From contig NW_026867443.1 of the NCBI RefSeq assembly GCF_020745735.1, forward strand, positions 62,001-126,000: a stretch of 64,000 nucleotides of DNA. The letters run 5' to 3'. The DNA is from Hemiscyllium ocellatum. Taxonomy: Eukaryota. Below the pieces are notes generated by a model. The model had not been told where the DNA came from. It did not search any database and saw only the letters and a list, made by a program, of their open reading frames with translations. The translations under genes and the position numbers were made by a program. This document shows, one piece after another, positions 1 to 64,000 of the stretch; position 1 is the stretch's first letter, and each line of letters opens with the position of its first letter.

Positions 1-2520
1 GGCTGGGGAGGGAGTCCAGGGATGGGAAGGGAAGGTGTTTGAAATTGGAGAACTCAGTGTTGAATCCTCTGGGCTGTAGGCTGCCCAGGCGGAAGATGAG
101 GTATTGTCCCTCCAATTTGCGATTTGGTTCATTGTGGCAATGGAGGAAGCCAAAGATGATCATGGTAGAAAGGGAGTGGGAAGGGGAATTAAAATGGGTG
201 GTGACTGGGAGGTCTGGTCGGCTCCTACAGGCCCAGCTGAGATGCACGGCCAACCGCTGCCGAAGTTTGGTTTCCTGATGTAGAGAAGACCACATCGCCG
301 TCACCTGATGCAGTAAACTAGGTTGGAGGAGAACCTCTGTCTCACCTGGAAGGACTGTTTGGGGTCCTGGATGGAGGTGCTGGGGTTGGTGTACCAGCAG
401 GCTTTGCATCATTTCCGTTTGCAGGGGAAGGTACCTGGGGGTTCAGGAGAGATGGTGGAGAGAGTGGTGCAAACCAAGAATTGTCAAAGAGAACAGTCCT
501 TGTGGAAGGCAGACAGGGGTAGGGTGAGGAAGACATTCTTGGTGGTGGGGTTTGGGGTTGGCAGAATAGGATGATGTGTTGGATACAGAGATTGGTTTGG
601 GTGATAGGTGAGGACAATGGGCACTCTGTCTTTATTCTGTTTGGAGGGGGTGGGTTTAGAGCAGTGGAACAGGAAATGGAGGTGGTGCGATGGATGACAG
701 AGGGAGCAAAAGCATGTTGTTCGAAATAGGTGGACATCTGGAATACTTGGGAGTGGAATGTCTCCTCATCTGAGCAGGTAGAGCAGAGGCGGAGGAATTG
801 GAAGAATGGGATGGAGGTCTTGCAGGATACTGGGTGGGAGAATGTATATTCCGGGTAATAATGAGTTTGCAGTAAATGTCTATCTGAACACGGTCACTGG
901 AGATGGGAATGGAGAGGTCAATAAAGGGGAGGGAGGTGTCCGAGGTGGACCAAGTGAATTTGAGGGTAGGGTGGAAGTTGTGGGCGAAGACGATGAACTG
1001 CTCCAGTTCAGCCTGGGTGCAGGTCACTGCACCAACGCAGTCATCGATGTAATGGTAGCAGAGCTGGGGCACAGTGCCTGTGTAGGCACTGAAGAGGGAC
1101 TGTTCAGCATAGCCAATAAAGGGGCAGGGGGAGCTGGGGCCCATCCAGGTACTCATAGCCACCCCCTGGATTTAGAGGAACTGGGAGGAGTTAAAGGAAA
1201 AGTTGTTGAGGGTGAGGACCAGTTGGGCCAGATGGAGGAGGGTATTGGTGGAGGGGGAGTGGATGGATCTGTTGGAGAGAAAAAAAGAGAGGGCCAGGAG
1301 GCTGATCTTGTTGGGTATGGACGTATATAAGGACTGTGAAGGTAAAGTGCTGGGGGCCTGGGAACTGAAGGTTACTGAAGAGATGGAGGGCATGGTTGGT
1401 GTCACGGATGTAGGTGGGAAGTGCCTGAACCAAGGAGGAGAGGATGGAGTTGAGGTAGGATGAGAGGAGTTCGGTGGGGCAGGAGCATGTTGAGATGATG
1501 GGTCGGCCAGTGTAGTTGGGTTTGTGGATCTTGGGGAGCAGGTAGAACTGGGCAGTGCAGGGCTGGGGGACTGTGAGATTGGAGACAGTGTGGGGGAGAT
1601 CACTGGAGGCAATGGGGGCACAGACAGTGTGAGTGATCTTGGCCTGATGGGTCACAGTGGGGTCATGGGCAAGGGGGAGGTAGAACGTGGGGTCAGAGAG
1701 TTGGGGTTCGGCCTCTGTGACATAGAGGTCCGTTCCCCAGACTACCACCTTTGTCAGTGGGTTTGATAGTGAACCGGGGGTTGGTACGGAGAGAGTGGAG
1801 GGCTGCATGTTTGGAGGAGGGGTGTTTGGAGAGGGTGAGGGGAGGTGGAGAAATTGAGGCGGCTGATGTCACATCAGTGGTCAGCAATGAAGAGCTCTAG
1901 GGTGTGTACACAGCTGGTGGTGGGGGGGTTGGGGGGTGACCAAGTGGAGGAGGAAGGTTGAAGGTGGGAGGAGGGGTCCTCAGAGGGAGTTTGGGAGTTT
2001 TTGTTAAAGAAGAAGACACGGAGGTAGAGGCGGCGGAAGAAGAGCTCCACGTCCTGGTGGGTGCGGGATTTTTTGAAGTTGGGAACAAATGTGAGCCCTT
2101 TTCTCAGGATGGACCTTTTGGACTCAGAGAGTTCGAGGTCGTGGGGGGCAGTAAATAAGGGGCAAGGCTCGGGGTGGGGGACGAGGTTTTCAGGGGGGTC
2201 CGAGATGGCTGAAGGAGGGGAGGGGGAAAGGCTGATGGGAATGGGAGAGAATGGGTGTGGGAGAGAAAGGAGATTGGGACGGAGGTGGGTTGTGGAGTGA
2301 GGTGAGGGAGTGGGAAGGTGGGGATGAGGTGAAGATGGAGAAGTGGAGGGATAGGGTGCACTGTGGGGGTGGATGGGTGAGGAGGGAGAGCGAGTGTGCT
2401 GGCTGGCTGCAGGTAGGCAGTTGGACTCAGGGGGACTGTGGGAAATGTAGTCTCAGTCCTGGTTGCAGAGTGGGAGGGGCCAGAAGTGGAGGCAGATGCT
2501 GGAGCGAAGTCAAGGCTGGA
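1..2520 (-). mobile_element. Degenerate Penelope-like retroelement (RT + GIY-YIG endonuclease), running off the left edge
   Basis: Broken minus-strand frames give PLE motifs: LRKGLTFVP...DVELFFRRL (~2150-2030), LRTNPRFTIKPTDKGG, FYLLPKIHKPNYTGRPIIS...YIRDTNHAL, YIDD...LKFTW...LPFIDL, and a GIY-YIG C-terminus (DLPVTTHFNSPSHS...LIFRLGSLQPRGFNTEF, ~230-45). Confidence 0.88.
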
Positions 2521-2539
2521 TTGGGTGTTTTGACCCAGG

Positions 2540-2832
2540 TTCAATTCCAGCCTCAGGCAACTGTCTGTGTGGAGTTTGCACATTCTCCAAGTGTCTGCGT
2601 AGGTTTCCTCTGGGTGCTCTGGTTTCCTCCCACAGTCTAAAGACGTGCAGGTTAGGTGAATTGGCCATGCTAAGTTGCCCACAGTGGTCAGGGATGTGTA
2701 GGTTAGGCTCATTAGTCAGGGGAAAAGCAGAGTAATAAGATAGGGGATTGGGTCTTGGGTAGGTTACTCTTCCAAGGGTCAGTGTGGACATGTTGGGCCA
2801 AGTGGCCTGTTTCCTCACTGTAGGGATTTTAT
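2540..2832 (+). mobile_element. HE1-like tRNA-derived SINE, 5'-truncated; mirrors 43195-43530
   Basis: GGTTCAATTCCAGCC...GTGTGGAGTTTGCACATTCTCC...GGTTTCCTCCCACAGTC...CCTGTTTCC.CACTGTAG, the same family as the full copy at 43652. Confidence 0.85.
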
Positions 2833-3959
2833 GACAGTCCATTCCGGATTCCCACCACCTGTTGAGTGAAAAAGTTCTTCACCAAATCTTATTTGCAGTG
2901 TCCATAATGAAATCTTTCAAACCATTCATTTTGTTTAATGTCATTTAGCTCTTGAGCTCCTTGTTCAATAAATGTTTTATTCTTTTTGATGAAATATGAG
3001 TTCCCTGACAGGGACAGTTAACTTTGTCCAATCAGGGAGCCCTGGCTGACAGATAAAAAGGGGAATGTCAGAAGGACTGATACTCTGGGACCTGACTCTG
3101 AATAACAACCTGCCAACCAACCCCCTCCTTCTGTCACCCTCAATCTCCCCATGCTTACTCTTGTTTCACCTTCGATCCAGCCTGTGCTGCCTTTGGGAGA
3201 GGTTGGCCTTCCCTCCATCACCCAGGAATGTGGTCATCATCCCAGAGCAGTCACACTTTTAACCTGAGGGTCATCACAGCTGGGGCAGGGGGAGAGAAAG
3301 TGGCACCTTCATGGTGGTCATACCTGTCATTAATCCACCGCAACCTCTCTTGGGGCTGCAAGAATTCAACCTCCCTCCCTCAGACAGCTCCCCTCCCTGG
3401 AAGGTAATATTGCTGCACCTTGTTTTGGGTTAATTAACCACTGAAATATGACTATGGGGAGCCAGCATTGGCTGGGCAGGCAGCCACGATTGACCCTGGA
3501 TTCAGAAAGTCCCCTTGTAATTGGGCAACACATTAGGGAGCACAGTCTAGATTAGAGTAGTGCTGGAAAAGCACAGCAGGTCAGGCAGCATCTGAGGAGC
3601 AGGAAAATCGACATTTCTGCATTAGGGAGCACAGTGCCCACTGCCTCTGAAATCCCTCCCTTACTGAGAATACACTCTCAGTATTCACCTTTCTCAGCTG
3701 CCATCTGAATTTACTATAAATTCTGTGTCCAATGATCCTGCCCCTCCAGCTACCTGATGAAGAAACAGTGCTCTGAACGCTTCTACTTTCAAATAAACCT
3801 GTTTGACTATCACCTGGAGTTGTGTGTTTTTTAACTTCGGCCATCTGAATGAGCTGCCATCTCAGACTGAATCAGCAGAACTGTTTTCCATTCATGATTT
3901 GAGAAGATTAAAGCCTAATCTTCAATCCCCAGCACAAAGCCCATTCTCAATCCATCGCT

Positions 3960-4200
3960 CGGAGACACATACCTCAGAGAGACACCTATAGACAGCACAG
4001 AGTAACACACTCACTCTGTGAGACAGGTAGCACTGAGGAACATGATCACACTCCATGCTGCAGACAGGTGTCTCCGAATGTGGGTGCGTTACTGAACGCT
4101 GCCTGTAGGTGTCTCTCTGAGTAACTAATCCACACTGAGAGAGACCCCTCCAAGCAGCATTAAGTTAAACACTCGCCCTCAGAGAGGCACACATTCCAGA
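3960..4200. repeat. Degenerate ~40-bp minisatellite with units in both orientations (GAGAGACACCTACAGGCAGCAC.GAGTAAC-like)
   Basis: Recurrent GAGACACC/GCAGCAC/GTAACA motifs; a larger counterpart lies at 41270-41830. Confidence 0.6.
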
Positions 4201-4207
4201 TAGAGCT

Positions 4208-4340
4208 TTATTCCTGATGAAGGGCTTTGCCCGAAACATCGATTTTCCTGCTCCTCAGATGCTGCCTGACCTGCTGTGCTTTTCCAGTACCACTCTAATC
4301 TAGAATCTGGTTTCCAGCATCTGCAGTCCTTGTTTTTACC
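4208..4340 (+). mobile_element. Penelope pLTR-derived short element with hammerhead-like core
   Basis: CTGATGA(4214-4220)-A-GGGC-TTT-GCCC-GAAA(4233-4236)-CATCGA, followed by the family tail CTGCTCCTCAGATGCTGCCTGACCTGCTG. Confidence 0.7.
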
Positions 4341-4918
4341 TCAGAGAGACACAGCTGACAATGTCAGTGATTGGCCGAAGATTGTTTCAGCAGCTACCCA
4401 ACATGCAGCAGAGATTGCACAGTGCGATCCCATCAGCTGGGCCTGGACCAACAGAGTGAAGAGGGAATGCATCAGATTGTACTTATTGAGTCCTAACAGC
4501 TTTCGGTTTCTGTTCTTTTTGGAATCTTGTAACCTGCATAAATTCCTGATCAAAGGGATCATTTGAAAATGATTAATGATTGATGATTGTAATTGATTGA
4601 CAGGCCAACCAGCCAATCTTGACAATGACCTGCTGAAATGCAGCCAATCAACTGGGGGGTGGGGAAGGTTATCTATTTCCAAAGCATACACCAGACAGAG
4701 ACTGAATCTTCATCTTTATTCCCTTTTCCACATTCACATTGACAGAAAAAAAACTGCAATTAACAGCCCAGACAGAGGAAGCTGCTCAAATTCACAGCCA
4801 CAATGGTGTTTAAGGAAAACATTTGTGGAGAATTGCTCAATAACATGAGAATCCTGTCCCTTTAAACAGTGACAAAACCTTAAATTGGAACTGACAGCTG
4901 AGCAGGAAGGAGATCTGG

Positions 4919-4924
4919 TTTATT
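4919..4924 (-). terminator. Probable polyadenylation signal of cluster A
   Basis: AATAAA on the minus strand ~320 nt after the C stop. The paralogous position in arm B (40680-40685) reads AGTAAA. Confidence 0.65.
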
Positions 4925-5245
4925 GAAGCAGAGAATTCTGAGGTTCACATTGTTTTGTACAGCTGACAGTCTTCAGCAACTTCAAGAGATTTTACTTGGC
5001 ATCACAAGTCAACCCTGTCCCCATCAAACACTCCCAGAACAGGGACAGCATGGGGTTTGACACAGCATAAAGCTCCCTCGACACTGTCGCAATGATCTGC
5101 TTTAACATCCAAACCTCAGAAGGTTCCCTGAGCAGTCCTGAGAAGGAAGAGAGTTGAAATTCAGTGCTGACAATGACCTTTGTCCTGCCAGCTCAGCCCT
5201 GTTCTATTTAAAGTTGTGTCTCCTCTGTGGACTGTCTCCAACACT

Positions 5246-5574
5246 CTAAACACATTCTGATCTCCTGATGCTCTTGCTGAGGGGAGAGGGGAGGGTCACG
5301 TGGGTGAGGGCACAGGAGAAGCGAGCGTTGGACTCCCAGTCAGACCCAGAGAGGGTCAGCAGGCTGCTGACACTGTAGGTGCTGTCCGAAGCTCGCAGGT
5401 AGTTGCTGGTCTGAACCCCGTCCGAAATGACTGCACCGTCTTTCTTCCACTGCACCTCCAGCTCATCGGGATAGAAGTGATTGGCAAGGCACACCAGGGT
5501 GGCAGTGTCCTTGGCATTAATCTGCTCAGGGGAGGGGGGCAGCAGGGTCAGCTTGGGCTGAGAGTTGTCACGGA
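5246..5574 (-). CDS. IGKC: Ig light-chain constant exon, kappa-type (shark type III/NS4-like), intact
   Basis: Acceptor ttgtctttcAG, then (I)RDNSQPKLTLLPPSPEQINAKDTATLVCLANHFYPDELEVQWKKDG...YSVSSLLTL...FSCALTH...RRSECV*. C1-set Cys/Trp/Cys and the penultimate Cys are present; phase 1 matches the J donor. Confidence 0.97.
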
Positions 5575-6699
5575 CTGAAAGACAAAAGAAACAATTTTAA
5601 TCCCTGACATTTGAAGGGAATTCAACCCTCACAATATTCACTGACAATACGATCTTCTTGAACATTCTTAGTCAATACAGAATAAACCCAACAAATGAAC
5701 AGACACTGTTCAAATTGCTTCTTGCGATCTGAGTGTCACTGGCAGGGCCAGCATTCATTACCGTCCCTAGATGTCCCTGAGAAGGTGATGGTGAAGCAGC
5801 AGAGAGAGAAGGGACAATTTTGGACCATCAGTTATGGAATGAATGTGGGAAGCTGGAAGGGCTATCGATGGGGAAGCATTTTAGTGACACTGATTACAAC
5901 TCAGTGAGATTGAGAGGAGGGATGGAAATGGAGAACCATGGAGCAAGTGTAAAAGTTTTCATTTTACTAAACTGTGCGGTGCTTTGGTAAAAGTGGATCG
6001 GAACCAATGGCATGATGGGAAATCAGTGTCAGGGCAGTGGGAGCCCTCGAAGGATGAGACAGACTGTTCAGAATCTGTTCCCACAATGAGTAAGGGTGGG
6101 ACTCCCACATCTAGACCAAAGAAACAAGAGGATTGGGGTTCACGTACTGACATGGATTGGGAACTGGTTGGCAGGCAGCACAGAAAGAATGAGTCTTTTT
6201 CTGAATGGCAGGTAATAACAACTTAGGGTGCCACAGGGTCAGCCCTTGGTACCCAGTTATTCATAATAAATAACAATAGAGTCATAAGGGCCCAAAAGAC
6301 CCATCAGCCCATTGTGTCCATACTGGTCAAAAAACAACAACCCAATAATTGTCATCCATTTTTCCAGCAAAAGGGAATTAGATGCAATGTGTATTTAAGA
6401 AGGAATTAGATATAGTTCTTAGGATTAAAGGGATCAAAGAATGTGGGGAGAAAGTAGGAACAGGGGACTGTGTTGGATGAACAGCCATGATCATATTGAA
6501 GGGTGGAGCAGGCCTTGAAGGGCCGAATGGCCTACTGCTGCTCCTGTGTTTGATGTTTCTATCTGTTTCTCAGATAATGAAGGAATGTCTCTCATCATTT
6601 TGAAGCTGGAAGTCAGATGTGTGTGGAGGTGGAAGATGTGGCCATGGTGATTAATGCAGGTCAGTGAGGTGGTTCAGAAGACACATGGGATAAACTGTT

Positions 6700-7041
6700 T
6701 TTCTTTTTCCCTTGATGGAATGAGGGCATTGCTGGATCGGCAGCATTTATTGCCCATCCCTAATCACCCAAAGGGCAGTTTAGAGTCACCCACATTGCTG
6801 TGGGTCTGGGGTCACATGGTAAGGATGGCAGTTTTCTTCCCTAAAGGACATAAGGGAATCAGATGCTTTTTCCTGACAATCAACGATGGTTTCATGGTCA
6901 TCATTAGTCTCTTAATTGCAGATTTTGTTTTGATTGAATTTGAATGCCACCATCTGCTGGATTCTAACCCTGGTCCCCAGAACATTACCTGGATCTCTGG
7001 ATTAACAGCTCAGCAATAACACCATTAGACCATCACCTCCC
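6700..7041 (-). mobile_element. tRNA-headed SINE with Deu-type core (SacSINE1-like); mirrors 38376-38720
   Basis: Minus strand GGGAGGTGATGGTCTA..GG...GACCAGGGTTAGAATCC head, then CTGCCATCCTTACC...CAGCAATGTGG.TGACTCT core. Confidence 0.7.
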
Positions 7042-8129
7042 TTATCTCATTTTTGGTTGACTGTGAAAGCAAGGTGTTTGTTTATTCTGGAACTGTATAA
7101 AACCCCAGTTAGAGCACAGTGAGAGAACTGTGTACGGTTCTGGTCACCACATACAGGAAGGATGTGATTCCATTAGAGATGGGGACAGAGGAGGAGTTTG
7201 TCTGGAATGGGGACTTTGAGCTTTGCGGAATGATTGGATTGGCTGGGACTGTTTTCTTTGGAACACAGGAGGCTGAGGGGAGATTTGATGGTGGTGTGTA
7301 AAATGATGAGGGGCCTGGACAGAGTGGGTAGGAAGGACTGATTTCCACCAGCACAGAGGGCAATAACCATGGGGAGAGATTGAAATCAGTTGGGGCAGGA
7401 TTAGAGGGGGGTTGAGGGTCTTTGTTTTCACCCAGAGCTTGGTGGGATGTGGGACTCACTGTCTGAAAGGGTGGGAGAGGCAGAAACCCTCATCACATTG
7501 AAAAAACACTTAGATGTTCACTTGAAACAGCAAAACTTCCAGAGCTATGGAGCAAGAGCTGGAATGTGGGATGGAGCGTGGTATCTCTTTAACAAACCTC
7601 CGATTACCCACAGATCAGGAGAACTTTATCCAAGAACATTGGAGAAGACTCGGATCCACACACGTCAGGAAAGAATCACGTTGGGGTGTCTGTGTAGAAG
7701 ATTCTAGATTATATTTCAAACCTTGCTGCACACTATTGGGCTGAGGTCAAGGGTGAGGCTGCAAAGAGTCTCAGTGTCCTAGGGTCAGACAGGGTCACTG
7801 CTCCTAATGACCCCATGACTCCTGGAAGGTGAGAGTGCGCAGACAATGGATGAGGATCCAGATCAGGAGACTCCAACCTTCAAGAAAGACTTGCACTTGT
7901 GTAGCACCTGTCCCCAATTCAGGATGTCCCACTGGATCTTTCCAGCAGACTGTGACCAGCGAGATCCCAAACACCATGTGATAATTAGCAGAGAAATACA
8001 TTCTGAGTGATTTTGACTGGGGGATAAATATTGACCAGGGACACCAGGGGGAACTGCCTGCTCTTCATCCAACAGTGCCGTGGAATGGCATCTTTCACAA
8101 CTGAAAGACTCTCAGTTATTCCAAAAAAT

Positions 8130-8800
8130 GAAGAATAGTTCCTTGAAGATGAAGTTGCAGGTACATAGGGAAGTGACAAAGTTATTTGGTTTGCTTTCCT
8201 TTACTTGTCAGTGCATTGGATATTGGAGTTGGGAGCTGTTGCGGCTGTACAGGACATTGGTTAGGGCACTTTTGGAATACTGTGTGCAATTCAGTTCTCC
8301 TTGCTGTAGGAAAAATGTTGCGAATCTTAAAATGATTTACAAGGATGTTGCCAAGGTTGGAGGGTTTGCATGAAAAGGAGAGGCTGAATAGGCTGAGGCT
8401 GTTTTCCCTGGATCATTGCAGGTTGATGGGTGACCGTATAGAGGTTTATAAAATCATGAGCGGCATAGATAGAGTGAATAGAGAAGATTTTTTCTCCAGA
8501 GTTGGGGAGTCCAGAACTGGAGGGCATAGGCTGAAGGTGACAGGGGAAAGATTTAAAAGGGACCTAAGGGACGTTTTCAATCAGAGGGTGTTAAATGTAT
8601 GGAATGAGCTGCCAGAGGAGGTGGTGAAGGCTGGTACAATTACAACATTTAAAAGGCATGGGTATGTAAATAGAAAGATGTTAGAGGGATATGGGCCAAA
8701 TGCTGGCAAGTGGGACTAGATTAATTTCGGATATCTGGTCAGCATGGACGAGTTGGACCAAAGGGTCTGATTCTGTGCTGTCCATCTCTCTGACTCTAAT
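8130..8800 (+). mobile_element. CR1-clade LINE 3' fragment; mirrors 36605-37260
   Basis: LYRTLVRALLEYCVQF and RLRLFSLDHCRLMGDRIEVYKIM...FNQRVLNVWNELPEEVV motifs. Confidence 0.9.
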
Positions 8801-9159
8801 TGTATTTCAATCCAGCCCTTAACACATCAGGCTCTCCCAAAGACAGTTACAGACAGTTTTGTTTGACAAGCAGTCACTGTTGCAATGTCAGTAACGTGGC
8901 AGCCAGTTTCTGCACAGCAAGATCCCACTAGAAGCAATGAGATCAAAGACCAATAATGATGTTGGCTCAACGATAAATATTGGCCTGAACTCAACCCAAA
9001 GAGAAAGGAATTTGGTTCAGTTGGATGGAAAATGAGAAAATGGAAGGTAAAGGAGAAGGTAGGATTGCTGGTTAGTGATGGGATTGATTGTTACCAAAAA
9101 ATAAAAGAAAGGGATGGAATTTTTGAATATCAAAGGGATCATAAAAGTGCAGGGAAAAT

Positions 9160-11935
9160 CAACAATAGAACAAACTTAAAGAGTTTGTATCTAAATGCAC
9201 AAAGCATTCTGAGTAGGGTTGACAAAGTGATGTCACAATTCCAGGTAAATTGAGTTTCCAAGGAATTTAAACTAGTTAAAGTTGAGGAGGGCTCAGGAAA
9301 GGTTATTCATTTTCTAGAAGATGTAAAAGGACAGAGAGTACAGAAAGGATCAGGAATCGAACATAAAGCACAGCAGATAAGGGGACAATGATGGGAAGGA
9401 GGGCAATCAATGCAGGACTGAGGGTGTTGTACTTAAATGCACACAATATACACAATGGGCTTGTAGTGCAGATTGAAACTGGCAGGTACGATGTTGTGGG
9501 TATCACAGGGACATGGCTGAAAGGGAATTCGGGCTGGGAACTAAATATCCAAGGTTACATGTCCTATCAAAAGGACGGGCAGATGGGCAGAGGGGGAAGA
9601 GTTGCCTTGTTAGTGAGAAATGAAATTAAATCAATAGCAAGAAGTGATGTAGAGTTAGAAGGTGTAGAATCTGTGTGGGTAGAGCTGAGGAACTGCAATA
9701 AATAAAGAATCTGATGCAAGTTATGTCCAGGTCTCCAAGCAGTAATCAGGGTGTGGGGAAGGAAATCAATTAGGAGACAGAAAATGTCAGGGCAGACTTC
9801 AATGGATAGGTGGGCTGGGTAGTGTATCTCAAGGAAAGGATTTCATGGAATGTCGATGATTTTGGAGCAGCTTGTGGTTGAGCCATTATGGAACTGGCGG
9901 GTCTGGATTCAGTGATGTGTATTGAGGCTAACTTGATTAGTGAGTTTAAGGTGAAAGTATCCCTGTGGATAAGTGACCATAATACAATAGAATTCCCCCT
10001 GTAGTTTGAGAGGGAGAAGTTGCAATCAGATTGAACAGTATTTCAGTTGAGTAAAGGTAACTCAATGTGGTGGAGAATAGTGGGAAGCCCGAGGATTAGG
10101 AAGCCTTTAAAAACCTGCAGAGGATAACTGAAAAAGCATTAAGGGTGGAGAATGTGAAATGTGGGAGTTATCTAGCCAGTAATATAAAAGAAGATTGCAG
10201 GAGTTTTATCAGGTGTATAAAAAGGAAGAGGGAGTCAAAAATAGACTATGGATCACTGGAAAATGAGGCTGGAGAAAGAATAACAGGAAATGAAGGAATA
10301 GCAGAGGAATTGAATAGATATTTTGCCTCAGTCTGCACCATGGAAAACACCAGCAGTGTCCCAGTAATTCAAGACTGTCAGGGGTCGGAGGGGAGTGTAG
10401 TGGCCATCACTAAGGAGGAGGTACTGGGGAAGCTGAAAGGTCTGAATATGGATAACGCACCCAGACTGGATGAACTACACCCATGTGTTCTGAAGGAGAT
10501 CGCTGAGGAGATTGTGGAGGCATTGGTGATGATCTTTCAGTAATCAATGGAGTCAGGGTATGGAGGTGAGATGGGGACGGATTTGGTGGGGGCAAGGGAC
10601 AGGAAAATGGCTCACATACCACCCCTGTTTCAGAAGGGAGGGAGGTAGAAGGTGGGACATTGTAGGCCAGTTAGCCAGGACTCAGTTGTTGGTAAGGTTT
10701 TAGACTTCAATTTAAGGATGAAATTGCAGAGGATTGGAAGTGCAATGGCTTCATCAAGGAGACGTCATGCCTGGCAAATCTGTTAGAATTCTTTGAGGAG
10801 GCAATGAGCCAGTCAGACAAAGGAGAGTCCGAGGAAGTAATCTCTTTGGATTTCCACAAGGCATTTGACATAAGATAAGCGCCCACAGTATTAGTGGCAA
10901 TGTAGTGGCATGGATTGAAGACTGGCAGGTTGGCATAAAGCAGAGCATGAGGAACAATGGCCGCTGGTGACTAGTAGAGTTCTGCAGTTGTCAATGTTAT
11001 GGCCATAACTATTCACGTTATACATTAACAATCTGGATGAAGGAAGTGAAGACATTGTTGCTAAGTTTGCACGTGACATGAGATAGGTGGAGGGACAGGT
11101 AGTGTTGAGGAAGTGGGAAGGCTGTAAAAGCTCCTGGATAGGCTCGGAGAGTGGGCAAAGAAGTGGCAGATAGAATACAATGTGTGACAGTGTGAGGGTA
11201 TGCACTTTGGGAGGAAGAAGAGATGCAAAGACTGTTTGCTAAATAAGGAAAGCTTTTGGAAATCTAAAGCACAAACCTCATTCAGGTTTCCCTTCAGTTT
11301 AACAGGCAGGTCCAGTTTGTGCTTGGGAAGGCAAATGAAATGTTCGCATTCATTTCAATAGGGCCAGAATACAAGAGCAGAGATGTACTGCTGAGGCTGT
11401 GTAAGGCTCTGGTCAGACCACATTTTGAATATTGTGAGCAGATTTGGGACCCATATTCTAAGAAACAATGTGCTGGCATTGGAGGGGTTTACAAGAATGA
11501 TCCTGGGGATGAAAGGCTTGTCATATGAGGCGTGGTTGAGGACACTGTGTCTGTACTCGATGGAGTTTAGAAGAATGAGGAGGGATCTGATTGAAATTTG
11601 CAGAATACTGATCGGCCTGGATAGAGTGGATGCAGGACAGACTCGGGAACCAAGGCACAGCCTCAGAATGAAGGGCCGACCCTTTTGAGCTGAGGTGAGG
11701 AGGAATTTCTTCAGCCAGAAGGTGGTGAATCTGTGGAACTCATTGTTACAGAGGGCAGGGGAGGCCAAGTCACTAAGTGTATTTAAGACAGAGATAGATA
11801 GGTTCGTGATTGTGAAGGGGATCGAACGTTCCTGTGGAGTAGGCAGGAGAATGGGGGTGAGAAGCATATCTGCCAAGATCAAATGGCAGAGCAGATTCAA
11901 TGGGCTGAATGGCTGATTTCTGCTCCTATTTCTTA
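9160..11935 (+). mobile_element. Degenerate CR1-clade LINE ORF2 (APE endonuclease + RT); mirrors 33310-36290
   Basis: LYLNA...YDVVGITGTWL...RGGRVAL endonuclease motifs, PRLDELHPCVLKEIAEEIVEAL, and RT/C-terminal LVRPHFEYC...FFSQKVVNLWNSL. Confidence 0.9.
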
Positions 11936-12446
11936 AAGACTTCTGGAGAGTTTCCCCAAAACCCTGGAACACTGAACCCACTGGACTGTGAGCCCTGCTG
12001 GAGCTGTTTGTCATCAGAACTTTGCCAAGAGACAAACAAAGAGTGGAGAGAGTGTGCATCCATGTGGGAATTTCAGAATGTTTCCCAGCTCCTGGAATAC
12101 CATGAGTACAGGAAGTGAAGTCTGTGACAGCAGTTAGAGCTCTGGGTTTTGGAGCTTGAGCAGCAGCTGGTGTCAGTGCGGAGCGTCTGTGAGGCTGAGA
12201 GCTCCGTGGAGAGCACGTTTCTAGATGTGGTCACTCTGCAGCCTCAGAGTATGCAGGGAGAGAGGGAATGGGGGAGCAGCAGACAGTCCAAAAGGATCAG
12301 GCAGCTAGTATAGGAGTCCCCAGGCATCCCACTCTCCAACCAGGATACAGTTCAGAATCCTGATGAGAATGATGGTTCATCTGGGGAGTGCAGCCAGAGC
12401 CAAGTCCATGGCATCACTGGTGACTCAGCTATAATGGGGGGTTGCC

Positions 12447-12519
12447 GGGGCGGTGGTGGGGGTGGGGGGGGGGGGGGTGGGGGGGGGGGGGGGTGAGGGG
12501 TGGTGGGGTGGTGGGGTGG
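12447..12519 (+). repeat. G-rich/poly-G tract (G-quadruplex-capable), arm A only
   Basis: GGGGCGGTGGTGGGGGT(G)n...GGGGTGGT; arm B has ordinary CR1 sequence at this position. Confidence 0.85.
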
Positions 12520-14644
12520 TATTAGCAAGACTGGAAGAGTGATCGTAAAAGGAGATTTGAGACTGAGGGCATCGATAGGTGTTTCTGCAGCTGCAGATGG
12601 GAATCCAGGATGGTGTGTTGTCTCCCTGGTGCCAGAGTGAAGGATGTCACTGAGCGACTGCAGAGCACCCTGAGGGGAGAGGGGGAATAGGCAGCAGTCG
12701 TGGTCCACATCGGTCCCAGTGACAGAGGGAGAAAAGGGATGTAGTCCTGCAGTCAGAATTTAGGGAGCTCAGAAGGGAAATAACATCAGGAACTCAAAAG
12801 TAGGAATCTTCAGGTTACTCCCAGTGCCCCAGGCAAGTGACAAGAGGAGCAGGAGGATAACACAAGTGACTGTGGGGCTGGGAAGAGGATCCAGGAGGGA
12901 GGGTTTTAGATTCTTGTGACATCGGGACTGGGTCTGGGGTAATGGGACCTGGATAGACCAGACAGCGTTGCTCCTGAACAGAGCTGGCACTGAGCTCCTT
13001 TGAGGTGATCTACTCGTGCTGTTGGAGAGGGTTTAAACTAACTTGGCAGAGCTGTGGGAGTCAGGAGGGACTGTCAGAGAGGAACACCAAGGTCCACAGA
13101 ATCATCAGTGCAGTCAATAAGTCACCACCCAATGGGAAGGATTTAGAGGAATACATTTGCAAGGAATTTACAGTGACCTGCAAATATAATAGTCATTACA
13201 AATGGGGTTGGGGGGGGGGGTGGAATTTCTTTAATTTCTGAATATAGACTGGGGTAGTAGCAGTGTGAAGGACAGAGGGGCCAGAGTCGTGAGAGTGTGT
13301 TCATGTGAATTTTCTCCAGCTGCATGTTTCCAGTCCAATGAGAAAGGAGGCTCTGCTAGATCTGGATCTTGGAAATGAGGAGGCCCAAGTGGATCAAGTG
13401 TCAGTGAGAGGACACTTAAGGAAGAGTGATCATTGTATCACAAAGTTGAGGGTGACGGTAGAAAAGAACAAAGGCCTTTTCAGGGTCAAACATCTTCACT
13501 GGGGAAAATGCCAGCTTCTATAGGATATGGATGTATCGGATCTGAATAAAGTTGGATCAAAGGTTGGCAGGAAAGTCCTGAAAAGAATAGTAGAGGATGT
13601 GGACCAGGTATATTCGAGATACATTTGAAGGAGGGCAAACAATTCCTGAACTTACTCAAGGGCAAAAGTGGTAGAATTATGGTAAATAAGAAAAGGGCAA
13701 AAGAGTAACTAGAGAGAGAATAGGGCCCCATGAAGATGAACAATGTACCTCTGGGTGGATCCACAGGAAATGGTTTAGGTCTTAAATGAATATTCCAGGT
13801 CAGTATTTATCATGGAGAAAGACATGGAAATTTGGGAACTTGGGAAATAAATAGTAATGTCTTGACACAAGTCCACATTATAGAAGAAGATTTCTTAAAG
13901 TGCAAGACGGTAGATAAATCTCCAGGACCTGATCAGGTGTATCCCAGGACATTGTGGAAAGCTAGGAAAGAGATTGCTGGATCCCTTGCTGAGGTATGTT
14001 TCTGATTGACAGCCATGAGTGAGGTTCTGGAGAACCAGAGAGGTTGGCTAATGTTAGCCATTATTTAAGAAAGGCTGTAAGGAAAAGCCAGGGAAATATA
14101 ATCCAGTGAGCCTGAAGTCATTGCTGGGTAAGTTATTGGAGTGAATTCTGAGGGACAGGATTTACATGCATTTGGACAAACAATGCAGTTTTGTGCATGG
14201 TAATCGTGTCTCACTAACGTGATTGAGATTGTTTGAAGAGAAGATTGATGTAGGCAAAACAGTACACACTGTCTATATGGACTTCAGCAAAGCATTTGAC
14301 AAGGTTCCACATGATAGACTGATTAGTAAGATTAGGCCACATGGGATCCAGGGGGAGCTAGCCATTTGGGTAAAAAAAATGACTTCAAGATAGGAGACAG
14401 AGAGTGGTGGTAAGTGGTTGCTTTTCAGACTGGAGATCAGATGTCAGCTGTGTGCCACAAGGATTGGTGCTGGGTCCATGGCTTTTTATCATTTAAATAA
14501 ATGATTTGGATGTGAATATAGGAATTATGGCGAGTTTGTAAATGACACCAAAATTGGTGGTACAGTGGATAGTGAAGAAGCTTATCTGAGAGTACAGTGG
14601 GACCTTGATCATTTGGGGAAATGGGCAGAAGTGTGGCAAATGGA

Positions 14645-14856
14645 CAAAAGTGCAGACTGCAGATGCTGGAAACCAGAGTTTAGATCAGAGTGGTGCTGGA
14701 AAAGCACAGCATGTCAGGCAGCATCCGAGGAGCAGAAAAATCGACTTTTCGGCTAGAGGAATACTGATGAAGGGCTTTTGCCCGAAACATCGATTTTCCT
14801 GCTCCTCGGATGTTGCCTGACCTGCTGTGCTTTTCCAGCACCACTCTGATCTAAAC
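14645..14856. mobile_element. Fold-back Penelope-derived mini-element with hammerhead core, inserted in CR1, 14-bp TSD
   Basis: TSD GTGTGGCAAATGGA (14631-14644) / GTGTGACAAATGGA (14857-14870); ~70-nt inverted arms; CTGATGA(14764-70)-A-GGGC-TTTT-GCCC-GAAA(14784-87)-CATCGA. Absent at the paralogous site near 31950. Confidence 0.88.
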
Positions 14857-14980
14857 GTGTGACAAATGGAGTTCAATTTAGATAAATGTGAGATGTTGCA
14901 TTTTGGAAAGTCAAACCAGGGCAGGAGTTATACTGTTAATGGTGGGGCCCTGTGGGGTGTTGCTCAACAAAGTGACCTCA

Positions 14981-15054
14981 GGGTGCAGGGGCAGGGGCAG
15001 GTGCAGGGTGCAGGGGCAGGGGCAGGGGCAGGGGCAGGGGCAGGGGCAGGGGCA
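14981..15054 (+). repeat. (GGGGCA)n/(GGTGCA)n hexamer microsatellite, expanded in arm A
   Basis: About 12 units here versus about 3 GGTGCA units at ~31808-31825. Confidence 0.9.
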
Positions 15055-15945
15055 TTATTCCTTGACAGTGAAGTCACAGGGAGACAGGGAGATGAAGAAG
15101 GTGTTGGGTACACTTGCCTTTATTGGTCACTGCACTAAGTATCAGAGTTGGGACATCATTAACAGCTGTACAGGAAATTGGTGAGGCTATTTGGGAATAA
15201 CGTGGACAATTCTGATCATCCTGTGATAGGAAGGATGCTGTTAAACTTAAAATTCTGCAGAAAAGATTTACATGGATGTTGCCTGGAACTGGAGGGTTTG
15301 AACTGTCGGAAGAGGTTATTTTTCCTGCAGGATCGGAGACTGAGGGGTGGCCTTATAGATGTTTATAAAATCTTGACAGGCATGGACAGGGTGTATATCC
15401 CAGGTCTTTGCCTTGGGAAAGGGAATGCAAAACTAGAGGGTATAGGTTTAAGATGAGAGGCAAAAGATCCAAAAGGGACCTAAGGGTAACTTGTCACACA
15501 GAGGGTGGTGCGTGTCCAGATCGAGCTGTCAGAGAAAGTGCTGGAGACGGATACAATTATAACATTTAAAAGATGTTTGGATGGGTACATGAATAGGAAG
15601 GGTTTAGAGGGATGTGGGCTAAATGCTGGCAAATGGGATGAGGTCAGTTTTGGATATCTAGTTAGCATGGAGGAGTTAGACTGAAAGATCTGTTTCCACG
15701 CTGTCTGACTCTGTGAACATTAGTGGCTGGAAAAGCTGAGATCTTTTACCCTGAAGTGCCGGAGGCTGAGGAGTGACCTTACAGAGGTTTATAAAATCAT
15801 GAGGGACATAAATAATGTGAATAATGCAGGAAGGAGGTGAATGTTTTGTAGAGCTGGCAAACATATGCACAAAGATCATTCCAGGGATGAGGAATATCAG
15901 TTATGAAGATAGATTGGAGAATTTGGGACTGTCTTCTTTGGAGAA

Positions 15946-16147
15946 AGTTACAGATCACACAACATCAGGTTATAGTCCAACAGGTTAATGTGGAAGCACT
16001 AGCTTTTGGAGCGCCGCTGACAACCATTTGATGAAGGAGGGGCGCTCCGAAAGCTGGTGCTTCCAAATAAACCCCCTGTTGGACTATAACCTGGTGTTGT
16101 GTGATTTTTAACTTTGTCCACCCCAGTCCAACACCGGCACCTCCAAG
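15946..16147. mobile_element. Second-family fold-back Penelope-derived mini-element, 11-bp TSD
   Basis: TSD TCTTTGGAGAA (15935-15945 / 16148-16158); inverted arms CACACAACATCAGGTTATAGTCCAACAGG / CCTGTTGGACTATAACCTGGTGTTGTGTG; core TTGATGA-AGGAG...CTCC-GAAAGCTGG. Empty site near 30900-30912. Confidence 0.88.
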
Positions 16148-16598
16148 TCTTTGGAGAAGGCAGCGAGGAGAATTGTTCCAGAAATTCAAAATCAGGAGGG
16201 GCCTGGAACAGAGTAAATAGGGAGAAAATGATTCCACTTGTGAAAGGATTGAGACCGAGAGGCCACAGATTGAAAGTAATTGGAAAAGTAAGAAAAGTGA
16301 GATGAGGGAAAACATTTTCAGCCAGTGGGTGGTTAAGGTGTGGAATGCACTGCCTGAGAGTGTGGTGGAGGCAGCTTCAATTAAAACATTCCGAAGGGAA
16401 TGAGACTGTTATCTGAAAAGGAACAATGTGCAGGGTGACAGGGAGAAGGCAGGAGAATGACACTCAGTCAATTGCTCATTCGGAGAGCTAGTCCAGACAG
16501 GATGGACGGAATGGCCTTCTTGTGCACTGTAACAATTCTGTGATTGTGTGATTGAGCAGAGTTAAAGCTGGGGGAGGTGGGAGCTCGGTGTCTCACTG

Positions 16599-16600
<2 letters not shown>

Positions 16601-16630
<30 letters not shown>
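16601..16630 (+). repeat. (CTG)10 trinucleotide repeat in the J-C intron
   Basis: Direct read; arm B has (CAG)8 at 30440-30463. Confidence 0.95.
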
Positions 16631-17005
16631 AGGTCAGTGAGATCAGAGACTGGGACAGGGAGCCAGAGCTCACATCAAACTCTGCCCCGTGTCCGTCACA
16701 CTGAGACTGGCAGGAGGCTACTCACTGATTTCACTCCATGCTGCAGGAATGGGACCACAGGCTGCAAATGGGCAGAGCTCCTCCACACGGTGAGTAAAAC
16801 TTACTGACTTATATCTTGCTTTTTTTAAAGAGGGCATGAAAGTAAAGAAATACAGCTGGACACCCTGTTAGACACAGTGCTCCTCAATCAACCATTTCAT
16901 TCACTGCAGCTTCCCACTAACACCTTCAACAAATCAGCAACTGTATTTTAGAAAGTGTGTTTCAGTATTGACAGGGTTAATAACAGAGGATTGAGGTTTA
17001 CTTAC

Positions 17006-17040
17006 TCAGTCTGAGCTTGGTTCCTTTACCGAACGTAAGA
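17006..17040 (-). CDS. IGKJ: Unrearranged Ig light-chain J segment ([11 protein letters not shown])
   Basis: T CTT ACG TTC GGT AAA GGA ACC AAG CTC AGA CTG A|GTAAGT; FGxG motif, canonical donor, adjacent 23-RSS. Confidence 0.97.
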
Positions 17041-17079
17041 CACAGTGAGAGCTCCCAGTGCAGAGGCTGTACAAAAACC
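17041..17079 (+). other. J recombination signal, 23-nt spacer
   Basis: CACAGTG (17041-47) + 23 nt + ACAAAAACC (17071-79); perfect consensus. Confidence 0.98.
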
Positions 17080-17506
17080 TCAGCTCTCTGCTTTCCTCTT
17101 ATCACTGTCAACCTCTCTCTGTCTCTGTGTGTCTATCGCTCACTCTCACCCTCTCCCTGCCCCTCTCTGTCTCTCCCTCATTCATGTGTCTTTCTCTCTC
17201 TGTCTCTCTGGGTTGTTTCCAGCTGGGCTCGGGAGGTTTGTGAAATTTATTTTTCGATGTTAAATCTTGAGGCAGCTCTTCACATGTGGCCATGGAGTGT
17301 AAGAGAGAAACTAGAGGCCTTCAGTGAGCGTTGAGACACCACAGGGACTGGAGTGTGCCGTGGACAGTGGAAATCCCAGTTTTGGGTAATTTGATCAGTT
17401 TCATTCAGATCTAACTGGATATATCTAACTGGACTGTGTGTCATTATTATACATTTTATGTAACTGTGCGATGTGTCAGTCCAGGAGGTGGTGTTGTGCG
17501 TGTTGA

Positions 17507-17534
17507 GGTTTTTGTACAGCTCTGTGTCACTGTG
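17507..17534 (-). other. V recombination signal, 12-nt spacer
   Basis: Minus strand CACAGTG (17534-28) + ACACAGAGCTGT + ACAAAAACC (17515-07). V12/J23 is the kappa-type configuration, with deletional geometry. Confidence 0.98.
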
Positions 17535-17833
17535 TCGAGGGTAGCTGTAATACTGCTGACAGTAATAGTCAGCGACATCCTCATTCTGAACGTTGCTGAT
17601 TGTCAGGGTGAAACTGGTCCCTGATCCACTGCCGGTGAATCGATCGGAGACTCCTGTGAATCGAGTTGCTGCACTGTAGATCAGGAGAGAGGGTTTCTGA
17701 CCTTCTCGCTGCTGGTACCAAGCAAGGTTGCTGCTAATGCTTTGACTGGCCTTACAGGTGATGGTTGCGGTCTGGCCCAGTCCCACTGACAGCACCGGGG
17801 GAGACTGGGTCATGGTGATGTCCCCACTGATAC
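17535..17833 (-). CDS. IGKV: Ig light-chain V exon, open and rearrangement-competent
   Basis: (G)[99 protein letters not shown]; acceptor cctcAG at 17834-35. Confidence 0.98.
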
Positions 17834-18019
17834 CTGAGGGGTCAGAGAGAAACACAGTGAAGTCAGAACTGTCACAGAAAGAGCCTGTCAAATGAGAGAT
17901 TGTTGGAGACACTGAGCATTCCTCTGGTTTCAGCATTTTCCCTTCAATCACAAGTCAGTGGAATTGGAGTGAAATGGAGAGCAGCTAAAGATTCAAGGTG
18001 GAAGGAGAGAGATTTGTAC

Positions 18020-18068
18020 CTGCGACACAGAATGCCAGGGGCCAGATCAGCTGGATGTGTGAAATCAT
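18020..18068 (-). CDS. IGKV: Leader exon of cluster A (MISHIQLIWPLAFCVA-G)
   Basis: ATG at 18068, 49 nt, donor G|GTACAA, phase 1 matches the V exon; 186-nt intron. Confidence 0.93.
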
Positions 18069-18126
18069 GGTGTGTGCTCCTGTCCCTGTGCCTGGTTCCT
18101 GATAAACTCTCCCTTCACTGGGCTCT

Positions 18127-18208
18127 GCTTTATAAAGCTGCAGCCTGTGAGAGTCTGACTGGGTGTTCCTCAGTATGTAAATGGCATCAGGCAGAGAGAG
18201 CCACGTCA
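18127..18208 (-). promoter_or_regulatory. V promoter A: TATA box, variant octamer, CRE-like site
   Basis: TATAAA (18134-29) inside the palindrome GCTTTATAAAGC; ATTTACAT (18182-75, one mismatch to the Ig octamer ATTTGCAT); TGACGTGG further upstream. Confidence 0.72.
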
Positions 18209-19269
18209 GCCCCTCACACTTCCTCTTCTCTCTCTCTCTCTCTCTCTCTGTCTGTCTCAGAGTCATTGATGTGAACAACATTGAATGAGGCCATTTGGCC
18301 CATTGTGTCTGTGCTGGTAAACAGCGGTCTGATGACACTAATCCCATCCTCCAGCTCTTGGCCCGTTACCCTGGAGGTTACAGCAACACAAGGGAATATC
18401 TAAACACTGCTCCAATGTCACGAGAGTTTGTGACTCAACCAGCCTTTCAGGCAGTGAGTTCCAGACTCCCACCACCCTCTGGGTGAAAACATTTCTTCTC
18501 AACTCTCCTCTCACTCTCCAACTCGCCTGGCCATGGACTCACTCGTGTTCAGAACGATGAGAGGGGATCTGATTGAAACATATAAAATTGTAACAGGGCT
18601 GGGCAGGGAGGAGGTTTCCCCTGGTTGGGGAGTCTGGAACCAGGGGACACAGGCTCAGGGGGATACAGGGTAGACCATTTAGGACTGAGATGAGGAAACA
18701 TTTCTTCACTCAGAGGGTGGTCAACCTGTGGAATTCGCTACCACTGAAGGCTGTGGAGGACAAGGAACTGAATATATTCAAGAAAACAAGAGAGATAATT
18801 GTTTTGCATTTTAACAGCTTGAAGAGAATGGGGAGAAGGCAGGAATATGGCTTTGAGAGAGAGGATCAGCCATAGATCATAGAATGCCTACAGTGTGGAA
18901 ACAGGCCATTTGGCCCGACAAGCCCACACTGACCCTCGAAGAAATTATGACATTCAAAAATTGATACAGCCATGATCATACTGAATGACAGAGCAGACTC
19001 AAAGGGCCGAATGGCCTACTGCTGCTCCAAGTTTCTACGTGTCCATGTCTGTGTTACCTTCAATCTCTGTACCAGGTTTTTAAGTCTTTTACTCATGTAA
19101 AAAGTGCCATCCTACCTACCCTGTCACTGTCCTGAATAATCTTATCCCTCTCTATCAGGTCCCTGTTAAGCCTTCACTGCTCAAAGCTCACATTCAGGCA
19201 GCATCCTGGGAAATCTCCCCTGTACCCTCTCAGGTACAATCACATTCTTCCCAGAGTGTGGTGACCAGG

Positions 19270-19366
19270 ACCTGTCCCTCTCTCTCTCTGACTCACATCT
19301 GCCATTTCTTTCTCTCTACCTCTACCTCTCTCTCCCACTGTTAATCTCTTTCATGTTCTCTCTCTC

Positions 19367-19400
<34 letters not shown>

Positions 19401-19940
19401 CACTCTGTCTCATAGCCACTCTCTCCAACTCACTGATGCTTTCTCACTCCATCTTATCATCTGTTTCTCCATCTCTCACTGTCTCTGTTACTCGCTCCCT
19501 CTCTCACTTCAATTAAAAGCCTCCAATTGTTATCTGTCACTCTCTATTCCTCCCTCTTTCTCTCTCCTTCCCTCTCGACCTCCCAATTTACAGTCTCTCT
19601 CCCTCTCTCTCTCTGTCATTATAAATCTACCCATACTCATCTCTCTCCCTCACACTCAACCCTACCCTCCCTCTCAACTCTCTTCATGCTTAGTCTCACA
19701 CCCATCCTGTCTCTCACTCTCTCTCTCTCCTTGTCTCTTTGTCTCTCTCCATCCCTCTCAGTCACACTGTCTCACATCTTGTTTCTCTCTCTATCCCTCA
19801 GCCTCACCATTTCTACCTCCCTCTAACTCTCTTGGTCCCCTCACATATCTTACACCGTATCAGATGCTAGTCTCACTCTCACTCTCACAACTATTTTTCA
19901 CTCCATCTCTCTCTCTGCCTCACTGCTCTCTCTTTCTGAC
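19270..19940 (+). repeat. (TC)n-rich low-complexity tract; mirrored as (GA)n-rich at 27850-28400
   Basis: Polypyrimidine composition with (CT)n runs. Confidence 0.85.
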
Positions 19941-20749
19941 AGTGTCCTGGGTGGTGACAGTTGAATGCAGGATAAATCTCCCTCTACTCTGTCCCACTAA
20001 TGGATGTTAACCCTTGACCCCTGTCTTCTCCTGGAGTAAGGCCCTATTTCCACGTTGACCAGGGTTTGGCCTCTCTCAGGAAGATGGACAGATTCTGGTC
20101 AAATGAAGGGCTGTTCTGTGCTGTTGGCCTATTCTCACTGGGGACTGATTTGGACACAAACCTCATTCCATGAAGGCCTAGCAGAGAGAGGAGATCCTCA
20201 GATCATCAGTGTGAGTTGGAGGGACAGGACAGGCTCTGACCCACTGACCCATCCTGTCCATTCACAACATGTTCCAATCCCTTCCCCTCTCCTTCCCCTT
20301 CCATGGTCAGTCTTTTCTGAAATGGAGTGGTTCCCTTCCCTGTCTCACACCAAGGAGGAGATGAACAGATATTTAATGGGTAATGGGTTAAAGGATGATG
20401 GAGAGTGGGCAGGAAAGTGGAGTTGAGTCTGAGATGGGATCAGCCATGATTGTATTAAATGGTGGAGTGGGCTCGAGGGGCTGAATTGCCTGCTCCTGCT
20501 CCTAGTTCTTATGTTCCTCCACCCTCCCCCCCATCCCTCTTACTGCAACTTTGTGAACATTCTTGGAATGTTTGGACATTGAAGGAGTTATGTGAATTCA
20601 AGGATTTGTGTGGATTTAATGTGGGGACAGAATTGCACACGGGCTGTGATAGCTCCTGCGGTTGAATATCCTGCTGGCAGGCTTCCGCCTTCCATATACA
20701 GAAATGGGGAAGTGGGAGGTGGGAATGTACTGCGGGGTACACGGCACTG

Positions 20750-22880
20750 TCCTCTAGCAATGTGGTTGACTCTCTAGTGCCCTCTGAAATGGCCGAGCAA
20801 GGCTCTCAGTTGTATCAATTATGACAATGTTTCAAAAAGAAAATGAGACCGGACGGACCACAGGCATCGATCTAGACACCGAAAAGACAATGACAGAAAC
20901 AGCCCTGTCTACCCTGCTCCATCCTCCTTACTGACATCTGGGAGCTAGTGCCAAATTCAGGAGAGCTGTCTTACAGATGACTCAAGCAACAGCCTGACAC
21001 AGTCATACTCACAGAACCATATTACAGACAATGCCCCAGACACCACCATCACTGTCCCTGCATGTGTCCTGTCCCACCAGAAAGGCAGACCCAGCAGAGC
21101 TGATGACACAGTGGTCTACAGTCAGGAGGGAGTTACCCTGGGAAGTCTCAAATTGGCTCTGGACCCCATGAAGACTAATGAAACTAAGTTAAACATGGGC
21201 GAGGAAACCTCCTGGTGATTACAAGATATCTTGCTCCCTCCTGATGAATCAGTCTCTCCTGGATGTTGAACAACATTTGGAGGAAGCACTGAGGGTGATG
21301 ACAGCAGAGAGTGTACTCTGGGTTTGGGGTTTCAATGTCCACCACTGAGAGTGGCTCGGCAGCAGCATTACTGATCGAGCTGGTTGGTTCCTCATGGATG
21401 TAGCTGAGGGACTGGCTCTGCAGCTGGAACCAAAAGATGGAAAAAGATGCTTGACCCCATCCTCACCAATCTTGTGGCTGTAGATGCATCTATCCTTGAC
21501 AGTATTGGTAAGAGTGACCAGCACACAGTCCTTGTGGAAACAAAGTCTGACCTTCACATTGAGAATCCCCTCCATTGTGTTGTGTGGTACTATCACCGTA
21601 CTAAATAGGACAGACTCCGAACAGATATTGCAACTCAAGGCAAACTCGTAAATGGGGATGATTGCCAAAGATTGCACAATGCTCAGCACTCTCTCAACTC
21701 CTCAGATACTGAAGCAGTCCACGTGCAAATGCAACAATATCTGGACAATATCCAGGTTTTGTCTGAGAAGTGACATTTCCCATTGGTGCCATGCAAATGC
21801 CAGCCAATCACCATCACCAATAAGAGACAATCTTAACATCGCCCCTTGACAATCAATGCTATTACCATCACTGAATCCCCACTTCAACATTCTTGAGGTG
21901 CCATTGACCAGAAACACAACTGGATTCACCAAAGAAACACAGTGGTTACAAGAGCAAGTTAGAGGCTAGGAATACTGCATCGAGTAACTCACCTCCTGAT
22001 CCCCCAAAGCCTGTCAACCAAGTCAGGAGTGTGAGCAAATACTCCCCACTTGCCTGGACAGGTGCAGCTCCAACAACATTCATAGATTGATATTGTCACA
22101 GAGTCATACAGCACAGAAACAAACCCTTAAGCCAAACTTCTACATGCTGACCAGGTTTTCTGAAGTGAACTCATCTTATTTGCCTGCATTTCACACATAT
22201 CCCTTGAAACCTTTCCTATCTATGTCGATTGTATCCTATGTCTTTCTTATCCACTCAAAAAGCTTGATACCATCCAGAGCAAAGCAAACTCCTTGATTGG
22301 CATCGCATTCTCAAAGCATCCAAACTCACCGTCACTGACGCTCCATAGCAGCAGTGTGTATTATCGATAAGATGCACTGCAGAAATTCATCACTGATCTT
22401 CAGATAGCACCTTCCAAACCCATGGACAAAAATAGAAATTGTGGGAAAAGCTCAGCAGGTCAGGCAGCATCTTGGAGAGAAATCAAAATTAACATTTCAG
22501 GTTGAGCATGAAATATTAACTCTGATTTCTCTTCACAAATGCTGCCAGACCTGCTGAGCTTTTCCAGCACTTTCTATTTTTGTCTCGGATTTACAGCATC
22601 TGCAGTTCTTTTGGTTTCCCTCCAAACCCACGTTCACTTCCATTTAGAACAAGAGCAGCAGATACATGGGAACACTGTGAGCTGCAAGTTCCCCTCAAAA
22701 AAGCTTAGCATCCGGACTTGGAAATATGTCGCTGATCCCTCAGCTTGCTGGGTTAAAATGCTGGCATTGTGGGTCAACTTACAGCTTGTGGACGATAACA
22801 ATTCAGGATGGCAGCTTCCCACCACCTACTCCAGGGCAACTAGGCTCAGCCAGTGAAGCCCACTTCCCACAAGTGAATAT
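20750..22880 (+). mobile_element. Internally deleted CR1/L2-group LINE (APE + 3' RT), with a SINE core at its 5' end
   Basis: IWELVPNSGELSYR*LKQQPDTVILTEPY endonuclease motif; jumps to the late-RT region near 21650; 3' region interrupted by the 22425 insertion. Confidence 0.75.
22425..22616. mobile_element. Older fold-back Penelope-derived mini-element, ~14-bp imperfect TSD
   Basis: CTTCCAAACCCATG before and CCTCCAAACCCACG after; inverted arms GAAAAGCTCAGCAGGTCAGGCAGCAT / ATGCTGCCAGACCTGCTGAGCTTTTC. Confidence 0.72.
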
Positions 22881-24089
22881 GCAAAACCAAATGAAGTGTT
22901 CCTCAGGAGGGAGAGGGAATGTTCAGGGTCCTGAACTCCATTTCCCAGCCCAGGCAGTTTGTTTCCCAATGAATGAATGAGATGCCAATTTGAAGCCCAG
23001 GTTCAGGGCAGCCTCACTCTGTGGACATGAGGTCTATAGAGGGAATTGGAGATTGAGCTATAAAGGAAAGATTTGCTGGGTTACGGAGAGAGAGGGGGGG
23101 GGGTGGGACATCTAACTGGTCATTCAAAGGCTTGATGGGCTGAATGGCCTCCTCCTGTGCTGTCAGATTCCAGGGAGTGCAGACAGTTGACAGTTTTCTC
23201 CCGTCTCAGTAACAAACATCCAGCTGCTCCGAGCTCCTTCTTTCACTTCCTCTCTTGGTGAAGTTTCAACCTTGCGATCTGACAGTCTTTGCAGTTATTT
23301 GTTACACTGGGGCTTTCTGCTGTGGTCAGAATCTCTAATAATAAGTGCCCAATCATGACAATCACAGCAGCTAAGAGCAGTCAGGCTCACTGGAAACACA
23401 TTGGGAAGATCACAAGCCATCCTCTTCAGCTCCCGGTACAACTCCATCCCTCTCCCTGAGCACTGTCTGCTGCTCAACCAGACTCTTTACAACTTTGGCC
23501 TCATCTTTGGGGCTGATTTGAGGCCCAAATCCTCCACATCACAATTATCAGCCACTGAAAATCTCAACCATGTTTTTTGAGACCATTCCAATGTTATCCA
23601 GGCCCACATCACAGCCACTGATTTCCGTAAACATCAGCTCATCCCAAACTCTGCTGTCTGTGTTCAAACTCACACCAAGTCCACCCCACACCCCTGCCCA
23701 CGCCTCCCCACCCCACCATAACCACCACAATCCTCACTGACTGACATCACTCTTGGTCCAGCAACACCTCGATTTTTAAATTCTCATCCCTGTTCTCAAT
23801 CTGCTCCCTGTTCTTCCACCCTCCCTATCTCTGTGACCTCCTCCAAGCTGCCTCACTCAGTGTGATCAATAATCTTGGATATATGGCTCTCTGTTTCTTC
23901 ATCCAAGTCATTGAGAAATATCATGAAAAGCTGAGGTCCCAGCACAGATCCCTGGGAACCACATACTCACATCTGGCTCATTGGAACACACGCACATTAT
24001 CCTTCCTCTCTGTCTCCTGGACAGACCCATTCCTGACCCAAGGTAAATGCATTTCTCAAATTCCATCCAATTCCATGATTTGGAGATGC

Positions 24090-24205
24090 CGGTGTTGGAC
24101 TGTCGTGTAAATATAAAAATCACAGAACACCAGGTTCTAATGCAACAGGTTTGTTTGGAAGCATCAGCGTTTGGAGCGCTGCTCCTTCATCAGATGGTTG
24201 TGGAG
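24090..24205 (-). mobile_element. Family-B Penelope pLTR fragment with hammerhead-like core
   Basis: Minus strand CATCTGATGA-AGGAGC-AGC-GCTCC-AAACGCTGATGCTTCC...CCTGGTGTTCTGTGATTTT. Confidence 0.65.
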
Positions 24206-24708
24206 TGTAAGATCTGAATCAATGTTTCTTTTGTGGAACATTTTAAATGTCTTTTGGAATTCCCTATAGACAATAGCCATCGACATTCCCTTATATCCCA
24301 CATTAGTGAGCTCCTAACAAAGTGTAACCCGGTTAGTTGAAGATGTCTGAACCTTGTCAATCCATGCTGATTCTCTCGGACCAGTTCATATTTGTCCGTT
24401 ATTCTGTCTCTAAAAACAGACTCAATCACTTCCTGACAACAGACATTCAATGGAGATGTTCATTGTGATTGAGGCTCGTAAACAGCTAGCACTGACACGA
24501 GGGGCTGAACAGCTCCTCCTGTGCTGGCACCTTCTCTGTCTCCTGGACAAAGTATTTTACAGATTAAAAACTAAAGACCAGCAGCAAATTTTAAAACATA
24601 AATTAAAAACTCCTCAAATAATTTCCACATACAGGGCCAGGCGATGTGTAGTAATTGTACGATGGGGAAGCTGGTGGAGCCCATTGTAGCTCAGAGTGAC
24701 CACATCAA

Positions 24709-25208
24709 NNNNNNNNNNNNNNNNNNNNNNNNNNNNNNNNNNNNNNNNNNNNNNNNNNNNNNNNNNNNNNNNNNNNNNNNNNNNNNNNNNNNNNNNNNNN
24801 NNNNNNNNNNNNNNNNNNNNNNNNNNNNNNNNNNNNNNNNNNNNNNNNNNNNNNNNNNNNNNNNNNNNNNNNNNNNNNNNNNNNNNNNNNNNNNNNNNNN
24901 NNNNNNNNNNNNNNNNNNNNNNNNNNNNNNNNNNNNNNNNNNNNNNNNNNNNNNNNNNNNNNNNNNNNNNNNNNNNNNNNNNNNNNNNNNNNNNNNNNNN
25001 NNNNNNNNNNNNNNNNNNNNNNNNNNNNNNNNNNNNNNNNNNNNNNNNNNNNNNNNNNNNNNNNNNNNNNNNNNNNNNNNNNNNNNNNNNNNNNNNNNNN
25101 NNNNNNNNNNNNNNNNNNNNNNNNNNNNNNNNNNNNNNNNNNNNNNNNNNNNNNNNNNNNNNNNNNNNNNNNNNNNNNNNNNNNNNNNNNNNNNNNNNNN
25201 NNNNNNNN
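24709..25208. other. Assembly gap (exactly 500 N)
   Basis: Run of N; the round length suggests a placeholder scaffold join. Confidence 0.99.
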
Positions 25209-25754
25209 TTCACTAGAGTAAGTCAGCAAATCAATGACAAGGGAACAGTAAGACCAAAAGAATGGGACTGAACAATATATTCAGTAACACAACAATTAAG
25301 AGGAGGAGGGATGAAGGGCAGGAGGTCAGAGAGCATGCTGTAGGGGCCTGAAGGCTCTGCTGTCAATGGTGGGATGGAGGAAGCAGCAATGGGCAGGAGA
25401 CTAGAGACAGAAGATGGAAAGGGGAGAGGGAAAGTGATCTGCAGCAGGACACAGATTGAGGGAGGAGGGAGGCCATGGAGGCAATTGTTGGCAGTGAGCT
25501 CATTCTTGAACGACTTCAGATGTCAGACAAGGAAGGGACCACTCCATATCAGACAACAATTGGGGTTTATGGAATGTGACTTCAGGAAGCCGGGAGAGGA
25601 CATTGGAATCAATAGTTAGGACAAGCATGAATTAGTGTTTCTGTGGTCAGGGGACTGAAGTCGTGCAGAGACAGACAGTGTTGTTGAGACTGAAATAAGG
25701 GACCTTCATGATGGAGTGGATTTGGGGTTTGCAGCTCAAGTACTGGACAGTCCA

Positions 25755-27395
25755 GTGGGAAGGAGGCCCATGTTTACTGGTCTCTCCTGAAGCATCCAGT
25801 GAGAAGGAGGTCCATGTTTATTGGTGTCTGTTGGAGGTTCCAGTGGGACGGAGGTCCATGTTTACTGGTTCTATGGGAAGGTGGCTCATGTATACATCAT
25901 CATAGAGTCATAGAGGTTTACAGCATGGCATCAGGCCCTTCAGCCCAACTCATCCATGCTTACCAAGTTTCCAAAACTGAACAAATCCCATTTGCCTGTG
26001 TTTGGCCCAAATCTCTCTGAATCCTTCCTATCCATGTTGCTGTAAAAATCTCCTTGAAATGTAGTAACTGTACTCCCCCTCTACCACTTCCTCTGGCAGC
26101 TCATTACACATACACACCAACCTCTGTGTGAAAAGGTTGTCTCTCAGTTTCCTTTTAATCCTTTCCCCCCTCAACTTAAACCTATTCCTTCTAGTACTGG
26201 ATTCTCCTACCCTGGGGAAAAGACTTTGGCTATTTACCTTATCTATGACCCTCATGATTCTATAAACCTATATAAGGTCACCCCTCAATCTCCTGCATTC
26301 CCTGGAAAAAACATCTTGGCATATCCATCCTCGCCTTATAATTCAAACCCTCCAATCTTGGTAACATCCCTGTTAATCTTTCTTTTATTCAAACCAGCGT
26401 AATGACTTCCTTCCTATAGCAGGGTGAGCATAAATGTACACAGTGACCAAATGTGGCCTTACCGATGCCTTGTACAGCTGTAACATGATGTCCCAGCTCC
26501 TGTACTCTCTGCTTTGACCAGTGAAGGTGCACCTGCCAAATACCTTCTTCACCACCCTGTCTACCTGTGACACCATTTTCCAGGAACTATGTACCTGTAC
26601 CCCTCGGTCTCTCTGTTCAACAACACTCCCCATGGCTCTACCATTAATTGTGTAATTCCTGCCCTGGTTTGCCTTACCAAAATGTAACTCCTTCCATTCA
26701 TCAGAATTTCCATCTGGATTTGTTGACCCACTGGCCCAGTTGATGAAGATGACATTGCACTCTTCGATAACCTTCTTCCCTGTCCACGATGCCAACAATT
26801 TTAATGTCAGCCACAAACTTCCTGACCATTCCTGCTATTTTCTCTCCAAATTGTTCATATAAATGACGAACAACAGTGGATCCAGGATCGATTCTTGTGG
26901 CAGATGGCTGGTCACTGGCTTCCAGTCTGAAGAACAACCCTCTCTCACCAGCCTCTGCCTCCTATCATCAAATTTTATATCTAATTGGCTCACTCTCCTT
27001 GGATCCTATGTGATATAATCTTACTGAGCAATCTACCATGAGGAACCTTGTCTAAGGCCTTGCTAAAGTCCAAGTAGACAGAGTGTACTGCTCTACCTTT
27101 ATCAAGGTTTGTGATTACTTCTTCAAAAACTCAAGTCATCTACTTGTCTGAATCGGAAAGTCCAATGAATAGGAGGCCCATGTTTACTGATCTCTCTTGG
27201 AGGATCAAATCAGAAGTAGGCCAATGTTTACTGGTCTCTGTTGGAGATTCCAGCAGGAAGGAGCTCATGTTTACTGGTCTCTTCTGGGAACTTCAGTGGG
27301 AAGGAGGCCCATGTCTCTCTATCGATCAGCCTTGTGAACTAAATTCCATGTTTAGTGGACTCTGTTGGAGAGTCCAGTACGTCATGAACACATGG
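25755..27395 (+). repeat. ~44-bp minisatellite (GGAAGGAGGCCCATGTTTACTGGTCTC core) split in two by a CR1 insertion
   Basis: Core ATG at 25770, 25814, 25858, 25888 and at 27180, 27224, 27267, 27311, 27348. Confidence 0.8.
25895..27150 (-). mobile_element. CR1 LINE 3' portion
   Basis: Minus ORFs ELHFGKANQGRNYT...LYKASVRPHL and LFTQRLVCMCNELPEEVV; (CATAGAGT) tail at ~25900. Confidence 0.88.
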
Positions 27396-29336
27396 TGGGT
27401 ATGTGTTCAGTTCCTTTCTGTTGTAACAGTGTGATGCTCCAGCCCTCATCCCAGTCAAACAGCCTGATTCAGAGACTGATCACGGAAGGGGAAGGAAAGG
27501 GAAAAGGATTGGAACATGTTGTGGATGGACAGGATGGGTCACTGGGTCAGAAATTGTCCTGTCCCTCCAGCTCACACTGATGGCCTGAGGATCTCCTCTC
27601 TCTGCTGGGCCTTCGTGGAATGAGGTTTGTGTCCAAACCAGTCCCCAGTGAGAATAGGGCAACAGAACAGAACTCCCCTTCATTTGACAAGAATCTGTCC
27701 ATCGTCCTGAATGAGGTCAAACCCTGGTCAATGTGAGAAATGGGGAGTTACTCCAGGAAAAGACATGATTTTGGGTCAAGGGTTAACATCCATTAGTGGG
27801 GCAGAGCAGAGGGAGATTTATCCTGAATTCAACTTTCACCACCTTGGACACTGTGAGAAAGATAGAGAAACAAGACAAAGAGAGAGGTAGATGCAAATTG
27901 TGTGTGTGATCGAGCGATAGAAGGAGGGGCATCTGAGACAGTGTGTGATATGTGAAGGGGCCAAGAGAGAGGTAGAGGGAGGTAGACGTGGTGTGATTGA
28001 GGGATAGAGAGAGAGAGAAACAAGATGTGACTGATCAGGATGGATAGAGAAAAAGAGATAGGATGGGTGTGATACCAAGAGTGAAGGGAATCAAGAGAGA
28101 GTGGGTAGGGTTGAGTGTGAGAGAGAGAGACATGAGTATGGTAAGAGACAGAATGACAGAGATGGAGAGAGAGAGACTGTAGATTGGAGTGCAGAGAGGG
28201 AAGGAGAGACAGAGAGAGGAATAGAGAGGGGCAATTAACATTTGGAGGTTTTCAATTGAAGCGAGCAATGGAGCGAGTGATGGTGAGAGAGAAAGATGCA
28301 GAAATAGAGATTATGAGACGGAGTGAGGAAGTGTAAGTTGGAGAGAGTGGCTTTGAGACAGAGTGAGAGAGAAAGAGAGAGAGAGACAGAGACAGAGGGA
28401 CAAGTCCTGGTCACCACATTCTTGGAAGGATGTGATTGTACTTGAGGGGGTGCAGAGATTTACCAGGATGCTGCCTGGGATGGAGGGTCAGCTGTGGGGA
28501 AAGATTGGAATGGTTGGGGTTGTTTTCCATGCAGCAGTGAAGGCTGAGAGGGGACCTGATAGAGGGGGATAAGATTATTCAGGGCAGTGATAGGATGAGT
28601 AGGAAGGCACTTTTTACAAGAGTCAAGGACTCAATAACCAGGGACAGAGATTGAAGGAAAAATAGACATGGACACAAAGAAAGTGCTGCAGGAGTAGGCC
28701 ATTCGGCCCTTTGAGACTGTTCTGTCATTCAGTATGATCATGGCTGATCCTCTCTCTTGAAGTCATCTTCCTACTTTCCCCCCATTCCCTTCATGCTGTT
28801 AAAATGCAAAACAAATATATCTCTCTCTTTCTCTAAAATATATTCAGTTCCTTGTCCTCCATAGCCTTCAGTGGAAGATAATTCCACAGATCGACCATCC
28901 TCTGAGTGAAGAAATGTTTCCTCATCTCAGTCTGAAATGGTCTTCCCCATATCCCCCTGAGACTGTCCCCCCGGTTCCAGACTCCCCAACCAGGGGAAAC
29001 CTCCTCCCTGCCCAGCCCTGTTAGAATATTATACATTTCAATCAGATCCCCTCTTATCCTTCTGAGTCCAGGCCCAATCGAGTTGGAGATTGAGAGAAGG
29101 GTTAGGGAGAAATGTTTTCACCCAGAGGGTGGTGGGAGTCTGGAACTCACTGCCTGAAAGGCTGGTTGAGTCACAAACTCTCGTGACATTGGAGCAGTAT
29201 TTAGATATTCCCTTGTGTTGCTGTAGCCTCCAGGGTAATGGGCCAAGAGCTGGAGGATCATCAGATCTTTGTTTACCAGCACAGACACAATGGGCCAAAT
29301 GGCCTCATTCAGTGCTGTCCACATCAATGATTCTCT

Positions 29337-29372
<36 letters not shown>

Positions 29373-29386
29373 GAAGTGTGAGGGGC

Positions 29387-29468
29387 TGACGTGGCTCTCT
29401 CTGCCTGATGCCATTTACATACTGAGGAACACCCAGTCAGACTCTCACAGGCTGCAGCTTTATAAAGC
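29387..29468 (+). promoter_or_regulatory. V promoter B, identical to promoter A
   Basis: TGACGTGG 29387-94, ATTTACAT 29413-20, TATAAA 29461-66. Confidence 0.72.
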
Positions 29469-29526
29469 AGAGCCCAGTGAAGGGAGAGTTTATCAGGAAC
29501 CAGGCACAGGGACAGGAGCACACACC

Positions 29527-29575
29527 ATGATTTCACACATCCAGCTGATCTGGCCCCTGGCATTCTGTGTCGCAG
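29527..29575 (+). pseudogene. IGKV: Leader exon of cluster B (sequence intact, identical to A)
   Basis: ATGATTTCACAC...GTCGCAG|GTACAA. Confidence 0.92.
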
Positions 29576-29761
29576 GTACAAATCTCTCTCCTTCCACCTT
29601 GAATCTTTAGTTGCTCTCCATTTCACTCCAGTTCCACTGACTTGTGATTGAAGGGAAAATGCTGAAACCAGAGGAATGCTCAGTGTCTCCAACAATCTCT
29701 CATTTGACAGGCTCTTTCTGTGAAAGTTCTGACTTCACTGTGTTTCTCTCTGATCCCTCAG

Positions 29762-30080
29762 GTATCAGTGAGGACATCATCATGACCTAGTCTCCCCCGG
29801 TGCTGTCAGTGGGACTGGGCCAGACTGCAACCATCACCTGTAGGGCCATTAGCAGCTACCTTGCTTGGTACCTCTAGCGAGAAGGTCAGAAACCCTCTCT
29901 CCTGATCTATGCTGCAGCAACTCAACTCACAGGAATCTCCGAGTGATTCACCGGCAGTGGATCAGGGACCAGTTTCACCCTGACAATCAGCAACGTTCAG
30001 AATGAGGATGTCGCTGACTATTACTGTCAGCAGCATTACAGCTGGCCTTACTTTCGGTAAAGGAACCAAGCTCAGACTGA
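29762..30080 (+). pseudogene. IGKV: Pre-joined (germline-joined) VJ pseudogene
   Basis: V runs straight into J (CAGCAGCATTACAGCTGGCCT-TACTTTCGGTAAAGGAACCAAG) with no RSS. Stops TAG 29788-90, TAG 29875-77, TGA 29944-46; 9-nt CDR1 deletion; J out of frame; donor GGAAGT instead of GTAAGT. Confidence 0.96.
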
Positions 30081-31089
30081 GGAAGTAAACCTCAATCCTC
30101 TGTTATTAACCCTTTCAATCTCTAAACACAATTTATAAAACACAAATACTGAATTGTTGAAGTGTTGCAGTGAAGGAAATGTTTGATTGAGGAACACCGC
30201 GTCCCATACGGTGTACATCTGTATTTCGTTAGTCCTATAACCCCATTAAACAGCAAGATATAAGTCAGTAAGTTTTACTCATCGTGTGGAGGAGCTCTGT
30301 CCATTTGCAGCCTGTGGTCCCATTCCTGCAGCATGGAGTGAATTCAATGAGTAGCCTCCTGCCAGTCTCAGTGTGACGGACACGGGCAGAGTTTATGTGA
30401 GTTCTGGCTCCCTGTCCCAGTCTCTGATCTCACTGACCTCAGCAGCAGCAGCAGCAGCAGCAGCACAGTGAGACACCGAGCTCCCACCTCCCCCAGCTTT
30501 AACTCTGCTCAATCACATAATCACAGAATTGTCACATTGCACAAGGAGGCCATTCTGCCCATCCTGTCTGGACTGGCTCTCCGAATGAGCAATTCACTGA
30601 GTGTCATTCTCCTACCTTCTCCCTGTCACCCTGAACATTGTTGCTTTTCAAATATCAGTCTCATTCCCTTCGGAATGTTTTAATTGAAGCTGCCTCCACC
30701 ACACTCTCAGGCAGTGCATTCCACACCTTAACCACCCACTGGCCAAAATGTTGTTCCCCATCTCACTTTTGTGACTTTTCCCAATTGCCTTCAATCTGTG
30801 GTCTCTCGGTCTCAATCCTTTCTCTTGGGAACATTTTCTCCCTATTTACTGTATCCAGGCCCCTCCTGATTTTAATTCCTCCAACAAATCTCCTCTCAGC
30901 CTTCTCCAAAGAAGTCAGTCCCAAATTGTCCAAACTATCTTAATAACTGATGTTCCTCATCCCTGGAATGATCTTTGGGAATATTTTTGCCATTTCTACA
31001 AAATTTCACCTGCTTCCTGAATGATTTACATTATCTATGTCCCTCATGATTTTATAAACCTCTATAAGGTCACTCCTCAGACTCTTACA

Positions 31090-33290
31090 CTAGAGGGAAA
31101 AAAGTCTCAGCTTTTCCAGCTGCTCATAGTCATGGAGTCATACAGTGTGGAAACAGACATTTCAGTCCAACTTGCCTGTGTTAACCAGATATCCTAAATG
31201 ACCTCATCCCATTTGCCAGCATTTGGCTTACATCCTTCTAAACCCTTCCTATCCATGTTCCCATCCCAATGTGTTTTAAATGTTGTAATTTTATCCGCCT
31301 CCAACGCTTTCTCCAGCAGCTCGATCCAGACACACACCACCCTCTGCGTGACAGGTTACCACTCAGGTCCCTTTTGAATCTTTTGCCTCTCACCTTAAAC
31401 CTATGCCCTCTTGTTTTGGACTCCCGTTCCCAAGGAAAAGACCTTGGATATACACCTTGTCCATGCCCTTCATGATTTTCTGCACATCCATAAGGTCACC
31501 TCGAGGCCTTAGATGCTGCAGGGAAAATAGGCCCATTTCTTCAGCCTCTCCCGACAGCGGAAACTCTCCAATTCCTGGCCACATCCTTGTAAATCTTTTC
31601 CGCTGCCTTTTAAGTTTAACAACATCCTTCCTATCTCAGGATGATCAGAATTGTTCACATTATTCCCAAAGTGGCCTCACCAACTGCTGTACCACTGCAA
31701 CATCATGTCCCAACTCCTTTACTCAATGCAGTGACCAATAAAAGTAAGCATACCCAACACCTTCTTCATCTCCCTGTCTACCTGTGACTCCACTGTCAAG
31801 GAATAATGCACCTGCACCTGCACCTTCACCACTCAGTCTCTTTGTTCAGCAACACTCCGCAGGGCCCTACCATTAACCGTAAAAGTCCTGCCTTGGTTTG
31901 GCTTTGAAAAGTACAGCACTCACATTTATCTGAATTAAACTCCATCTGCCATTCCTCAGCCCACTGGCCCAGTTGGTCAAGATCCCATTGTACTCTTAGA
32001 CAGCCTTCTTCACTGGCCACGATGCCACCTGAAAATTCACCTGAACAGACTCTCACAACTCTGGCCCCTCCCTGCCTGTTACACTGCTACTACCCCAGTC
32101 TATATTCAAAAATTAAAGAACCATTTATAATGACTCTATCATGTTTGCAGATATCTGTAAATTCCTTGCATTTGTATTCCTCTGCATCTTTCCCATTGGG
32201 TGGTGATTTGTTGACTGTTCTGAGGATTCTGTGGTCCTTGGTGTTCCTCTCTGTTATTCCCTCCTGGCTCCCACAGCCCTGCCAAGTTAGTTTAAACCCT
32301 CACCAACTGCACTAGTAAATCACCCCAAAGGAACTCAGTCCCAGCTCGGTTCAGGAACAACGCTGCCTGGTCTGTCCAGGTCCCATCTCCCCCAGACCCA
32401 GTCTCAAGGTCCCAAGAATCTAAAGTCCTCCAACTTGGATCGTCTTTCCAGCTTCACATTCACCTGTGTTATCCTCCTGTTCCTATTCTCACTTGGGTGG
32501 GGCACTGGGAGAAATCCGGAGATTCTAACTTTTGAGATCCCAGTGCTAATTCCCTCCAGAGCCCCCTAAATTCTGACTGCAGGACCACATCCCTTTTCTC
32601 CCTCTGTCACAGGGACCATTGTGGACCACGACTGCTGCCTCTTCCCCCTCTCCCCTCAGGGTGGTTTGCAGCCGCTCAGAGACATCCTTGACCCTGGCAC
32701 CAGGGAGACAACACACCATCCTGGATTCCCATCTGCAACTGCAGAAACACCTATCGATTGCCCTCACTCTCGAATCTCCTCTCGCTCTCCCTCTTCCTTG
32801 TACCCCCTGTACAGCTGAGCCCCCCGTGGTGCCATGGGCTTGGCTCTGGCTGCTCTCCCCAGATGAACCATCATTCTCATCAGGATTCTGAACTGAATCC
32901 TGGTTGGAGAGTGCAATGCACTCAGGGGATTCCACTACTAGCTGCCTGGTCCTTTTAGACTGTCTGCTGCTCCCCCATTCCCTCTCTCCCTGCATTCGCT
33001 GAAGCTGCAGAGTGACCACATCTAGAAACGTGCTCTCCACAGAGCTCTCAGCCTCACGGACGCTCCGAACTGACACCAGCTGCTGCTCAAGCTCCGAAAC
33101 CCGGAGTTCCAACTGCTGTCACTGACCACACTTTCTGTTCTCATGGTATTCCAGGAGCTAGGAAGCATTCTGAAGTTCCCACCTAAATGCACACTCTCTT
33201 CACCCTTTGGTTGTCTCTTGGCAAAGTTCTGATGACAAACAGCTCCAGCAGGGCTCACAGTCCAGTGGGTTAAGTGTTCCAGGGTTTTGG
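31090..33290 (-). mobile_element. CR1 LINE, paralog of 11960-15720, internally deleted
   Basis: ORF 32546..33112 (MELRVSELEQQL...VCCLPGARVKDVSERLQ) and WQMEFNSDKC. Confidence 0.88.
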
Positions 33291-33309
33291 GGAAACTCTC
33301 CAGAAGACT

Positions 33310-36290
33310 TTAAGAAATAGGAGCAGAAATCAGCCATTCAGCCCGTTGAATCTGCTCTGCCAGTTGATCTTGGCAGATATGCTTCTCACCCCCATTCTCT
33401 GCTTGATCCACTGGAACGTTCGATCCCCTTAACTATCACAAACTATCTACCTCTGTCTTAAATACACTCAGTGACTTGGCCTCCACTGCCCTCTGTAGCA
33501 ATACATTCCACAGATTCACCACCCTCTGGCTGAAGAAATTCCTCCTCATCTCAGCTCGAAAGGGCCAGCCCTTCATACTGAGGCTGTGCCTTGGTTACCG
33601 ACTCTCTCCTGTTTTTGGAAACATCTTTTTCACATCCACTCTATCCAGGTTGATCAGTATTCAGTAAATTTCAAAAAGATCCCTCCTCATCTTTCTAAAG
33701 TCCATTGAGTACAGACCCAGAGTCCTCAAGCACATCTGATACGATAAGTCCTTCATCACCAAGATCATTGTTGTAAACCCCTCCAATGCCAGCACATTGT
33801 TTCTTAGAATATGGGTCCGAAATCTGCTCACAATATTCCAAATGCAGTCTGACCAGAGCCTTACACTGCCTCAGCAGTACATCTCTGCTCTTGTATTCTG
33901 GCCCTATTGAAATGAATGCTATCATTTCATTTGCCTTCCCAAGCACAAACTGGACCTGCCTGTTAACCTGAAGGGAAACCTGAATGAGGTTCGTGCTTTA
34001 GATTTCCAAAAGATTTTCTTATTTAGAAAATAGTCTTTGCATCTCTTCTTCCTCCCAAAGTGCACACCTTCACACTGTAACACATTGTATTCTATCTGCC
34101 ACTTCTTTGTCCACTCTCCGAGCCTATCCAGGAGCTTTTACATTCTTCCCACTTCCTCAACACTACCTGTCCCTCCACCTATCTCATGTCATCTGCAAAC
34201 TTAGCAACAATGTCTTCACTTCCTCCATCCAGATTGTTAATGTATAACGTGAATAGTTAAGGTCCCAACATTGACCCCTACATGACTCTACCAGTCACCA
34301 ACGGCCATTTTTCCTCACTCTCTGCTTTATGCCAACCTGCCAGTCCTTAGTCCATGCCAGTGCCTCGGCCCTCACACTGTATGCTCTTATCTAATGTCAA
34401 AGGCCTTCTAGAAATCCAAATAGATTACTTCCTTTGACTCTCCTTTGTCTGACTGGCTCATTGCCTCCTCAAAGAATTCTAACAGATTTGCCAGGCATGA
34501 CCTCCCCTTGATGAAGCCGTGTTGACTCAGCCCTAGTTTACAATTGCACCTCCAAATCCTCTGCAATTTCATCCTTAAATTGAAGTCTAAAACCTTACCA
34601 ACAACTGAGTCCAGGCTAACTGGCCTATAATTTCCCATCTTCTCCCTCCTCCCTCCCTTCTTAAACAGGGCTGTTATGTGAGCCACTTTCCAGTCCCTTG
34701 CCCCCATCAGATCCCTGCCCACCACACTGTCATACCCTGACTCCATCGATTCCTGAAAGATCATCTCCAATACCTCCATAATTTACTCAGTGATCTCCTT
34801 CAGAACACACTCATGTAGTTCATCTAGTCTGGGTGAGTTATCCACATTCAACCTTTCAGCTTCGATTCAATTCCTCTGCTATTTCTTCACTTCCTATAAT
34901 ACTTTCTCCAGCCTCATTTTCCAATGTCTATTTTTGCCTTCCTCTTCCTTTTTATACATCTGATAAAACTCGTGCAATCTTCTTTTGTATTACCGGCTAA
35001 CTTACCCCCACATTTCCCCTTCTCCACCTTTAATGCTTTTTTATTTATCCTCTCCAGGTTTTTAAAGGCTTCCTAACCCTCTGGCTTCCCACTTTTCTCT
35101 ACCACATTGTGCATTTTTTTCTTTTGCTTTTATGCTGTCCGTGACTTCCCTCACCAGCCATGGTTGCCTTGTCCTCCCCTTAGTATGTTTCTTCTTTTTT
35201 CGGATGAATTCCTGCTCTGCTTCCTGAATTATGCCCAGAAACCCTGCTGTTTGCTGCCCCACCATCTTACCTGCTTGGCTCCCCTTCCAACCAACTCTGG
35301 TCAACTCCTTCCTCATGTCTTTGTTGTTCCCTTTACTCAACTGAAATACAGATCCATCTGATTGCAGCTTCTCCCTCTCAAACTACAGGGGGAATTCTAT
35401 CATATTATGATCATTTTTCCAGAAGGATACTTTCACCTTCAGCTCATTAATCAAGTTTGCCTCATTCCACATCACTGAATCCAGAACTGCCTGTTCCATA
35501 ATGGCTCAACCGCAAGCTGCTCCAAAACCGATCTTGTAGACATCCATGAAATCCTTTTCTTGAGACGCGCTACCCAGTCCACCTATCCATTGAGGTCTGC
35601 CCTGACATTTTGTATACGGCTTTTCTGTCTCCTGATTGATTTCCTTCTCCACACCCTGATTACTGCTTGGAGATCTGGACATAACTTGCATCAGATTCTT
35701 TATTTCTTGCGGTTCCTCAACTCTACCCACACACATTCTACACCTTTTGACTCTATCTCACTTCTTGCTTTGATTTAATTTAATATCGTACTAACAAGGC
35801 AACTCTTCCCCCTCTGTCCATCTGCCTGTTCTTTTGATGGGACATATATCCTTTGGTATTTAGTTCCCAGCCCGGATCCCCTTACAGCCATGTCTCTGTG
35901 ATACCCACAACATCGTACCTGCCAGTTTCAATCTGCACTACCAGCTCATTGCGTATACTGTGTGCTTTTAAGTCCAACACCTTCAGTCCTGCATTGACTG
36001 CCCTCCTTCTCATCATTATCCTCTTATCTGCTGTGCTTGATGCTCGACTCTTGTTCCTTTCTGTACTCTCTCTCCTGGTATGCCTTCTAGAAACCGAATA
36101 GCCTCTCTTGAGCCCTCCTCCACTTTAACTAGTTTAAATTCCTTGGAAACTCAATTTACCTCGATTTATGGCATCACTTTGTCTGCCTTACTCGGAATGC
36201 TTCGTGCATTTAGATACAAACCCTTTAAGTTTGTTCTATTGTTCATTTTCCCTGCACTTTTATGGTTCCTTTAATATTCAAAAATTCTAT
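33310..36290 (-). mobile_element. CR1 LINE ORF2, paralog of 9160-11935
   Basis: GNYRPVSLDSVVGKVL...SQHGFIKGRSCLANLLEFFEE...IYLDF. Confidence 0.9.
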
Positions 36291-36604
36291 CCCTTCCTTT
36301 TATTTTCTGGTAACAATCAATCCCATCACTAACCAGCAATCCTACCTTCTCCTTTACCTTCCATTTTCTCATTTTCCATCCAACTGAACCAAATTCCTTT
36401 CTCTTTGGGTTGAGTTCAGGACAATATTTATCCTTGGACCAACATCATCAAAAATGCTCTTTGATCTCATTGCTTCTAGTGGGATCTTGCTGTGTAGAAA
36501 TTGGCTGTCCCTTTCCTGACATTGCAACCGTGACTTGTTTTAAAACAAAATGTAAATGTCTTTGGGAGAGCCTGAGGTGTTAGGGGCTCGATTGAAATAC
36601 AATT

Positions 36605-37260
36605 ACATTTATGGAGATGTACAGCAGAGAAACAGACCCTTCAGTCCAAGTCATCCATCCTGACCAGATACCCTAAATTAATCTAGTCCCATTTGCCAGT
36701 ATGAGGCCCATGTCGCTCTCAACCCTTCCTATACATATACCCATCCAGATGGCTTTTTAAATATTGTAATCATACCAGCCTCCACCACTCCCTCTGGCAG
36801 CCCATTCCAAAAATGTACGACCCTCTGCATGAAAACGTTGCACCTTAGGTCCTTTTTAAATCTTTCCCCTGTCACCTTCAACCTATGCCCTCTAGTTCTG
36901 GACTCCCCCACTCTGAAGAAAAGATCTACTCTATTCACCGTATCTATATCCCTCATGATTTTATAAACCACTGTGTGGTCACCCCTCAGCCTCCAACAAT
37001 CCAGGGAAAATAGTCTCAGTCTATTCAGCTTCCTCCGATAGCTCAAACTCCCCAACCTTGGCAACACACTTAAAAAACTTTTCTGAAGCATTTTAAGTTT
37101 CACAATATTGTTCCTACAGCAGGGAGACCAGAATTACACACCATATTCCAAAAATGACCAATGTCTGGCACAACCACAACAGCTCCCAACTCCAATACTC
37201 AATGCGCTGCCCAATAAAGGAAACCATACCAAGTTACTTCATCACTCCCCTACCTACCTG
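36605..37260 (-). mobile_element. CR1 3' fragment, paralog of 8130-8800
   Basis: ORF 36729..37103. Confidence 0.88.
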
Positions 37261-38375
37261 CAACTCCACTTTCACGGAACTTTTTTTTTTGGTTGAACTG
37301 GGAGTCTTTCAGATGTGAAAGGTGCCATTCCATGGCACGGTTGGATGAAGAGCAGGCAGTTCCTTCTGGTGTACCTGGTCACTATTTATCCCCCCCAAAA
37401 AATCACTAAAAATCTATTTCTCTGCTAATTATCATACTGTGTTTGGGATCTCACTGCACAAAGTCTGCTGGAAAGAGCCATTGGGACATCCTGAGCTGGG
37501 GACAGGTGCTACACAAATGCAGGTCTTTCTTTAAGGTTAGAGTCTCTTGATCCTGAACCTCACCCATTGTCTGCGCACTCTCACCTTCCAGGAGGCATGG
37601 GGTCATTAGGAGCAGTGACCCTGCCTGACCCCAGGTCACTGAGGCTCTTTGCAGCCTCACCCTTGATCTCAGCCCAGTGGTGTGCAGCAAGGTTTGAAAT
37701 GTATTCAAGAGCATTCTACACAGACACGCCAATGTGACTCCTTCCCAAAGTGTTTGGATCCAAGTCTGCTCCAATGTTCTCGGATAAAGTTCTCCTCATC
37801 TGTGGGTAATCCAAGGTTTGTTAAAGAGGGATCGAGCTCCATCCCACTCTCCAGCTCTTGCTCCATAGCTCTGGATGTTTCGCTGTTCCAAGTGAATATC
37901 CAAGTGTTTTTTTCAATGTGATGAGGGTTTCTGCCTCTCCCAACCTTTCAGACAGTGAGTCCCAGATCCCATCAGCCTCTGGGTGAAAACAATTACTCCT
38001 CAATTCACCTCGAACCCTGTCCCCAATTCATTTCAATCTCTCCCCATGGTTATTGCCCTCTCTGCTGATGGAAATCAGTCCTTCCTACCAATTCTATCTT
38101 GGCCCTCATCAGTTTACACACCTTGATCAAATCTCCCCTCAGCCTTCTCTGTTCCAAAAAAAACAGTCCCAGCCAAACCAATCATTCCTCAAAACTAAAA
38201 CTCCCCATTCCTGACAAAATCCTCCACTGTCCCCATCACTAGGGGGGATCATATCCTTCCTGTAATGTGGTGACCAGAACTGTACATTGTTCTCTCACTG
38301 TGCTCTAACTGGGGTTTGATAAAGTTCCAGAATAAACAAATTTCTTGCTTTCACTCTCAACCAAAAATGAGATAA

Positions 38376-38720
38376 GGGAGGTGATGGTCTAATAGTATTA
38401 TTGTTGACCTGTTAATCCAGAGATCCAGATTAATGTTCTAGGGACCAGAGCAGAATCCTGCTGCAGCAGATGGTGGAATTTGAATTCAATTTAGAAAATC
38501 TGGAATTAAGGGTCTGATGATGACCATGAAACAATTGTTGATTGTCAGGAAAAAAAGCCATCTGATTCCCTAATGTCCTTTAGGGAAGGAAACTGCCATC
38601 CTTACCATGTGACACCAGACCCCCAGCAATGTGGTTGACTCTAAAATGCCCTCTGGAGATTAGGAATGGGCAATAAATGCTGCCAATCCAGCAATGCCCT
38701 CATTCCATCAAGGGAAAAAG
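38376..38720 (+). mobile_element. Deu-type SINE, paralog of 6700-7041
   Basis: GGGAGGTGATGGTCTAATAG...GCAATGTGGTTGACTCT. Confidence 0.7.
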
Positions 38721-40028
38721 AAAAACTGTTTATCCCATGTGTCTTCTGAACCACCTCACTGACCTGCATTCATTAATCACCATGGCCACATCTTCCACCT
38801 GCACACACATCTGACTTCCAGCCTCAAGATGACGACAGACATTCCTTCATTATCTGAGAAACAGACAGAAACATAAAACACAGGAGCAGCAGTAGGCCAT
38901 TCGGCCCCTCAAGCCTGCTCCACCATTCAATATGATCATGGCCGATCATCCAACACTGTCCCCTGTTCCTGCTTGCTCCCCACATTCTTTGAACTCATTA
39001 ATCTTAAGAACTGTATCTAATTCCTTCTTGAACACATACCGCATCTAATTCTCTCATGCTGGTAAATTGATGAGAAGTATTGAGTTGTTTTTTGACACAA
39101 TGTTCCGTTGGGCCTTTTGGGTCTCTCTGACTCTGACCCTATTATTATATATTATGAATAACTGGGTACCAAGGACTGATCCCTGTGGTACCCCAACTGG
39201 TAAATATCTGCCATTCAGAAAAAGACTCGCCCTTCCTGTCCTGTCTGCCAACCAGTTCTCAATCCATGTCAGTACCTGACCCCCATACTCTTGTTTGTTG
39301 GGATTTCTTTGATTCAGTTGGACACAGTTAATCTTGTCTTTGCCTTCCTCAGGTCCTGTTCAATGTCACCCCTGCATTTTCGATCCTCCTCTGGGCTTTC
39401 TGCAGATAACTCCAGATAACCAACATCACCTTCCCTGTTTAATCTTCCCTACTCTGGCTGCCTTTTGACATCCCAGGCTGAGATTCTAGATTTGGGAGTC
39501 CCACCCTTACTCATTGTGGGAAAAGATTCTGAACAATCTCTGTCTTTTCTTTTGAGGGATCCCACTGCCCTGGCATTGATTTCACATGATGGCATTGGTT
39601 CCAGTCCACTTTTACTAAATCATCGCACAGTTTAGTAAAATAGTTTATTCCCAAGTGAAAACGTTAACACTTGCTGCATGGTTCTCCATTTCCATCCATA
39701 CTCTCAATCTCACTGAGTTCTGATCACTGTCACTAAACTGCTCCCCCATTGAGAACCCTTCCAACTGCCCACATTCATTCCCTAAACAAGGGTCCAAACC
39801 TGTTCCTTGTCTTTCCCCATCACCTTCTCGGGGCAATTAAGGATGAGAAATAAATGCTGGCCCTGCTCGTGACACTCACTCCCAAGAAGCAATTTAAACA
39901 ACACCTGCTTTGTTCGTCAGGTTTGGTAGGTATTGGATACAAATGTTCTCACATTTTACCAGTGAATGTTCTGAGAGTTGAAGTTCCTTCAAATGACAGG
40001 GATTAAAATTGTTTCTCTTGTCTTTCTG

Positions 40029-40357
40029 GCCGTGAGAACTCTCAGCCCAAGCTGACCCTGCTGCCCCCCTCCCTGGAGCAGGTCAATGCCAAGGGCACTG
40101 CCACCCTGGTGTGCCTTGCCAATCACTTCTATCCCGATGAGCTGGAGGTGCAGTGGAAGAAGGACGGTGCAGTCATTTCGGACGGGGTTCAGACCAGCAA
40201 CTACCTGCGAGCTTCGGACAGCACCTACAGTGTCAGCAGCCTGCTGACCCTCTCTGGGTCTGACTGGGAGTCCAATACTTGCTTCTCCTGTGCCCTCATC
40301 CATGTGACCCTCCCCTCTCCCCTCAGCAAGACCATCAGGAGATCAGAATGTGTGTAG
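40029..40357 (+). pseudogene. IGKC: Ig light-chain C exon B: open frame but splice acceptor lost
   Basis: (S)RENSQPKLTLLPPSLEQVNAKGTATLVC...RRSECV*. The acceptor reads gtctttcTG (40027-28) where arm A has gtctttcAG. Confidence 0.92.
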
Positions 40358-41269
40358 AGTATTTGAGACTGTCCACAGAGGAGACACAACTTTAAATAGA
40401 ACAGGGCTGAGCTGGAAGGACAAAGGTCATTCTCAGCACTAAATGTCAACGCTCCTCCTTCTCAGGACTGGCCTAGGGGATACTTATGAGGTTCAGGAGT
40501 TAAGGCAGTTCATTGGAACAGCGTAGAGAGAGCTTTATCCTATGTAAAACCTCATGCTGTCCTTGTCCTGGGAATGTTTGACGGGTCAGGGTTGACTTGT
40601 GATGCTAGGTAAAATCTCTTGAAGATGCTGAAAAGTGCCAGCTGTACAAAACAATGTGAACCTCTGAAGTCTCTGCTTCAGTAAACCAGATCTCCTTCCT
40701 GCTCAGCCACCAGTTCCAATTCAAGGTTTTTATCACTGTTTAAAGGGACAGGATTCTCATGTTACTGAGAAAACCTCCTCAAGTGTTTTCCTCAAGCACC
40801 ATTGTGGCTGTGAATTTGAGCAGCTTCCTCTGTCTGGGCTGTTAATTTTAGTGTTTATTCTCCCAAAGCCAATCAAATCAGATTAAAGTTGAAGAAGATT
40901 CAGTCTCTGTTTCTGTGTGCTTTCGAAATGGACCACTCCCTTCAGCTGTTTGGATGCATTTCAGCATAGCACTATCACAATTGGCTAATTGGTCTGTCAA
41001 TCAGTAAGACTTTCGTTGTAGTATGGACTGACAGCTAATCATTAATCATTTTCATATGATCCCTTTGATCTCGAAACTGTGGAGGTTACAAGATTCCAAA
41101 TAAAACAGAAACTGAAAGTTGTTGGGACTCAGTAATTACAATCTGAGGCATTCCCTCTTCACTCTTTTGATCCAGGTAGAGTTGCTGGGATAGTACTGTG
41201 CGCTCTCTGCTGCATGCTGGATAGTACCTGTAATATTCTTAGGACAGTCACTGAGAATGGAGGCTGTGT

Positions 41270-41830
41270 GTCTCTCTGAGTGTGAGTGTGAGTGTGCGTG
41301 TATTACATAATGCTGCCTGAGGTGTCACTGTGAGTGTGGGTGTGTTATTCAGAGACACCGACATGCAGCGCTGAGTAACATGTTCACACTCAGAGAGACA
41401 CCTCCAGGCAGCATGGACTGTGAGCATGTTACTCAGTGCTCAGAGAGTGTGGTGATGGAAAAGCATAGCAGGTCAGTCAACATCCGAGGAGCAGGAGAAT
41501 CAATGCCTTCATCAGGAAAATTCCTTCGTCAGGAAAATTCCTTCATCAGGATGTCCAAAGCGTTGATTTTGCTGCTGCTCAGATGCTGCCTGACCTGCTG
41601 TGCTTTTCAAGTACCACACTCTCGACTCTAAGCTCCAGCATCTGCAGTCCTCACTTTTGTCTTGTTACTCAGTGCTGCCTGGCACTCTGAGTGTGTGTGT
41701 TACTCAGTGTTGCCTGTAGATATCTCTCTGAGTGTGTATGTTATTCTGTACTGCCTGTCAGTATCTCATTGAGTGTGAATGTGTTACTCTGTGCTGCCTG
41801 TAGGTGTCTCTGAGGTATTTGTCTCTGAGT
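41270..41830. repeat. ~40-bp degenerate minisatellite 3' of C (larger than in arm A)
   Basis: Repeated TGTTACTCAGTGCTGCCTG...TCTCTCTGAGTGTG units, with an internal inversion of orientation. Confidence 0.7.
41441..41662. mobile_element. Fold-back Penelope-derived mini-element, 14-bp apparent TSD, arm B only
   Basis: TGTTACTCAGTGCT at 41427-40 and 41663-76; inverted arms; loop holds three copies of CCTTC(A/G)TCAGG (the CTGATGA core on the minus strand). The TSD motif is also a satellite motif, which lowers certainty. Confidence 0.75.
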
Positions 41831-42485
41831 GATGGATAGAGAATGGGCTTTGTGATGGGAATTGAAGATTTGGCTTTAATCGTCTCAAATCATGAATGAA
41901 AAACAGTTCAGTCTGAAATGGCGCCTCAGTGAGAAGGCCAGAGTTAAAAATCACACAACACCAGGTTATAGTCCAACAAGTTTCTTTGGAAGTACACGCT
42001 TTCAGAGCTCCTTCATCAGGCAGCTAGTGGGGCAGGATCATAGTTGACAGAATTTACAGTGAAATTGAGATGGCAACTGAGAAAGGTGAATACTGAGAGT
42101 GCGTTCTCAGTAAGGGAGGGATTTCAGAGGCAGTGGGCACTGTGCTCCCTAATGTGTTAACTGATTACAAGAGGATTTTTTGGATCTGGGGTCATTGCAG
42201 TTGTGGCTGCCTGCCCAGCCAGTGCTGACTACCCATAGTCATATTTCAATGGTCAATTAGCTCGAAACTAGGTGCAGTAATATTACCTTACAGAGAGGGG
42301 AGCTGTCTGAACGAGGGTGGTTGAATTCTTGCAGCCCCAAGGGGGGTTGCAGTGGATTAATGAAGGGCTCTACCAACATGAAGGTGCCACCTTCTCTCCC
42401 CCTGCCTCAGCTGTGGTGACCCTTGGATTAAACTCACCACAATTTGGCTCTGTCTGTAATGAGTGAGTGGGACTATGCTCCTCTG

Positions 42486-42784
42486 GGATTAGATTAGATT
42501 AGATTACCTACAGTGTGGAAACAGGCCTTTCGGCCCAAACAATCCACACCAACCGTCCAAACAGAAACCCAACCCATTTCCCTCTGACTAATGCACCTAA
42601 CACTCTGGGCAATTTAGCATGGCCAATTCACCTGATTTGCACATCTTCGGACTGTGGGAGGAAACCAGGGCACCCGGAGGAAACCAAGGCAGACACAGGG
42701 AGAATGAGCAAACTCCACACAGACATTCACCCGAGGCTGGAATCGAACCTGGGAACCTGGCGCTGTGAGGCAGCAGTGCTAGCA
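42486..42784 (-). mobile_element. 5'-truncated HE1-like SINE with (TAATC)n tail, arm B only
   Basis: Arm A has the empty site CATCATCCC|AGAG near 3240. Confidence 0.85.
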
Positions 42785-43194
42785 GGGATGATGACCACGT
42801 TGCTGGGTGATGGAGGGAAGGTCAACCTCACCCAAAGGCAGCACAAGCTGGACTGAAGGGGTATCAAGAATAAGTATGAGGAGATTGAGGGTAACAGAAG
42901 GAGGGGGTTGGTTGGCAGGTTGTTATTCAGAGTCAGGTAACAGAGTATCAGTCCTTCTGACACTCCCCTTTTTATCTGTCAGCCAGGGCTCCGTGATTGG
43001 ACAAGGTTAAACCCCATCAGGGACTCATATTTAATCAGAAAAAAAATGAACACTTATCGAACAAGGAGTGAAAGAGCTAAAGGACACTGAACAATATGAA
43101 TGGTTTGAAAGATTCCTTTACAAACATCGCAAATGAGATTTGGGAAAGTAACTCTTTCACTCAGAGGGTGATGGGAATCTGGAATGGACTGTCA

Positions 43195-43530
43195 TTGAAT
43201 CCCTACAGTGTGGAAACAGGCCATTTGGTGCAACAAGTCCCGACCAATCCTCCGAAGAGAAATTCACCCGAGATCCACTCCCCTTGGCTATTTCCCCTGA
43301 CTAACACACCTAACTAACACATCCCTGAACACTATGGGCAATTTTAGAATGGCCAGTTCACCTAACCTGCACATCTTTGGATTGTGGGGAGGAAACTGGA
43401 GCATACAGAGGAAAAACACCCAGACACGGGGAGACTGTGCAAACTCCACACAGATACCCGGGGCTGGAATCGACCCGGGTCCCTAGTGCTGTGAGGCAGC
43501 AGTACTAACCACTGAGCCACCATGCCACCC
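43195..43530 (-). mobile_element. HE1-like SINE at the outer end of arm B
   Basis: GGGTGGCATGGTGGCTCAGTGGTTAG head on the minus strand. Confidence 0.85.
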
Positions 43531-43651
43531 ATAAAAAAGCCCAGAGAGTTGAGATTTCATTCAGCTCCAAGAGTCTGATGTGACACAAACTATAAACTCG
43601 CAACCCTCTGTCAGGGAAGATAGTGGAGGGTAGAGACTTTACAACCTTAGT

Positions 43652-43966
43652 GGGCGGCACGGTGGCACAGTGGTTAGCACTGCTGTCTCACAGCGCCTGA
43701 GACCCGGGTTCAATTCCCGATTCAGGCGACTGACTGTGTGGAGTTTGCACGTTCTCCCCGTGACTGCGTGGGTTTCCTCCGGGTGCTCCGGTTTCCTCCC
43801 ACAGTCCAAAGATGTGCTGGTCAGGTGAATTGGCCATGCTAAATTGCCCGTAGTGTTAGGTAGGGGTAAATATAGGGGTATGGGTGGGTTGCGCTTCGGT
43901 GGGTCGGTGTGGACTTGTTGGGCCGAAGGGCCTGTTTCCACACTGTAAGTAATCTAATCTAATCTA
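43652..43966 (+). mobile_element. Young full-length HE1-like SINE
   Basis: A box TGGCACAGTGG, B box GGTTCAATTCC, CpGs preserved, CR1-like 3' end and (TAATC)3 tail. Confidence 0.92.
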
Positions 43967-44819
43967 AAAAAAAAATCTTGAATATCATAACATTCATGGA
44001 TTTGGGACACCAGCACGATATTGGGATAAAAGTGCCTTCGGTTGTAATTATGTTCGTGCAGACTCAATGGGCCAAAATGCCTTTTCTATGCTGTATCTAT
44101 GCTGAGAGGGCTGTGCAGGTTAATGGTGACTACTATCGAAGGTGTCGAAGGTGGCAAATACATGATCAAGGGTCAGAGGAAATGGTTCAAGCTTCAGTGA
44201 AGGCCCAAGTAGGAGCTTGGAAGGAGGGTCAAGACTAATGGAGGCAAGGCCAATGGAGACTGAGCGAGGGCACAGCGTGCTGGCTGGCATCTCCAGGGGT
44301 TGTTGTGAGGAATATGGGGACAAGAGGGGAGTACAGTTTCAGATGAAATGCGACCTTTGCCAGCAGCATGACCTTCAGCACCAGGGGGTGTCCCTGACTG
44401 TGTCAGGCTCACTGACTGCTCTCTGTGTGATTCCACACAGCCACTCGTCTGGTCACCACGCAAAGTCTAGCACATGTTTATACTACTGGCTACAGCACAG
44501 TCTGCACCCAGCATCTGCATCTTCTGTCGATGCCACTGTCTATACACACCGTCTGCACCCTCCGTTTACACCCCATGTCCAAACCCACTGTCTACACCGT
44601 TGTCTGCACCCTCCATCTACACCTCCCATCTTTCTGCTGTTGTCAGATTGTATTCAATGATTCCATTGAGCTTACTGCAACAGAAGCCTGAATTTTAGAA
44701 CTGGCAATGACTGTCCTCTCACCCTGACCTTCAACGTCTGTCTTCCATGATGCGGTGATTAATATTAATGACTGAATGCCATTTGATTTCTGTGATGGCA
44801 GGACTGATGTATAAAGAGA

Positions 44820-45300
44820 GGTTGAGTTGGTGAGGATTGTGTTCATTGGAGTTTAGAAGAATGAAGGAAGGGAATCTTGTACAAAGGTATAAAATTGGAA
44901 CAGGACGAGACATGTTAGATGGAGGAAGGATGTTCCAAATGGTGGGGAAGACCAGAACCAGGGCTCATAGTTTAAGGTTAAGGGGTAAACTCTATAGGAT
45001 AGAGATGAGGAAAAATGTTTTCACCCAGGGAGTGGTGAGCCTGTGGAATTCTCTGTCACAGAAAGTTGTTGAGGCCAAAACATTATGTTTTCAAGAAGGG
45101 GGTAGAGATAGCTCTTGTGGCTGAAGATTCAAGGGATATGGGGTAGGGAGGGATTACAGTGTAGTGCTCGATGATCAGCCATGACCATAGATAGATTCTT
45201 GCTGACTGAAGGGATGAAACATTATCAGAGAATGTAGAATTGAGGTTAAAATCAGATCAGCCATAAGGGCCGAGTGGCCTACTTTTGTTCCTTGCCCATA
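44820..45300 (+). mobile_element. CR1 3' fragment
   Basis: SLEFRRMKEG...KNVFTQGVVSLWNSL. Confidence 0.8.
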
Positions 45301-45530
45301 TGTTGCCTCATACACTTTCACACAATCGAAGACTGTCATTTGTATATTCTACCTGCAGATTAAGCCGCATGTGCAATAGGCCTCATCTGTACAGTGTTTT
45401 GTCCAGCCTTTCACCATGATATAGTTAAGATAATGGTCCCATAATCAATCCATTAACTTTGTAAGTTAGTTTATTTAAAGCAAAAAAACACATTACAAGT
45501 CGTGAAGCAGACATTACAGCAAGCAAGAAT

Positions 45531-45852
45531 GGACTGCACTGAGGCTCAGTGGTCAGCACTGCTGTCCCACAGCGCCAGGGACCTAGGTTCGATTCCAGCC
45601 TCGGGCAACTGTCTGTTTGGAGTTTGCACATTCTCCCCGTGTCTGTGGGTTTCCTCTGGATGTTGCGGTTTCTTCCCACAGTCAAAGGATATGCAGGTTC
45701 GGTGAATTGGCCAAACTAAATTGTCCATGGTGTTCAGGGATGTGTGGGTTAGGTGCAGTAGTCAGGGAATATGTAGAGTAATGGGGTGGAGGAGTGGGAT
45801 GCTCTTTGGAGGGTCAGTGTGGAGGCCTATTTCCACACTGTAGGGATTCTGT
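45531..45852 (+). mobile_element. HE1-like SINE
   Basis: Family match to 43652. Confidence 0.85.
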
Positions 45853-46136
45853 GAATTGATCTTGGTCTGTGCAGCTTGCAGGCTGACAGATGACTGACTG
45901 GTGGGTAGAATTCAACACCGTACATACACAGGGTTGGATTTTCTTAAAGGTAATGTGTGCACACAGCACACAGCTACTGAACATCAAGGCAAGATAGTTA
46001 CATTCTCTCTTGTTGGAGACAGTCATTGCCTGGCAGCTGTGTGGCACAAATGTAACCTTATTCATGTTCCAAACCCACATCTCTATCAATAAAATGCTTT
46101 GGAACATCCTCAGGTAACAAAAAGTGCTATACATTT

Positions 46137-46465
46137 GGGGTGGCACGATGGCTCAGCAGTTGGCACTGCTGCCTCACACCGTCAGGGACCCGCCTCAGGC
46201 AAGTCTGTGTGGAGTTTTCACGTTCTCCCTGTATCTGTGTGAGCTTCCGCCAGGTACTCTGGCTTCCTCCCACGGTCCTAAAGATCTGCAGGCTGGTAAA
46301 TTGGCCATGCTAAATTGCCTACAGTGTCCAGGGATGAGCAGGCTATGTGGATTAGCCATTGGAAAATACAGGCATAGCATCTGGGTCTGGATGGAATGCT
46401 CTTCAGAGGGGTGGTGTGTACTCGATAGGCTGAATGACCTACTTCCACACTATATGGATTCTGTG
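46137..46465 (+). mobile_element. HE1-like SINE (diverged)
   Basis: Family match to 43652. Confidence 0.8.
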
Positions 46466-47009
46466 ATACAAATGAAAGTTACTTCTTTCCATTCTAGCCC
46501 TGTAGCATGCAAGTGGTTCTGTCTCATATCCACTCAAGATATGGCAACTCTTTGAAGAAAGGAGCAGCCTCTATTCTTTTGGAAATTACTTCTTCCAATC
46601 TGTGTCCTTCACAGCCTTGTAGACAGCAACAATGAGATCGGGAAATAACCCAAAGCTATAATCTTCTGGACTCTTCATTAAACTGTGGAACCTGAAAAGT
46701 ACAATTAATGTCCAAGTCAATGAAGATATTTCTCAGCAATCCTTAAATACTGAGGTTTAGTACTCAGCAGGCCCCAGGAGTCAAAATAACCGAGTAGATC
46801 ATTGCTCTGAATTGCTCATAGATGTTACCTTCACATTTCTGGAGGCTTTGATCAAAAAGGTTGCTTACTCCTCTCCAATATACAGCTTAAAATCAGCTCC
46901 AACTCCCAACCATCCAGCTGAGAGCGGAGCCCTGTACAAACTGGAACCTGGTCAGTGGGAGCACTGTCACCTCTGTCTCAGAAGCTTTGTCTATTTAAAC
47001 CAGTGTCTT

Positions 47010-47810
47010 AGTCAGAGAGTCATTCAGCACGGAAACAGACCCTTCGGTTCAACTCATCCATGCCAACCAGACATCCTAATCTAATTCCATTTGCCATGAT
47101 TTAGCCCTTATCCCTCTAAACCCTTCCCATTCATGGACCCATATAAATTGTACCAGCTTCCACCACTTCCCCTGGCAGCTCATTCCGTGCATGCACCATC
47201 CTCTGCATGAAAAGTTGCCCCTTAGTTCCCTTACAAATTCTTCCTCTATTACCTTAAACCTATATCCTCTAGTTTTGGACTGACATACCCTGGGAAACAG
47301 ACCTTGGATATTCACCTTATCGATGCCCCTCATGATTTTATAAACCTCCAGAAGTGCACCCCTCAACCTTCAACGCTGCAGGGAAAGTAGCCCCAATCTA
47401 TTCAGCCTCTCCCTGTAGCTCAAGCCCTCCAATCCCGGCAACATCCTTGCAAATCTTTTTTTGCCCCCTTTCAAGTTTAAGAACATTATTCTGATAGTAG
47501 GAAGACCAGAACTGAGCCTTGTATTCTCAAGGTGTCCTCACCAATGGTCACTTTGGTGGACAGCCAGAACATGACATCCCAACTCCTTTACTCAACGCAC
47601 AGACCAATAAAGGCAAGTGTACCAATCACCTTCGTCACTACCCTATCTATCCATTGCTTCACTTTCAAGGAACTGTGAGCCTGCACTCCAAGATTTCGTT
47701 GCTCAGCAACACTGTCCAGGAACCTGCCCTGATTTGCCTTCCCAAAAAGCAATGCCTTTCACTTACCTAAATTAAACTCCATCTCCCACTCCTTGTCCAT
47801 TGGCCCATCT
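47010..47810 (-). mobile_element. CR1 3' fragment
   Basis: RGALLEVYKIMRGIDKV... Confidence 0.82.
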
Positions 47811-50800
47811 GAACATGCATTGATCATACATTACAAACCAGAACATATGGAAGACATATGTGAGACACAACTGCAGAATTGTGTCCAATTGTGGTCTGCT
47901 TATTAGATTAGATTACTTATAGTATGGAAACAGGCCCCTCGACCCAACAAGTCCTCACTGACCCTCCCAAGAGCAACCCACCCAAACACATTCCCTTACA
48001 CCTAACACCATTTGAGGAAGGATGTGGTGGCACTGGAGGCTGTTCAGATGATGTTCCCCAGACTGATCCCAGGGATGAAAGGGCTGTCCTATGAGGAGCA
48101 GTTAAATAGCTTGGGCTTGTACTCACTGGAGTTCAAAAGAATGAAGAAGGATCTGATTGAGGGATAGAAAATGTGAAAGGGGATTGAGAAGGTGGATATT
48201 GAATAGATGCCTCCCCCCTTGCGGGACAGTCTGGAACAAGAGGTCATCGATATAGAGTGAGAGGCGGTAGGTTCAAAACTGAAATGAGGAGAAACGACTT
48301 CTCCCAGAGGGTTGTGAATCTGTGAAACTCAATGCCCCAGAGTGCAGTGGAGGCAGAATCAATCAACAGGTTCAAGAACGATGTGTTCCTGATGAAACGT
48401 GAGATAAAGAGCGATGGGGAGCAGGCAGGAGAGTGGAATTGAGACCAGGATAAGATCAGCCACAGTCATGTTAAATGGCGGAGTGGGGTTGAAGGGCTGA
48501 ATTGCCTCCTCCTGCTCCTAATTCCTGTGTTGAGCACACAGTCAAGGATGACACTGCAAAACTGAGGGAGCTGTTGTCTTTCAGGTGAGGTACAAAACAG
48601 AGATCCTGCCTCAAAGCAAGCCTCATTAATGTGACAACGATAATGATCCCTGATTGCTGTCCAGCCTCAGCCTTCCCCAGTCTGGACTTCATTGGACTCC
48701 AGCCCCACAGCAATCTGGTTAACTCTAGGTGCCTTCTGAGAGGCCACAGCAAGGCCAGCAGTTCAAGGGCAATTAGTCTTGGGTAACAAATGCTGATCGA
48801 TGCCAGTGACACCCACCTCCCAGAAAACAGAATGCAACAGAGATTGGTGTCAGCCAAAATTGTCAGATCAGACTCCCAATGAGATGGGGAGATGGTTCAA
48901 ATGAATTCAGCTCAGTATGGAACAGGTCCCCACTTGTTAGCACATCATAACTGACAAAATAAGGGGAGAAAACAGAAAAATAAAGGTGAGAACACTCGAA
49001 TGTTGGAATATCACTGAGAATTCAGGCAACTGAAGGAAGATATGAAGACCTGCAAAGGAAGACAAAAAGGAAGCAAGAGTTAAAAAAAATGATTGAGAAA
49101 GAGACCTGCAAGGGATCACAAGAATAACACAAATGTTTTACAAGAAAATTAGAAAATCAAGGCAGCTCCAGTGCAATGTGAGCCCTTTAATAACAAACTG
49201 GTAATTCCCTGAATGAGACTAAGGGAATGGCTGATATGTACAATAATTAGTTGTGTCAGTCTTCACAGTAAAGGAACGGGATAATGCAGCTTCCACTCCA
49301 GGGAAGTTAGTAATGAATGGAAGATGGGAATTCATGAAACTTGATACTTGCCAGAAAACAGCATTGGAGAGTGAGCAGCTCTAAAGGCTGACAGATCTCC
49401 AGGAGCTTAGGGGTTTAAAGGAAGGTGGGGGAGAAGAAGTTTCAGAGGCTTTTCCCATCAGATTCCAAAGCAGCAACGATTCCTTTAGTTTGGAAAATGT
49501 CTTGCTGTAACTCCACGGGTTGAAGAAAGATGAGCGAAGGAACCGAGGAAATTATATCCTGGTCAATCTAACATCTCTTTTCGGGGCTTCATTGGAATCT
49601 ATAATTAACAGCCGAGAGAATGAACATGTAGAGAATTGGAAATAGCCCACATAGATTTGTGATGGGTAAGTTCTAACTAACAAACCAAATGTATTAAATA
49701 AAATAGTTGATAGGATGGATAGGCTTATCAACTTTCAGAAGTACTCGATCATTTACCACAAAACAGTCTGCTGACCAATATTAAAACCCATGGGATTGAA
49801 GATGAATGTTTGACTTGGTTCAGAGGCTGGTTTAGTGACAGACAACAGAGAAAGAAAGTGACGAATGGTATTCCACAAGGATTCTGTGGTGAGGCCTTAA
49901 CTACTTACTGCATGTATTAATGAGGATCATAGTTCCACATTGAGACAAAGACTGATGGAATAGTAAGTGGTGAAGATGGCGTTTTTGTTTAAAACTTACT
50001 TGGAGGGTGTTGCTGTCTGGGCCAGATTCCTTGTTGCCCTAGAGAATCATAGAATCATTATATGGTGTGGAAGCAGGCCATTCAGCCCATCAAGTTCACA
50101 CCAACCCACCAAACAGCAACCAGTCTAGATCAGCCCCTCCTTGTAATGCTGCATTTCCCATGGCTAATCCACACTCACAGAGCTTGTGAGTCCATTCAGT
50201 ATTTCAACAACAATAGGATAGAAACGTTTACAACCCAGCTGGTGCGTGTGATCCGGTTTGTTTACCTTCTCCCAGAATGTGGAGGATGAGGAAAAGTATT
50301 GCCAAGTGGTCTGGATCTGTGAGAATGCTGGCAGCCTTTACTCGACTGCGGGCCTATCGATGGAACCTGTAGATGGAAGGTTGACCTGTGTGATTTTCCG
50401 GGCTGCGTTGATCACTCTCTGCAACCGTTTCTGATCTTGAATGGTATAATTGCCATTTCAAGTAGTGATACATCCAGACAGAATGGTCTTGAATGCGCAC
50501 CCCTAAAAGTTAGTAGGAATTTTCACCATCATGCCATTATTTAATTAACTATGCTACTTAACTATGTGATCTGCCTATTGCTCACAAGACGAAGCATTTC
50601 ACTGTGCCTCGTCATACGTGACAAAAAATCAATTGATCCCAATTCAGTTAAAAACTTTGAAGTGGAATTTACAAGAGAAAGAGCACGTATTGTCAGGCAG
50701 TGGTGCTCGCCACTATGACACCCATTCCGCATCGGAGATCGAAACGTCTAACTCCTTATTCCCAGACTGGGTCTCTGCTTTAGAATTCCCAAGTAGGGAC

Positions 50801-52149
50801 AGATTCTTCCAAAATCTACCCTGTCAGGTCCCTGGAGAATTTGAAATGTTTCAGTGAAATCTCCTCCCAACCTTCTAAATTCCAGGGATGAGATCTACAA
50901 TCTCCTCCTGGCTTCCCAGAGAATCTGAGGATAAATCCCGTTCCTCACCCAGTCCCCCTCTCAATCATGAGACAATCCTCTCAACCTGTCAGATGAACTG
51001 TTGCTGGGCTTGATCATCTCAGTAACAGTTTCAAGGAGGGAAGGAGAAAGAAAGACTCATTCTGCTTTGCATCAATGCTAAAAGTTGAAAAAGCAGGAAA
51101 ATATTGCCACCAAGTATTGTTCACATACTCTTTCTATTCATCAAAGTGCTGGATGAGGTTTCTTATGAATTTCAGGCCGTCACTGATGGTGTCCTTATAT
51201 TCTTTATTCTTGCCTTGTCTCTTGTTCATGTCATTTAGGAGAATGGAGTCAACCGAGAAGGAAATGAACAACAAAGTTTGTTTTCTCTGTTGATTGAATT
51301 CACCTTGCTTGCTCCTCTGATCACCTGAAGAAGGGGTGAGGCTTGTGTACTATAATAAACCTGTTGGACTATAACCTGGTGTCGTATGAGTTTGTGTTCA
51401 GTAAAGATAGGAAAGAGAGAAAATTGCGAGAAGTGGTGGGATTGTTCTGGAGCCAGACATTGCTGACCAACCTTAGGCCCTGAGATATGATGGAGATGAA
51501 GGGTGAACTGTGCCGGGCTTTAACTCACTGTTACCAGAGTAAAACAGGGATTACCCATTTCACAAAAGAGTAAATGGAACTAACAAACCAGGTGCATGTG
51601 AAACACCCACTCTGTCCCTGAGAGAGGGGGGACAAGAACAGGGACATTCTCAGACAGATAGGATGCTAAAAATGGTATCATCCCGAGAGTGAAGGGTGGG
51701 GTGGGATAGTGACAGCGACACCCCCCCCCCCCCCCAAGAGAGTGAGGAAAGTAACACTGACACATTTAAAACTGTATTATCACAAGTGAGAATTCAAACA
51801 GCCACCCACTCCGTCATACGGTGTTGAAGATGCACTGTCCTCATCAAAATATGTTTGCAAACCTCTTCACAACACGAAAGGGGAGAGAAACATTGGAAAC
51901 TGTATTATCACGAGTGAGGGTCCATTTAAAACTTGGACCATGATGTGAAATGTTCTCAGCCGCAAACAACACTGGTGTATTGATATCATTATCTTATTAA
52001 GCAATATTAAAACTTCGGCCAAATATTTCCTGCAGACAGTGTATTTAAAATATCAAGAGGCTTCCCCATTGTTGGTTTGATCAGTGACGTAGCAAGGAAG
52101 CAGCAGCTGCCCCATGAACTCCAACAAAAGAATGAGAACAGGCTCTTCA

Positions 52150-53275
52150 TACAGAGCTGGCTCCCGAGAATCCAATTCAACAGCAGGGATCGAAGAACAA
52201 GGAACAATACAGCACAGGAACAGGCCCTTCGGCCCTTCAACCTGTGCTCACACATTGTGCCCTTCTATACTGAAACTATCTTCATCAACAGGATTCGTAT
52301 TCCCTCTATTCCCTTCCTATTCATGCATTAGTGCAGGTATTTCTTGAATACTTCTATTGTGTCTGCTTCCACCCCCTCTTCTGGCAGTGTGTTCCAGTTA
52401 CTCAACTCCCTTTGTGTGAAATACTAGCCTCACACATCTCTTTTAAATTCCCCCCTCCCGCCGCACCTTGAACCTCTGTCCCCGAGTAAGTGACCCCTCC
52501 ATCCTGGGAAAAAGCCTCATATTTTCCACTCTACCTATGCCATTCAAAACTTAATAAACTTCTATCAGGTCATACCTCATTTTCCCTCATTCTGGTGAAA
52601 ACAAACCCAGTGTCTCCAATGTTTCTTCAGAACTAAAATCCCCCATACCAGACAATATCCTGGTAAACATTTTCTGCACCATCTTCAAAACATCCATATC
52701 CTTCTGATGGTGTGGCGACCAGAACTGTATACAATATTCCAAGTGTGGACTAACTAATGTTCAATAAGCTGCAGCATGACTTGTCTATCCTTATACTCAA
52801 TGCCCCTTCCAATGAAGGCAAGCAGGCCATAAGCCTTTTTCACAACCTTACCTCGCTGTGCTGCCACCTTCAGTGATCTGTGAACAGACACACCCAGATC
52901 TCTCTGCATATCAATACTCCAAAGGATTCTGCCATTCACTGTATAATTCCCACCCGTACATCACCTTTCAAAATGCATCACCTTACATTTGTCTGGATTA
53001 AACTACATCTGCCATTTTTCAGTCCATGCATCCAACTGATCTATATCCTGCTGTATCCTCTGACAATCTTTCTCATTATCTGTAACTCTACCAATTTTTG
53101 TTTCCACTGTAAACATTTAATTAGCCCAGCTACACTTTCCTCTAAATCATTTATGTAGACCACATACAGCAGAGTTCCCACCACTGATCCCTGTGGGACA
53201 CTAGGAATCACAGCCCTCCATTTTGAAAACCATCCTCTCATCACTGCCGTCTGTCTCCTCTGACTCAGCCGGTTC
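52150..53275 (-). mobile_element. CR1 RT 3' portion
   Basis: VPQGSVVGTLLYVVYINDL...RDLGVSVHRSLKVA. Confidence 0.87.
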
Positions 53276-54989
53276 TGTATCCAATGCTGGGAACATTTTA
53301 GACAAGACACCTTGTTGCCAGATCGTTACTGCAACTTGATCCAGTTCATTCAGAAAGAGAAAAATGACAATGTGCAGATTGGAGAACTGACCCCTACACC
53401 TGGGCCTGAGGCAAGGGCCCAAGCTCCAACACACTGGCCTCACTTCACACCAGCCTCCACACAGAGTGAAGTCATGAAGTTCAGCCATCAATCCCTCTGG
53501 GACCGGGACGGGGTGAGGGAACAGGGGCAATGTTGAAAAGTCAATAAGGAGTAAAGCAAGATGGAGAGAGTGTGTTGGAAAGTGTTTGATGGAGGAACCA
53601 TTCTTTGTGATACCCAATACTGACATAGTCCATGCATATCACATAATGAACAAAACAGCACACCGTGAAAACAATCAAAAAGTCTTATCATAGCACTTTT
53701 TTTGAAAAACCATAACATGCAGGACTTTTTTTATTGTGGTGTGATCAGTATTATGGTCCAAAGATCCTCGCAGAGCCCCAGTTTATTTGTACTGTTAAAT
53801 AATGTGGGGATACAGATGGGGGGCTGGGGTTATCCTGATGAAGGAGCAGCGCTTCAAAAAGTTATGATTTCAAATGAACCTGTTGGGCTAGAACATGGTG
53901 TTGTGTGACTTCTGACTTTTTATTGTTCGGGCAGAGTGAAACAGCTGCCTTCGCATAACTATAGAGTACTTGCACTGCAACTGAGGATTATGGGTAATTA
54001 CTCCATCCATTGGCCATGAACAAACCCGGAGTCATTCCAGTGGATTTCAGTGGGAATGCCCTGTCAGTTGCTTCCTCGATATTACTTGATTCACCACCAC
54101 TCTCTCCAGGGCAATTAGGGAAGGACCGACACATCAACGCCCCCCCGCCACCATCTCAGGAGAAATCAAAATAAATGGCGTATAATTCAAATGATCAAAC
54201 TGGTGAGGCTTGAATTCATCTCTTTGAAAGATTGGAGTCTCGGCCAGAAATAGAGCCATGACATGAATGAACCTGGTTTGTCAGACAGGAAGGTGGAGTG
54301 TCCTTCAGATTGACACTGGGATCAGCAAAAAATGAATTACACTCAAAGATCTAACAAATGGCTATCAAACTGTGCCCCCAAACTGCAGAGAACAGCACTT
54401 TAGGCTCCGCGTGCCCATCTCCATCCTTGCCTGTTGCCCTTCCCTAACGGTCCTGGAGAGGGCGGTGGTGAACCATGAGATTCTCGAAGAGGATCTGACA
54501 GAGGGACAAGGTCATGTCCTCGGCCTGAGCACAACTGCTTGACCTGCTGTGCTTTTCCAGCGCCACACTTTTTGACTCTGAGCACAACGATCCCTCAGAA
54601 GAATGAGCTGTGACACAAGAGGAAACGTGGGAGTGTTGGAAAGGCACCGGCAGCCTGGTCAGCCTGCAGAGGGGCAGAAACAGATTTGATGAATGAGCTG
54701 ATATCCTCCCGAGCTGAGATGCAGACTCAGGCTTTCAGAGCCACACAGTTTACATTGTTACTGACCGTGGCTCCATGGGCAATGCTCCTGCCTCATCATC
54801 AAAATGGTCATCGGATTGAAAGCCACCTCAGAAATGAGAGCATAGAATCCAGGCTGAGACTGCGGTGCACTGCGGTGCACAGTCTCTGGCACCATCATTT
54901 GAGGCTCCACCACCACCACAGGAGGCTTGACAAGATCTCATTCTGAAGAGATTCCCTCAGGTATCCTGCTCAAAGGTGTTTGATATGCT

Positions 54990-55605
54990 TTCTTTCATTG
55001 GTCAGAGTATTGAGTACAGGAGTTGGGAGGTCATGTAGCAGTTGTACAGGTGATTGGTTAGGCCACAATTGGAATATTGTGTGCAATTCTCGTCTCTTCC
55101 TATCGGAAAGATGTTGTGAAACTTGAAAGGGTTCAGGAAAGATTTACAAGGATATTGCCAAGGTTGGAGGATTTGAGCTACAGGAAGAGGCTGGGCAGGC
55201 TGGGTGTGTTTTCCCTGGAGCATTGGAGGCTGAGGGGTGACCTTATAGAGGTTTACAAAATTATGAGGGGTATGGATAGGATAAATAGGCAAAGTCTTTT
55301 CCCTGGGGTCGTGGAATCCAGAACGAGTGGGCATATGTTTAGGGTGAGAGGGGAAAGATATAAAAGAGACCTAAGGGACAAATCTTTCACACAGAGGGTG
55401 GTATGTGTATGGAATGAGCTGCCAGAGGAAGTAGTGGAGGCTGGTACAATTGCAACATTTAAGAGGCATTTGGATGGGTATATGAATAGGAAGGGTTTGG
55501 AGGGATATGGGCCGGGTGCTGGCAGGTGGGATTGATGGGGATTTGGGATATCTGGTTGGACTGAATGGTCTGTTTCCGTGCTGTACATCTCTATGACTCT
55601 ATGAA
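54990..55605 (+). mobile_element. Well-preserved CR1 (HER1-like) 3' end
   Basis: 152-aa ORF 55077..55535 with the CR1 C-terminus, and tail CTGTACATCTCTATGACTCTATG. Confidence 0.9.
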
Positions 55606-58600
55606 TAGATTTGTCTCGTCATTTGTTTCCTGTCAGTGGGACTCACCATCTTGTCCGTGAAAGTAACTGCACTGTGCTCACAGCTTTCAATATCCTGAGA
55701 TGATTAAAAAAACTGCACCAGCAAGAGTTCTCTCTCCATTATCATGTAAAAGGGGAGCAATGAGCAAGTGATAATACACACTGAGCGCAAACACTGAAGC
55801 TTCAGCTGTAAGGCTTTTTGCACCATGTTAACCTGCTCTCTGGGCATTTCCTTCCAATGTCCGAGATGGTTATCAGGCTGGGATGGAGGCTGACAGATCA
55901 CATGGAATCCTTCAGACAAGGTACCCAAGGGCACAGTCCAGGCTTGCTGCAAACATTGGCCTTCCTTCCATTGAAGGGCTGGGAGTTTGTCAATAGCGGT
56001 TTCCAGAGCACATCCTCCCTGGAAATATCACAGACTTTACTGAAATGGGATGAACTGAAAAAAGAGATAGAAATGGGAAGAATTAACCAGACAAGGGTGA
56101 GCATCAAGAGAGGTGGGAGCGTGTGGGAGATTCAATGCCATTAAAGAAATCCCAACTGGGTTACACAAGAAAATCTCAAATCGTTACCAGGAGAAAACAA
56201 GGAGAATCCTCACTGACATAAACATGCTGAGAGTCAGAGACCCTGAGCCTCCGGTGCCTGACTCTCTCTGAGGCATTACAGTCAAGGACTGTTCATGTGT
56301 CAATAAAGGGAGACTTGGTGACATGGGGTTATATTATAATCAATGATCGGAGGGGTACAGATTAAAGATAAATGGCCAAAGGTTAAGAGGGAACATAAGG
56401 AAAACGTTTTGACCTGAAGGGTGGTGGCAGTCTGGGACTCACTCCCTGTAAGGGTGGTTGAGGCAGGAGCTCTCCCATAACATTGACGTATTTTGATGTG
56501 CAGCTGTGATGCCAAGGTATACAGGGCTACGGGCCAAGTACTGGAACATGGAATTAGAATAGTGGGTGGTTGTTTTGACTGGTTTTGGCTCATTGGGGCA
56601 AAGAGCCTCGTTCTTGTAGACCTGTTGTAGATGTCTGACTCTGCCAGGACTCCAGCAATGTGGCTGACCCTTACCTGCCATTTGAAAGGCCGAGCAAGCT
56701 ACTCAGTTTCAGGGCAGTTAGGGATGGAGAACAAATGCTGGTCTTGCCAGTGACTCCCACATCCCAGAAAAGAATAGATGGGTTCAGTGATAACACCGTC
56801 ACCTGAACCTGCAGGTTTCAAACCCCACTCCAGACACTGGAGCACTATCCTGAGGCTGGCAAAGGCAAAGATGCCATCTGCTGGATGATCGGTTAAACCA
56901 CTGTCCTCTCAGGTCGATGTGAATATAAGGGCTTTGAGACCATCTCAGGGAAACTCTCCCCAGTGTGCTGGCCAATGCTTCTCTTATAACCAATGGCATT
57001 AAAACAGATACATAAACAAAATACTGCAAATCTCAAATTGAAGCTCGATGCTGGAGAAAGGGAACAGGTGCAGCCTCTGTGGGGAGAGGAGGAGTTAATT
57101 TTTTGTTTTATCAAAAAGGCAGCACATTTTTATTTTATTTTATGTTGTCTTACACTATTTTATTTAAATCTCGTTGAAAAAAAATTAGCCCGCTTGATTG
57201 GTACCACATCCACACACATCTATTCCCTCCACACCGACGCTCAGTAACGGCTCTGTGTATTATTTACAAAATGCACTGCAGAGATTCACCAAAACTCCTG
57301 AGACAACATCTTCCAAAGTCATGATTACTTAAATCAAGGACAAAGGCAGCAGATACAATGGGAACATCACCCCAGCAAGTTCCCCTCCAAGCCATTCACT
57401 AGATTGACTTGGAATTATAACACTGTTCCTACATTGTCACTGGGTCAGAATCCTGGAATTCCCTTCCTAAATGCATTGTGGATCTACCTACAGCACACAG
57501 ACTGCAGGGGGTCAAGAAGGCAGCTAATCACCGCCTTGTCCAGGGCAATTAGACATGGACAGTAAAAAGGCTGGGAAAAGTAAGAGTAGGCGTGCTTAAG
57601 GACCAGAAAGTGAGACTGTGATGTTTCAGTTTTTCCTGAACATTGGTGTGACCACATCTCAAATACTGAGGGTAGTTTGGTCTCCTTATTGAAGGAAGAA
57701 TATAAATGCATTGGAGGTGTTTCAGAGGAGTTTTACTCAATAGATCCCTGGAATGAGTGGGCTGTGTGATGAGGAAAGGTTGGAAAGACTGGCCTTGTTC
57801 TCAGTGGAGTTTAGAAGAGTGAAGGGTTTTCCTGTCCCACAGTATTCTCCAACTCCCTATCTGCCTCCCTCATGGGTCATCCCTTATTGAACTGTGCTGT
57901 CCTGAGGCCGATAACTTCCTTCTGGAACAAAGTCTCCAGGTATCTCCGCCCCTCCCGAATGTATCATTTTTTTCAACTCAGCCTCCAAATGGGAGTTCCG
58001 GTAGTTTTATACATTCACTACACATGTATTTACACTGAATCATTTCAATTAAATAAATATATTGAGCTCACTTACAAATGAAAAATATCCATTCCTTCAT
58101 TGGACCAGTAATTGTCTTCAATCTCTGTTTTGAAGTTTCATTACTTTCAATTTATAAACCTTCCCTAATGGACATGTCCTGAAGCAATCTATTTAGACAG
58201 TCCCTCATACTGAACAATTCCCAGCTGATCTGCTTACCAGACTCCTATTCTCTGGTTTATCATTTTATTTCATTCAAACCAAGTGCATGTGCAGGCTCCC
58301 AGCAGCTGAAGTGACAGTTCCAAATCAGTTTGGAAAAGCAAAGGTAGGCTCCGTCCCCGAATTCCCCGAACTTCCACACTGACCAAACTTCCCAGCATTC
58401 CCCTCTGTGTTGGCTGCACTCAGTGCTAGCTGCAGTATTAAGGCTGCCCTGTATTTATACTGTTTCTGATTTATATCACTCCATTCTGTTGTGCTGTTGT
58501 TCAGGATCTGGGTTAAGCTCACTAATTTCTCAGTGGAGAGCTTCCTTTCTTCAGCCTGAGAGAGACATTACATGTGCAACCAGCAAATGGGACTTCAATG

Positions 58601-58779
58601 TTGGAATCTGTTTTCAGGATTGATGGGCTCGATGGTTTGATTCAATGAGATGAGATATGAAGTACCTGTGACTCTTGTTGCCATCCAACCTTCTCTGTCT
58701 AACCTCTTCAGGATTCGACATTTCAGGTGTAACCCTTCTTCAGGACTCAGGGTGGGTGTTGGGGGAGCTGTGTGGTGAG

Positions 58780-60825
58780 GTGGGGAGAGGTTGAGAAAGG
58801 TAGAGAGTATGACCTGATTGGTTGATGGGAGAGATGAATCTGGATGGCGTTATCGCGAATAGTATGAAATTGAGTAATTTTGGTGTGGGGAGGGGCAGCT
58901 GACAGGGATGTTCCCTGTTGCCCCTACTGTTTACCTTGGTGCTTGAACCACTGGCAGGGACTGTCTGAAAAGACCCTGAAATAACGGCACCGAAGGTGGG
59001 AGTTGGGGAAACAAAAATCACTCTCTACACGGACAATGTCCTCTTGTTTTTAGCTAACTCTGAAAAGTCCATACCCTGGCTAATAAAAAAAATTAAATTA
59101 TTCATCAACCTTTCAGGATACAGCATAAATTTTCCAAAATCGGAAGTCCTGCCTGTGGGAGATTGGTGCAGGTACTGAAACTGGAGGATGGAATGGAGTT
59201 TCCTTTTAGATGGTCCCAGAAAGGTTTTCCCGATCTGGGAATTTTTATTACCCCTCACTTCCCGCAACTGTATGGAGCTAACCTTATGTCACTGTTTGAG
59301 AGGGTAAAGCAGGACTTGCAGCGATGGGAGGGAATACCCAGATCATGGCTCGGCCGTATAGCCTTGATTAAAGTGAATGTTGTTCCTTGGTGGTTCTATC
59401 CTGTGAGGATGCTCCCTTTGTTATTACCCAACCAGGTGCTGCGGAGGTTTGTGGGATGGCTTGGGTCATTTATTTTGCGCTGTCGGTGCAATTTAATTAA
59501 ATTTACCAAATTGCAACTTCCGCAGGATATGGAGGGTGGGCGGTGGACCTCCCAGATCTGAAGAGTATCAAAGCAGCACCCTGTTGCTATGTGTAGTTGA
59601 ATAGGTGCGTAATGACTCAAAGTCGATGTGGCTTGATGCAGTGGCCTCGCAGGTGAGATGTCCCTTTAGAAATTTACTGTTCATGCAAATTAGGTCAGAA
59701 ATACGAAATCCCTAATTGGGATCTTTTCCGATATTTCCAGGTTAGGGATTACATACAGAAGAAGACTACGTTCTTGACCCAGCCCAACAAGTCGGATATA
59801 GAATGAAGAGTGCTCCGATGAGGGGGCACTCTTTCAGTTAGTACCTCATATCATCTGCAGAGAGGGAATGCCTTGGGGGAATTGGAGAGAGTCAGGGAGA
59901 TTTGGAATCAGGAGGTAAGGGAAGAAATCTCATCAGAAATGTGGGACAATGTATGAGGGAATGTAAAAAAAAATCAATCTACAATAAGGCACAAGCAATG
60001 CAATTGAAGATCCTCCCCAGGACCCAAATGGAGCCAGAGAGGTTAGCAAAGTTTAAGAAAGGGTCTTCCCCGAAATGTCCCAAATGTAAAAACAGTATTG
60101 ACATCCTTACGCATTGCTTTTGGTCCTGTTACAAGATCTGTGGATCGGGGGGGGGGCATAGTGAATGAGCTGGAGACAATCCTGGGAATGGAAGTTTGGG
60201 AGGATCTGGTGTCTGTCCTTTTGGGAACGATCGAAACTTCCCTCTTTGCGTGAGCACGGGAAGAGGTTATTCAACATTCTTTCACATTGTGTGAGGAAGG
60301 ACATCCTAATGAATTGAATATCAGCAAAGTCTCCAGGTCTTTCAAGGTGGCACAGACTTGTGATGGAGTACATCCCTCAAGATTACCTGACAGTATGGGG
60401 CACCACAGAATGGAGCAATTTTATAAGACATGGTGGTCCTTTCTAATTTACATCAACATGGATCTGTCGGCAGTACTGATTAGGGCCTTTATAGAGGCAC
60501 GAGGGCTGTATGTGGTGGTCCGGGGATCACGGGGATTTGGTGGGTGGGAGGAGGGTGTGGTCTCATAAATACGGGTATAATCACTGTTGCTCCTGTGGAC
60601 GGGAGCTTTGATGGAGAGTGCGGCGAGTGGAGTCATGTAATATAGTACAATTTAATTTTAGTGGATTGTAATTAAATTTAGTGTTATTTTATTTAATTTG
60701 AGTTTGTGCTGATTTGTTTTAATTTAAGCAAATATGAGACAACTATCTTGAACAACAGCCGGCAGTTTATTCACATTACTGCATTATAATATAATATTTT
60801 TTCAATAAATATTTACTAAAAAAAG
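58780..60825 (+). mobile_element. 5'-truncated L1-clade LINE (RT + C-terminal Cys motif, 3' UTR, A-tail)
   Basis: GS*QGCSLLPLLFTLVLEPLA, LYTDNVLLFL, LSGYSINFPKSE, SWLGRIALIK, CPKCK...LTHCFWSC; AATAAA near 60805 followed by an A run. Confidence 0.88.
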
Positions 60826-60899
60826 AGGAACATTCGAGAAAATTAACAGACAGAAGCACCATGCAATAGAAATGATCAGGAGTGGTGAGAAAGGAGGGA

Positions 60900-60982
60900 G
60901 AAAAAGAGATTCCTGTAGTATGGAGAGAGAGAGAGAGCAAAAGAGAATGAGTTCTGAAGGGGAGAGAGAGACAGTTCTGAAT

Positions 60983-61013
<31 letters not shown>

Positions 61014-61015
61014 TT
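60900..61015 (+). repeat. (GA)n microsatellite cluster
   Basis: Direct read. Confidence 0.85.
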
Positions 61016-64000
61016 CAGAAGAAGTTCTGAATTAGTGCAAGTGATCTCAAAAGCTGCTCAAAGTTTTCAACGTTTTCCTGAAAATCACAAATACAGTCCA
61101 TTTACATGAATAAAAATCAATTGTCCTTTCTGAAATAATTTAAAACCAAAAAATAAAATCAAGACTTATAATGAAGTAAGTGCAAGTATTTAAAATCCTC
61201 AATACATCTGCCTTCCACTTCAGTCATGCAGATATAGTCCTCCTCACTCAGAGGGAGTATTCAGTGTCTGCTATCAGCCATTGTTCAGAGTCTCAGAGCT
61301 AACATACACCAAACACATATCATTGCACCACTAGATATACTTTTTAAAAAGGTAAACGTAAGTGTAAATACAAATGCAAAATTGAATGTGCAATCTTCTT
61401 TGAATTCAAGTCCATGCTGCAGTTTGGATAAATAAATGGGATCTGGTTGTATATAAATAGGTCAGGAGAAAGGTTGGCACTTCTGGTATCCACATCCTGC
61501 CAATCGGCTGACTCCAGTAAGGATCGATATCCCAAACCACCTACTTATTGAGGAAATTTTATGCCAGATGTCAAAACTCAATCAGAGAGAGGGGTTTAGA
61601 GGCCGAGGTGGATTCTCTTCTGCTCGGGGCATGAGGTTTGGTTTTTTTCTGGAGTCCATAAATTGGCCGATGGCATGGCCCATGTTAGGATAACATGAGT
61701 TTTAACTGTTGCCCCTGAATCTGATTCAGTACATTTATTGTGTCTTTTATCAGAACTTCAAAAATATAATCTGCCAACTGCATCTTCACACAAAGCTCAT
61801 CCTCATCATAATTCACCCATTGGGCTTCCTCCTCATAAAGCTCTTGAACCTGCCAGAAAAAAAACAGAGGGGGTGTTATTGTTTTTATATCAAGATTTAT
61901 TTGTTACAGCTCTTTCCTCTCATACTTAGCAGTGTTTGCCCTGAAATCACTCAGACTACAGGCCTCCCATTTTCCTTGTGTCCAGTATCACACAAGTGGC
62001 CATTCCCACACAGCAAGTGGAGCTTGGACAGGAGTTTTGGAGTGCTCGCTGTGAGATCAATGGAGAGTCACTAGTTATTCTTGGACAAAACAATACCAAG
62101 GCTGAGAAGGTTAAGGACTGGCTACATAAATTAGGTCTGACCTGAATATTTCCAGCATTTTTTACTTTTATTTGATAAACGAGGCCTGCATTCTCTTGAG
62201 TAAAGATGACTAGGGGATGGATCTATAGAAGTGACTGAGATGATTAAACGATTTGACAGCGAAGGAAGTGAGAAACTAGTTCCTTTGGTGAGGCATGCCA
62301 GAAATAGGGCATGCAGGAAAATAAGACTTAGGTTGATTAGGGGGACGATGTGAAGAAGTCTTTTGCCACACAAACAATACTAAAATAATCTGGTTCCTTC
62401 CAGCCTTAAAAACTATTGTGACTGTTACAGCATTTCAATACGAGTGTTGACAGATATTTGTAAGGTCAAATAACAGTTCGGAAAAGTTAGGAGATCAATA
62501 TACAGAGGTAGATACAAATCAGCTATGATGAGGAGTACGAGAACAGACTGAAGGGTGCTGCTGGCTTAATCCTGTTCCTACCTGGTTTTGAATTTGATTA
62601 CAATGCCACAACTCCTCAAACCAGTGAGATCAATCACCAATATTGCCAGTAACATAATAAACGAGTGGAGATGTTTCACTCAGTATGCACAACCAGAAAG
62701 GAATACCCACCACAAGGAAAGAGCTGGTGAGTGTAACTGAATTACACGTTTTAACTTTAGGCTGGCCCTCTGCCCTGGTGTAGCTGTGGCCTGACGGTAT
62801 CACTACTTGAGCTGGTCCAGAGCAGAGACTTCCAACCTTTGCCTAATGGACGCACACTATCAGCTGGAAATGTTTGATCCAAAGAGGGAAAAAAAGCAAT
62901 GATTTGAAATTTTTGGCAAACCAAGCACCCAATTTTTTAAAACTTCAGTGTTGGGATGCATGTTGCCCCACCCCCCACCCCATTTCTCTTTGGAAAGATA
63001 TTTGTCTTGAAGTGCTACAGCCTGCGTGTTGAAGGTACTCCCACAGCACTGCAAGCTCAGGGATTCCAGGAGATTAACCATGTAAATATAAAAGGAAAGG
63101 TGATATCTGACCAAGACAAGGTGGTGGTGTGGCCTGAAGATAACGGTGTTCTTACAGACCTGTTAAACTCATCAATCTGCTGACACATGTTGTGCTGTGA
63201 CACACCAACACATGGGGAGGACTGGAAAGGTCTGCAAAAACTGTCTTCTAATTTTTCTATACTTTTCATTTTGGACTCAAATGGGGATAAAGCAATTTTA
63301 AAACCCAAGGATTGTTCAGGGATTGCTGGCACTTTTCAGTAGCAAGTTCCCTGACACGCACTAAGTGCTACTCACTTTCAAACAAGCTCCAGCCAAGGAC
63401 TGTGCTCAATGGGAGCTTCAGTCAATAGTTAGTAGCTAACTAGTCACTAGGCCACAGACAAATATCCTTCGGACAAAAACGGAGATTGGCTCCCAGGTAG
63501 CTGATCAGCCGAGGCTGTATACAAGTGAATTGAGAAATCACCAGATCTCCACAAGTTGAGGATCTGTCTCCGCAGTGAAAAGTCTGAAGAAAACCAGCTT
63601 CTTTTCTCTTCAGCACTTGCTGTAAGCTGTGGCTATTAATTGAGAAGTTACAGACTTGTACACATGTGAACTAGTCACCCTGTGCCTCCTGAAAACAAAT
63701 GGAAGCATCTGGAGAAGGAAGATCAAGGAACAGCATTCTGATCAGCACAAGGATTATCTCAAGAAAAGCGATCAATAGGTACCATGGAAGTACGTTCCCA
63801 GTCTTTCTCTTTATGCAAAACACCCAGTGCACTTTGTCCCTGTGTTTCTATCTGTGTATGTGTAATGAGGAATGCATGTGGGAGGGGTTGTTAGTTTTAG
63901 TTAGTAGTTATATGCCAGTGGTTGGTAATTATTTGCATTTTTTGTAACAAACTGTAACTCTTGTTAAGCAAAGAACCCTGAACTGTACTTTCTGTAAAAC

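What the first reader, a model, noticed from the sequence alone, without database searches (positions are those of the whole stretch)
17006..30080. A germline-joined VJ lying beside its unrearranged twin: before-and-after of a V(D)J-type event in one locus
Seen: cluster A has V, a perfect 12-RSS, 494 bp, a perfect 23-RSS and J. Cluster B lacks exactly that interval, and V is fused to J at 30046-30049 (TGG C[CT]T ACT TTC GGT). The join shows end trimming, a 2-nt CT overlap and no N nucleotides. The leader intron and the ~10 kb J-C intron are retained, so B is not a retrocopy. Established: RAG coding joints look like this, and germline-joined light-chain genes are known in elasmobranchs, including some type III/NS4 genes. 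Inference: RAG acted in the germ line on one copy after the cluster duplicated. The junction is now out of frame, either as originally joined or through later loss of CT from an in-frame CCT CTT ACT (W-P-L-T-F).
Basis: partly seen in the sequence, partly recalled or inferred. Interest (0 to 1): 0.8.

Follow-up and report, generated by a model that had tools for sequence, protein, structure and literature searches.

The report
Pre-joined dead antibody gene beside working twin
A shark antibody light-chain gene whose V and J pieces are already fused in the assembled genome lies next to an intact, unfused copy; the fused copy is a dead gene of a kind described in nurse sharks in 2000, so this is a clean new example, not a new phenomenon.

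Summary
The window holds two kappa-type (type III/NS4-like) light-chain clusters. They form the arms of a roughly 17 kb head-to-head inverted duplication, 87% identical.

- **Cluster A (minus strand)** looks intact: leader, 186-bp intron, V, consensus 12-RSS, consensus 23-RSS, J, an 11.4 kb intron and C.
- **Cluster B (plus strand)** is collinear but lacks exactly the 494 bp from RSS to RSS, plus about 6 coding-end bases. Both introns are kept, so it is not a retrocopy.

It has three stop codons in V, a 9-bp CDR1 deletion and an out-of-frame CDR3. The J splice donor and the C splice acceptor are both lost.

The assembly gap lies in the unique spacer between the arms. It touches neither cluster, but the adjacency and orientation of A and B rest on it.

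Public reads could not confirm the joint in other individuals.

Lee et al. 2000 (PMC2193156) described the same thing in nurse shark NS4 genes, including out-of-frame joined pseudogenes. Unchecked first-reader notes of this scan list several more joined kappa genes on other pieces of this genome. Some of them also sit beside a split copy in an inverted duplication. This is a new member of a known kind, of modest interest.

The parts
2534..20313 (-). Arm A of the inverted duplication. It carries the whole split kappa-type cluster (leader, V, RSSs, J, C).
   Evidence: Inverted repeats and blastn of the arms. Global alignment gives 87% identity over 14,875 aligned columns.
18020..18068 (-). Cluster A leader exon (ATG at 18068). 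An octamer-like ATTTACAT starts at 18182 and a TATA-like TTTATAAAGC at 18136, both upstream.
   Evidence: Pattern positions and sequence reading.
17535..17833 (-). Cluster A V exon. It is an open frame ending ...[11 protein letters not shown]. It follows a 186-bp leader intron (18019-17834).
   Evidence: Translation. Pfam V-set E 1.5e-16. The nearest database proteins are Chiloscyllium punctatum Ig V domains (77-87% identical), followed by mammalian kappa V regions.
17507..17534 (-). Consensus 12-RSS of V(A): CACAGTG, 12-bp spacer, ACAAAAACC.
   Evidence: Pattern scan; it is the only 12-RSS in the window.
17041..17079 (-). Consensus 23-RSS of J(A): GGTTTTTGT, 23-bp spacer, CACTGTG on the gene strand.
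   Evidence: Pattern scan; it is the only 23-RSS in the window.
17006..17040 (-). Cluster A J segment ([11 protein letters not shown]). The splice donor GT is at 17005-17004.
   Evidence: Alignment and tblastn.
5246..5574 (-). Cluster A C exon. The acceptor AG is at 5576-5575 and the stop codon at 5248-5246. The J-C intron is 11,431 bp.
   Evidence: Translation. Pfam C1-set E 6.6e-23. Coordinates.
24709..25208 (.). Assembly gap (500 N) in the unique spacer between the two arms. It lies outside both clusters.
   Evidence: N-run scan. The arm ends are at 20313 and 27473.
27473..43454 (+). Arm B of the inverted duplication. It carries the VJ-joined pseudogene cluster.
29527..29575 (+). Cluster B leader exon. 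Over the 381 bp from 29373 to 29753 (proximal promoter, leader and leader intron) it differs from A at only 4 positions.
   Evidence: Difference list. Coordinates.
29762..30080 (+). Cluster B fused VJ exon. Its defects are TAG at 29788-90, TAG at 29875-77, TGA at 29944-46 and a 9-bp CDR1 deletion after 29846. The joint lies at about 30046-30049. CDR3 is 25 nt, so the joint is out of frame. The J part runs from 30047 to 30080.
   Evidence: Pairwise alignment and codon alignment. Coordinates.
30081..30082 (+). Lost J splice donor: GG here, where A and the C. punctatum locus L002 have GT.
   Evidence: Alignments. Most short-read contigs of paralogues read T at 30082 (table 3).
40027..40357 (+). 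Cluster B C exon. The open frame is 92.7% identical to A at the protein level. The splice acceptor is changed from AG to TG at 40027-28. The stop codon is at 40355-57.
   Evidence: Pfam C1-set E 6.4e-21.

Best explanation
Cluster B is an inherited, VJ-joined kappa-type (type III/NS4-like) light-chain pseudogene. It sits head-to-head with a split, apparently functional paralogue (cluster A) in an old inverted segmental duplication.

The proposed sequence of events:
1. The cluster was duplicated.
2. In a germ-line cell, the 12/23 RSS pair of the B copy was cut as in lymphocyte V(D)J recombination.
3. The two coding ends lost a few bases and were ligated without added nucleotides.
4. The 494-bp RSS-ended piece was lost.

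The resulting exon is out of frame, and the gene has since decayed, or was already decaying. It has three stops, a CDR1 deletion and two lost splice sites. It does nothing as an antibody gene today.

Shown:
- the precise absence of the RSS-to-RSS interval;
- retained introns;
- collinear arms;
- the inactivating lesions;
- the derived status of the joined state.

Inferred:
- that RAG did the cutting;
- that it happened in germ cells;
- the order of joining and inactivation.
For: - **Position of the deletion.** Its ends lie within about 3 nt of both heptamers, among 16 indels of 40 bp or more in roughly 15 kb of aligned arm. For a randomly placed deletion, both ends within about 5 bp of these borders has a chance of order 1e-6 per indel.
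- **No RSS in B.** No RSS or RSS remnant is left in B. The only two consensus RSSs in 64 kb flank A's interval.
- **Not a retrocopy.** The 186-bp leader intron and the 9.9 kb J-C intron are retained and homologous to A's.
- **Joined state is derived.** A and the C. punctatum loci L001-L003 are split. A, L002 and L003 share a homologous intervening sequence; the short contig L001 ends just inside it.
- **No transposon signature.** No 3-5 bp target duplication flanks A's RSSs (sequence reading).
- **Direct precedent (PMC2193156).**
  - Nurse shark NS4 has about 50 genes, and about 10% are germline-joined.
  - The leader intron there is also 186 bp, and the intervening sequence is about 500 bp.
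  - The joints are trimmed and show little N region.
  - Two of the joined genes are pseudogenes. One (R19) has stop codons and a CDR3 that is one base out of frame.
  - The joined genes were shown in erythrocyte DNA of several sharks.
- **Another joined copy in DNA reads.** A contig from a run the tool guessed to be DNA, of the same species, spans a different joined VJ plus J flank. It is about 92% identical to B (record 29).
- **Other notes of this scan.** Unchecked first-reader notes list eight or more other joined kappa genes on other pieces of this genome.
Against: - **No independent read support.** The available runs are low-coverage Logan contigs dominated by paralogues. Contigs covering 30052 in three samples all carry the paralogue letter.
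- **Weak word evidence.** Only 2 of 4 sampled joint-region words were found, and that was in a run from the likely source animal.
- **A is not a clean 'before' state.** The V-J core has a different divergence history from the arms, and B's V end differs from A's. The joining may therefore have happened in an ancestor shared with other joined copies, or reached B by gene conversion, rather than at this locus.
- **Adjacency.** The position of A next to B rests on a scaffold gap.
Confidence: 0.85

Rival explanations
1. The joint is germline and RAG-type, but it was not made in this locus after this duplication. Either B inherited it from an older joined ancestor shared with other joined kappa copies (amplification of a split-plus-joined pair module), or B received it by gene conversion from another joined paralogue. 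This refines the best explanation and is nested within it. Only the claim that A and B are a 'before-and-after in one locus' would fall.
For: - The V-J neighbourhood (28980-30731) is a mosaic. K2P is 0.025-0.04 in the promoter, leader intron and distal J flank, 0.074 in V and 0.25 in the proximal J flank, against 0.15 in the arms.
- B's V end (HYSWP) is a family variant, not A's (YYSYP).
- A second joined VJ contig with a B-like J flank exists in DNA reads. B's J flank at 30090-30191 also occurs as an exact contig at high depth (records 29 and 30).
- Unchecked first-reader notes of this scan report further split-plus-joined inverted pairs on other pieces.
Against: - The other copies could not be read here, so shared or different joints are unknown.
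- The arms are collinear through the V-J region, with no breakpoints other than the RSS-to-RSS gap.
- Lee et al. inferred mostly independent joinings in nurse shark.
Confidence: 0.25
2. The joint is somatic. On this view, a rearranged lymphocyte allele, possibly hypermutated, or a chimeric read was built into the assembly, and the germline B locus is still split.
For: - No independent sample confirmed the joint.
- B-derived substitutions and two small deletions are enriched from the V exon to about 170 bp past J. This loosely resembles the reach of somatic hypermutation.
- A contig end (the gap) lies 4.3 kb upstream.
Against: - A single clone cannot dominate a consensus assembly from a polyclonal tissue.
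- B-derived changes outnumber A-derived ones by roughly 2-4 to 1 in the subregions with usable counts: 12:4 in V, 22:9 in the proximal J flank, 8:3 in the distal flank and 4:0 in the leader intron. The proximal J flank is hot in both lineages. This fits old divergence better than mutation confined to B.
- The C acceptor lesion lies 10 kb downstream, outside any hypermutation range.
- Unchecked first-reader notes of this scan list many joined kappa genes in the same assembly.
- Germline-joined NS4 genes were proven in erythrocyte DNA in nurse shark.
Confidence: 0.04
3. The 500-bp loss is an ordinary deletion (replication slippage or microhomology-mediated repair at CT) that only by chance removed the RSS-to-RSS interval.
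For: - A 2-nt CT microhomology is possible at the joint.
- The arms differ by 16 other indels of 40-1240 bp.
Against: - Both ends fall within about 3 nt of the heptamer borders.
- For 16 indels in roughly 15 kb the chance is of order 1e-5 (my estimate).
- The same pattern recurs in this gene family.
Confidence: 0.02
4. B keeps the primordial unsplit V exon, and A was split later by insertion of an RSS-ended element.
For: None specific; this is a historical hypothesis for germline-joined genes (discussed in PMC2193156).
Against: - A's intervening sequence is homologous to that of the C. punctatum clusters L002 and L003, so it predates the A/B pair.
- There is no target-site duplication at A's coding ends.
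- The family is mostly split.
Confidence: 0.01

Closest known systems
Germline-joined NS4 (type III/kappa) light-chain genes of the nurse shark, especially the pseudogenes R6 and R19 (Lee, Fitch, Flajnik & Hsu, J Exp Med 2000; PMC2193156)
   Same: - It is the same isotype family by V and C similarity.
- The leader intron is 186 bp in both.
- The V-J intervening sequence in split relatives is about 500 bp.
- The joint lacks both RSSs, has trimmed ends and shows no clear N region.
- It coexists with closely related split genes.
- Some members are pseudogenes with stops, and R19 has a CDR3 one base out of frame.
   Different: - The species of this window is not known to me. The best protein matches are bamboo shark, not nurse shark entries.
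- Here the physical context is visible: a head-to-head inverted duplication with a split partner and J-C introns of 10-11 kb. The 2000 study could not see this.
- Germline origin is not shown experimentally here.
Other germline-joined Ig genes of cartilaginous fish: all lambda/type II genes, skate type I genes, the nurse shark sigma-2/NS5 joined gene and IgM1gj (reviewed in PMC5192425)
   Same: They are inherited V(D)J-fused exons with retained introns, and are attributed to RAG activity in germ cells.
   Different: Those are mostly in frame and expressed, often early in life. Cluster B is multiply disabled.
Catfish germline VDJ-joined pseudo-locus and chicken VD-fused pseudogenes (as discussed in PMC2193156)
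   Same: They are germline-fused, non-functional V-region genes that persist in the genome.
   Different: They are heavy-chain genes. The chicken pseudogenes serve as gene-conversion donors, and no such role is indicated for B.

Membership tests
Elasmobranch kappa-type (type III/NS4) light-chain minicluster | V-set variable exon with kappa-like sequence, and a C1-set constant exon | tested here: met
   Pfam V-set E 1.5e-16. Pfam C1-set E 6.6e-23 for A and 6.4e-21 for B. The best protein hits are C. punctatum Ig V domains (77-87%), followed by mammalian kappa V regions (60-70%).
Elasmobranch kappa-type (type III/NS4) light-chain minicluster | [quoted passage not shown] | tested here: met
   tblastn finds exactly two V, two J and two C in the window. 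This is met for A; B has no RSS.
Elasmobranch kappa-type (type III/NS4) light-chain minicluster | NS4-like exon geometry: 186-bp leader intron and about 500-bp V-J intervening sequence | tested here: met
   The leader intron is 186 bp in both clusters, and A's V-J interval is 494 bp. The nurse shark values are 186 bp and 502-524 bp, with one shorter class.
Elasmobranch kappa-type (type III/NS4) light-chain minicluster | Phylogenetic grouping with NS4/type III rather than lambda, sigma or sigma-2 | not tested
   No tree with reference isotypes was built. The assignment rests on similarity and geometry.
Germline-joined Ig gene (inherited RAG-type coding joint) | V fused to J, with both RSSs and the intervening DNA absent and the flanks otherwise collinear with a split relative | tested here: met
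Germline-joined Ig gene (inherited RAG-type coding joint) | Coding-joint processing: loss of a few coding-end bases, with or without P nucleotides, and little or no N addition | tested here: met
   About 6 nt are lost relative to A-type ends, and every joint base can be assigned to V or J. The exact split between V and J is ambiguous, with 0-4 nt of overlap.
Germline-joined Ig gene (inherited RAG-type coding joint) | Introns retained (not a processed copy of a lymphocyte mRNA) | tested here: met
   The leader intron and the 9.9 kb J-C intron are present and homologous to A's.
Germline-joined Ig gene (inherited RAG-type coding joint) | Present in non-lymphoid DNA and in several individuals | tested here: inconclusive
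   Only low-coverage Logan contigs were available, and they are dominated by paralogues. No contig with B's own joint was listed. 2 of 4 joint-region words were found in one run of the probable source sample.
Germline-joined Ig gene (inherited RAG-type coding joint) | The joined state is derived: the nearest relatives are split and share the intervening sequence, and the split copy has no target-site duplication | tested here: met
   A and C. punctatum L001-L003 are split. The intervening sequence aligns between A, L002 and L003. No duplication is seen at A's coding ends.
Functional (expressible) germline-joined light chain, such as nurse shark R4 or R18 | Open reading frame through V-J, with intact splice sites | tested here: not met
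   There are three stops in V, an out-of-frame joint, a J donor changed from GT to GG and a C acceptor changed from AG to TG.
Processed retrocopy of a rearranged light-chain transcript | Absence of introns | tested here: not met
   Both introns are present.

The most novel reading that the evidence does not exclude
The split-plus-joined head-to-head pair may be a recurring module of this genome. Unchecked first-reader notes of this scan list further such kappa pairs, and similar IgM pairs, on other pieces.

Two readings would follow:
- One ancient germline RAG event was spread by segmental duplication of whole inverted pairs.
- Or inverted pairing itself favours germline joining of one arm.

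A bolder variant concerns the excess of B-lineage substitutions and small deletions, which runs from the V exon to about 170 bp past J. It could be an inherited trace of AID-type mutation of a transcribed joined gene in germ cells.
Probability: 0.1. Interest if true: 0.6.

Novelty: new member of a known kind. Interest (0 to 1): 0.25.

Why it matters
Germline-joined antibody genes are the standing evidence that the V(D)J recombinase has acted on inherited DNA. That point was made for this very gene family in 2000, so this locus does not change the picture.

What it adds is sequence-level context that the cloning-era work lacked:
- the joined pseudogene and a split partner are arms of one inverted duplication, if the scaffold join is right;
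- the J-C introns are 10-11 kb long;
- there is a gene-conversion-like island over the promoter, leader and leader intron.

A 2025 paper still states that the genomic distribution of shark Ig miniclusters is not well known (PMC12227049). A genome-wide census of such pairs could show how often germline joining happened and how joined copies spread.

Tried and rejected
- **Read support for the joint.** Only Logan contigs were available.
  - The runs hold about half of the sampled words of a 501-bp query, mostly words shared by the V family.
  - Laying four runs at 90% likeness brought in thousands of paralogue contigs of 80-300 nt.
  - None of the listed contigs bridges B's own joint.
  - A 91-bp joint query sampled only 4 words.
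  - The result is inconclusive, neither for nor against.
  - One of the four laid runs (X13, from another organism) showed the 186-bp leader intron spliced out, so it is RNA. It was of no use for the DNA question.
- **Exact-protein look-ups.** Two small ORFs next to or across the joint were looked up, in the hope of fetching other assemblies' copies. Neither is on record.
- **A joined bamboo-shark gene.** P0006 ends in ...SSLYT and looked as if it might be joined. Its contig shows a normal 12-RSS, so it is split.
- **Reinsertion of the excised piece.** No second copy of A's intervening sequence occurs in the window.
- **Hypermutation-like footprint.**
  - Tandem differences make up 40% of V-exon differences. 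They also make up 37% across the arms, where many are CpG decay in both lineages or alignment noise.
  - B-derived changes outnumber A-derived ones in every subregion with usable counts, and the proximal J flank is hot in both lineages.
  - I therefore do not accept a hypermutation reading.
- **Search of the scan's notes by sequence.** It returned nothing, and the operators had warned that a blank there means nothing.
- **Rest of the window.** Ten of the 21 long ORFs listed in the window were scanned against Pfam, and none matched.
- **Species identification.** I ran no further search on it.


Full report
**What is in the window**

Two immunoglobulin light-chain clusters are present and no others. 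tblastn with A's V, J and C finds exactly two of each.

They lie on opposite strands with their 5' ends facing each other. They form the arms of a large inverted duplication. Arm A runs from about 2534 to 20313 on the minus strand. Arm B runs from about 27473 to 43454 on the plus strand.

A global alignment gives 87% identity over 14,875 aligned columns, with 16 indels of 40 bp or more. At this divergence (K2P 0.15) the arms are paralogues. They are not haplotypes or an assembly duplicate.

The V exon is a V-set domain and the C exons are C1-set domains. The nearest database proteins are Chiloscyllium punctatum Ig V domains at 77-87% identity, followed by mammalian kappa V regions. This is therefore a kappa-type (type III/NS4-like) family in what is probably an orectolobiform shark. 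I did not identify the species.

**The gap, tested first**

The 500-N run at 24709-25208 lies in the unique 7.2 kb spacer between the arm ends. It is 4.4 kb from arm A and 2.3 kb from arm B.

- No exon, intron or reading frame of either cluster crosses it.
- All the sequence evidence for A lies in the left contig, and all of it for B lies in the right contig.
- What does depend on the gap is that A and B are neighbours, 11.5 kb apart leader to leader, and inverted relative to each other. I could not test that continuity.
- Unchecked first-reader notes of this scan describe the same head-to-head split-plus-joined arrangement on other pieces of this genome. This makes the arrangement plausible, but it is not proof.

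**Cluster A (split)**

| Feature | Coordinates | Note |
|---|---|---|
| Leader | 18068-18020 | |
| Leader intron | 18019-17834 | 186 bp |
| V exon | 17833-17535 | open frame |
| 12-RSS | 17534-17507 | CACAGTG-12-ACAAAAACC |
| Between nonamers | 17506-17080 | 427 bp |
| 23-RSS | 17079-17041 | GGTTTTTGT-23-CACTGTG |
| J | 17040-17006 | donor GT present |
| J-C intron | 17005-5575 | 11,431 bp |
| C exon | 5574-5246 | acceptor AG and stop present |

These are the only two consensus RSSs in 64 kb.

**Cluster B (joined)**

| Feature | Coordinates | Note |
|---|---|---|
| Leader | 29527-29575 | |
| Leader intron | 29576-29761 | 186 bp |
| Fused VJ exon | 29762-30080 | |
| J-C intron | 30081-40028 | 9,948 bp |
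| C exon | 40029-40357 | |

- The arm alignment stops at A 17543 / B 30043 and resumes at A 17039 / B 30047.
- The global alignment puts a single 500-bp gap in B at this spot.
- B therefore lacks the 494-bp interval plus about six coding-end bases.
- The joint reads AGC TGG CCT TAC TTT CGG, starting at 30040.
- There are 25 nt between the Cys and Phe codons, so J is read out of frame and a TAA follows at 30058.
- Every base at the joint can be assigned to V or to J, and no RSS remnant is left.

**Limits on reading the joint**

They probably were not. B's V ends in TGG CCT where A has TAC CCT CGA. Bamboo-shark relatives have V ends such as AGC TGG TCT TGG and AGC TCC CCT TGA. Their J starts also vary. 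Depending on the true ancestor, the overlap could be 0 to about 4 nt.

The statement 'trimmed, no N needed' is safe. The exact trimming is not.

- In-frame stops at 29788 (CAG to TAG), 29875 (CAG to TAG) and 29944 (CGA to TGA).
- A 9-bp deletion in CDR1, after 29846.
- The out-of-frame joint.
- The J splice donor changed from GT to GG (30082).
- The C-exon acceptor changed from AG to TG (40027).

The C exon itself is still an open frame, with dN/dS 0.47 against A. The V exon shows 14.5 non-synonymous against 2.5 synonymous differences. This is as expected once constraint is gone. It also has no bearing on present function.

**Why an RSS-directed germline joint is the best explanation**

1. The deletion ends sit within about 3 nt of both heptamers. 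For a randomly placed indel in roughly 15 kb the chance of this is of order 1e-6, or about 1e-5 for the 16 large indels seen. This is my estimate.
2. Both introns are kept, so B is not a processed copy.
3. The joined state is derived. A and three C. punctatum clusters are split, and A's intervening sequence aligns with that of L002 and L003.
4. A's coding ends show no 3-5 bp target duplication, which argues against a later insertion into A.
5. The excised piece is not reinserted anywhere in the window.
6. The process is documented for this family (Lee et al. 2000, PMC2193156).
   - Nurse shark has about 50 NS4 genes, and about 10% are germline-joined.
   - The leader intron there is 186 bp, and the intervening sequence about 500 bp.
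   - The joints are trimmed, and little is attributable to N addition.
   - Two of the joined genes are pseudogenes. One of them, R19, has stop codons and a CDR3 one base out of frame.
   - Germline origin was shown there by Southern blots and PCR on erythrocyte DNA from seven sharks.

RAG involvement and germ-cell timing remain inferences here, as they were in that paper.

**Was the joint confirmed in reads?**

No. The public runs are kept only as Logan contigs.

- They hold about half of the sampled words of a 501-bp query. These are mostly words common to the multi-copy V family.
- When four runs were laid on 29000-31000, no listed contig bridged B's own joint.
- Contigs covering 30052 in three samples of the same species all read the paralogue letter.
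- One run from the probable source animal held 2 of 4 sampled joint-region words, and one of those words is widely shared across species.
- One useful by-product is a 185-nt contig from a run the tool guessed to be DNA, of the same species. It spans a different joined VJ plus its J flank and is about 92% identical to B (record 29).
- Somatic joints are each unique and should not assemble into such contigs. This points to further inherited joined copies.
- That agrees with unchecked first-reader notes of this scan, which list eight or more joined kappa genes elsewhere in this genome.

A somatic or chimeric origin for B's joint stays formally open. I rate it at about 4%, for three reasons:
- a single lymphocyte clone cannot dominate a consensus assembly;
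- B's lesions extend 10 kb downstream to the C acceptor;
- the family precedent is strong.

**History of the pair**

| Region | K2P |
|---|---|
| Arms | 0.151 |
| Promoter, leader and leader intron (29230-29761) | 0.025 |
| V exon | 0.074 |
| Proximal J flank (30081-30251) | 0.25 |
| Distal J flank (30252-30731) | 0.039 |

Within the first of these regions, only 4 differences fall in the 381 bp from 29373 to 29753.

The core of the gene has therefore been homogenised since the duplication, most simply by gene conversion between the arms or from other family members.

I polarised the A/B differences using bamboo-shark paralogues as outgroups.

| Region | B-derived | A-derived |
|---|---|---|
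| Promoter | 2 | 1 |
| Leader intron | 4 | 0 |
| V exon | 12 | 4 |
| Proximal J flank | 22 | 9 |
| Distal J flank | 8 | 3 |

- B-derived changes outnumber A-derived ones in every subregion with usable counts. The proximal J flank is hot in both lineages.
- That pattern fits a patch of older divergence, together with a functional A copy that is held close to the family consensus. It fits a mutation process confined to B less well.
- Tandem differences are frequent in the V exon (40%) but also across the arms (37%).
- I therefore do not endorse the hypermutation-like reading made in a neighbouring note.

A rough dating uses the rate implied in Lee et al., 0.134 substitutions per site per 180 Myr. 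It puts the duplication near 100 Myr ago and the last homogenisation of the core near 17-26 Myr ago. These figures are only indicative.

A is therefore a diverged paralogue, not literally the 'before' state of B. The joint may even be inherited from an ancestor shared with other joined copies. I rate that refinement at about 25%.

**Comparison with what is known, and verdict**

This is the phenomenon described for nurse shark NS4 genes in 2000 and summarised in reviews (PMC5192425). It matches down to the intron length, the size of the intervening sequence and the existence of out-of-frame joined pseudogenes.

The new detail is the physical context: an inverted, head-to-head pair with 10-11 kb J-C introns and a conversion island. 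I found no description of this in the searched literature. A 2025 paper says the genomic distribution of these miniclusters is not well known.

I file the finding as a new member of a known kind. Confidence is high in the anatomy, good (0.85) in the mechanism, and the interest is modest.

Noticed in passing
window 29373-29753 against 18222-17842: There is an island of near-identity between the arms over the proximal promoter (octamer-like ATTTACAT, TATA), the leader and the leader intron. It has 4 differences in 381 bp, all B-derived, while the arms differ by about 13%. Gene conversion is the simplest cause. B's promoter therefore looks intact although the gene is dead.
   Followed up: partly
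window 30081-30251 against 17005-16821: The first 170 bp or so of the J-C intron differ by 21%. There are 36 substitutions, a 12-bp deletion and a 2-bp deletion in B, and Ts/Tv is 0.8. The next 480 bp differ by under 4%. Polarised with bamboo-shark paralogues, 22 changes are B-derived and 9 are A-derived. An exact contig of B's 30090-30191 occurs at high depth in a run the tool guessed to be DNA, so this flank type may be shared by other copies.
   Followed up: partly
Read laying record 29 of run X6, laid on window 30007-30191: A 185-nt contig from a run the tool guessed to be DNA, of the same species, spans a V-J joint and the J flank. It has 14 differences and 2 gaps relative to B. It is probably another inherited joined kappa copy.
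   Followed up: no
window 13316-14555: A 1,240-bp stretch in A's J-C intron has no counterpart in B. Other arm-specific blocks are 14645-14870 and 15950-16162 in A, and 35110-35324, 39303-39484 and 42480-42784 in B. These are likely repeat insertions or deletions. They were not classified.
   Followed up: no
window 16590-16633 and 30440-30466: A (CTG)n/(CAG)n microsatellite lies about 400 bp into the J-C intron in both arms. B's copy is 6 bp shorter.
   Followed up: no
L003 (C. punctatum BEZZ01005289.1), V at about 10001-10561 and J flank at about 11220-11270: A split bamboo-shark kappa cluster has Tyr in place of the first conserved Cys of V. Its J is followed by GG rather than GT, the same donor change as in B. 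It is probably a split pseudogene. This shows that the donor variant is not unique to B.
   Followed up: no
window 25751-25869 and 27171-27314: Two short arrays of a related 44-bp tandem repeat lie in the spacer and at the edge of arm B, to the right of the assembly gap.
   Followed up: no
window 5574 and 17006: With A's donor after CTG A and its acceptor before TC CGT, the J-C junction codon would be ATC (Ile) followed by Arg. Lee et al. report that in nurse shark NS4 the residue before the first residue of C is arginine and that the last base of J is A. This may be a small species difference or a different numbering.
   Followed up: no
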